Assembly (NCBI GenBank): GCA_964016885.1
Contig: OZ024741.1
Coordinates: forward strand, 137,764,001 to 137,828,000
Length of the DNA stretch: 64,000 nt
Direction of reading: 5' to 3'
Origin: Eledone cirrhosa
Lineage: Eukaryota
Part shown: positions 1 to 64,000 of the stretch, piece by piece
Layout: each line of letters starts with the position of its first letter
How positions within the stretch are numbered: position 1 is the first letter of the stretch
Made by a program: the position numbers and the translations under genes
The notes under the pieces: model-generated
What the model was told of the DNA's origin: nothing
The model's input: the letters and a program-made list of their open reading frames with translations, nothing else
Database searches by the model: none

Positions 1-996
1 AGTGTTTGAAAACTCTAACCCCACGATCCTCTCAAGAAGAAGAAGAAGAAGAAGAAGAAGAAGAAGAAGAAGAAGAAGGAGAAGAAAAAAAAAGATAGCG
101 TCGATACACTCTTGGTCAGTTTGTATAAGCATTTGCATGCCTATACCTGACCAGTTCTCTCTCCCTATTTTCTCTACTTGCAGCATCGCCGTCCTGTCCT
201 CGATTCCAGCAAGGACAGACGCGATCAGCCAAGGTATGGGCACGTCAGATGGGACCTGGGTCACTTTGACCCTCACAATTTTCTGCCCGCAGTAGGAGGG
301 CATCAAGACTATCTCCTCACTCTTTAGGGTTTCCAAAGAGTGAGACTTCGCTTCTTGGGGGGTGGCGAAAAGTACGTCTACTGTGGCATACTTTCTGCCT
401 CGGGTAATGTGGGTTTTGCGCGCCCAGACGCAACCCAAAGCCTTTTGGATTTGAGCCTCCGTGGCTCTCTCCACCCGATGTGACATTTTGCTTACGGTGC
501 GGTAAGTCACCGTCCCTAGCTGCTGGTCCTTGAAAAAATCGGGTGGAGGTTTCAAGGAAACTCGATTGGCGTTTATTGTCACCAGGGCCCTTGCGACTGC
601 CATCTCCTCCGCTGTGACTAACACTGTTTCGATATCTCGGGGGACACCTGCAAAAGAAGTGTTCCTTTTTTCAGCAGCACCACTATTGCTGCTACTGGTC
701 TTGCTGGTGGTGCTGAGATTGCTGTTACTGGTATCGATGTCATTGTTGATGTTTTCGTTGGTACTGTTGTTGTTGTTGTTGGTGTTGTTTGTGTTAGAAA
801 TATTTGGTAATTTTAAATCTGTAACAATATCATTAAAAATGATATTTTTCCTCTTTACCTTCGTAATATTTTCTTTTATATTTACCTTCGCTAGAACGCT
901 GTCTTGTTGATATGTTGACACAGTCTCCCTCTCTCTGTGTTGTTTGACAGCATTCTCTCTCTTTCTTGTGTTATCGATGTTGAAATATTTTTTTTT
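1..996 (-). mobile_element. LINE ORF1 (gag-like, probably L1/Tx1 clade) remnant; frame runs off the window edge and is missing from the ORF track
   Basis: My translation of the minus strand is stop-free from 996 to 1: Asn/Ser-rich linker, then ...GTVTYRTVSK...RGRKYATVDVLFATPQEA...LMPSYCGQKIVRVKVTQVPSDVPIPWLIASVL..., resembling RRM-type ORF1 of Tx1-like LINEs. It merges into a poly-T/(CTT)n tract at about 95. Confidence 0.5.
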
Positions 997-1136
997 TCAA
1001 ATAATATTTTTACATAATACGACACCCCGTAAAGAGGTGCCGTTTTATTTACGAGTGAACCCCTGTATTGGGTGGGTCACTTCTTCTAAACTTTTATCAA
1101 TTTTAAAACTTGAATAAAAGGTTTAGAACGGTTGAA

Positions 1137-1201
<65 letters not shown>

Positions 1202-1222
1202 GAAGAAGAAGAAGAAGAAGAA
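1137..1222. repeat. (AAT)n-(AAG)n microsatellite
   Basis: Visible trinucleotide tracts; a second (AAG)n tract lies at 34-85. Confidence 0.95.
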
Positions 1223-1928
1223 GGAGAGGAAGAATAGTTATTATACAAATCATGTTCACCTTAAATTTAATTGGCTGATAGCCAACATATGAAACGAAAA
1301 TTTAAAACATTGTGATTTGTTTTTGTAAAATTTCATAGAATTTAGCCGTGACAAACGTCAGATACGTCAAATATTTGGCAAATATCCTAAATAGATTTAA
1401 TGTTCAAAGACACAAAGACAGTTTGATAATATGGAGATATTCATACGCACAAAATACTCATGTATACATATGTGTGTATACGGTCATTGGACGTATTTAT
1501 ATTTGTATGTATTTATGTCTGTATATATGTCTATGTCTGTCTATGTATATACACATTTATACATACATACACACACTTACCCCCCCCCCCCCCTCATATA
1601 TATATATATATATATATATATACTTACGCATATAGGTATATATCAACTAACACTCCGGCAGACACAAATCACAAATGTATGCATATATGTATGTATGTTC
1701 TTCTGGTTTTATAATTTCACAAAGTTTTACCAATAGAGAGAGAGAGTCGGTTGCTAACATAGATACAAGTCTCTCTCATTGGAATTTACACAACATCAAC
1801 TTGGTAGATTATGTATGTATGCATGCATGTGTAGATATGGATGTTATTGTATGTGTGGATGTGTATGTTTTGAGTTGTATGTTTGCATGTGTATATGCTT
1901 TGCATCTGTACATGTGTATATGCAGTTA

Positions 1929-2120
1929 TTAGATGCAACATTTTTGGAATGTTTTACATATTTTTACTGTTTCATTAATGGATTGTACTTGTAATTTCCT
2001 AACTAGTTGTGTTCTTTCTGTTCCTGTGAAGCCCAGCTTCTTAAGATTTGTATTGAGGTAGTTACTAACATACCCCAGTGCCCCAATAGTCACAGGCATA
2101 AATCTGAAGGTGTAATCAGG
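1929..2120 (-). mobile_element. 3' end of R4/Dong-type non-LTR retrotransposon (RLE C-terminus)
   Basis: DYTFRFMPVTIGALGYVSNYLNTNLKKLG...LQVQSINETVKICKTF; the PxxIGALG motif is typical of restriction-like endonuclease C-termini. Confidence 0.7.
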
Positions 2121-2139
2121 GTGGATGTATGTATGTATG

Positions 2140-2650
2140 TCGGGTCCCTCTTGAGTGCTACTGGTAACATGTAACCCAATACAACCTCTCACGTGATCGA
2201 GTCGTCGTCGACTAAACCGGCAACCCCACCAAGTTTACTTGGGGAGGAGGGGGATTTTTTTTGGACACCCTGCAGGACAAAAAACAAAACCTGACAAAGG
2301 TCGGAAGAACTCATAAGAATCAACGGCCATCCGAAAGTGTGTAAATATGTACTGGGAGTGAAGGACCCCTAGCCTTTGTCATGACATTCTTCTAGGAGAA
2401 GACAACTCAGGAAACTGGGATAACTCCGTTATAAAACCTGCGGCTCAGTAGGTATCGATGATGTTGATCTTTTCTTCTTTTCGGGTTATAGTTACTGTCG
2501 CTCAGAAAGTGGGATTGGCTCAGTGCACAGACTTTCCTCACTTTAAAAAATATCTTCACGCACAGGCATTGCACGATAGAATTAATTAATAATTATTAAT
2601 AATGGTATATCGTGCAATGGCCACACTCGATAACAAGGCTGCAGCCATCA
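2140..2650 (+). mobile_element. Non-coding ~500-bp interspersed element, copy 1 (resembles a LINE 5'-UTR)
   Basis: Colinear with 3041-3470 (ACTAAACCGGCAACCCCAC, TTTGGACACCCTG, CTGGGAGTGAA, GCACAGGCATTGC, CTGCAGCCATCA), followed by (TGTA)n. Confidence 0.6.
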
Positions 2651-2661
2651 TGTATGTATGT

Positions 2662-2945
2662 ATGTTATCTCTTTCTCTTAATTTTGAGTATATTTTGTTT
2701 GACCGGCCACCTTCCTGGTGGCAAGTTGTAAAAGAAAAGAAATTGTCATCCCTTGAATCGCAAGAATGTTTTGCGAATTTTGAAGGTGCCAACTATCGCA
2801 GCCATTTGTAGACTATGAATTAGGGAGCTGCGCTTTTTGTCCGCAAATCCAAGTTCAGTCATACTTTGGTCCAAGGGGGTAGCTCCAATAATGATGGGTA
2901 TGAAGCTAAAGGTGTATCTTGGATACTGGATTTGTAAACTCCTAT
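2662..2945 (-). mobile_element. 3' end of second R4/Dong-type retrotransposon
   Basis: RSLQIQYPRYTFSFIPIIIGAT...LQMAAIVGTFKIRKTFLRF, homologous to 1929-2120; (TACA)n tail. Confidence 0.7.
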
Positions 2946-3040
2946 GTATGTATGTATGTATGTATGTATGTATGTATGTATGTATGTATGTATGTATGTA
3001 TGTATGTTTATATGTATGTATACATACATACATACATACA

Positions 3041-3470
3041 GTACCACCTGCCTTCATAATCGGGTCACCGGCAACTAAACCGGCAACCCCACTAAACTTA
3101 CTTGGTGAGGGGGGTGATATTTGGACACCCTGTGGAATGAAATACAAGACCCAGCAAAGGGCGGAGGAACTCAGCAGAGTCAACGGTCATTCAAATAGTA
3201 CTTTTTTTTTTCACCTGGGAGTGAAAGACATCCCAGGTGTTGTCACAACACCTATCTAAGACAGGAAAACTCTGAAAAAGAACCTGCGAACTCGGAAGCA
3301 TCCGTTGATGTTGACCTGTTCACCTTTTCGGGTAGTGTTTTCGATGCTCAGAGAGTGGGATGGGTCGAGAGCAAGGCCTTTCTCCACTTAAAACCTTCAA
3401 AGCACAGGCATTGCTTGTTCAGGATCTGTTACAAGAGATTGCAATACTCTTAGCAGAGTCTGCAGCCATC
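3041..3470 (+). mobile_element. Non-coding interspersed element, copy 2
   Basis: Diverged colinear copy of 2140-2650 with the same 3' terminus CTGCAGCCATCA, flanked by (TATG)n. Confidence 0.6.
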
Positions 3471-4150
3471 ATACATGTATGTATGTATGTGTGTGTGTCT
3501 GAGTGGGTTTGTGTATGCACCGGTGTACAAATATTTGGTGAAACATACTATATACATTCACCCTCGAAAATTAAATAAAAGTCTCTACTTTGATTGCAGC
3601 CTTGTATATCTTTTGGCTGTGACTTTAATATGCAGTGGTAAAACTGAGATGAACCTGTAATTTCAAGGTCCAGTCTTGTCGGAATTGTGTCCTGCTACGA
3701 GAATTGCGTTGACAGTGCACCGATCTGTGAGAAGCCCAGTTTTTTGCAGGTTAATTTCTTGAATATATAAGTAGTTCCTATGTTAAACAAATGCATATCT
3801 CGCCGTCGGAACCGACGTGTATTCGACACAATAAAGTTACATACCTATACACATGTACAATTCCACGGAAAAAAATAAGCACATGCTTATACGCACATAA
3901 ATATCCACACACAATAACATGCACATCACAAACATGCACTCACACATTTCCTGTCCAATTTCATTTGTAGAGATTGAAAAAGTTGGCTCTCCAAGCCAAC
4001 GAAACGCACGTTCTGGTATGGCACCGCTGTACTAATTGGCCTTAATAATTATATTAAAAGTTCTCCTACAGAATCTAGTTGCTCTCTATATCAGATATAT
4101 TTACAAAGTAATTATCACTCTATATCCAAATACATATATATATATATATA

Positions 4151-6193
4151 TTATGTAGAAATAACTTCATCAAACGAATTAGATGGAGATCGTTCTTTTT
4201 CGACCACCCTGATGTAGTATCTACCAATAACGAGATGTACGGCTTTAAATCTAATAAGGCTCCACCCACCAACAGCCTACTTGAACCATTTGAAGAAGAC
4301 CTCTTTCAAATGATCAAAAATATTAAATTCAGGAAAGTCAACATACCTTTCCAAACTGACTTAAAGGAGAAACTTCTGAAAATGAAAAGTTCCCCGTACC
4401 TCCACGTCCCTTCAGACAAAACTAAAAACACTTATGCGGTTATTCCCGACACCTACAACAAGCTTGCGGATAATGCCATCACAGCAAAGTACAAAAAAGT
4501 TGATGACACTACTTTGACTGAAACAAACATAGCCGGAAAGAAGATCGCCACTTCCCTTAAACTGGAAGACCGGACAGAACCTCTGAGGGTAAAGTCCCCA
4601 CACTTCACCCTGAAAGACCACAAGAACAACTTTGACAATAAACCGTCGGTCCGGCTGATTAACCCGACCAAGTCTGACATAGGATCCGTCAGTAAGAAGA
4701 TCTTGGACAGGATTCTACCTAGACTACGTGCTGCCTCACCCCTCCCACTCTGGAATAGGACATCAGAGGCAATCACATGGTTCCGGGACTTGCCGGACAA
4801 AAGCAACACCCGCTTCCTGCAGCTAGACATCGAGGATTACTACGCCTCCATATCAGAGAGCCTGCTGATTGACGCGATTAACTTCGCCAGGAACTTAACC
4901 ACTATTACCGAAGCCGAGCAGGAAGTGATCCTCCATGCACGTAAGACCTTTCTTTACCATGACAGATCCCACTGGATCAACAAAAAATCTGAGACCCCTT
5001 TCGATGTTAGCATGGGTGCTAGCGACTCAGCTGAAATTAGTGACCTTGTGGGTCTGTTCATCCTCCACAGGCTGAAGACCCTCTTCACAGGCCTCTTCGG
5101 CGGTCTCTACCGAGATGACGGCCTCTTTGCCCTCCACAAAATCAACCTCAGGACCACGGATGGGTTCAGGAAAAACCTTCACACCTTCTTTAAAAACTTA
5201 GGCCTTAGGATTACCTTAGATTCGAACTTAACTAAAGCTAACTTCCTAGACGTTACCCTCGACTTAGAAACTTCCCTTTACTACCCGTACCACAAACCTA
5301 ATGAATCCCTTAGATATATAGACGTTAACTCTAACCACCCCAAAAATATATTAGACAACCTAGTAAAAAGTATCTCCATTAGGATATCTAGCCTCGTCGC
5401 CAATGAAGATATCTTTAGAGCAGCAGCCCCCTACTACAACGAGGCCCTGGCCCGCAGCGGCTTTAGATATAAGATCACCTACCTTACTATAGCCCCACGC
5501 CCACCCAGGAAGAAGAGGCGAAGGCACATTAGCTGGTACAACCCCCCCCCTTCAACCGAGAAATTTCAACACCTGTAGCTAAAATTTTCTTCACTCTCTT
5601 ACAAAAACACTTCCCCACCCAACATAGGTACTATACTATCCTTAATAAGAATACCATTAGACTCTCTTACTCTACCACACCTAATCTAGCTAGAAACTTA
5701 GCCAACAACAACATCAAGAAGCTAAATAAGTCTACTTTTTCCGAAGCCCATCCAGCAACCGATAGCAACTGCAATTGCCCTGATAAGACGACCTGCCCTC
5801 TCAACAACAACTGTCTAAAAAAAGATCTCCTGTATATATGCGATGTACTCTCAGGCCCCGATGAAAAAAGAAACTCGTACATCGGGATGACTTCTAATAG
5901 TTTTAAGACTCGCTGGTACGCCCACACACATTCGTTCCGGCGCCCAGACAAATCTAACCAAACTACACTCGCCGCCCACATCTGGCACATAAAAAGGAAC
6001 TCCATCGCCTTCAAGACCCAATGGAGACTACTCCAGAGAGCGCGATCATACACGGGAGGCCATAATTGCTGTGACCTCTGTATCTCCGAGAGCTATGAGA
6101 TTCTATTCGCCAAAGGCCCTCTCCTCAATAAGATCTGGGAACACTCCCCTAATTGCATGCACAAGAACTATGCAAATTACAAAAACTACAGAC
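4151..6193 (+). pseudogene. PLE reverse transcriptase plus GIY-YIG endonuclease, single frameshift in C9 run at 5542-5550
   Basis: FIKRIRWRSFFF N-terminus; VRLINP, LQLDIEDYY, VSMGASDSAEISDL, GLYRDDGL, FLDVTLDL. After the frameshift: WYNPPFN...LSYST, CNCPDKTTC (CxCx5C), YIGMTSNSFKTRWYAH, CDLC..E. Confidence 0.92.
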
Positions 6194-6889
6194 CCCCCCC
6201 CCCCCCCGGCCCCCCGACAGCCCCCCCCCCCCTTTTTTTTTCATCACCCCACCCCCGCTCCCATCCCATTTCCGTCCCTCCATCTCTCATTATTACCCTC
6301 TCTCCTCCCCTCTATCTCTCATTATTACCTTCTTTCCTCCCCTCCAGGTCTTATATATTGTGTTGTATGCCTCTGAGTAAAGTTCCGTGGCCGCACACAC
6401 AAATTCACGTATATACCTGCTCATGTTTGCATACGTGCAGTTATGAACTGTTGCACGCACACGTTCATGATTTATTTATCTATTTAACTGTATATTTATT
6501 TATTTATTTATTTATTTACTTAGTTACTTTATTTACTTATTTATTTATTTATCCATTTATCTATTTATTTGTTTATTTATTTACTTATTTACTGGTTTAT
6601 TTGTTTATCTGTTTGTTTGTTTGTTAGTTAACTCTTTCATTTATTTATTAATTTATGAGCGAATGATTAGGTAATGAATAGATAAGGGATAAAAGATAGG
6701 TAACGAATAGTGATTGGTAAATAGTAAGTAATAAATAATAAATAGTAATTAATTACTTGATGATAATATTAATAACTTAATAGTGACATTAATTATTTTA
6801 TCCTCTATCAGGCCCAGTTTAAAATTTAAAATTTAAAAGTATAATTTGTCCCACTACCTTTATACTATAGACACTTGTATGAGTGCGAA

Positions 6890-7081
6890 CGAGTGCGTGT
6901 TTGGGCATATGCGTTTATGTGTACTTATTTGTATGTATGTATGTGTATGTATGTATATATATGTGTGAATGTATGTGTTTGTGTGTGTGTATGTATGTAT
7001 GTATGTGTATGTATGTGTGTGCATATGTATGTATGTGTATGTATAGTATAGTTTACACAAGAGAGACATGCGTACATGTAG

Positions 7082-7155
<74 letters not shown>

Positions 7156-7339
7156 ATGTATACACATATATGTATATATATGTATATATATGTATGTGTA
7201 TGCGCACGTGTGTATGTGTAGATATATATGTGTGTGTATGTGTACGCGTGTGTGTGTGTATATTTGTGTGTTTGTGTTTTTCTTGTGTATATATGTATAT
7301 ATGTATATATGTGTGTGTATGTGTATACACACACATATA

Positions 7340-7392
<53 letters not shown>

Positions 7393-7428
7393 ATATGTAT
7401 GTATATGTGTGTGAATGTGTAGGTGTGC

Positions 7429-7512
<84 letters not shown>

Positions 7513-7590
7513 ATATATGTGTGTGTAAGTGTTTAAATATGTGTGTGTATATATATGTGTGTGTAAGTGTTTTTGTATGTGGTTGTGAGT
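6890..7590. repeat. Compound (TA)n/(TG)n/(TATG)n microsatellite
   Basis: Visible low-complexity tract that generates many spurious ORFs. Confidence 0.95.
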
Positions 7591-8041
7591 ATGTAAATAT
7601 ATTTTATTTATTCTTTCCATCCTACAAAAACACTCTGGCCACCTGTGGCTTGTATGTTAACTTGACCACTCACCCCAGTCTGTGCCATGATTCGGTCTTG
7701 TTAAATGTTTAATTTCTATTACCAACCCACCTAAATTTCCCTACTATATATCTGTTGAATTACTGTTCTTGGGGTTCTTATTTATTTATTTTTTTATTTA
7801 TTTTTTTTATTTATTTTTTATATATTTTTATTTTATTTATTTATTCTTTTATCTATTTATTCATTTATTTATTTATTTACTTATTTATTTATTTCAAAAA
7901 AGCACTCTGGCTAATTGACCACTCCCCAAAGAAAAAACGGCCTGTGCCATGAAGTGGTCCTGTGTATCTAAATACCCCCCTTCCACCACCCTCCCTTAAC
8001 ACTACCTAAATGTATAAATACCAGAACTTAATTTGACACCC

Positions 8042-8092
8042 AGCTTCCTGAAGATTTCATCTGAATGAAACAGTACTAGTCCTGTAGAAGCT
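8042..8092 (+). ncRNA. Type I hammerhead ribozyme in PLE1 3' pseudo-LTR
   Basis: agcttc-CTGAAGA-t.ttca.tc.tgaa.t-GAAA-cag(tactagtc)ctg-TA-gaagct: 6-bp stem I, GUA cleavage triplet. Confidence 0.8.
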
Positions 8093-8178
8093 CCTTCTAT
8101 AAAATAAAAAAAATTTACTCTGCCATGTATTGAGTACCCTTCTTACTGTGGTTATCCCCGACTCAACCCGGGACCTAC

Positions 8179-8239
<61 letters not shown>

Positions 8240-8689
8240 AGGAATTCCAACTTTGTCTGATTTACTCGCTTAATTTACAATCCTTTAAAATTATAATGAT
8301 ATTATAATGAAATAGTATGTTAGAATATTAAATGTTACGTGTTAGTTGAACAAGAACTTTCATATTTTCGCAATCTTCAGGTTCACATTCACTGGTGACA
8401 GTCAAGTTTGCAATTTTCAACAGTTGAAAAGAGATTATGCAATAGTGATTGCCTAAACACGAGAAATAAATTCTTCACACGTCTCGAAACACCTCTTACA
8501 TAACTACCAAGCTCCGGATTGAATCACAACGACATCCTAATTTTCTTATCAACTAGAAACTTTTCGAACTTTCGCAGTTATCTCTCTTACACCTCTCGCA
8601 CGGTTTTTAGTATTGCCTGTGTGAAGTGACGGTTTCTGCGCATGCGCGTTCGTACGGTTGTCCTTCCTGTTCCGTATAACCATGTCCAT

Positions 8690-8732
8690 TACGAGCTGAG
8701 GATCCGCTAAGGTGAAACAATTGTTCTCAGTA
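8690..8732 (+). ncRNA. Minimal type I hammerhead ribozyme
   Basis: tacgag-CTGAGGA-t.cc.gctaa.gg.t-GAAA-caattg-TT-ctcagta; palindromic stem III. Confidence 0.7.
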
Positions 8733-8824
8733 TGGTGAACTAACTGTTGTGTAACCACATCTACCTAACTCGTCCCATGGACTGAGTGCTCTACCACTAC
8801 GGATATTACCTTCCAGTGTTCTAC

Positions 8825-8890
<66 letters not shown>

Positions 8891-8894
<4 letters not shown>

Positions 8895-9470
8895 TAGAAT
8901 TGGAGCTCTGAAATAGCAATATATATATGGATGTATATATAATGTATTTTGCAATACACTTTATGCTTAATTAAAAGCATTTTGAAGACCGTAAGCTATT
9001 GTTTTAAAGTAGTGACAACTCACTTACTTTGATCTCAGCAAACAGGGGAGATAAGCCGACAAGTCTTGTTTCGCTTTGGTTGAAGCTTATCAAGGCCAAC
9101 TACCCCTCCTGTCTACCGAGATCACTGATGTTATATTCTTATAGAAATCTAGTAAATAATCAGGAGCTGATTATGCAGAGCGGTTGTTGGTCAGGCAGAA
9201 ATTAAAAATTAGAATTGGAGCTCTGAAATAGCAATATATATATGGATGTATATATAATGTATTTTGCAATACACTTTATGCTTAATTAAAAGCAGTTTGA
9301 CAAATTCACTTACTTTGATCTCAGCAAACAGGGGAGATAAGCCGACAAGTCTTGTTTCGCTTTGGTAAAGTAAGTGAATTTGTCACTACTTTAAAACAAT
9401 AGCTTACGGTCTTCAAAATGCTTTTAATTAAGCATAAAGTGTATTGCAAAATACATTATATATACATCCA
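8891..9470 (-). mobile_element. HHR-bearing non-coding ~315-nt unit (retrozyme/solo-pLTR-like), locus A
   Basis: Direct repeat 8891-8979 = 9206-9294 (period 315); partial third copy 9300-9365; inverted fragment 9366-9470; flanked by (TA)n; homologous to 26806-27264 and 50875-51243. Confidence 0.75.
9054..9097 (-). ncRNA. Type I hammerhead ribozyme, U3:A8 core variant
   Basis: Reverse complement: ggcc-TTGATAA-gctt(caacca)aagc-GAAA-caa(gac)ttg-TC-ggct; stem I extends via acagg.../...cctgt. Confidence 0.75.
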
Positions 9471-9802
9471 TATATATATATATATATATAAAAATATATA
9501 TATATATATATACATACATTCATATTAAAACAATCGAGATGAAACAAGAGTGTATTTGAATACATATAAAAAGGAGAAAACTCATTGCTAGAGCAGTCGT
9601 TAAAACAACTAAATGCTGTCAAAGACAGCGATGGGCAAATATGCCTCAGAAGACAGAGACCAGCAAATAGTGTTCAACAGAGAGACAATGCACAAGGTGG
9701 GTGACAGGCAGACGAAATGTAGAAAAGACTGAAAGAGGAGGAGAACAAGGAAATATACATACATAACTTTGGAGCGAAAGGACATGCGTAAGAACGTATT
9801 GA

Positions 9803-10010
9803 TATAGGCACAAGGCCAGCAATTTGGGGGGGGAGAGGAAAATCGACTAAGTCGACCCCAGTGCATGACTGGTACTTCATTTTATCGACCCAATAAGGAA
9901 GAATGGCAAAGTTAACCACGGTGGGATTTGAACTCAAATCATAAAGGGCCGTAACTCTATGCTGCAAAGTATGGCGGCCGACTCCATACCGATATTGCCA
10001 ATCAACCTAC
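9803..10010 (-). mobile_element. tRNA-type SINE (family A)
   Basis: GGCACAAGGCCAGCAATT...CTGGTACTT..TTTATCGACCC...GGCAAAGTTAAC...GATTTGAACTC consensus, shared by more than 10 copies in the window. Confidence 0.8.
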
Positions 10011-10192
10011 CTCACCGTATTAAATATGATAGGATACAATTGATTAATAATTGAACGATTGTGAGTCACAATTAAAACTTGAGTTAACTATTTTTGTACT
10101 AAAGTTTGCATCAGTGGAATCCAGCTCATGTGGAAAACAATTTGGTCAGAATTACTTGTCCCATATACATAAAAAGCTGGCCTATTGGATAT

Positions 10193-10320
10193 AATTGTTT
10201 CTACTTTGGCACAAGGCCAGCAATTACCCAGTGCATTACTGGTACTTTATTTTATCGATCCCGTAACGATGAAAGGCAAAGTTAACCTCGGCGGGATTTG
10301 AACTCAGAATGGCAAAGCAA
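10193..10320 (-). mobile_element. SINE family A, 5'-truncated
   Basis: Same consensus as 61968-62155. Confidence 0.8.
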
Positions 10321-11072
10321 CTTGAACTTTGCGTCAAAGCAACTTGAACTTTGACGATTTAAGGTCTATAAACTAGCTGTCAAATATTGAGATCCATTAT
10401 TCCGCTACCCACTACATCCACATTTTCTTTCCCAGGAAGAAATCAACTGCATAAATTGAAGTCTTCCAGGTTTACATGCCCAAGACACGCTGTCTGTCAC
10501 TGCGATACCCTTACGACTCAATCCGGATTCAAAGGTCCATGGCGTATATATAAAAAAAGATGAAATATTAAGAAAAAAAGTTTTTCGATAGAAGGATCCT
10601 TGAGTTTAGATATTTTTCAAAAGATAGATTTCTAAAAAGAAATTTTTATTAAAAATGCTACTCATCTATATTGAGAATCTATGAATACATTGATACGTGA
10701 AAACTAGTCATTAGTGAATGGAGAGTTGATTTAAGATTCTGTGATTAATTAATTTTATTCCTGGATAAGGTTTATAACCAGCGGTATAATTAATATATAT
10801 TATCATTTATCTATATCTTTTGCTAATTGACAATCTGAAAGTCAAATAAATCTCTACTAGTAATATGATATGATTTACAGCATAAGTAGAAGCTAAACTA
10901 CCTTTCCATCATTTAGCCAGCATCAGTGAAATTCAGACCACATTAACCTATGTCTACTTGTCAGTGTAAATCATCCCTTAATTCCTAATAGAGTGCCAGG
11001 ATCACCATAGTGATATTTTAACCTTGGTGGCCATCCATCTGCAGGTTTGATCATACCCGATTTTTCCACACA

Positions 11073-12786
<1,714 letters not shown>

Positions 12787-12790
<4 letters not shown>

Positions 12791-13180
12791 GAGATCATAA
12801 ATCATGGCTTGGATGCTGCAGGATTCTTCTCACACCTCGAGTTGGACCATCTTGCCGTTCTCCGGTGGTAAATCCCTAATCTGGGACACCACATGCAGCC
12901 TGGTACAGTTTGAGACAAAGTCAGGCTCTGCTGCACTTCAGGCCAAGGAGGGTAAACTCTCCTAATATCGGTCGCTCTCCGACATGTTTGCGATCAAACC
13001 CGTAACAGTGAAGACTTCTGGTGTCCTCGGCACTAGGACCACTTCCCTACTCACCACCATCGGAATGGAGTTGGCTACACGTAGGTGTGAGCCTCGCGAG
13101 TTGAACAGGCTCTTCTAACGCATCTCTCTCAACATCTGGGGAAACGCTTTCTCTATTCTGTTCGCCGTTACTGCGGGACG
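12787..13180 (+). mobile_element. Degenerate CRE-clade retrotransposon 3' fragment
   Basis: Nucleotide similarity to the reverse complement of 41660-42130 (GGCTTGGATGCTGCAGG, GACTTCTGGTGTCCTCGGC, CTTCCCTACTCACCACCAT), with internal deletions. Confidence 0.7.
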
Positions 13181-13471
13181 GCCAACGCGCAGGCTCTCGT
13201 TTGCGTATAACAGTGAGAGATTAGGAGAGGGAGAGAAACGGAGGCAGTGAATAAAAGAGAGACATCAACGCACACTCACACACACTTGATAAGACAACAA
13301 AAGATGTTATTTTGAAGTGGAGATTCTGTACACTTCCATAGCTGTTCTATTATGCTTTTAGTTGATATGAAATAATGAATGTATGTAGATGGACATTTGA
13401 GTAAAGACATCTAAGTGTCTTGGTCAAGAGCACAACATTATATATACATATCGATTATATTAAAGCTGAAA

Positions 13472-13665
13472 GGGCGGTGGATTGGCACTATCGGTAGAGG
13501 GTCGGACGTCATTGCTTTGACTTATTGAGTTACGGCCCTTGTCATTCTGAGTTCAAATACCGCCGAGGTTAACTTTGCCTTTCATCCTTACGAGGTCGAT
13601 AAAATAAAGTACCAGTAATACACTAGGGTAATAGCTGGCATTGTCCCAAAAGTAGAAACAATTAT
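13472..13665 (+). mobile_element. SINE family A
   Basis: A-box-like TGGCACTATCGG, B-box GAGTTCAAATAC, family body. Confidence 0.8.
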
Positions 13666-13681
13666 ATTAAAGCTGAAAAGT

Positions 13682-14590
13682 GAGTCTTGTTACTCTGGAG
13701 ATTCGCCTGTTAATCACATGGTCACCAGACAAGAACTAACATTTCAATGGCAGACACAATACAAATAAGGATGACTTAAGGTAGGGGAAGGAGGTTTTAA
13801 TTGAGAGGAGGTAATTAAGATAGGATGGGTAAGGTGGTGGTGGTGGAAGTAGGGGAATACGTCTCTGTGAAGAATGGGTGATAAAGAGTGGTAGTGGGCA
13901 TAACTATATAATTTTAACTGGTTAATAGGCACTTACATAGAAATATAATCAGTCAGTGGGAGGCAGCTGATGGATGTAGAGGTAGATAGATAAGGGGTTA
14001 GTGAAAAAGTGGGTGGGATTGACAGGATAAATTGGTGGATAGAATATCCATATGTATATAATTACACATGTATATAAATATAAATACATTCACGCAAACA
14101 TATCTATACATACATATGTACATGGAAATCCTTAAATAAAAGACATTCAAGGAAAAAAGTACCAAATTAGTACTGGGTGGATTCTTCTTCTATATCTCTT
14201 TCTCCTTTCCTCTCACTTACTTTCTATCTTTCTCTGGAAGAAATCTGTTGTACTCAAGCCTGGAGAGGGATGGGCTCCATCAGATTAAGAAAACACCCCA
14301 TCCCACCAACCTTTTCACTAACCCACCTATACACCCACCTCCAAATTAATCGCCTGCCTTTCAGTGACCAGTTAAAATTCCATGGCTATGCGCATACTCT
14401 TTATCACCTTCTTCTTTCACATAGCCCTATCCCCTCGTTGTCACCACCCTGCCCATCATATCTTAATTACCACTTTTTAATTAAAACCCCATCCCCACCT
14501 CAAGTCTTCCTTATTTGTCTGCCATAGAAACGTTAGTTCTTGTCTGATGAACCTGTGATAAACAGGCGAAACTCTAGAGTAACAGAACTC
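13682..14590. repeat. Inverted pair of HHR-containing pLTR-like repeats (about 13682-14025 vs about 14295-14590)
   Basis: CAGACAAGAACTAACATTTC..TGGCAGAC at about 13726 is the reverse complement of GTCTGCCATAGAAACGTTAGTTCTTGTCTG at about 14517; a third fragment lies at about 41440-41520. Confidence 0.7.
14535..14589 (+). ncRNA. Type I hammerhead ribozyme
   Basis: agttcttgt-CTGATGA-a.cctgt(gataa)acagg.c-GAAA-ctctagag-TA-acagaact; palindromic stem III. The inverted copy at 13683-13737 has a decayed core. Confidence 0.75.
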
Positions 14591-15749
14591 TCAATTCCCT
14601 CTTAATAAAATTAATATAAAAACTCTACTTCGGTATGTAGTACTCCTTTCTCTCAGACATCAACCACATACGTAATTATTTCCTTGGAATATCCAGTCAT
14701 CCTGGTATATATATCACATACCAATCCTGAGTCCCCCAAATTAAATACGAAACTAAATTTGCCTTCCTTCCTTCCTCTCTTCTTTCCTTCTTTCCTTTCT
14801 TCGATTGTTCGTTCGTTCCTTCCAGGCGACGATACAATAAATTACCAGTAAAGTACTGGATTCGATTCATTCGACTTTCTGCTTTCCTCAAAGTTTCTGG
14901 CCTTGTGCTTGAATTAGAAATTATATTGGATTTAATGTTCTTAAATTTTAAGAGGTGATGTACAAATTATCTTTAGAAATACATCTGTTTTTTATTTGGT
15001 TTGTTCTGGAAGGCATACACGGGTCTGTTTTATTGCATCTAAGAAACCAATTTAAACATTCATACATACATAATACACACACACCCTCACATGAATGTGC
15101 TTGTATACGTACTTGTGTCGCAGTATCTATATGTAACCACATTTTTCTATTATTATGTAAGATATATCGCTGTGGTAATGTGACATCGAATCCCCAAGAA
15201 AGGTCGATATATTTGTAAATACGTGTTTGGCTATAACTCAATACTCATATCTGTCTCACTAATGTCATTCAAAGTTATGCAGATGCAATTCATTTGGCAA
15301 CAAATTGACTACAAAATCTGACGATAGATAACGAAAGTAACTCTTTAAAATGTTTAGGGTTGTAACCTCTAGAACGAAATACATTCTTGTGTGGAATTAA
15401 TTAATTCCTAATCTTTATGGTATGTTAGGTAACTTATTGCTACACTAATTACCGAATCCACACGAACAGAAGATTAAAAGTTTTAATTAACTCACCTACA
15501 CGAAAGGAAAACTAATGATTTAATTAGAAAAGCTATACTACATGAAGACATCAATTGGGTTATGTTTCATCTGCGAGGGAATAAGCAATTCTAACCGAAC
15601 CGAATCTATTCAGACCTACAGATCGAAATGTTCGATTTTCTACTTGTTAGATTTGTATATTCTCCCGAGGGAATATGACGCCATATTGGTTTTGATTAAT
15701 AAGAGAAATTATATTTTCATCGCATATCGTAAACACCCACACACATTTG

Positions 15750-15817
<68 letters not shown>

Positions 15818-15822
15818 GATTG

Positions 15823-15874
<52 letters not shown>

Positions 15875-16844
15875 CAATCAATTTTATTTGACAATATTAC
15901 AAAATTACAGATATAAAAAATGCTATGATATCTTAACGGCTGAAAACTCTTGTCTCTGTTATATATCTCGAAAGAGCTTTGATACAGGTTTCCCACAACT
16001 GCGTATATTGGAAGTGCTATAAATTCAACTATATCGAACCAGTATTTAACTGGTTTTCGTCACTTGGCCAAGAAATTAGTTTGTTGGTTATTGGCCATAC
16101 CACCCTAACGTCAAGTGTTCCAATACCGGACGGGGAAGCACGTATTGTTTTTATTATTACACCTCAATTTACGTTGTTAAACTCACCCCAGCTGAAAATG
16201 AGTACAACCAGTAAGGATTAACGTTTGGCCAATGAGGTAGGTTTATTGTACTCACAGTCGCTTAACTCCATGGGAAACGTGATAAACTCTATTCTGATGA
16301 AGCACTGGGCTTGGAACAGATTTAAAATTTAATTTTCTTGACGCCAGAAGGGCGTTAGTGGGAAGCCTATTCTAACTGCAAAGGGAACACAAGCCTTTTA
16401 GTGCGACTCACCACTTATTCTGCTAAAACTTTAATACATATTTATATATTTATCAGTCAACCAGTTTAATGGCTAATGAACTATAAAACAGAAACAAACA
16501 GATATGATGTATTATGTCCATGTATGTGTTTAAATAACGTTGGTAAAAGCTATATGACATATTGATAATATTAACGCGCATAGATTCTTGGAAATCAGGT
16601 TTTTAAGAATTATCGTAGTAAAAAGGAAGGTCAATATAGGTATGGAAAGGAACGGAATAAATTTCCGTTGCTTTCGATGATGAATTTTTCTGTTGTTTGA
16701 TGAATTGAACAGGCTGCACATGGAACTAACATGTAAGCGACTGAATATTCCACAAATACGTTTATCCCTAATATAATTCTCAGGGTATAGGGATTCCGAG
16801 TAATAATCTGTGACAAAATAATCCTAGTGAGTTATAAACTGTTT

Positions 16845-16975
16845 CCATCTAACCAATTTGACTCATCAGGCTTTGATCGAGACGAGGGCTATGGTAAATA
16901 ACACTTAACTAATAAGCCATGTGCTGGGTTCGAATCTAGTATCTGGCGGTTGTGAAACAAGCATAGCAACTATTC
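16845..16975 (-). mobile_element. Degenerate tRNA-type SINE (family B)
   Basis: Resembles the reverse complement of 35060-35205. Confidence 0.45.
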
Positions 16976-17614
16976 GGTTGGGTACTGATTAGTAGAAGTT
17001 AACGTTCCAAATTTGTTATAATCTGCGGTAATTTGAACCTCAGATATCTTCCACTCCTTACATCCATGATAAATCTGAGACATACAAGAAACGTCCTGGG
17101 ATTATGAAATTTATATTTGAAAAATAACAATTTCATTCTTTACAACTATTTTTCCACAAACATTCAAAACACAAACGTTGCAACATCAAACCATTTATAG
17201 CATGACAGTATTCAGGATGTTTGGTACAATGGACAATAAACTACAATACAAAAGAAAACACAAAATCTACAAAAGCACAACTAAATTTACATGTAGAAAT
17301 TTCAAAATGTTTTCATTGGTTCTATATATGAACGTTCAAATGGCTCAAGTGGAAAATTTGATATTCATCCATCCACAGAGAAAGAAGTAGTAACCAGTTT
17401 TGTAGTGGTTCGTAACACGCGACTCCGCACTCATAAAGCCAGTATTTATTATCATAATTTCTGTTATTCAATCTTTCTTTGCAATATTTATCTAGGTCTT
17501 ACTCTATTTATCTAACTACATATCTCTCTATCTATGAGTATGTATGTATGTATGTATGTATGTATGTATGTATGTATGTATGTATGTATGTATGTATGTA
17601 TGTATGTATGTATG

Positions 17615-17654
<40 letters not shown>

Positions 17655-17726
17655 TGTATAGTATATATATATATATGTGTGTGTGTGTGTATATGGGTAT
17701 ATATATATATATGTGTGTGTATGGGC

Positions 17727-17766
<40 letters not shown>

Positions 17767-18722
17767 ATGTACAATATATACATATATATAAATATATATA
17801 TGTATATATATTTATATATATGTAAGTATATACATATATATATATATACCCATATACATATATATATATATATACACACATATATATATGTAAATATATA
17901 AATATATATATATTTACAAAGATCTATATGATATACATACCAACACTAACATATATATCCTAGAAACGATCGTAAAATGATGAATTTTTTAATATAAGGA
18001 CCTGTTTCTTTGTTTTTATTCATTATTTTTTAAATATATATATATATATATATACTTGTATAAATCTATAATTTTAGATAAAAAAAGTAAAATACATTGA
18101 ACTACTAGTTATAAATCAATTGCTACAGGACTTTTTGGGGGTATTATTTTCACTTAGCTAACATAATCCGCTTCAATATATTATGTCTAAGCATAAAACA
18201 GCTGCTCCGTTGGATAGCGTTTATCTATTTTAATATCCCTTCAGACAAAATATACCTTTGTTTTCTCTATTTCTATGCTGAAATATCGTAAAAACAATAG
18301 ACATTAAATGACAAAATTCAATATTCTCGATTGCAAAAACAAGAGAAATAAAAACGAAAACGAATGATAGTAGCGATAGTAAAATATTGATAGACGTTTC
18401 GGAAATTTCTACGTTAAACTGTAAGAAAGCTAATATAAATAATCCCGTCATTTATTTCCAAATAATTCTATCATTTTTGAACAACAGGTTGGAAAATAGT
18501 GTAATGTTTCGAAAACAAATTGCATTTGGTGTATCTCGTAAACGAACAAAAATGCCATTGTGTTAGGAAAATAAAGTTTTGAGATCAGCAACAGCTCGTA
18601 TCTAACTATGATTTAATGGCTAACAGAATTTATAGAGAAAAATATCACTCATAAACTTATATTCCAGTATTGTTATGCGATTATCTTTTTACATATTTGA
18701 AATCTGTCCTCTAAAATTGTTG

Positions 18723-18763
<41 letters not shown>

Positions 18764-18954
18764 TTATATTCAGTAACCGGATACGTTTGATACATTTTAG
18801 AGGTTTTTCTGCTGTTATAATAGATTTGGAATAGAATATTTGTTATGATAATGCAGACAAACTTAGATTTAATCATTTCATTATTATATTGTTTTCTATT
18901 TATGTCCTATACCCTAATCCTATGTGCTACAATATATCTATATATACGAAGAAA

Positions 18955-19130
18955 AAGAGGGTTCGAGCGACAGATACATTACTTCCAGTGCCTGGCTGGT
19001 ATTTTATTTATTTAAATTGAAAGAAGGAAAGGTATAGTTGACTGTGCCGATATTTGAACTCTGAGGACAGAAAGCTCGTACTACAGAGTATATCATCCGA
19101 CGTTCAAACGACGCTGCTGATTCACCACCT
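18955..19130 (-). mobile_element. Degenerate SINE family A
   Basis: CCAGTG..CTGGTATTTT..GAAAGG..AGTTGAC..ATTTGAACTC. Confidence 0.55.
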
Positions 19131-20177
19131 TAGTAACGAAAGCCATATTTCGGCAAATGAGTTGCAGCCTGACTCTAGAGTGGAAATTCAACGACGTTTA
19201 TCTGTTAACAGTGAAGATAAGCCATAATAACGGAATTAATGTCTATCTAATGACGTAAAAAGTAATAGAAATATTTACTTATGTACACACATGATTACAG
19301 TGTGGTATAGATAGAACACATCACAAGAACGCGCTAGGTAATCGCTATGTCGAGTCACATTCACTTTCAATCAACACCCGCACACAATTACAAATACACA
19401 CGTACACACACACAAACACACACACATATAAATATATGCATGCATACACACATATGCACTTCGATTAAATGGTGATTGTGAATAACTACCAAATTTTCAT
19501 TTCTTATGACGTGTGCACACATACGCATATATACACTTACACACACACACACATACGCATACATACACTTACAAACACACACAAACACACACACATACAC
19601 ACACACACACATATATATATAGATATATATTTCATTTATGTTAGGCTGTTTACCATTGGATAGAACTGGTGGTTCGGATTGATAAATTAAATAAATCAAA
19701 GCGCCCAACATTATTCTATCCTCCATCGTAGATGTAGTATCCAGTGGCTGGTACAGGAACTGTATAAAGTATTCATTAAAACAGCAACAGAAGGCCGAAC
19801 TGGAAACTACTTTAGAATTTTAATTCAGCGGAAGCACTATACATATTTCGATGGCCGAGTTCTATCATCCGATTATGATGCAAGACGAGGCAATTTCATT
19901 CTGTGTTATTTGGCAAATTAAATGATAGGATTACGTTGTACCCAAACAGCGAATAGAAGATAGAAGAAACTAAGAAATTGTAAATAGAAAGTAGAAGATA
20001 GAGGACCGCTTCTCCATTTGGTGTTATACCGATAGCATACAGACCCCGAGTATATATATATATAGTAATAATAATAATAAATTTGAAGACTAAAATCCAA
20101 AGAGGGCTCGATAAGGTTAAATATATATCAAATATATAAGAACCGTAGAGCAAATATTTATTAAAATAACAGATTAA

Positions 20178-20228
20178 AGTTTAAGCAAAGAATCGCTGCT
20201 TTCACCCTTAACGGGATCTTCTGAAACT
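20178..20228 (-). ncRNA. Type I hammerhead ribozyme, U4A core variant
   Basis: Reverse complement: agttt-CAGAAGA-t.ccc(gttaa)ggg.t-GAAA-gcag(cgattct)ttgc-TT-aaact. Confidence 0.65.
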
Positions 20229-20994
20229 AACAAAGTCAATCTGTGAACGCAGAAGTGAATATTTCAAAAAACGATGTAACCGGAGGAAGACAGGAAGACG
20301 ATACTTTGGTCCGTGGAAACGTTCCCTGGCAAAGAACGAAAAAAAAACGAATATAATACGTCATTATTAGGCGCGGTGAAAAACAATTACACGCACAGAC
20401 AAAACCACGTTTATGGTATAAAAGAAGTCGTAGACTAATATTCTATTAGGTGGTTCATAGAGACGTTCTCTGGCAATGAACGGAAAAACCGAATATAATA
20501 CGTCATTATTAGGCGCGGTGAAAAACAATTACACGCACAGACAAAACCACGTTTATGGTATAAAAGAAGTCGTAGACTAATATTCTATTAGGTGGTTCAT
20601 AGAGACGTTCTCTGGCAATGAACGGAAAAAACGAAGATATACGTCATATGTGGAGCGGGAAGAACAATTACACGCAAAGACAAAACCACGTAAATGGTAT
20701 AACTGAAGTCGTAGACTAAAATTCTAACTAGGAAACCGAATGATTCTCGGCTTCAGAGTTAAGAATAAAGTAAATAAAATACAGAGGTAATTGAAATTAA
20801 ATAAATACATACACGCATCCATATACGTACATACACAAGCATACGCGAACACACTCGCCATAGGTATACAAATACACGCACGTTAAAAAAAAAAAAAAAA
20901 AAAATACCGCACGCACATACAGAACCCACGCAACGCCTGTACCCGCACGCATACGAATGTATACACCAAATACACATAAACATATATATAAAGA

Positions 20995-21025
<31 letters not shown>

Positions 21026-21415
21026 CGTGTATACTTATAATTAAATAAACGTATATAAATAAATAAATACGTATATAACAAGCGCATACACATACCTACA
21101 TGTAAATACACATATGTCCGGAGACGTATGTCAACCATACACAAAGTACACATATACACTCACCCTACGTACGTACGAACCCGCATGCTCACACAGACGC
21201 AAAACTCACGTATACACATAACCAAAAGCATATGTACCAGAATATGTAATATATACGCCATAACATATACAATCAAATATACGTACGAGAATGTATACGT
21301 ACCTTCACAAAAGATACAGGTAATAAATACTTACCTATACAAATAAGTAATGGTATAAACATAACATATACTTAGCTACCACATGAAGACGTAAAATATC
21401 CGCGTATAGGTCGTA

Positions 21416-22330
21416 CTATCCGTTAAGGTATAATGTGGGGCTGTAATACAAGAAAGTTTTGCGCAATTTATGTTTACAAGCCGAAATTGCCTCAGATTTT
21501 TTGTTTAAGATGCGGTCTTTGGCGTAGAGTATTTCTAGGGCCTCAGCGGCGCAGAGGTCACATGGTCTTTTATTTCGGTTATCCCGTCTAGCTTTAGCTA
21601 GAATCTCCCAGTGTAACCTATATTGGGTGTGGTTGTCTTTGAGACTCAAGATATAAGCTGAAAGTGACGTCATATTCCTTCTTAAAGGGTTAAGAAAAGA
21701 ATGGGTATGCATGGAAAGACGCTGCCTGAATCTATTGGCGGTTAACCCTATGTAGGTCCTACGGGACGTGGGTGTTTCAACCTTACATTTGTAGACAAAG
21801 TTACTAGAGAGGCATTTCCCGGATAGGGGGCAGTCAACCCGATTCCTACAATTACAGTTAGTACTAACTACAGGGTGGCACGTGTTCCTACGGCTAGGTA
21901 GTTTAGCTAAATTTGAAGCTGTGATGTTATGTGCAAGGTTAGGAGTCGTAGAGTAAGAAATTTTAATAGTATTTCTATTAAAAATGTTACTATATTTATG
22001 TGTAGGGGGAAATGCTTCATAATAATGGACAGAAAGATCTTAGCTAATGGTGTGGCCACCTCCATATTATATGGTGGGTTTTACCATATAATGCGTCGGG
22101 ATCTATTTCTTCCAGGTCTATTCTCGTACTCGGTATATGCTACCTTATCGACAAATCCACTCCAAGCAAGAGCTTTATTGTAATATGTGGAATGGTCGTT
22201 GACAATATGCTCGTTAGTAGATAAACGGGAAAGCCTCAAAGAAACGTTTCCTACCAGGTTCTTGGTTATGCTGGCAGGATGGTTAGAATGCTTACTTATG
22301 TAATTAAGCGTATCATTCGACTTTCTATAC
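21416..22330 (-). pseudogene. PLE2 RT thumb plus GIY-YIG endonuclease remnant
   Basis: LNYISKHSNHP, YYNKAL, IIW*NPPY, CNCRNRVDCPL, TYIGLTANRFRQR, TSLSAYILSLK, PCDLCAAEALEIL. Confidence 0.88.
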
Positions 22331-22931
22331 ATTCGTATGAATTCGTACGTGTGTGGGTACAGGCGTTGCGTGAGTTCTGTATGTGCGTGCGGATTTTTTT
22401 TTTTTTTTTTTTGTGTACGTGCGTGTATTTGTATACCTATAGCGAGTGTTTTCGCGTATGCTTGTGTATGTACGTATATGGATGCGTGTATGCATTTATT
22501 TAATTTCACTTACCTCTGTATTTTATTTACTTTATTCTTAACTCTGAAGTCGAGAATCATTCGGTTTCCTAGTTAGAATTTTAGTCTACGACTTCAGTTA
22601 TACCATTTACGTGGTTTTGTCTTTGCGTGTAATTGTTCTTCCCGCTCCACATATGACGTATTATCTTCGTTTTTTCCGTTCATTGCCAAAGAACGTCTCT
22701 ATGAACCACCTGATAGAATATTAGTCTACGACTTCTTTTATACCATAAACGTGGTTTTGTCTGTGCGTGTAATTGTTTTTCACCGCTCCTAATAATAACG
22801 TATTATATTCGTTTTTTTTTCGTTCTTTGCCAGGGAACGTTTCCACGGACCAAAGTATCGTCTTCCTGTCTTCCCCCGGTTGCAACGTTTTTTGAAATAT
22901 TCACTTCTGCGTTCACAGATTGACTTTGTTC

Positions 22932-22980
22932 GTTTCAGAAGATCCCGTTAAGGCTGAAAGCAGCGATTCTTTGCTTAAAC
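22932..22980 (+). ncRNA. Hammerhead ribozyme copy (U4A) in inverted pLTR
   Basis: gttt-CAGAAGA-tcccgttaaggct-GAAA-gcagcgattctttgc-TT-aaac; one stem II mismatch. Confidence 0.6.
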
Positions 22981-23015
22981 TTTAATCTGTTATTTTAATA
23001 AATAAATATATATGT

Positions 23016-23103
<88 letters not shown>

Positions 23104-23119
23104 TAAAATAACAGATTAA

Positions 23120-23170
23120 AGTTTAAGCAAAGAATCGCTGCTTTCACCCTTAACGGGATCTTCTGAAACT
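23120..23170 (-). ncRNA. Hammerhead ribozyme copy (U4A)
   Basis: Same sequence as 20178-20228. Confidence 0.65.
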
Positions 23171-23994
23171 AACAAAGTCAATCTGTAAACGCAGAACTGG
23201 ATATTTCAAAAAACGTTGCAACCGGAGGAAGACAGGAAGACGATACTTTGGTTCGTGGAAACGTTCGCCGGCTAAGAACGGGAAAAAACGAATATAATAC
23301 GTCATTAATAGGAGCGGTGAAAAGCAATTACGCGCAAAGACAGAACCACATTTATGGTATAAAAGAGGTCGTAGACTAATGTTCTCTTAGGTGGGGCATA
23401 GAGACGTTCTCTGGCAATGAACGAAAAAACGAAGATAATACGTCATATGTGGGGCGTGGAGAACAATAGCGCGCAAAGACAAAACCACGTAAATGCTATA
23501 GCAGAAGTCGTAGACTAAATTCTAACTAGGAGACCGAATGAATCTCCGCTACAGAGTTAAGAACAAAGTAAATAAATACAATACAGAAGTAATAGAAATA
23601 AATAAATACGTACATACACAAGCATACGCAAAAACTTACCATAGGTAAACAAAACCACGCACATATAAATATGTGTGTGTGTGTAAGCGTGTCTACAAAT
23701 AAATAAATAATTATATAAACGTATATAAATAAATAAATACGTATATAACAAGCGCACACACATACCTACATGTAAATACACGAATGTTCGGAGACGTAAG
23801 TCAACCAAAACATGAAGTACACATATACACACGCCCTACATACATACGAACCTGCATACTCACACAGACGCAAAACTCCCGTATACACATAGCCGAACCA
23901 TATATACCAGAAATATAAAAAATTATACGCCATAACAATCAAATACAAGGAATACAAGCCCTCTTTGGATTTTAGTCTTCAAATTTATTATTAT

Positions 23995-24097
<103 letters not shown>

Positions 24098-24327
24098 TTG
24101 AAGCCCTACTTGCTTTTGCTTAGCTAGTATTAATGGAAATTTACCGCGGATTAATTAGAAAGAGGTTGCAATTTATAAACCATGTCAACAACACGTAAAT
24201 GGTATTAAACAATACCGTGCTAAGTGAGGGATTATTACACGCACACACACTCACACACAGATGCACACACGCACAAGTACGCACACAAATATATATATTT
24301 ATATACATACATACGTATATATATATG

Positions 24328-24396
<69 letters not shown>

Positions 24397-24605
24397 GATA
24401 ACAAATTATCGTTATAGGTAATCCAGTTAGATGTGAGTACTCTGTATTGTGGATAGTTTTAACGTATGGCGTTGTTTGACTCAACAAGAGATTTCCTTAG
24501 TTAGGTACCGAGTTTGCGAGAATTCCCATGCAGGTCATTCTTGGAGTAATAGTGGTGAAAGAGTGAAGAATAAAATGGTCGGCTGTATAAATAGTGTTTT
24601 ATTTA

Positions 24606-24720
24606 CAGTATTAACAATTGTTTCATTGACCAGGTGAGGCTAAAGGTCGCTAATCGTTGGAAATTGTGTCACTCGACCTTAAATACAGTGTGTGTCTCTG
24701 ATCAAATCATCGGAATACTG
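24606..24720 (-). ncRNA. Type I hammerhead ribozyme, U4C core, long branched stem II
   Basis: Reverse complement: cagtatt-CCGATGA-t.ttgatcag...aaggtcg..cgacctt...ctggtcaa.t-GAAA-caattg-TT-aatactg; 7-bp stem I. Confidence 0.7.
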
Positions 24721-26689
24721 GAGGGTGTAAGACATGGAATTGGTATTTGTAGATACATCGGAGAATCAAGTGAATGAAAGCAATAACATCAATACTAAAA
24801 GATAGTAATAAAGAAGTAAAAATGAAAATTATAAAGATGTAAAAAATGAGTAAAAAAATAAGAACAAAATACGGTTGCTGATAATAGTAGTAATTGTGGT
24901 GGTAGTTGAAATTATAATGGTGAGTAAGTGGATGTGTAAAATATTGATGACAGTAAAGATAACAATAACATGAAAAGAAATACGAAATACATGATATATA
25001 TTATAAATGCAAGACGTACAATCAAATCTCAGAGGATTAAAATAAAAAAATATAAAATAAGAGGTAATAGAGAAAGGGATAATGAATAGGAGACAGAGAG
25101 TGAGGATAAGGATTCAAGGATGAGACATAAAGGGTAGGACTAAGGACGGGGAAGGAGTAGATAGATCGATAGAGAATAAAAAGTGAAAGGGGCAGTGATG
25201 ATATACGGGTGATTAAGGTCTGGTAGATCGATTGTTTTATCTTAATGGAGGTTATAGAGAGAGAGTGAAAGAAATGTTGGGAGATTCATGATGTTGAATT
25301 AATGATCGGGTGGTCGGTTGACAGCTAATAACTGTGGAGGGGTGTGAAGCTAGTACATTAAAACCCGAGTGGTTTAGATTGAATTCCGAGATTGCTGGAC
25401 CGAGTCATGCCGGCTGTGGTTTGAAGTTATAGAACTTGGTGGCTGCTTTGTGCATACAGAAAATTCTATTTTGTTGTTAAGCAGCATTTTATCATACTTT
25501 AAAATATGCAGCAGCTCAATATTGCAAAGTCCGCAGTGGGACATTCCCTTTTTGTAGGCCTTTGCACCCGATAAGTTCGACAACCTAATATCGTATTCCT
25601 GGTTGATGTAACTTAAGCTGCCAAATCTTATTGGCCAGCGTCGTTGAGTTCTCTAGTCTACGATTTTTTATAGAATGCCTATGCACATACCATCTTTTTT
25701 TGAAATCCCCAGCTGTAGAACATATGTGGTGCCATGCTAGGTTGCCTGATTTGATAGTACAAACGTACACTATACATGATTCTATGCATCTATTTTGTAG
25801 TGGGCATTTATTTGGCAGGTGGCAGTTACATTTGGAGGCCTTCCTGTGTGCAGGTTCTCCGTTGCGGTTTTGTATGTTGTTAGGATGGGCTGAGGTTTAG
25901 GTTTATTGGTGTTTTGTTGCGATGTGCCCTGCCGTGTGGGTGGTTGCGATGTTGTTATGTGTTTGCGTTTTGTATTTGGTTCTATAGTGTATGTTGGTAG
26001 GTTACTTCCATTAGAGATATTTTTCAAGTTGATTTTAGTATGTGTGATTTCCGTGTTGGTTGCAGTAGAGTAAGAGAGTTTGATAGTTTTTCTGTTAAAG
26101 ATTCTATGGGATTTGTGTAGTTTAGGGAAGTGTTTGTCAATTAGTTTAAATAATATAGAAGGTAGGTTGGTTTTTATAGAAGAGTTGAAGATTGGATTGA
26201 AGCATAAATATTTCCTATCTCTGGATTTTCTGGAGTTTCTAGGGGTCACTATATTAGAGTTCGGTTCGGCTATTCCTCGCTCTCGTTGCCTATTTCCATG
26301 TTTAGTTCTATATTTATTATTCCAATAGGTGCGGGTAGTGTAGTTGTCGTTATGTTTGTAGTTGCTGTCTCTATCTGGTATGTATTCGAGCCCCTCCTTG
26401 TGGCTTGCTTTATGTAAATCTATGTTATAGTAGTTTGCGTGTTCATTATCCCTAGGTTTGAAGGCAGGCAGGATATTCTGAGGGATATACTATGTGCTAT
26501 CGAGTTAATTATGGAGCGAGGGAAGCTTGAGCTACTATTATCAGCAACCGTATTTTGTACTTATGTTTTACATCTTTATCATTTTCATTTTTACTTCTTT
26601 ATTACTATCTTTTAGTATTGATGTTATTGTTTTCATTCACTTGATTCTCCGATGTATCTATAAATACCAATGCCACGTCTTACACCCTC

Positions 26690-26796
26690 CAGTATTCCGA
26701 TGATTTGATCACACTGTATTTAAGGTCGAGTGACACAATTTCGTGTGATTAGCGACCTTTAGACTCACCTGATGAATGAAACAATTGTTAATACTG
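26690..26796 (+). ncRNA. Hammerhead ribozyme copy (U4C) in inverted pLTR
   Basis: cagtatt-CCGATGA-...-GAAA-caattg-TT-aatactg. Confidence 0.65.
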
Positions 26797-26805
26797 TAAA
26801 TAAAA

Positions 26806-27258
26806 CGCATTCTTTTATGCTTATCAAAGCTAACTACTCCTCCTGTTTGCTGAAAATCATGAATGTTTGATTCTTATAGAATTCTAACAATAATACACTA
26901 TATATACATTCATATATATATCGCTATTTCAGAGCACCAATTCTAATTTTCAATTTCTGCTTGACCGGCAACCGCTCTGTATAATCAGTTCCTGATTATT
27001 ACTTGAATTCTGTAAGAATCAAACATTCTTGTTTTTCAGCAAACAGGAGGATTAGTTAGCTTTGATAAGCATAAAAAATGCGAAACAGAGCTCTGTCAGC
27101 TTTATCTCCCCTGTTTGCTGAGAATTAAAGTAAGTGAGACTGTCACTACTCTAAAACAATAGCATAAGGTCTTCGAAATGCTTTTAATTAAGCATACAGT
27201 GTATTGCAAAATACACTATATATACATTAATATATATATCGCTATATCAGAGCACCAA

Positions 27259-27264
<6 letters not shown>
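26806..27264 (+). mobile_element. HHR-bearing non-coding ~318-nt unit, locus B
   Basis: Terminal direct repeat 26892-26946 = 27210-27264; inverted fragment 26806-26885; ends in (TA)n. Confidence 0.75.
27058..27101 (+). ncRNA. Type I hammerhead ribozyme, U3:A8 core variant
   Basis: agct-TTGATAA-gcat(aaaaa)atgc-GAAA-cagagctctg-TC-agct; stem I extended by tcagcaaacagg/cctgtttgctga (27036-27121). Confidence 0.8.
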
Positions 27265-27302
<38 letters not shown>

Positions 27303-27477
27303 ATATATATATATATATGTACACACACATACATATGAAGTTATTTAAAATCCATGGTATGCAATTCAATATATTGATGTCGCAATGCAGATAAGCATAA
27401 TAATAATTGCTATCTATAGAAGAAAGTTGCATAAATTGCATAACTTAGTTATGCCAACCAAATACTATTATGAATAA

Positions 27478-27657
27478 TTGGCAGTATCGGTAGAGGGTTG
27501 GACGCCATGCTTTCCAGCATAGTTTCGTCCCTTTACGATCTGAGTTCAAATTCCGCCGAGGTTGACTTTGCTTTTCATCCTTACGGGGTCGATAAAATAA
27601 AGTACCAGTGATGCACTGGGTAATTGCTGGCCTTGTGCCTAAAGTAGAAACAATTAT
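27478..27657 (+). mobile_element. SINE family A
   Basis: TGGCAGTATCGGTAGAG...CTGAGTTCAAATTCCGCCGAGG...; flanked by TATTATGAATAATTG / AATTATGAATAATTG, which looks like a target-site duplication. Confidence 0.85.
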
Positions 27658-28120
27658 GAATAATTGCATTGGGGGTGATTTACAAATAATTCGTACTAAA
27701 ACAATATTATTTACAATCATTTGGATGTTATGATACATTTTCATCATTGTTCTGTAAGAGTAATTTTAGCCATTGAAACAAACAGAACATTATATTCACT
27801 TATTGTTTATTGTTAAGTAATACTCTCCATTATGATTTGCCACGGTCCTACGTCGTACTCATAAGACCTCGCCACTGAAACATTGGTCTGCAAATATTAT
27901 TCCTAATTAGGTCACAAAACTTCCCCGAAACGTGTAGGTATTTCATAAGAGAAAGTATTATTAAGAAATAGAAGGAAATGGATTACAAATAGAATATCTG
28001 TTGAGTAATTACTGAAATTAAATTTACACGATGTCATTGTTTCTATTTTAACAAGCGGTCTCAGACAATCATATTACTTTCCTCACATACGCATTCACAC
28101 ACCCATGCTCGTATATATAT

Positions 28121-28245
<125 letters not shown>

Positions 28246-29529
28246 CATACATATGTCTATATGAATAATTTGACATTTGCGAAAGGTAACAAGTCTGAAG
28301 AGTTGCACCAGGAAATTGAACAAAAATTCCCATTTGGTGCCATTTCCACTTCGATAATATTTTACTATTTATTTTGACTTTGTTTTATTTTTGTGTTTGT
28401 TCGATTCCTACAGTAGAAGTGCAATGTTGCATCACTTTGAAGTGTTCTGTGTACTTTTAGATAAGAGTATTTTTCTTCTTCTTCTTCTTCTTCTTCTTCT
28501 TCTTCTTCTTCTTCTTCTTCTTCTTCTTCTTCTTCTTCTTCTTCTTTGTGGTTTTCCTTTTCTTTTCTACTCTCCTTCATTTGATGTAGTACTCTATATG
28601 TGTGACAGCTATGAAACATTAACGAGCATGCTTACACGATGTATTGAACAGTTTGTCCAAGTCAGTACACACAATCAAAGACACAAACAAAACAACATAA
28701 AAATGCTATATCAACATCACTGTATACTATGATAGTTAAAAACAAATTCAAATTATGCATAGCCTCGACTATGCGAATACATTTTTGATTTTAGACAACA
28801 ACGATCAGTGCTTAAATATTTAAATACATGTGTGATTCTGTATAAATGTGTGTAGATAAGAACACACATATATAGATGTACAATCATATATATACAGATG
28901 CTATACTTTCGTGAGCAGACCCACACACGCATACATAATCATGTGTAGTTGCATAGTCAGCAAATCTAGCCAATAGTTAAATTGTAGATCTAGAAATGTA
29001 GTATAACAGTTGACTATTTTAGTTGCATAGATGGACGATATGGGAAAATTACTACAATAAAAATAGGTGAAACGGCTCGCAGAGCAGAGAAAGTATAAAC
29101 GAGAATGGATGGAAATTCAAAAGACACAAAACCCACATCAGTTCTCTACCGGTATGCTAAAAGAATATGGTGGAGGATATAGGATTCAATCCTTTCTATA
29201 CATCGAGGCGAGCCGATTTTGAGACAGATTAAGGAGACTATTGTTATATCAGAAAAAAGAAAAGCTACTCACAGTTTTAATATAAACTATGAATTTATGT
29301 GTGTTGTGAGTGGAAGTTGTTGCTTTATATATTTCAATTTGTGTATGTTTGGTAAATCTTTCATGCAGGTGTGAGGAATAAATTTGTGTTGACACGGAGA
29401 GGGAGAGTAAAAGAGGAGTGATTTGTCATTAACTGCGGTGGTAGAAGTGGTAATAGTAGTAGAAGTAGAATATGATGACAATAATAATTTTTTATGATGA
29501 CAAATTTTTAGAATATGATGACAATAGTA

Positions 29530-29705
29530 TTTGAGGGGGGGGGGGGGAAAGTCGATTAAATCGAACTCCAGTGCGTTACTGGTGCTTTATTTTATCGAAC
29601 CCACAGGACGAAAGGCAAAGCTAACCTCGGCAGGATTTGAACTCAGAACGTAAAGGGCTGTAACTGTATGCCACAAAGTATGGCGTCTACCGATACTGCC
29701 AATTG
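29530..29705 (-). mobile_element. SINE family A
   Basis: Family consensus. Confidence 0.75.
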
Positions 29706-30624
29706 GTCTTTTGAGGTATTTTGAGAAAGTGTAGATGTGAATAACTGGAAGGTTAAGAGGATCTTTTAAGCATGGCCGTGTTTGTTGGTCTTTTGCCGTG
29801 GTGTATTGAGGAGTAGTTGTGGCTGTTGTTGCTTTTGTTGTGACTGTGTTGTTTTTGTTTTTTCTCTGGTTATTGTTATTGCTGCGGTGGTTGCTGTGGT
29901 AGATGCGGTTGTTCCGCTTGAACAACAATGAAAGAAAATACATGGCAAAGGTTTTTAAAATGTGTGTGCATTAATTTAAATGAGACATCTATATGTCTGA
30001 GTTTGTTTTGTATCTACTTCTGCGATCGGTTATTGAACTGTTGTACTCTGTTTATTTGTTTTTTGGCAACAAGATTCAAACATGTAGCCAAATTTCAGCT
30101 TAGGTGAGACAAGACAATGCATATATGAGAATATCGATTTTATTCTAACAAAACATTCGTTTGTTGTAGATGACTTGATGTATATTATGTTTTCTGTAAT
30201 TTTTCCTCTCATCTGCATGAGTGTGAGTGTGTAATTGTCTAATATACTTGGGATTATTCAAGAACAAGTACATGCAATAGTTTGTGTAGAATGCAATGCT
30301 TCAATAATAAGAAATTCATAGTCAAAATAGTACTTCGAATTTCAGGATAAAAATATGCAGCTGAAAAAAATATTTCCCAGAACAAGTATATATAATAGTT
30401 TATGCAGAGGTAGTTATAGTAATAGTTATGCTTCAATAATAAGAAATGTGTAGTTTAAATTAGTAATTGCCATTAACAGTTTCCACAGTTTCAGAAGAGA
30501 TATAGTGTCACTTAATCAAACGCAGTTGTGTGCCTTGCTCTTGATTTTAGGAGAACCTCAGAAACACGTTTCTATACTTTAACAGTGCGTGTACTTATAT
30601 GTATATAAATATAAACATGTATGC

Positions 30625-30740
<116 letters not shown>

Positions 30741-30911
30741 TTATATTTATGCTTATATATTTATACACGTATATATAGTCATATATAAATACATATATAT
30801 GTATATATACACGTATATATACATATATATATACAAATATATATATATGTATATATGTATATATATATATACATGTATATATGCATTTTTATAGGTATAT
30901 ATATGAATATA

Positions 30912-31033
<122 letters not shown>

Positions 31034-31997
31034 GTAAGATTATATATCCACATACATATTTATGTAAGTATCGAAGTATATTTTCCTATTTATTCAAATA
31101 TATTGATTCATCTAAAGGTTAGGTTGGATATAATATAAAACAAAATATTTATTTGAAAAAATACACCACTTTTAAGATAATAGAAACATGAAAGAAGCAT
31201 TAATGCGATAACCTGTCTCTACATTTACACGCCATATTCTAACCTTTTTATCGTGTGTATTATACTGTTTTTGTTTTGGAACATCGCTTATCACTTTTCC
31301 TGTGGCTACATCCAAATAATGTCTCTATTTTACTTTCAATTCCATTCATTAATATGTATCTATTCACGGATGTATCTATAGCATGCATTAAGTGATATCT
31401 TGATCTAGCGACCTGTTGTCTGACTAACTGTTTGATTGATTCATCCATTTCAATATTCAGGTTTGCCTCTAAAATCATAGGGATACCCTCCTGAGCTCTT
31501 TGATCAACCATGTCTACTATTGCCTCTTTTCCCTCTATGAATAGCAAGCAACTTACCTATATTATCCACTTACCTTGCCCATCCTTTCAAGCATACATAT
31601 ATTATTGCATCCACCTTTTATTCATTCAATGATAATTTTCTTTATCTATTGAACCATCAAGAAACGCCACCGCTGCGACAACCATCACCATTAACACTAT
31701 CAATAACACAATCAACGTAATTAGCAACCCGCTAACACAACCATGAAAGGCAAAAGACCTGTCAAATATTTCAATAGAAACATAACAAAATAACACTGAA
31801 TCTTTCTTCAAACAGTTTTCCAAACACAGTTGCTGGACATATACAAAAAATGACAGAAATTGAATGATCTCAACACCTATTTTCTATGAAATGCTACAGA
31901 CACAATACAGAAAATTAAGAAGAAAAATTACTGTTAAAAAACTACTATAGCATAGTAAACTCTCCCCAATTTGATTAAACCTGTGTAGAATATGATG

Positions 31998-32192
31998 GCT
32001 TCTGATTTAGGTACAAGGCCAGCAATTTGGAGGGACGGGAAAGTCGATTAAATCAACTGGTACTTTATTTGACCGACCCTTAAGGATGAAAGGTAAAGCA
32101 AACCGCGACGGGATTTGAACTGAAACGTAAATGGCCGTAACTATATTCCACAAAGCATATTGTCTGACAATCTACCGATACTGCCAATCCAC
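31998..32192 (-). mobile_element. SINE family A
   Basis: Family consensus. Confidence 0.75.
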
Positions 32193-32849
32193 AGCCTTTT
32201 TTCTAGAATATAATAGTAACATATCTAGAATTTGTATTTCCTCGAACTGTGAATCAAAATGTATTGTCCTCTTATCAATTCTTATTTATCCTATACCAAC
32301 ACAACATACATACCATATAAATCAGATGATATTACAATTGATTCATCCCTTAATTACTCAGATGTTGTCATCTTTATTCAAACATTTCGTCAAAATATCC
32401 TAGAAACCTGTCATCAAAATCGATAAAAAATACGATATGAAAACACACACACTTCTCTTCTAGCCTGATCACAAAAGAGGAGCAGCAAATGAAACTAATC
32501 AATATATCAAACAAGCTGATCATATACTCACCAACTCTTAACTAATTATTTATATTATACCACTTTATTAAAATATATCCTAAATCTATGTCTCATATTC
32601 AAGGGGAACCTACTCTAGCCCACCAATACCTTCCCCACCAATACCCCCACCACCCAGTCCTACACAAAAGATCCACCTTTTCCTTCTCTCCAGGACGTGA
32701 TCCCTCCGGAATTTCATAACCTTCAACGTATTTTCTGCAGGAATCATCTTATATACAATTCCAGTTGATTATATACGGGTCGACCTGAAAATGTCATCTG
32801 CCCAACACCGTCTATTTGATTAAGTCATACAAAAGTACCAAGATGATAT

Positions 32850-33110
32850 TTTACAACAGCAATGTGGTTTCAACGCTCCTGTATGGGTGCGAAACGTGGG
32901 GGTTTGTTAACCAGCGAAGAGAACCAATTAGATGACTTCAAATACATACGCGAAATCCTTGTGCAAGCGTAGACCTGACTCCCAAGTGAGAGACATACTA
33001 ATCAGGTCCGTTACTGGTACCCCAACAGAAAGAGGTGACGAGGTCGTCCTAAGATGAATGGTGGAAGACAATCGACAGAGATCTGAAACCTGGCAACAAA
33101 GGTTTGAACG
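32850..33110 (+). mobile_element. RTE LINE 3' fragment
   Basis: YNSNVVSTLLYGCETW and RGRPKMN, matching the RTE at 11183-12790. Confidence 0.65.
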
Positions 33111-35059
33111 TGTTTTGATAGATGAAACTGCCCGCGGTCATTTGTGCACTTTGACTGCCTCATAGTTTTCAATATATGGGAACTCCTAAGTCTAAGATAA
33201 ATGACTCTATGTCTATCAACATGTTCATGGTCCATCGTAATTTGGCGCAGACAAGCTATACCATGTTCATTGATCTGTAGACTCATCTTCTCGACCCAGG
33301 CCTCGACCTAGTTACATAATATTAACAACATCACCACAATCACTACTCTTATGTATTACTTGAATCCCTACGGAACTTTCTATGTGCTCGTTAGTCCTCC
33401 TAATTATAGCAGTTAAATCTCCCTCAAAATAAAGGGCACGTTTGAAGAATTTAGTCCTAGAGATACAAAATGTTTGGATAAATACAAATAAGATGCCCTG
33501 ACCATTCATTGATCACTAAAGTTATCTCCTCCTCCTCCTTATCATCATCATTATCAACATTACCATTATTACCACAAGCACTACCGCCACCATCACTGCC
33601 ACCACTATTATTACAACCACACACAGCACACTACCAACATCAACAACAATACGACAACAATGGCCACTAACACCACAAATACCATTAAAAAACAACAAAC
33701 ATAAGGCTATTTAGCTGCTTAACAACACATTATCATATCGCATTTACAAACGTGCAAAGTCCATAATCACTGCACCACCGCATGCAGCGCTATCACTTAC
33801 AATGAGTGCAGTTCCCACATCAGCCATCAACTTCACCACCATCGTAAACATCATTACTCCATAGTGCACTTACACTAGCTCTGCCAACGACAACGACCTT
33901 TCCACCAAATGAACGAATAATAATGCCTTTATGTGGCTAGTTAACTAAGCGTAAATTACAGTTATATTATATTATGATCTTAGTATAACTTCATACAGAA
34001 GTAACAGTTAGACAATGCAGGTCCAGAAGGAATGATGGATCGTAGATCTGATTGATAAGAGCAGATCTGAGGTTAAACAAATGCAAAAACAACAATAATG
34101 ACAGTATTTCCACCATTTTAAATCTCACTATTGCGAACATCTCTAACGCTTCACCTATAGTACCAGAAACAGCAGCAACATTAACAGCATCACCACCACT
34201 CACAGCAGCACGATTCCCGCCACAACCGCTAATAACGCCACGACAACAACACTACCACCACCGATGCCACTACATTTTTCGACACTTCTTCCATATATCC
34301 TCTTTCACATCAATCATTTTATTGATCCATGTACTTATCTTTTGAACCCGCTAGGAACCCCATAATCCTCTCTGTCAGCCAACACAACATAATTCTGTCA
34401 ACACTCACACATCACCATCACTGCGAACACTATATTATAGATTGAACCGTCAAAGAATCCAACATTTATACACCTTCTCATTTATCATTTCATCGAAACA
34501 TCCGCTCGTCCATTTTATCTTGTTATCACCACACGCAAATGTTTAACAGTACACTTCGAAAACGATAAGGATATAAAATAAAGTCTCATTTGAAAGTTTT
34601 AAAGTACATCTAGATACAAAAGTTTATAGGAAGATCAGACATCTGTAAGAGTTCGTTGTTAGAGATAAAACTTCTATCAACAAACCAACCAATCTATCAA
34701 ATAGGACGTACTAAATATATCACAATATATAGCAAAATCAACAATAACTACGGAACACAATCAACAATTAACTTGTTGAAAAGGCATAAATAGGGTTATA
34801 ATGGATTAAATGATACGAAGAAATTTCATGAAGAAAGGCGCCAGAATATATCCTCTATCGCAGACATAAACTATAGAGTTCATTACCAAATCCATCAATG
34901 TTAAAACATAATGTTTACCAACTTAAATAAATGTAATCCGAATATTAGAATCGTGATTTTCAAAATTCGTCTTGGCATGCTCTTATACTCTATGCTAATT
35001 TTTAGGTTTAAATAATTATACACATTTGTTGATAAAATGTAAGAAACTAATAATATAAG

Positions 35060-35205
35060 GAGTTCGCTTCGCAAAGACCTGGTTTTGGATTCAATTCTAT
35101 TGTATGGCATTCCGAGCAAGTGTTATTGTTTTTTTACTATAACCTTGGAATGATTAGTGACTTGTGAGTAAAGTTTGGTGGACGATATCTGTGGAAGCCA
35201 GTCGT
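35060..35205 (+). mobile_element. Degenerate tRNA-type SINE (family B)
   Basis: B-box-like GGATTCAATTC, GAGCAAGTGT...CTATAACC...CTTGTGAGT...GAAGCCAGTCGTA. Confidence 0.45.
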
Positions 35206-35755
35206 ACATATACATAAGCTAGCTTTATACACAATCCCCACATATGTGGGGAGGGGTGTATAAAGCTAGCTTGCACCGAGTAATTGTCTCTATGTTCGTG
35301 TGTTCAGATATCGTAAAGTAGCGGTTTTGGTAAAAGACATCGATAAATAGATGCCAGATTAAAAAAAAATCTATGTTCTGGGGTTGATGTTTAAGTGGTA
35401 TAATTATTGAAACAAGTATATATATATAATAAAAGTATGCATTCCTATGTGTAAATATACACGCAGAGATATAAGTATTTTCCAACCGTATGCCAGTGTG
35501 GTTCGATGGTAAGTTAATAAATTATCATGCCAGAACATATAAAATCAAGGTCAAGCAAATAGAGAAAAAGTTTAAAATAAATTTTTTAAATGTTTACTGT
35601 ACTTACTATACTTACTACCACCCCACGGTAGATCTTCCAGCGCGGGCAACGACCACCCCACAGATTCGGGCCGTGAAGATAGCAAAAAGCATAGCGCCCA
35701 AAGGGGAAGCAACAATGCGGGAAACACCAGCAACCCAACAAATCTCCAACAACTC

Positions 35756-36590
35756 ATGACACCCCCGACCCACGCATATAGGAGGAGACACAGAAAAATC
35801 ACGTGGTACAACCCACCCTACTCAGCGACCCTAAAGAACAGCTTGGCCCAATCATTCTTTGGAGCACTTGATAAATGCTTCCTGAGGGACCATAGATACC
35901 ACAAGATCTTCAACAGACACACTGTGAAGCTCTCGTATTCCACCACGAAAAATCTGGCCCAACACATAGCTAGCATCAACAGGAGTAGGCTTAAAAACCA
36001 CACACAACCAGAAGATGGCAATACAAGCACTCAGCAAAACCATGTGAAAGGAGCGAAGGGGGGACCCAGTGCCCACCCAAGAAATCCAAACAGACCCGGT
36101 GTCCCCCCATCGTGCCTGGGGGAAGACCACCATGTAACACCTAACGGGAACACCATTCTAGGCACGCAGAGGTCGACCACCCTCTGCAACTGCAGAAACC
36201 CCGAATCATGCCCCCTTGGTAATGAATGCCTTAAGAAGAACCTAGTATACGGTTGTAGGGTTAAAACCCCCAACTCCGAACACCTCTACATAGGAGCCAC
36301 ATCAACGAGTTCTAAAGACCGCTGGTATAACCATCGCCATTCCTTCAATAAGGAGGCCAAAAGGAAAAGTACGGCTCTCTCCGACCTGATCTGGAAGCTT
36401 AAGCTGGACAGGACCCCGTACTCTCTGGCCTGGCCCATAATAAGGAAAGTACCACCCGAGAAAGGGGGATCTTGCATATACAAACTATGTCTGAAGCGGC
36501 GTGATAAACCTCAGAACCGACTTCTTCGGGATATGCAGACACCTCAGGGCCGGGACCTTCCTCAAGATATATGGACAGTAGCAACACAAT
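35756..36590 (+). pseudogene. Penelope-like element 4: linker plus GIY-YIG endonuclease (5'-truncated)
   Basis: ITWYNPPYS, VKLSYSTTKN, CNCRNPESCPLGNECL, LYIGATSTSSKDRWYNHRHSF, STALSDLIWKLK. Confidence 0.88.
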
Positions 36591-37495
36591 AAGATGTGAA
36601 CTCCCCTCAAGCTATAGGGACTTCTCCAGCACATGTAGACACCTCTCGGCCAGACCTCCCTCAAGCTATATGGGCAGTAACAACACCATAAGTTGGGAAC
36701 TTCCCTCAAGCCATAGGGACCAACCCAGGCTGAGAAAACACCATGATAGCCTACAGATTGATTCTGACACAGCCTTTATAACACACACACACATTTTAAT
36801 TTACTTGATTTTTTATTTTTCATTTTTGATTTCCCATTATTCATTTGTTATTTGTTTTCTGTTTTCTTCACTTTATCACCTTATATTTATATTTAAGTTG
36901 AGATTGGTTATAACACACACACATTTTATTTGATTACCCTATTTCATTTCATTCTTTTACCATCTTGTTCCTCCTACCACTCTATCCAGCATATTTCTGA
37001 CCTTGAGATTGGCTATAGCACACACACATTTTATCTTATTTTATTTGAATCTTCATTTTTATTTTTCACTTTTCATCTTCATTTTTCATTTTCCATATTC
37101 ATTTTTCATTACTTTTTCATTACTTTTTCATTAATTTTTCATTTATTGTGTATTTATTATTTATTTTCTGTTTTCTTCATTTTATTGCCTTCTATTTCTT
37201 CATATACATGGAAGAACCCCCCCCCCCCCCACCACCACCACGGGAGATGGTGGCAAGAGGGATGAAGAAACACACACACACATACTTCTAAATTGTCAGC
37301 AGCAGCAAGACATAAGCTGACCACAAAACCAACAACACTACCAAAATAACGGTAGAGATCAGATGTACTTAACAATAGCAAACACAAACACTACAGGGAG
37401 CCTCACCCCAGAAAGAATTTTTATAGACTTTGGACTGAGGAATGCTCTCAAAACTGACCAATGGGAAGTCTGACCTTACAGATCTTTATAACATT

Positions 37496-38440
37496 GATAT
37501 ATATATGTTGCAACCGGTCACTTTTAAGCTCTATGAAGAATTAATAAATTAAATAATCAGTTTCTACATGCTGTCGAAATGTTGGATAAATAATCTATTG
37601 GGGCCAGCGCGAAGAGGCCACTTTCAGTTATTTGTCGGAGATTTCTTCATAAGAGCCTTTCTTCTTATAGCTTGGTCTAATTGATTTTTATATGGTTAAT
37701 TATGCTAATTAGAAGAGGAAATAGTATATATTTTATCTAATAATTCTAAGGACATGGTTTATGATATATTGCTCTGATTATTTAATTTATTAATTCCTCA
37801 TAGAGCTTAAAAGTGACGGGTTGCAACATATATATATCTATAACTTTATGTATATGTAAACCTTTATATTTAATAATCTCCCGTTAGGTTGAGATTCAAT
37901 TTGGCTATATTTGGCTACGCTTTCTAGCAGCAAGCCTACCCGCCGTAAGCAACCAATCACATTCTTTCTAGCTTGACCACAGCCACATAGCGATTCTTAG
38001 CCATTTTTGGTGCGACCGGGTTAGAAAATTTTGGCGCGATCGGGTTAGAAAACTAGATGTCTGATTTTGAGTTTGTCTCCTGATGAATCCTAACTCAAGA
38101 CATTCCTATTATTTGGATGTCTAAAAATACGGATGAAAACATGGTAGAGATATAATTACGGTATGTACACATTTCTTCTAAGTTTAATTTTTACACCTAA
38201 TTGTGGATGGTTGATGATATATTTAGTCAGTTTCTACATGCTGTCGAAATGTTGGATAAATAATCTATTGGGGCCACCGCGAAGAGGCCACTTTCAGTTA
38301 TTTGTCGGAGATTTCTTCATAAGAGCTTTTCTTCTTATAGCTTGGTCTAATTGATTTTTTATATGGTTAATTATGCTAATTAGAAGAGGAAATAGTAGAT
38401 ATTTTATCTAATAATTCTAAGAACATGATTTATGATATAT
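37496..38440. repeat. Rearranged pLTR-like repeats downstream of PLE4
   Basis: 37496-37560 is inverted relative to 37773-37838; 37557-37768 is a direct repeat of 38228-38440. Confidence 0.75.
38074..38152 (+). ncRNA. Type I hammerhead ribozyme with extended stem II
   Basis: tgtctc-CTGATGA-atcc...(gacatt..gatgtc)...ggat-GAAA-acatgg-TA-gagata; stem III has a mismatch. Confidence 0.6.
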
Positions 38441-38775
38441 ATATATATATACAGATATACATAATGTTCTCTATATATTATATATAATATACACATGATT
38501 ATTCCTTGTAATGGAACTTACATCTCAACGTATTTTGACTCTCGGAGTCCAAATTACACGGTGGTCTCCTTTGCATCTCATGATTCCAAGATTATAATTA
38601 AAAAATATATTAGAAGCCAATTATTTTTACCTATTCAATCAATTACACCTTTCCAACATACTGTACCAATATGAAAATATAGTTATATTAGCACTATTTA
38701 CTCTAGCGACTGCGAAATTAGGTATGTTGGCATTTAAACCTACAATCAAGAGGGAAGGTTATAAGAAACATAACG

Positions 38776-38846
<71 letters not shown>

Positions 38847-38999
38847 TGTTATACTTTGGGAGGGTCATGTTGCCAATAAGAAACACACGCACCAGTTGCT
38901 TTCACTTCAATTTATTATAATAAATTTATAAATTTAGGAATTTATAAATTTCCGGTTAGTTATATACATATATATGTATATATATATACATATGTATAC

Positions 39000-39104
<105 letters not shown>

Positions 39105-39253
39105 TATATACATATATATATATATGTTTCCTTAGAATTTCTTCATTTCTTCAGATCCCTTCCCACAAAATATATTCATGTTATGTCTAGCACGAGACAT
39201 TCAAGAGCTAAATTATTTTCGACGATGGTTCCCAGACGAAGTCATGCGAACGG

Positions 39254-39385
<132 letters not shown>

Positions 39386-39434
39386 GTATATATATAATAA
39401 TATTTGTTTTCGAGGATGTTATATATATATATTG

Positions 39435-39568
39435 TTATACTTGGGAGTGTCATGTTGCCAATAAGAAACACACGCACCAGTTGCTTTCACTTCAATTTAT
39501 AATAAATTGAAGCGAAAGCAACTGGTGGGCATGTTTCTTATTGGCAACATGACCCTCCCAGAGTATAA
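39435..39568. repeat. ~134-bp near-perfect palindrome (fold-back) of a dispersed repeat end
   Basis: ...GTCATGTTGCCAATAAGAAAC...GTTGCTTTCACTTCAATTTAT-A-ATAAATTGAAGCGAAAGCAAC...GTTTCTTATTGGCAACATGAC...; direct copy at 38844-38925 and a related copy at about 58550. Confidence 0.85.
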
Positions 39569-39628
39569 AAATATCGGTTTCAACACACGTTTTCAGATAA
39601 AGAATCTTGCTAAACAAATTCAGAAACG

Positions 39629-39804
<176 letters not shown>

Positions 39805-41659
39805 TACACAATAATCAAAGTTATGTTCAAATAATTTCATTGCTCACAATCGTTTCTTCCAAACTTTTGTTTGAAGTCATCGGAGCACTAACAATGTTTG
39901 TACATATAGTTGACCTCCTACTCAACTGAACAATCATGTAGATACATGGATATTAATGCTGTCAATAACAGTTTCGTATTTACAGAGTGGAATGGATGCG
40001 ACATATATTACAAGAGAATTGTACAATAATTAAAATCAAAAAGCATAGAGTGGAATCTATGCGACAGATATCACAAGGGAATAGTATAATAATTAAAGAG
40101 GCATTAAGGAGAAAAGGTACTCGTAAAACAACGACACCAGCAGCACATATGCAAGCGTGTAGAGAGTGCAAATGTGTTAACCATATATAGGAAGGAGACA
40201 AGCAATGGTACTAGGCATATATAATTACTGTATGGCAAAGGTATCACATAAAAAATAACATAGGTTTACAAGTATATCTGGCAGGCAAAGGTGTTTGTGT
40301 ATTACTATTAAGAGTTTATGGTGGATGTAATGCGATGATTGTTTCTGTTATGTTCAATTGTGTATGTGTTGTGAGTATCACTGTTATTGCTATCTTTTCC
40401 ATTACATTGGTTAAATTCTATTTTAGTGAATGTTTTTAGTTAATTACAGGTGTGGTTTGTATAATGGTCCTATTATATTGTTATCCTTGGTTCGAGTTGT
40501 TCTATAGCGATTCTTCTAATGGTTTAATTTCCGGAAGTGAGTTTGAGGTTCATATTAAGGGGAGCTAATGTGAAAGGGGAGGTAACTAGCGATTAAATTG
40601 TATATGAAAGTAAAAAGAAGGAAACATGGAAAAAATGTATAGTTAAATTCTTTGTGCTAATATACATTCTATTGTGTACAATTTATATTCCTGCTCTGTA
40701 AAACATCCGATGTATTTACATTGAGCTGTTTTTCTTACTGGTAATAAGGTAGTAATAAATTACTGACCTTTCCTGTTTATAGTTGTATATAGTGTATACA
40801 TAACTGTAAATAGTATATATATATATATACAGGTATTTGTGTTTATCAAATATATTAATTTATATTAACCTGTATTACACGGCTCAGAAATACTCTTTCT
40901 TTGAGCTATTTCATTGTAAAAGACTGCCTGAGATTTGAACTCATTATTATTGATATATATATATATATACACATACAAACACAAATTGTATCAAGATATA
41001 AAATAAACTAATAAAATCCACTGAATCTATTCACAAATCTGTTACATTGACAGTAATAACAACTAGAACTATAGCTGCTGTAATAAGAAAGTGATGGCAA
41101 ACTTACTAGTCTCAACTTGTAACCTCTGATTAAAAATGAGAGAAAATAGAATATTCTTTAATAAAAATTTTCCTGTTAAGAGAAACAAATGTACACAGTC
41201 GTATGAAACACATATACAAACCTATCTATCTTCTATTTATAGGAATATTCATACACACACACACATGCACAGATATATGTATATATATACACACACAAAC
41301 ATATATATATATGTGTATGTGTATGTATATATATACACACACATACTAACTATTGGTTAAACAGCATCACCAACACGCAATTGACCAAGCGCGTTGAGTA
41401 CGACTACACCTCTTACATGGGCAAAACAAAGTAGAAAGTTATTTATCACAGGGTGGTCAGACAAGAACTAACGTTTCAATACCAGATGTAGTATAAATAA
41501 GGATGACCTGAGGTGGGGCAGGGAGATTTATTTGAGAAGTAACATTTATGATAATGTGAACAGAGTGATGATGGAATTTGAGGGCTGTGGGAAAGAAGGA
41601 GGTATACAAAACCTATTTCAAAACACAATCACTCTTATTCGTAATATGATCGGCTTGTC

Positions 41660-42340
41660 TCCTCACAGTTCCGGCGGACAGAATAGAGAAGGCGTTTCCC
41701 CGGAGGACGGCAATGGAGACGCGCTGGTAGAGCCACTACAACTCGCGGGGTTCACACCTCCGGCTGGCCAGCTCAGCGCCTATGGTGGTGAGTAGGGAGG
41801 TAGCCCTAGGGCCGAGGACACCAGAAGTCTCCGCTGCCAAGGGTACAAACGCAAACCTGTCGGAGAGCGACAGGTATTTGAAGAGTTTGGCCCCCTCAGT
41901 CCGACGTGCAGCAGAACCTGGGTTAGTCGCAGACTGCACCAGGTTGCGACTGCAGAAAGTGTCAGTGGAAGTGGCATCCCAGAGGAGGGGTTTGCCACCA
42001 CGGAACGGGAAGAGGGTCATGCCATCTGGCCTTTTCCCTTCTCCTCGGTCCAAGCCCACCGGCTCGAGCTGGGAAGGGAAGCCTGCAGCGTCCAAGCCAT
42101 TCTTTATGACCTCGTTGAGGGCAGCATGGCGTGGAAGGCGACCGGCACTGTAGTGACAGGAAAGCTGGCGGAGGCCGAAAGCGTCCACGGTGGATCCACA
42201 GCGACAGTGGTGTGGCTCGCAGATCCGGAGACCGAGCCTCAAGGAAACGCCGATGCGCAGGCTATTGTTATCTAGTTACGTGCCAGTGGAGAAGGAGGGC
42301 AAATCATGGAGCCAAGCACCACTGTGGGGTTTGGAGGCCG
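41660..42340 (-). mobile_element. CRE-clade non-LTR retrotransposon 3' region (Zn knuckle plus RLE)
   Basis: RLGLRICEPHHCRCG...LSC...RHAALN...EPVGLDRGEGKRPDGMTLFPF..GKPLLWDAT...K..KY...FVPLAAETSGVLG. Confidence 0.85.
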
Positions 42341-42486
42341 CACGAAAAGAAGAAGAAGGTTATAAAGGGTGGTACTGATAATGTAGTAATAACTTGGTCG
42401 AAATATATCCGAAGGTATCTCCTCCGAGTTTGAACCTAATATAGCGTACATTTGCCTTCTTCTGTTTGTCTTGTTTCCTTTATTAA

Positions 42487-42529
<43 letters not shown>

Positions 42530-42675
42530 GAGATATCGATATAAATAAAATGGCGGCCTGTGTGGTTGCAATTAAGTATAATGAAAATAAATATAAAAAT
42601 GATACAGGCGAAAGAGGGTATTATCCATCATCAGTTGTCTTCTAGGAATCATCGATATTTCTTCGCGTTAGAGAC

Positions 42676-43118
42676 AAGATATCTCAACGTAGTGCGATCA
42701 ATAACTAAAATAAGTTATTGGGATAAAAAGGGGGAGAGAGAGAAAAATACGTAAACAGACACGAACTTTAAAGCAACGTGAAGAGAGGAAAATTATCAAG
42801 TCAACAAAATCTTTTCGGACATATTTCCTGGCAAGTGTGACAAGAGAGAACACAGGCACGTCTTGACTGTAGCAGTGTGAGCTCCCTCGTCCGCCACTGC
42901 AAGCAGTCTCTTTTCTCGTTGACAGTGCTACAGTCAAGACGTGTCTGAGTTCTCTCTTGTCACACCTGCCAGGACTTACGTACGAAACAATTTTGTTGAC
43001 TTTTCCTCTCTTTACGTTGCTTTACTTTTCGTGTCTGTTTACGTATTTTTCTCTCTTTCCCCCGTTTTTATTCCAATAACTTATTTTAGTTATTGATCGC
43101 ACTAGGTTGAGATATCTT
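42676..43118. repeat. ~200-bp inverted repeat arms with ~40-bp spacer
   Basis: 42676-42880 is the imperfect reverse complement of 42920-43118. Confidence 0.85.
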
Positions 43119-43142
43119 ATATATATAGAGAGATAAATAAGT

Positions 43143-43280
43143 TTATCCCGTGTTCAATCGAGGGTAACCACAGTAAGTAAGGTACTCAATACAAAGCAGA
43201 GTATAACTATTTAATATAGAAATCATCAGGAAGCCTAATGATTTCCCCCGAATGAAACAATTCTAGTCCCGTAGAAGCAA
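43143..43280. mobile_element. Rearranged fragments of PLE1-family pseudo-LTR with decayed HHR
   Basis: 43145-43220 resembles the reverse complement of 8097-8175; 43233-43279 resembles 8047-8091 (CTAATGA...GAATGAAACAATTCTAGTCCCGTAGAAGC). Confidence 0.65.
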
Positions 43281-43317
43281 TTTCTCTCTCTCTCTCTATA
43301 TATATATATATACATAT

Positions 43318-44022
43318 ATATACAAGATTTTAAAGTATTCCGCAGTTCACAGTAATAATAATAATACTAGCTCGAAGAAGAACAGAGAATTTTCATCTGA
43401 GCTCAAATACAAATATATTACACAGAGAGAAGTGTGTTACACAGTGAGATGTGTGCAAAAAATTATTACATGTGAGTTTAACCGTTACTGTATGGAGAAC
43501 TACAGGTTAGCAATTAAATAGAACAATACCTAAGTCAGAATCAAATCTCTGAAGTAGAGTTTTAAATTACTAACCTTATAACTATAATCTTGCTGATACG
43601 AATTTAGTTCGTTTCACCACCGAAATGTGCGGTATAACAGCCCATAGGATCCTCAGTCAGCAAGTATGGGTACTGTCCACCACACATCTAACCTAATGGA
43701 TAGAGAGAAAGCTAATAATACGCTGTCCAGAGTAGGGCGAAATCACGTGTTATGTGCACCAGATAACGGCTCTCATGAATTGGGGGAAAATGCTAGAGAG
43801 AGAGAGCAGCCCAACTATTCGAATTTATTAGCTCTACAATCCGGAGCTCGTTAAATATACAAAGATCGGAATTAAAGTATTCCGCAGTTCACAGTAATAA
43901 TAATAATTGTTTCTACTTGAGGCACAAGGCCAGCACATACCCAGTACATTACTGGTACTTTATTTCATCGACCCCGTAAGGATGAAAGGCAAAGTTAATA
44001 ATACTAGCTCGAAGAAGAACAG
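43318..44022 (-). mobile_element. HHR-bearing non-coding ~542-nt unit with terminal redundancy; SINE inserted in one repeat
   Basis: TTAAAGTATTCCGCAGTTCACAGTAATAAT...ACTAGCTCGAAGAAGAACAGA at 43330 and 43872; the second is split by a SINE A fragment at about 43907-43995. Confidence 0.7.
43589..43664 (-). ncRNA. Type I hammerhead ribozyme with branched stem II
   Basis: Reverse complement: cttgctga-CTGAGGA-t.cc[tatgg..ttata][ccg..cgg]t.gg.t-GAAA-cgaa(ctaaa)ttcg-TA-tcagcaag; perfect 8-bp stem I. Confidence 0.85.
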
Positions 44023-44266
44023 AATGTATATACAACTATCAATTTGACAATCCCCTTCTTCCTAGTAGACTCTTTATAGCAATTCTATTGTTAACAGCAT
44101 TCAACCATCCCTTTCAAAGGGTCATGTCCTCAACTAAAGTGAATTAATTTTCATCTTAACATCATATGGAAAAAAACAATCTGATTGGTTTGTTCTTCAG
44201 CTACCTCCAAATAAGGTCATAGAACTCAACTTACAACTAATTTACTACTAATTTTGAATAAAATTC

Positions 44267-44410
44267 TTATTGCTTTTGACAACAGCTGGTGATATGCATG
44301 TAAGTAAATATTTTCCTTATCTGATATTTTGTAACTAACCTTACATAGATCGATAACGAAGTATAGTTACGATGTATTATCATCACCTAGAAACGATCGT
44401 AAAGCAGTGA
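44267..44410 (+). ncRNA. Type I hammerhead ribozyme, U3:A8 core, ~105-nt stem II
   Basis: ttattgctt-TTGACAA-cagc.tggtgat.atgcat...atgtat.t.atcatca.ccta-GAAA-cgatcg-TA-aagcagtga; the 3' half recurs at about 17959. Confidence 0.65.
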
Positions 44411-44459
44411 AGTAGATTTCTAATGACTTGATTTTTTATTTCATTGTTTTAACTTATAT

Positions 44460-44568
<109 letters not shown>

Positions 44569-44619
44569 ATGATATTAAAAAATTCAATGATATTAAATAA
44601 ATGGAAACTTCTCTCTGTG

Positions 44620-44671
<52 letters not shown>

Positions 44672-44729
44672 ATATTAAATAATTCAATGATATTAAATAA
44701 ATGGAAACTATATTTATAAAACCATATTT

Positions 44730-44790
44730 ATTTTATTATATATATTTCAAGGGTACCAAGACACATTGGTATGCTTTCATCAGATAAAAT
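44730..44790 (-). ncRNA. Type I hammerhead ribozyme, PLE5 3' pLTR
   Basis: Reverse complement: attttat-CTGATGA-aagcataccaa(tgtgtc)ttggtaccctt-GAAA-tatata-TA-ataaaat. Confidence 0.75.
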
Positions 44791-44803
44791 ACAAAGTTTG
44801 TTT

Positions 44804-45003
44804 NNNNNNNNNNNNNNNNNNNNNNNNNNNNNNNNNNNNNNNNNNNNNNNNNNNNNNNNNNNNNNNNNNNNNNNNNNNNNNNNNNNNNNNNNNNNNNNNN
44901 NNNNNNNNNNNNNNNNNNNNNNNNNNNNNNNNNNNNNNNNNNNNNNNNNNNNNNNNNNNNNNNNNNNNNNNNNNNNNNNNNNNNNNNNNNNNNNNNNNNN
45001 NNN
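44804..45003. other. Assembly gap (200 N)
   Basis: Run of N. Confidence 1.
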
Positions 45004-45225
45004 AGAGAGAGAGAGAGAGAGAAGAGATAAGAGGAGAAGGATAAATTAGTACGAGAGAGAGAGAGAGAAGAAAGAAACAATAGAAGATGAATAAAAACTC
45101 ATATAGCGTTAATTTGAGGGAAATATATTCGAAGAATATATCTTAATAGTACGTGTATTTACGATTATTATTTGTTTAAAATTTGTTTATAATATTATAT
45201 TTTTCTTCTGTTATAAGTAGATACA

Positions 45226-45280
<55 letters not shown>

Positions 45281-45822
45281 ATAGATGGGTATATCATGTT
45301 ATAGATAATTGTTCTAATGTGTTATGAGGGTTATTTGTATTATATTTAATGTAAATAATTAAGTTAGATTAAATTAAATTAACTGATTTAATAAGAATAT
45401 TATATTTATATGATTTGAAATGGGAAGATACGGAAAAACTCCGGTTTAATTTATTTATTCGTAGTGTGAGACTATTTAGTCAAAATAAGTATAGATGTTG
45501 AATGATAAATTTAGCCAGAATCAGTTAGTGGTTATAAATCTATTGAAAAATATTGAAACATTTGAGAAAATTAAAAAAAAATAATTTAAGAGATAAGTAA
45601 TTTTTAAAGAATAAAAATTAAAGAAATAACAATAAAGAAATAAAAATTGTTAAAATTAAAATTTTGAAAAAAAGATTAGAATTATATAAATATATATTTT
45701 ATGAAACTTTCAGAAGTGGAATTACAGCAAATGTTATAGATATTATGATTTAGAGATATCAATATATTAAAATCAAGTGGATGAGATTGTTATGGAAATA
45801 AGTAGAAATATTATAAGTATAA

Positions 45823-48101
45823 TTATAAGTTATATATAGTTCTGAATGTTGAAATCTGGCGATGTCTACAAGAATTAAATAAATTCGTTCTTAGATTAAT
45901 AGAGTTTTTACATTTAAGTATGTAAAATATTTCCTCAATACACAATTTTCAGAATCTAGATGAAGCTGTGTTTCGGTACGTGGGTGCTTTTGAAATTGTT
46001 TCCCAAGCTAATGAATAGTCCATATTCTTGCATTTTAAGTTCCATATCAGGTTTGAAAGAGAAGTTGAAGATTTTTTATCAAATCTTCGGAAAGAGCAAT
46101 TGTGGTTATTCCAGCGACTTTTAAATTCTTTAGAAGTTGCTCCGACATAGTTAAATATATTATCACTAGTTTTAACTGTACATTTTCATCTAAACTGTAC
46201 GTTTTCATCTAAACACTTATTTTGTAAAGGACAGTTTGATTTAATTCTACAGTTACATTTTGCGGAGTTGTTGTTGTTCGGAACGGTACTATTATGTTGG
46301 ATATTGCTAGAGATATTACTGCTATTTTGGTTATTTTGGTTATGGTTTAAATTTCTATTATTAATTCTATTTATATTTTGTGCTATGTTCATAGTAGTAG
46401 AGTAGGATAGTTTTATAGTATGTCAGTTAAAGATTGAGTAGTATCTGTGGGTTTTAGGAAAACATTTATCTAGTGCTTTTAAGAATAGCTTTGCTAAAGG
46501 TGTTCATACGCTTAATGAGAATGTGGGTGAATACCAAATAATATTTCTAGTTCTAGTTCTTCTGTTAGTTTTAGAGTTTAAGTTAATTTTTTTAATTATT
46601 ATTACAATTAATAGTAGGGTTATTTGCCTTATTGTCGATGTATTTAATCTTATTTCTATAAGATTAAATTTCTGTCGATGTATTTAATCTTATTTGCCTT
46701 GTTGTCGATGTATTTAATCTTATTTCTATACCCTGCTCTATTTAAAGCTTCATTATAATATTCTGCCTTATCGTCAAAAATGTTTTTATTAGCGGAGATG
46801 CGTGAAATCCGTTGTTGGACTGAATTGACAATAGTGTTCTTGATAGATCTAGGATGATTAGAGTTAAAACTTACATAGTTTAGATTTTCATTAATTTTAT
46901 GGAATGGAGAGTAGAGCCCTGTGTTAAGGTTTAATGTTACGTCTAAAAAGTTAACACTTTTATAGTTATTCTCTATTTCTAACTTAAGGTTGTAGCTATT
47001 GAAGAATTGTATTATCGATTTTCTTTTCTCATTAATTTCACAATTACTATGATTTTCAATTAAAAGCAGCATATCATCACGATATAAACCACCGGTCATC
47101 TCTGGTATTTTTCTATGCAGTGTATTATTAATACATAGCCTCACAAGATCAGTTATTTGCCCTGAGTCAGATGATCCCATGGTGATATCAAAATTATTTT
47201 TTCTATCGGCTCTTGTCCAGAGATGATTGTTGAATTCAATTAAAGTTTTCCGTGCAGTTAAAATGATATGCATTTCCTCACTTGTTAAATCTGTATGTTT
47301 AGATGCATAGATAAGAGCTTTATTAAGAAAACTAGGAGTAATAGATGAGTAGTAGTTTGCAATATCCATTTGAATGAATTTTTTGTTATGTTTAAATTTT
47401 ATGTTATTGAACCAATCTTAGTACCTTTCCATAGTTTTAGGTAAGATATTTCTTTAAGTTGCAGTATGATTCTATATAATATATGTTTACTAACTATGCC
47501 TAAGTCTGATTTAGATGGTGCTATAAGTCTGACTGGTAGTTCTATTTCAAAGTTTCTTTGTGGTCTCTCAGCTTAATTTTCGGTATTCTAGATATAAAGG
47601 GTTCGGTCCTATTTTCGATGCCTAATTTATGAATTATTTCAAAGCTTCTCTATTTACATTTTCAAGTTCTTCATTAGTTGTTATTTTGTAGTTTTTCCGT
47701 AGTTCTTTCAATATAAGGTTATTGTATTCGTCCATTTGCATTCCGTATAGATTGTTAGTTTTGTCCGATTTTACGAGGATCTTCTCAGTTTTTTCAAGAT
47801 TGTCTATATTATTCTTGAGGCCTTTAAGGTATTCCTGGCCTACAAATTGGTTTTTCTTGAATTTGATGTTTTGTATAATCGATATTATTTCATTTTGAAA
47901 TTCCATTAATAGGTTGTTGTTTCTTGGATTTGGAGATCATATCGAAGTTGTAACTGGATTTATTTGTTTTTTCATCTGATTTTCTATCGAAATTGAAGGC
48001 ACACCATCTAAGTCTTCTATAAAGGAGTCAGATTTCTCATAATCCTTATTCTTAGGTAAAGGTACATCTTTTAGAGAAGAAGAAATCCTAAAGAATTCCA
48101 T
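45823..48101 (-). pseudogene. PLE5 RT plus GIY-YIG ORF, multiply disrupted
   Basis: MEFFRISSSLKDVPLP..RRLRW, VKSDKTNNLY, QMDIANYY, ITMGSSDS, GGLYRDDMLL, FLDVTLNL, CNCRIKSNCPL, YVGATSKEFKSRWNNH, SSTSLSNLIWNLK. Confidence 0.9.
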
Positions 48102-48291
48102 TATTTAGCAATCAGTTATAATTTAAAGTGCTAATCATTAAAGGAGCTATTTATAAGTAGAAGGGGTATTTAATTTGTTGGAAGTCCTACAAATATAAAT
48201 GTTTATAACTGATTTAGAGCATTCAACAGTTACTGGATTAAATATTCAATGATATTAAATAAATGGAAACTATATTTATAAAACCATATTT

Positions 48292-48354
48292 ATTTTATTA
48301 TATATATATTTCAAGGGTACCAAGACACATTAGTACGCTTTCATCAGATAAAAT
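48292..48354 (-). ncRNA. Type I hammerhead ribozyme, PLE5 5' pLTR
   Basis: Reverse complement: attttat-CTGATGA-aagcgtactaa(tgtgtc)ttggtaccctt-GAAA-tatatata-TA-ataaaat. Confidence 0.75.
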
Positions 48355-48515
48355 ACAAAGTTTATTTTATAAATAGAGACATACCCATGAAAATCATACC
48401 TTATCGGTTGGATATTCACTGGATAGCGGAAATATATTAGGGATTTTTCAAACTTATGTGTGAATATGCAAATGAATATGTAAATAATTGAAAAACAACC
48501 GTTTATTTAAACGAT

Positions 48516-48568
<53 letters not shown>

Positions 48569-48583
48569 GGAGAGAGAGGGAGA

Positions 48584-48614
<31 letters not shown>

Positions 48615-48937
48615 GATATAAGAGGAGAAGGATAAAATAGTGCGAGAGAGAGAGAGATAAGAAAGAAACAAGAGAAGATGAATAAAAACTCACATAACGT
48701 TAATTTGAGGGAAATATATTCTAAGTATATATCTTAATAGTACGTGTATTTACGATTATTAGTTGTTTAAAATGTGTTTAGTACCCTTGAAATATATATA
48801 ATAAATATGGTTTCATAAATATAGTTTCCATTTATTTAATATCATTGAATATTTACTCCAGTAACTTGTTGAGTGCTCTAAATCAGTTATAAACATATAC
48901 ATTTGTCGGACTTCCAACAAATTAAATATCCCTTCTA

Positions 48938-49007
<70 letters not shown>

Positions 49008-49013
<6 letters not shown>

Positions 49014-49196
49014 GTCCCAAAAGTCATACAGGAGTTTTAGCTTTTATTAACTTCCTGAATTGTTCAGATTGATGTATGACATTTGGATACAACTTAAAGA
49101 ACATAATGGAAATTATTTTGCACTCGTCAATCCTTGTCACCCCTCTACACTACTTCTTTCAAATGGCCGCCATTTTCGCCCTGTGTGACCTTTAGG

Positions 49197-49197
<1 letters not shown>
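49008..49197. mobile_element. Possible Tc1/mariner-type MITE remnant in (TA)n
   Basis: Starts TA|TAGGGTGTCCCAAAAGTCA (Tc1-like TIR); partial complement TGACCTTTAGG at the other end. Confidence 0.35.
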
Positions 49198-49273
<76 letters not shown>

Positions 49274-49809
49274 GAGAAGAATGAATACTGCGTGGTTGCA
49301 CATGGGTTACATATGATAAAAATAGTCCTTCATCAGTGATTTTCCAACCTTCATTTGTATTTTATAGCTTTAAAAATCATATACCTCCAGTTGGTGCGAG
49401 CAATAGTTAAATAAAGCTATTGGGACAAGTAAATTGCGTAAAGCGAGCGAGACAAGTAAACAAACATAGAAGGATAGCAACGCAAAGATAGGAACAAACA
49501 AGCACATGGGAGTCCGATCAGCTTAAGCTGTGTGGATTTCATGAGCGAGAGACAACAGACTGTGCGACGCGAGTGAGGTGTGAGCAAGAAAGGACCCCAC
49601 TTCAGGCCAAACGGGAGCAAGTGAGAAGGGGAGAAGCAGAGAGTGAGTGAGTGGAAGTGCGAGGAAGAGGCCAGTCGAGAGAAAATGTAACTGACAGGGG
49701 GGGGGCGAAAGAAGGTGAGAGAAACAGAGAGAGGGGGGAAGCAGTAAGAGAGAAACAGACAAACGCAGCTGGGTAAAATCTCTCTCTATATATATATGCG
49801 TGTGTGTGC

Positions 49810-49859
<50 letters not shown>

Positions 49860-50874
49860 GTATGTGTGTGTCTATGTATGTGTGTGTATGTATGTGCGCG
49901 CGCGCGTGTGTGTGTGAGTGTTTGTGTGCGTGTGCGTGTGTATTTCATATAGGAATTACTTTTTCTGGATTTCAGTGTTCATCAGTGTTCAGTGCTTGAA
50001 TTATTAGAATTCAAAGTGATAGCGCTTACAGGATTTTCAAGTTATGTGTGCTTAGCACTATGTTTCAATTTCTCTGCTCTCTTGTCAGAAAACTAATCAT
50101 AGCACACGTCATGTTAGGTCGTACTGTGAAACATTTCGCATCAATCTCCATCTCAGATTTCATTGTTGTTTTCGTCCTCGGAGATGTACAAGTGAGATGG
50201 TTTTTACTACTCGACAGCAAGAACATTTTACAGAGGATGGTTTAGACATGTATTATTGCTTTATAGCAGGCATAGGCGACTTTTTTTGAGAAGAGGGCTG
50301 CATGAAATACGGCTCATCATCAGGCGGGGTGCAAGCGCTAATTTACATTCGTGCCCACATTTAAAAAAGGGTGGTAACTCAGTTTGTTTTGATTTGTTTC
50401 TTCAGAATTCGTACACGTTGTTTTCCTCGATCGTAAAAATGATAGAAAGATAACTTGCAACTGAAACGTCGGGGTAAAAAATCAGAAAGATTTCACTTAC
50501 GCGAGCCATTCAGAAAGCTTCGTGGGCCGCAGGTTGCCCGTGACGTTTTTATAGACATCACGAGATATTTTGATGATGTTAATAGGACAACGTTGTGTTT
50601 GATGAAAATTGATGTCGATTTTGCCTCAAATGATACAAATCATCCGATTGCCTTAAGAAACAAAATCCACCGAGCTGGGTATGATTCGAGGGAAAGAATA
50701 TTCTAGCTATGACTTTTAAAATCGAGACCAAAATTGCCAAAAAAACTTTTCTGGCAAAGTATAGACTTGAGAGCCTATTACGGGATCACGAGTAGAAATC
50801 ACAACATACTCAATAAAATATATAGTAAACTGTAAAGAAGTGTCCTGATTGTTAACAGAGTGACAACCATCACA

Positions 50875-51243
50875 TCGAAAATAAGTAAGTGACATAGTTA
50901 CTACTTTAAAACAAATAGCGAATGGTGTTCTAAATGTTTTTAATTAAACATACGCTATATTGCCAAATGTACTATACATACATTCATGTAGACATCGCTA
51001 ATACCTAATTTTTGTTGTACTGGCAATCACTCTGTATAATCAGCTCCTGATTAATACTGGAATTCTATAAGAATCTAATTTTTATAATTTTCGGTGGAGG
51101 CAGGGGAGTGTGTGGTTTTGATAAACGCCAACCACCGAGAAACAGACTGTCAATCACTCTCCTTTTATTTTCTTCGAAAATAAGTAAGTAACATAGTCAC
51201 TACTTTAAAACTAATAGCGAATGGTCTTCTAAATGTTTTTAAT
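50875..51243 (+). mobile_element. HHR-bearing non-coding ~299-nt unit, locus C
   Basis: TCGAAAATAAGTAAGT...CTAAATGTTTTTAAT at 50875 and 51174; homologous to loci A and B but starts at a different phase. Confidence 0.72.
51112..51157 (+). ncRNA. Type I hammerhead ribozyme, U3:A8 core variant
   Basis: gtggtt-TTGATAA-a.cg(ccaaccac)cg.a-GAAA-cagactg-TC-aatcac; stem II is weak. Confidence 0.62.
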
Positions 51244-53479
51244 ATGTATATATAATTATTAATCATATTATTAATGCCCATGTAAACCAGCGTGCTAAAA
51301 ATAGCCACTATTAGAACATTAAGCCACTTCTACTAATTTTAAGATTAATAGGACATCTTTTAGGAGCAGTAATACAATACTGGTGTTTCAGGGTGTAAGA
51401 GAAACAGCCAAATAGCACCATAAAGCCAAAACAACCCACCATCAATAGAATTTGACTTACTAAAAGCATTAGAAATGACTAACCATCCTGGATTCAACAA
51501 AGAATGTGAACACAAAGATGTGGAAGACGACGTTATGATATAAGGAAACTGGAAGGGATTGCTAGAAGTAGTAGCACGTTTGGTCTAAAATAATTCAACT
51601 CGATTAACATTTAATGTTAGCAGAATTAAAATCACGTACTTTCCGATCTTCTTTTGTAATTATACGTGTACATATATATAATGTTAATGAGAAGGAACGA
51701 GGTGTCAAAGTTTCATCATCATTATTATTATTGTTAACACCTGCTTATAAAGGATACCGACCATTGTATAACACCAAATGTACAACACCACATATTATAA
51801 TAAAAGAGACCAACCTATGTATCGAATGGTTAGGTTGGTGAACCAATAGTCACGTACAGTTACAACCCATAAAACTATACACGTACATACACACACACAG
51901 ACACACACATATATAAATATGTGTATGTATACATAATATATATTTATATATATGTATATATTGTGTTTATGCATAGTAAGTTTGTGTATATGTGAGTGTA
52001 TGTGTATGTAGATATCCGCCCGAGAGCGGTACATCTGCTAGTGACATAAATACTACTTCAACAAATTTCTTGAGCAGCTAACATTATTTGTGTTTTGATT
52101 TAAATGTGCTTTAGAGAATATTGAAATTTTTAATTGGAATGCTATTCATCTAAAATAACTATTTTGTATGCAGGTAACATTAGCTCTGTTGATGTCAAAT
52201 ATAAAATTACCTTATCAGTGACTGATTGTTTCAACAACGTGTTCATCACATCGGAGAAAATCCAGAGCTTTCAGAGGTTGCGATGGTTTATTTGCCGTAA
52301 ATGATACCATCCGTTCGGTCAAAGGTAAAAGATTTAGAATAAATTGATGGCTTAAAAATCAGATACATTTAATTGAAAAACTGTCAAGATTAAATAGAAG
52401 ATTATATTGTCGATCATAAAAAAACTTAAACTATGCAAGTCAGTATATGGAATTTGTCATGATTCCATTTGATAAACAGTCTGCACATTTGCGTGAAATA
52501 ATTTCATGACAAGTTGATGTTTATATTTAATTTTTGTTGTTGAAATGTTAACAAAATGATCTATTATAATGGTATAGAAAGAATGTTTTTTTTATAGCAA
52601 ATAAATAGGACAGATGTAAGATGCGCATGATTTGATGTCACGGGATTTTGTTAGCCATCTTTAAGACATGGTTTCAATACACATAAGTTCCGTCAACAAA
52701 ATGTTTCTTATGCATGCAAATCTTTACGCAATGACAGCCATTGGTATCGAGAACGATCTGTTATTCCAACACAATTTTTGTTTAAGAAATATACATAATA
52801 TGCATTGCCTCTTAAATCCTTATGGAGTCGTATGGCCTCTTAAATCCTTATGGAGTCGTATGGTTGCTGTCATGACATAAAACCTGGCAGTGACCAGCTC
52901 TCGCCATGCCTCAGAACAATCGATTTTTTCCAGAAAAGAATGAGAGCAGGATGGACCTGGTAAAGATATGTTGATGAAATATCGATCCCATTACTGGACT
53001 TATAAACGGTGAAAGAATGAAAGTCAAAGTTGACCACAGCGGTATTCGAACTCAGAGAACAAAATGTCGGAAGGAATAGGAGGCATGCGTGCGTTCACTT
53101 AATAGATATGCTTTCGAGGACTTCCAATCCTTCACATTCTTTAGGGAGAGGAATCGGTGAATGTATATTACTAATATCTATGTTACTTTATCAAGTAAAG
53201 ATGTCGGATTTTGTTCTACGTTATATCAAATTTACCAAATCAATAATAATATTCTTTTCTAATTTTGTTAACATGCCAGCGAATTTGGTGGAAGTTGATT
53301 AATTGACCTCAGTACTTGAATGTTACTTTATTTTAACGAACTCGGGTGTATTAATGGCAAAGTGGACCAGTTGACCACAGTAGGATTTAAACGCAGAACG
53401 GAAAAGCCATCACTAAATGCCTCAAAGCATTTTGTTCAAAGCTTTGACTGTTCTAGAATATTTATATTATTGTTATTGA

Positions 53480-53755
53480 TATTATTATCCTTACTTCTTT
53501 TAATTCAGGTTTTGTTGGAACATTCGGATTCTTGCTTGAGTAGTGAGCTTGCTATCTGTAGCCTACAGTGCCATGCTATTTGTTCTCTTTAACTATCTAG
53601 TACTTGTCTGATATTTGTGGCCGTGACAAGGAGACAAACTTCTTGCATTATCTCTACTGGACATTCTATTCCTATTTTATTTCTGTTCCTCTCAATATCT
53701 TTTGATACTGATCTCAATGCTCCTGAAACAATCGGCAATATCTTCATCTTTTTAA
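53480..53755 (-). mobile_element. R4/Dong-type LINE 3' end with (AAT)-like tail
   Basis: KILPIVSGALRSVSKDIE...IMQEVCLLVTATNIRQVLDS*, followed by a 3' UTR and a TAA-rich tail. Confidence 0.7.
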
Positions 53756-53775
53756 TATTATCATTATTATTAGAG

Positions 53776-54152
53776 CGGTGGATTAGCAGTATCGGTAGAT
53801 CGTCGCACAATATGCTTTGTGGCATATAATTACATCCCATTACGTTCTGATTTCAAATCCCGCCGATGTTAAACTTTGCCTTTCGTCCTTACGGGGTAGA
53901 TAAAGTAAAGCACCTGTAACTGACACAAGGTCGATTTAATCGATTCTCCCCTCCGCTAAAACTGCTGGCCTCGTGTCTAAATCAGAAACCAGGGATAGAG
54001 TTACGCCTCTTTACGTTCTGAGTTCAAATCCCACCGAGGTTAGCTTTGCCTTTCATCCTTACAGGGTCGAAAAAAAAAGCATCAATAATGCACTGCGATC
54101 GATTTAATCAACTTTCCCATGAAACTGTTGGCCTTGTGCCTAAATCAGAAAT
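53776..54152 (+). mobile_element. Two tandem SINE family A copies
   Basis: Family consensus at 53776-53990 and 54000-54152. Confidence 0.75.
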
Positions 54153-54679
54153 CATTATCATTAGTAGTAGTAGCAATATTTATAGTAGTAGTAGTAGTAG
54201 TAGTAGTAGCAGTATTTTTTCTAGCTTCAACACAAACCGCAGATTTTAAGAAACGACTGTCGTTTTAATCGACTACAGTACTTTAATGATATTTGTCAAT
54301 TCTGGACGTGATGTAAATCAAAAGCGATAGTGTCAGGATTTGAAGAAAGGAGTAAGGTAGGTGAAGATTTTTATATTTGTGTTCTTTTTGTAATGACGTC
54401 AGCATCTATTGACGAGGTGGTGGGGGTGTGTGACAGTAAGTTAGCGTGGTTTTATGGGAAGAGTTGCGTGAGGGTCGGGTGTAGGTCGGGTGTTGTGGTA
54501 GAAAGTTAGAGTAGATTTATTGGAAGGAGGAGATGGGGAGGAGTGGGGTAGAATGCTAGCCTGGATTTATCGGAAGGCAACAACAATAATATCACACCTG
54601 TCAACATATATCTATATTTATGATGTGTTCAACAACAATATCATCCATGTTGATGTTGGAGGGAGGGTGATAGCGGTCT

Positions 54680-55076
54680 TTATAGTGATGTTGTTGCTGA
54701 TGATAGTGATGTTGCTGCTGTTGATAGTGATGTGTGTTGTAGTGATGATAATGATGATGATGGTGATGGTCTTAATAGTGATGTTGCTGCTGATGATAGT
54801 GATGAGTGTTGTAGGGATGATGATGATGATGATGGTGATGTTGCTGATGTTGCTGATGATGATGATGGTGATGAGTGTTGTAGGGATAATAATGATGGTG
54901 ATGGTGATGGTGATGGTCTTAATAGTGACGTTGCTGATGATGATGATAGTGAGAGTGTTGTAGGGATGATAATGATGATGATGGTGATGAGTGTTGTAGA
55001 GATGATGATGATGATGATGATGGTAGTTTTAATGGTGATGTTGCTAATGATGATGATGATGGTGATGAGTACGTAG

Positions 55077-55120
<44 letters not shown>

Positions 55121-55310
55121 GGGATGGTCTTATTGGTGATGTTGCTGCTGATGATGTCGGTGATGAGTGTTGTAGGGATGATGATGGTGATGGTGATGAT
55201 TGTTTTGGTGATGATGTTTGTAGTGATAATGGTGATGGTGGCGGTGGTGGAGAGCTTTGTGAGGATAATGATGTCAATGATAATGATAGTGGTGATGAGA
55301 TTTATGCCCT
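54680..55310. repeat. (GAT)n-based compound minisatellite
   Basis: Recurring GATGAGTGTTGTAGGGAT and TCTTAATAGTGATGTTGCTG modules within (GAT)n. Confidence 0.9.
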
Positions 55311-55454
55311 CGTAACTGCTGTTGTTAACGATGATCATTGTGATGAAAAGCATCGTTATAGTTTCAGGGCTGAGATTTGCATACAAAATCTGTTAACTAT
55401 GCTATAACCATAACTACATATTAATATTAATAGCAGCAGCAGTAGTATTAGACA

Positions 55455-55878
55455 TAGTAACAACAGCTACAACAACATATACACTAATAGCAAAAACAAC
55501 TGTAACAACAGCTACAGCAACATATACACTAATAACAAAAAACAACTGTAACAACAGCTACAACAACATATACACTAATAACAAAAACAACAGTAACAAC
55601 AGCTACAACAACATATACACTAATAGCAAAAACAACTGTAACAACAGCTACAACAACATATACACTAATAACAAAAACAACAGTAGCAACAGCTACAACA
55701 ACATATACACTAATAACAAAAACAACAACAGTAGCAACAGCTACAACATATAAACTAATAGCAAAAACAACTGTAACAACAGCTACAGCAAGATATGCAC
55801 TAATAACAAAAACAACATCAGTAGCAACAGCTACAACAACATATACACTAATAGCAAAAACAACTGTAGCAACAGCGT
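55455..55878. repeat. ~45-bp minisatellite, about 9 copies
   Basis: ACAACAGCTACAACAACATATACACTAATA(G/A)CAAAAACAAC(T/A)GTA. Confidence 0.9.
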
Positions 55879-56648
55879 ACGACATAGTATCATCAACAAC
55901 AAAATCAAAACAGCAACAACAATGAAATCAGTAGAAACGAAAACAATAAAAATGGCAACAACATAATCCATACGTCTATCTTCAAGCAATATCCTGACCT
56001 TTTGGTATTATTGTGGATCGGTAGAAGAGTGACCATCAATGAATCTTATATAATATTCACAGGCAAGAAGCACGCTTTGATAGATGTATATATAATGAAG
56101 TCTAAAATAAGGTGAGAATCATTGCGTGGTAGCTACTGATTACATCGTATACGTTGTACAGATAATTCATATTATCATCTATTGAAGTCTCTATTAGATG
56201 CTTTATGCATTATTTAACGTAATTGTTCAGCTGCTATTTCCAGGAAGTCTGTTTCAAATGAAAGCTTTGTTAAGATGGAACATTTAAGCCTTGCTCATTT
56301 CCTGTCGTCATTTTTCCTTTGGGCACATTCCTTCTTGTGTCGGAGTTCACAATAGCTTCTTAACTAAATGCGATATTAATTTCATTCTTATTGTCATTGA
56401 AATGTGATGCATGCATCACGATTTATAAGAAACGTTTGGGTATAAAGTGTTTAATATACTTTGGATACAACACCTTGACCTTTCTTTGGAAAATCTGTTG
56501 AATCACAAAATCATAGGCTCGGTAGAGAGAGAGGAGGTGAGAGAGAGGGGAGAGATGGAGAGGGGGGATATAGAGGGAGAGAGAGAGAGAGAGTGTGTGT
56601 GAGTGTGTGTGTGTGAGATAGATAATAGATAGAGATAGATAGATAGAC

Positions 56649-56680
<32 letters not shown>

Positions 56681-56684
56681 ATAG

Positions 56685-56735
<51 letters not shown>

Positions 56736-56748
56736 GAGATAGATAGAT

Positions 56749-56817
<69 letters not shown>

Positions 56818-59149
56818 CCAATTAGAAACAATAGAAAATAATCCAACCGTGCAATACTAAATTGATTAAACTGTAATAAACCAAAACATCCGTCGGAATA
56901 TTTAGCTGGCTGTACTTACGGTATGTGTTGATATCTCAACGAAGTCGACATTATTCATAACAATCTAATAGGGGTTTCAATTTAATACACCATACATCCT
57001 GAAGCCAGTTTTTCGGCTTGTAAATATATTACACATTACCATGATAACGATGGCGATGATAAAAAGAATTTCTTTTATTTGCTTCACGAGACTAAAATGT
57101 TAGGAATAGTGAAAATACGAAGCACAGTGGAAAAAAAACCCAGAAGACGCTGTGGAGGATTAAGTTTGAGTAAAGCAATAAAATAAGATCACAGTAATAA
57201 ACAGGTAATAATAAATAGAATAAAACTACACAGAAGATACGAAATGAAGGATGATCCTCGGATTGGGAGTTGTAGCTACGTAGGGTGATTCTTGGCACCT
57301 AAACACAAACTTTCAATACTCTGACATTACAAAGTTAATGCCACTTTCGAAATATCTGTTACAGTCTTACATCCATTCTCATCCACTTTTCATAAATTTT
57401 AATATAGAAGAGCGTCTTCCTCTCTGCCCTTTTCATAATTCTCAAGTAATATTTAAAGGCTGACCTGAGCGGAAATATTCTGTTCTCACACCTCTCAGTT
57501 GTGACCAACATACCAATTCCCCCACCTTCGCCACTAAACAGAGGAAATCTACCCGCTGCTTCTTCAGAAAAGAAGCCGTTGGTTCAACGTTCACTAGGAT
57601 TAGATCCCATTCCGCACGTTCAAATACATTATTAACAGTTTGAACATTGTCATGCATGTTGTGCATATCTAGAACAACTTAATAAAGTAGTTTCCAGCAA
57701 AGAGAAAACCTGACTGGTATCTAAGAAAGTAGAGGACAGAGAATAAGATTTCTCCAATATTTTATCAAGAATATAAATCGCTCATACTCTTTATAAAGAT
57801 ATAATTCTCTGAATGAAACGAATTGGTTTCAATTTGGCGTCGAAAATTCAACTCGACATCATATACCCTAAAAGCTGCATTTCTGCGCCCTGTGGTCTGT
57901 AATTCAAGTAAACATAATATAAAGATTACAAACGTTCGCTTAATTCTTAATATGAAACAATACTATCTTGTAATGTTTCCTTTTAAGATTAGAAATATTT
58001 CCAAGAAACTAAACAAGAGATATAGTCATCATTTAGCACCTACTTAATTCGAGTTTAAAGTGCAATACAGAATTTTGTATTATAATCTCTAGAAGATCAA
58101 TACCTCATTTAATCTTCAGAGACCATATACCTGATATGTAGCAGAAGTGATGCATGTAGAATTAAATACTTGTCTAGGGATGCACTGATGTTCATAACCC
58201 GCCAAAGATTACAGTACCTAATCTGTTAGAACTCTTTCTTTGATTTTTGAGATTCCTATATAGTTAACCATATATATTGTGCATTATTTCTTCAAATATT
58301 GTTCGTTCAATTTATGTAACTAAAAACTTTGTGTGGTTTATTCATACATAACCGAATGTATGACTATACATAGGAGGTTACTTTTGATATGCTTGGGTGT
58401 ACGCCTATGAGGCTGCTTTAGGAAGGTTAATGGTCTTTCTTGGAAATAGTATATATTATATTATATTCCACACAAATATACAGAAATATATATATGGCGA
58501 TGAATTTGTTTTCCAAGGTTTTTGATATGAAATCGTGTGTTGAAACAAATATTGTTATATTTGGGGAGGGTCATATTGTTATAATATTGCCAGAAATTAT
58601 AATAAAACACACTCACTGTTTGGTTGAAATGGTTTTCGCTTCTGTATATTTTATATCTCCACAGTTAATTTATCTGACAATCAATATTTATTATTAATTG
58701 ACCAACGGTTAAAAATTTAGATATAAGTATATATATAGTCTATCAAAGTTCTTTCGTCACACATCTGGAACATCATCAGTGGTACTATTATGTTTCGCCC
58801 CATTGTATTAAATGTCTACGCCATGTTTATTTTATTTATTTATTTATTCTTGTCTTTGTCTCTGTTTGCGAATGCATTTGCGTGTGTGTTTATGTGTGTT
58901 TGTTGTTATTGTACTTGTATATATATATATATATGTATATTTATTTATTTATGTTTACCTTAGATCAGTATTGTATGTTTGGGTATGGTTGTCGTTGGTT
59001 TTTTTCTGTTCAACTTCGATTTCCTTAGTTCTATTTCAGTTACTTCTCTGATTTGTCCACTTGTTGAGTCATTTCTATGTTTAGATATTATTTTAATTTC
59101 TATATTGTCTATATTACCATCATGTCTTTGTTTGGCGTTTCCATAGAGT

Positions 59150-61320
59150 ACCGAATAGGGGACAGTGATGTGAGTGCAGTGGAGTTCCATGAGGATGTGT
59201 GTAGAACTGTCAACACCAAACCAGCTCATAACATCCTGCTTGTTCTGGGTGCCTTCAATGCACATCTGAGTAAGGAGAGCAGTGAAGATCCTTGCTGATG
59301 CTTCCATAACGACACGAACCGAAATGGGAGACTAATGAGGGACACCCTACTGGAGGCGAACTTGATGGCAACCAACCTAAGGTTTAGGAAGAATCCGGGG
59401 AAGATGTGGACTTACATCTCTGATATGCACCTGTCCAAGTCCCAGAATGATTTTAAACTGGCGAGGAAGAAGTGGCGGAATAGGCTTCTGAACACAGAGC
59501 CATACAGTTATTTCAGTACACTGGGCGGTGTACACCGGCTTGTTATGAGCGAGCTCCGGGTGAGCTTAAGAAACAGTAAGGCTCAGCCCCAGATAGCAAT
59601 CTATGATGGGGAGCTTCTAAGGAAGATGATAAACTACAGGAGAGGTATACAGTAGAAGTGAAGAACAGGTTCAGTGCTCTGTGTGGAGAGGCAGAGCAGA
59701 GAGACATTGTAGAGAAGGAAGAATGTTGTACCGCTTCCACTGAGAACAGAGAGGAGGCGCTGATAGAAAAGATCAGAAGTGTAGAGAGAGCGGTTGACAG
59801 GTCTAGTTGTAAAGAGAGTTGGACGATCATCAACGAGACCACAGGGAGGAAGAGAGTAAATTCGAGTCAGATCCAAGAAACAGGGCCCGAGTATAGGAAG
59901 AGGAAATGGCTGGACAATTTTAGGACTCTACTAGAATAGCCGCGCTCCACAGCCCAGAGCACTGCGGAGATCAGGCAGCTGTTTGAGGAAATGCATATTG
60001 AGATGGGACCCTTCGTCAGAGAGGAGCTTGATAGAGCCAAGATGAAGATCAAGGAGGGGAAGGCCAATGGAGAAGATGGAGTGGCATCATAGGTGATGAA
60101 GCGGTGTGATTTTAATGATATCATCCAGGATTTCTGTAACCGGTTTCTGGAGAAAGGAGTTGCTCCTTTCTCCAGAAACATCGTCCCACTGCCAAAGAAG
60201 GGAGATCTCTCTAACACTAACAACTACTGATTCTTAGGAGGATCCAGCCCCAGGTGGAGAAGAAGCTCAGGGACAATCAGAACTGCTTCAGAGCAGGAAA
60301 TTCAACCACCAGTCACATGCTGATGCTGAGGAGGATATTAGAGGGATCTAGAGCAAAGAGCCTTCTTACTGTCATGGGTTTCATTGACTTTAGGAATGCC
60401 TTTGATTCTGTGGACCGTCACTGCCTGATGAAGATCTTACAGGCTTCTGGAATCCCCAAGAAGATAGTGGACCCGATATCACTGCTCTACACCAACACCA
60501 GAGCCCAATTCATTACACCTGACGGGATGGCGGAGTTCTTTGTGATATTGATTGGCGTGCTAGCGGGAGATACATTGGCTCCTTACCTTTTTATCATCGC
60601 AGTGGACTACTGTATGTGCCTTGCACTGGAGAAATACCAGGAGTCTGGTATTACTGTAGCATTGGCTCAGAGCAGGAGAGTTAAGGCTAAAAAGATATCA
60701 GATGCTGACTTTGCTGACAACATAGTTCTGGTGACAAACACAGTGAAGGAGGCAGAGGATTGGGTGCAGAAGGTGGAAACTGTGTCGATGAACGTGGGGC
60801 TGAGAATGAATGAGATTGACATGAAGTATCTGGTAGAGAACATTAAGAAGCCAGAGAAAATTATGAATGTATGCGGGAAGCGGCTAGAATTGGTTGAGTC
60901 GGACCTTCGTATAGACCTGAAGATCCATCTCTTCGTTGCTACAGTGGAGTATGTGCTACTGTACGTGTCTGGGACTTGGACACTGAACAAGAAACTCACT
61001 CAGGCGATGGATGGGTGCTACACGAGAAGGCCAAGGATGGCTCTGAAAATTACTCAGTATATACTGAGGATGAAGAACGCAAAGCTGTATGAGATCCTCC
61101 CAAAGTCAGCTCGAAAGTAACACAGAGGAGACTGAGGTTAACTGGTCATGCTCAATTACATTCAGAGTTGAGACTGCACTCAGTGCTGCTGTGGGAGCCC
61201 AAACACGGACAAACTAGAAGAGGGAGACCGAGGTTGACATATATTGATCCCATAAGAACAGACACTGGTGTCTGGAAGACGCAGGACATGGCATACATGA
61301 TGAAGGACAGAGACCGCTGG
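59150..61320 (+). mobile_element. Degenerate RTE-type LINE (APE C-terminus plus RT)
   Basis: LVLGAFNAHL, IVPLPKKGDLS, FIDFRNAFDSV, GVLAGDTLAPYLFII, DADFADNIVL, RRGRPRLTYID; many stops and frameshifts; (GA)n tail. Confidence 0.88.
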
Positions 61321-61543
61321 AGAGAGAGAGAGAGAGAGAGAAAAAAAAAATATATATATATATAGAGAGAGAGATGTGTGTGTGTGTGTGTATGTATATG
61401 TGTGTGTACATATGCGTGCATTTGAAAACGAAGTATGTCAGTAAAAATGCAAAGCGTAAACATAAATTCAAACGGGAATAATGATGTGAGCCCCATGCTA
61501 CAAAATATCCACACACACACACACACACACCTATACATATATA

Positions 61544-61601
<58 letters not shown>

Positions 61602-61967
61602 CAAGGTTTAGCAAATAGAGAAAAAGTTTTCAAATAAATTTTAAAAAGTTCGCTGTACTTACTATATGTACCTTTACCGCGCGGTTTCAAATCCCCAAAT
61701 AAATGGATAATCCAGGCGGACTTTCATTGAGAAGGGGACTCTCGTCAGAACGTTTTTCTCGCTCGGAGAATATAAAATTCCCGAGTTCAAATCACAAACT
61801 GGCGCCATACAAAACTGTTCCCGGATGAGAGTGAATGAGGAAGGAACCAATTTTGTCTAGAGCCGTGTGTAAAGACAGGAGGCAGAGGCGGACAGGTCAA
61901 TGTCCTGCCACTAGAAATAGCAGCAGTTCAAACGACCAAAATGTTATCTCAACCTTAGGGGGTTTAA

Positions 61968-62155
61968 TAATAATTGTTTCTACTTTTGGCACAAGGCCAG
62001 CAATTTCCCAGTGCATTGCTGGTACTTTATTTTATCAACCCCGTAAGGATGAAAGGCAAAGTTAACCTCGGAGGGATTTGAACTCAGAATGGCAAGGGCC
62101 GTAACTCTATGCGTCAAAGCATGGCGTCCGACCCTCTACCGATACTGCCAATCCA
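61968..62155 (-). mobile_element. SINE family A, full-length
   Basis: Reverse-complement head GTGGATTGGCAGTATCGGTAGAG (A box) and CTGAGTTCAAATCC (B box); flanked by AATAATA. Confidence 0.85.
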
Positions 62156-62188
62156 CAATAATAGAGTATGTTTTCCTAGGTGTAACAA

Positions 62189-62238
<50 letters not shown>

Positions 62239-62390
62239 TGCATTTAGTCTTAATCGATACATATTAAATATATATCGATTATGTTTCTCAATAAAAAAGA
62301 AAAGAATATATATTTCGTGTCTTTTCATCTCTGTGTTGGCTTTGTTTATTTTTTAACTCTCTCTCCGCCTCTCTCTCTCTTGCTCCATAT

Positions 62391-62640
62391 ATATACGGAC
62401 AGACTGGACGTCGCCTGGCGGACCGTTTTACTGAACACCTCCGGGATATTCGTCTCGGCGGGAGTTCCCCCATCGCCCGCCACTTTGGCTCCCCAGGACT
62501 TCCGCCCACCACCTCACAGTCTGTGGCCTACTCCAATGCCACAGAACACCAGCCACCCGCCTTACGGTAGAACAACGCACCATCTTCACCCTACAGACCC
62601 ACACCCCCCAGTCTGAACTTCCCACCCCTATTCCTTTAGC
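62391..62640 (+). mobile_element. Neptune-type PLE GIY-YIG 3' fragment
   Basis: IYGQTGRRLADRFTEHLRDIRLGGSSPIARHF...EQRTIFTLQT; begins at (TA)n. Confidence 0.75.
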
Positions 62641-64000
62641 CTTCGACAGCCATTCCCCCCCTCATATCCCCCACTAACACCACTAACACACTCCTCCTTC
62701 TCACCGCCTCACTCCTTGGACCACCCCACAACTAACAATACTAACAGCCCAACTCCCCCTCCCCCAACTAACAATACTAACATACCCACCCCTCCCCCTC
62801 TCACTCACACTCCCACCTGTATATATATACACGCACTCACACTATCCACACACCCTACTACCACCAGTAACCCTCACCCACACGTCCACTCCCACCACCC
62901 CACAACTAATATCATTAACACCCCCCCCACGCACACGAACACCCCCCACACCCACACCTACATACAACACCCACTCCACACACCCAACCACCACTAACCC
63001 CCACTTACACACCCGTATCCACCCTTTCCCCACCACCAGTATACTAACACCCACTAACACCCCCTTTCCCAGACACACAATCATCCAAACAAGCACACAC
63101 ACACCAGTACACTACACTCTCTCCTCCTTCCCCAACACCTTTTCTCTCCCTCTCCCTCTTCCCGCTCCACCTACACACATCCCACTATCACCTCTACTAA
63201 TACGCACCCCATCCCCCCACACGACCATCTACCCCTCCACTTTTCACACCTACCCATCTTCTCCCCTGTCCACCGCACCCCCGCACACACAAACACACAG
63301 TCCTCACCACACTAACCATTTCTCCACCTGTCATTCTCCTCTACTGCTATCATTTCACCTTGCCTTGACCCTCTGACCATTTCCTGTTGCGCGGGCACCC
63401 CACCTCTCTCCACTTCCGACCACCACAACCAACGGATTACACACCACCGGTCATCGTTCCAGCTATCCACTCTATAACATGAAAAATATCCAGCCTCACA
63501 CCCCACACTCCACGGAACTACCTTAGGAACTTACCCACGGGCATACACTCACAATTTTTTTTCGAACCACGCCACCCACATCCACACCCCATATAAACAC
63601 CAACACACACGTGTGTACCCCCACATAGACACACTCAGCCTCCGGAATCTACACGCCCACCTCCTCCCGCCATCCACACGCACGCACACACCGACCTACA
63701 CCCCACCCCACGCACACACCGTTTCCTGAAGATGGAACCTCGTTCTTCCCCCAACTCTCACATTCACATAGGTACACACGCACACACACACGTACACCTA
63801 CACACATACACAAACACCAACTTCAGCCCTCCCAGCTCGGACGCCCCGCCTCCCTCTCTCTACTCCACCCGCCACCACTCCTAACCCCTTCCACCACTTG
63901 TTTATCTTTATGTTTATTTTTATTTTTATTTGTACCCCTTCCACCGTTTTTTCTCCCCCCCCCGCCTATTTTCTAAATGTCCCTCCACCACTTCTCCACA
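62640..64000. repeat. C/A-rich low-complexity tract (probable PLE 3' region)
   Basis: Strong C/A strand skew immediately downstream of the GIY-YIG fragment. Confidence 0.6.

Follow-up and report, generated by a model that had tools for sequence, protein, structure and literature searches.

The Origin of Three UUGAUAA Motifs

Three sites in a 64,000-nucleotide stretch of the Eledone cirrhosa genome (contig OZ024741.1, positions 137,764,001 to 137,828,000; the whole of this stretch is referred to here as the window) have UUGAUAA in the place of the CUGANGA of a hammerhead ribozyme core. The locus poses the question of whether these are hammerheads with U3:A8 substituted for the catalytic C3:G8 pair, and what kind of element carries them. 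A sequence-only reading of the window had placed such cores, each with a GUC triplet, at all three sites, and we found them there, with U3 at 27062 (+), 9093 (minus strand) and 51118 (+), and C17 of the triplet at 27097, 9058 and 51151, respectively.

The focal type I hammerhead, located by descriptor scan at 27058..27101 (+), comprises stem I (27058-61/27098-101), the core from U3 to A9 (27062-68, with A8 at 27067 and A9 at 27068), a 4-bp stem II (27069-81), the GAAA (27082-85), a palindromic stem III (27085-96) and C17 (27097), 3' of which the cut is predicted. It is carried by a long extended stem I hairpin (27033..27124, +), delineated by folding and covariation, which has an MFE of -39.1 kcal/mol and a z-score of -6.48. 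The second U3:A8 hammerhead, of another subfamily, lies at 9054..9097 on the minus strand, the strand having been left out of the earlier reading, and the third, a member of a more diverged clade that also contains C3:G8 copies, is at 51112..51157 (+). The stems pair as the earlier reading had given them, stem II of the 51112 copy, which it called weak, being decayed with 2 of its 4 pairs kept; this copy fails the descriptor scan, and its fold z-score of -0.67 is no better than that of shuffles (compared to -6.48 for the focal copy and -7.32 for copy 2). On the two strands of the window the scan produced four type I motifs in which position 3:8 is a Watson-Crick pair, U3:A8 in two of them and C3:G8 in the other two, and none in any of 20 local shuffles.

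Known hammerhead structures suggest that loop II may make a tertiary contact with a bulge in stem I. In this family stem I is bulged, and in most copies stem II has 4 bp and loop II 6 nt, with the loop II adenines and the stem I bulge U conserved at 90% or more in our alignment (described below); the focal copy is short by one loop base. Stem III is not an ordinary hairpin: in most aligned rows it is a palindrome or near-palindrome of 9-13 nt, giving 3-5 bp and a loop of 1-4 nt. The pattern Y3-U-G-A-N-R8-A ... GAAA ... UH of the type I core is present, with 3:8 paired in 71 of 73 aligned sequences, and three covarying helices surround the core with helix I open-ended, copy 3 having lost most of its stem II. 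The three window motifs are thus confirmed as real type I hammerhead-shaped RNAs with a U3:A8 core, for which cleavage is predicted.

One Repeat Family in Thousands of Copies

All three motifs lie inside one AT-rich non-coding repeat of ~318 bp (unit 316-318 bp, GC 34%, longest stop-free frame 48 aa), the units of the window being 84% (copy 2 to focal), 73% and 74% identical to one another over 226-322 aligned bases. As these copies are paralogues of a single repeat, the U3:A8 pair seen three times is one inherited trait. The focal full unit of 318 bp (26948..27265, +), the last ~20-30 bp of which are an optional tail, is followed by (TA)n and preceded by a 5'-truncated, pseudo-LTR-like tandem piece (26892..26947, +; unit positions 263-318, 96% identity) and by an inverted fragment (26806..26894, -; unit positions 48-135) that contains the 5' half of a hammerhead and stops where an unrelated Penelope-like insertion starts. 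The full unit of copy 2 (8893..9207, -) likewise ends at (TA)n, and beside it are a 5'-truncated tandem unit with the 3' half of a hammerhead (9363-9208, -) and an inverted truncated unit (9366-9487, +). Copy 3 (51007-51243, +) has a partial tandem upstream (50883-51000, +). Each window copy has one complete hammerhead.

In the 3.0-Gb, microsatellite-rich genome, a tight pattern for two clades identified 3,871 exact-pattern copies and a pattern for the third clade 937 matches, the control giving 0 in both cases. A loose U3:A8 pattern returned 5,023 matches against 274 for its reversed control; by hand, 87 of the first 100 were assigned to the family and 13 lay outside it, six of these 13 being one LINE reverse-transcriptase motif. 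A second apparent U3:A8 family from the loose pattern was rejected, as it sits in LINE reverse-transcriptase coding sequence. A LINE reverse-transcriptase coding motif also resembles a hammerhead, with either C3:G8 or U3:A8, at the loci L096 and L140-L148, and is a source of false positives for pattern censuses. Two loci are head-to-tail arrays of six intact hammerheads each, spaced by 316 bp in L150, where the units are 99.7-100% identical, and by 316-317 bp in L149. What the sequence-only reading overlooked, then, is that its motifs belong to one mobile repeat with thousands of copies, for which action as a dimer is predicted. None of the papers listed by our literature searches, which covered few subscription titles, describes this family, and a prior annotation is possible.

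Detection by Rfam and Pattern Searches

Rfam gave no hammerhead match to the focal copy up to an E-value of 10, while copy 2 matched Hammerhead_HH9 with 27 bits (E 0.017), under the gathering score of 52. Across the whole window there was no gathering-level hammerhead, and the rest of the matches were microsatellite-driven miRNA hits. Such sub-gathering scores bar assignment to an Rfam family, not to the ribozyme class. Our covariance model R1 scored the focal copy, one of its own training sequences, at 96.1 bits. The expectation that a strict CUGANGA search would pass over most copies was correct; as Rfam too overlooks most of this large retrozyme family, censuses that rely on such descriptors and on Rfam may undercount retrozymes.

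Covariation of the Stems

We aligned 73 of 99 distinct hammerhead regions, after excluding rows that were mis-anchored or truncated and some that were nearly identical to others, and with window references standing for two of the rows. Under the assigned structure 89.7% of 2,223 cells are paired, and the covariation score of 0.382 compares to 0.211 for shuffled alignments (reached in 0/500) and to at most 0.138 with slid partners. Two-sided changes occur at five of the six stem I pairs, all four stem II pairs and two of the five stem III pairs (73%, 87% and 97% paired, respectively), and at 9 of the 15 pairs of the extended stem I helix, which is 93.8% paired. At the subfamily level stem II has at least five fully paired forms. 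The outcome was weaker in two further controls, a pair-level shuffle (19/500) and a pair-type control (389/500), and, because the rows are related and the counts are made without phylogenetic independence, we regard the covariation as support and not as a significance test. Eleven columns are invariant in the 73 sequences, nine of which are core positions. The covariation first proposed from three copies is consequently borne out across subfamilies, with two-sided changes in stems I, II and III.

Lineages with U3:A8 and C3:G8

In the 73 rows the 3:8 pair is UA in 66, CG in five and another combination in two. The third clade was examined with a pattern open at positions 3 and 8, and a hand count of the first 100 of its 937 matches gave 57 C3:G8, 36 U3:A8, four C3-A8 and three U3-G8. 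These counts indicate that both paired states were amplified, the mismatches being at the level expected from post-insertion decay, and that the swap is visible within one family, with C3:G8 and U3:A8 lineages and few mismatched intermediates. In a tree built from flanks only (86 copies, 215 columns, unrooted), a clade with support 1.0 unites all C3:G8 copies with some that have U3:A8, and a further clade of U3:A8 copies is separated from the rest (0.98), a topology compatible with a swap in either direction and with one or several events. The proposal that U3:A8 is a compensatory swap of C3:G8 is supported by these data, both states being amplified lineages of one family. At 10.1-11.1, the C3:G8 copies of the third clade have an A-U pair, but in the U3:A8 sister lineage an A10.1-A11.1 mismatch prevails, and this calls for caution on the activity of that lineage.

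The two larger clades gave no signal of selection when position 8 was compared with position 7. Against 3,871 copies, U3 without A8 occurred in 24 and loss of the tolerant U7 in 40 (ten of them in one cluster), and since non-A8 is about as rare as non-U7, the comparison shows youth of the copies, not selection. Selection on the structure, as first claimed, is an inference for the source copies; it does not extend to the three inserted copies of the window, one of which, copy 3, is decaying.

The swap itself is not new, contrary to what the earlier reading implied. Natural hammerheads with U3 and A8 as a covarying replacement of C3 and G8 were reported, and described as active in vitro, by Perreault et al. 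(2011, PMC3088659), and a dedicated descriptor found ~1,300 U3-A8 matches among Penelope-element hammerheads of Schistosoma in 2014 (PMC4209133). The swap is shared with the examples of Perreault et al., which as presented there are scattered, whereas here it characterises amplified lineages of one family. In the mutational data given for another hammerhead, a G:C swap rescues at the 3:8 pair and other double changes in that motif are low (PMC9901934), so that tolerance of U3:A8 may depend on context.

Insertion Anatomy and a Probable Link to Penelope-Like Elements

For insertion anatomy we used 83 loci, picked from the pattern searches with overlaps dropped. Tandem pieces are present in 63 of them and an inverted piece in 46. 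The pieces number 211 in all; their starts are scattered, but 184 have an end at unit position 290 or beyond. Eighty-five of these 184 ends run into a microsatellite, 65 into a next unit and 34 are unclassified, several of the last being visibly next-unit junctions. The ~20-30 bp tail was scored at 188 ends as present in 111 and absent in 77, a loose classification in which "absent" includes decayed copies. Penelope-like insertions are described as marked by partial tandems, by 5'-truncated copies in inverted orientation, by a tail that may be present or absent and by a bias towards microsatellites (Craig et al., 2021, PMC8557442), and the tail of a Penelope element has been traced to two internal starts of reverse transcription (PMC11167929). 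The insertions of the unit have this anatomy: fixed 3' ends, an optional tail, partial tandems, 5' inversions and a microsatellite target. They differ from the non-autonomous Penelope-like elements of those two accounts in that the tail is ~20-30 bp and that the loci sampled from a few families included no autonomous element with a similar 3'-end.

Penelope-like RT/GIY-YIG elements with open frames of at least 750 aa are abundant in the genome, with >50,000 candidate Penelope matches. Their identity is based on the RT and GIY-YIG motifs and on the cysteine pattern of the linker; Pfam recognised none of six Penelope-like frames and named RVT_1 in two of two LINE frames. An autonomous partner sharing the unit was not found in 16 long loci of the family of the window element at 4112, in six loci of a C3:G8 family of ~3,000 copies, or in 30 loci of a 21.4-kb family, the comparisons revealing only independent neighbouring insertions; these are loci of a few Penelope families, a thin sampling relative to the candidate matches. 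A match 3.4 kb upstream of the ORF in L071 was rejected as a partner, being a separate insertion. Among 79 upstream flanks that are not themselves unit sequence, none was common to different loci and none had a Penelope ORF on the same strand.

The window and the sampled loci contain several other mobile elements. The window element at 4112-6192 (+) is a young Penelope-like element with a frameshift near 5500-5550 and ~95% protein identity to genomic copies, and scans found no hammerhead near its family. At 45841-48077 (-) a decayed Penelope-like RT/GIY-YIG element lies between same-strand C3:G8 hammerhead-like motifs at 48347 (-) and 44783 (-), in which stem II is long and stem III is a palindrome of (TA)n, the element being a pseudo-LTR-flanked copy; related motifs are present in L082 and L083. 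In L136-L138 long Penelope ORFs have next to them hammerheads of a different C3:G8 family, which is very uniform, accounts for most of 3,080 matches and is unrelated in sequence to the U3:A8 unit; in L137 the ORF is bracketed by two same-strand copies. Two more Penelope-like insertions of the window have long inverted repeats. The one at 20155-23665 contains, in the terminal region, a tandem of 140-142 bp, and the one at 24596-26806 meets the inverted piece of the focal repeat at position 26806. Other tandem repeats, ~420-470 bp in length (L081:8817, 9238; L082:7742, 8214; L086:7106), carry type I hammerheads that have C3:G8 and a palindromic stem III with a loop of 4 nt; R1 scores them at 25-42 bits, and they are probably further retrozyme families. 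The window also contains LINE-type reverse transcriptase fragments (11554-12354, -; 60221-61117, +; Pfam RVT_1) and a dispersed repeat of ~190 bp, SINE-like by size, at 9857-10341, 13454-13671, 27477-27663, 29546-29703, 31992-32214, 43898-43998, 53772-54158 and 61963-62156.

Folding and Proposed Life Cycle

The predicted folds differ between single and tandem units. In single copies the hammerhead form is 4.8-7.1 kcal/mol above the minimum fold, which sequesters the core. In each of four natural tandem pairs, by comparison, a double hammerhead is only 0.2-2.3 kcal/mol above the free minimum and two monomeric hammerheads are 11-17 above it; these energies take no account of tertiary contacts. 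Folded as a circle, the unit has a z-score of -4.7. The window copies, having one complete hammerhead each, are predicted to cleave poorly alone, and they are probably passive inserted offspring.

Our main reading, to which we give a probability of about 0.78, is that the motif is a type I U3:A8 hammerhead in a non-coding repeat of ~318 bp, likely a non-LTR retrozyme and likely copied by Penelope-like proteins, with self-cleavage predicted to occur mainly as a tandem double hammerhead. Tandem arrays would be transcribed, the palindromic stems III of adjacent units would pair, and a cut after the GUC in each unit would release monomers of 316-318 nt that may circularise. A Penelope-like RT/GIY-YIG protein could then act in trans, initiating reverse transcription at fixed internal positions that lie ~140-170 nt 3' of the cut and inserting the product at (TA)n; this would account for the fixed 3' ends and the optional tail as well as for the partial tandems and the 5' inversions. 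Re-amplification would be confined to copies in which 3:8 is paired. Against this reading speak the weak cleavage described for minimal Penelope hammerheads (PMC4209133) and the insertion of one Penelope element in vitro without any need for hammerhead cleavage (PMC11167929).

Alternative Explanations

That the motifs resemble hammerheads only by chance, in repeat DNA rich in AT, might be suggested by the lack of an Rfam hammerhead match for the focal copy and by the capture of coding false positives by loose patterns (the 13 non-family matches of the first 100), yet it is already refuted by the empty scans of 20 shuffles, by compensatory changes in all stems and by a sister lineage with the canonical C3:G8 core, and we give it practically no weight. 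A different possibility is that the fold persists for a structural or protein-binding role, or that it cleaves only rarely, and that the element moves as uncut read-through RNA. The sequestered core of the monomer minimum fold (hammerhead form +4.8 to +7.1 kcal/mol) is compatible with this, as are the insertion ends, which do not match the cut site, and the in vitro finding for one Anolis Penelope element that hammerhead cleavage is dispensable for insertion (PMC11167929). A plain hairpin, however, needs no pairing at 3:8, and in the amplified lineages this pair switches only between Watson-Crick states; together with the 11 invariant columns of the 73 sequences, nine of them in the core, this makes movement as uncut RNA improbable in our view.

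The copies could instead be 5'-truncated 3' ends, that is pseudo-LTR remnants, of an autonomous Penelope-like element outside our sample, and not a self-contained retrozyme. The insertion architecture is of the Penelope type, other hammerhead families of this genome flank Penelope ORFs (L136-L138 and window 48347/44783), and Schistosoma Penelope elements carry U3-A8 hammerheads (PMC4209133), all of which agrees with such remnants. Against them, the units follow one another head to tail at a constant spacing of 316-318 bp, without an intervening ORF, and the unit was not found in any Penelope family tested, with 0/79 upstream flanks common to loci or bearing a same-strand Penelope ORF. We judge this reading to be quite improbable, and favour the self-contained retrozyme.

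Relation to Known Retrozymes and Penelope Hammerheads

As a non-coding, low-GC unit within 150-450 bp with one type I hammerhead, found in head-to-tail tandems with intact hammerheads (L149 and L150), the repeat has the sequence features of a non-LTR retrozyme. With metazoan non-LTR retrozymes as described by Cervera and De la Pena (2020, PMC7229834) and in a recent preprint (Li et al., bioRxiv 10.64898/2026.07.22.740005) it shares the non-coding low-GC unit of ~300 bp, the single type I hammerhead and the occurrence of monomers, dimers and tandem multimers. A short palindromic stem III favouring dimeric cleavage, described for axolotl retrozymes, is predicted to have the same effect here. Unlike those described retrozymes, the family has U3:A8 as its dominant core, with cleavage predicted and RNA circles putative, and at the sampled loci shows no pseudo-LTR relative belonging to an autonomous element.

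The Cercyon Penelope-like elements of Schistosoma mansoni (Cervera and De la Pena, 2014, PMC4209133) have the same core swap in >1,000 copies, mostly as single motifs and in a Penelope context, and their hammerheads are described as minimal, lacking helix III and having an extended helix II. The octopus unit is unlike Cercyon in its 4-bp stem II with a mostly 6-nt loop, bulged stem I, palindromic stem III of 3-5 bp and non-coding sequence. With helix III present (a palindrome of 9-13 nt) and helix II of only 4 bp, it is not the minimal Penelope hammerhead (min-HHR), in which helix III is lacking and helix II is long, with one base bulged at 9/10.1.

It is well supported that this family is a fairly ordinary addition to the retrozyme kind, with a core variant that has been in print since 2011; the feature of some specialist interest is the coexistence in one family of amplified C3:G8 and U3:A8 lineages. 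The insertion scars support the idea, put forward recently, that Penelope-like elements mobilise the retrozymes of animals, the non-LTR retrozymes being regarded in that proposal as derived from Penelope elements and non-autonomous (Li et al., bioRxiv 10.64898/2026.07.22.740005). A broader idea, which we advance tentatively and consider to have distinctly less than an even chance, is that the catalytic C3:G8 pair was replaced by U3:A8, possibly more than once, during the spread of a canonical-type retrozyme family, and that each of the two states rose to hundreds or thousands of copies, the mismatched intermediates never being amplified. If true, nature would have run in this family an in vivo experiment in selection on the active site of the hammerhead, and its insertions would directly record retrozyme RNA moved by Penelope machinery to which it has no sequence similarity. 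The matched natural C3:G8 and U3:A8 sisters are material with which to test the neutrality of the swap and the context in which it is tolerated.
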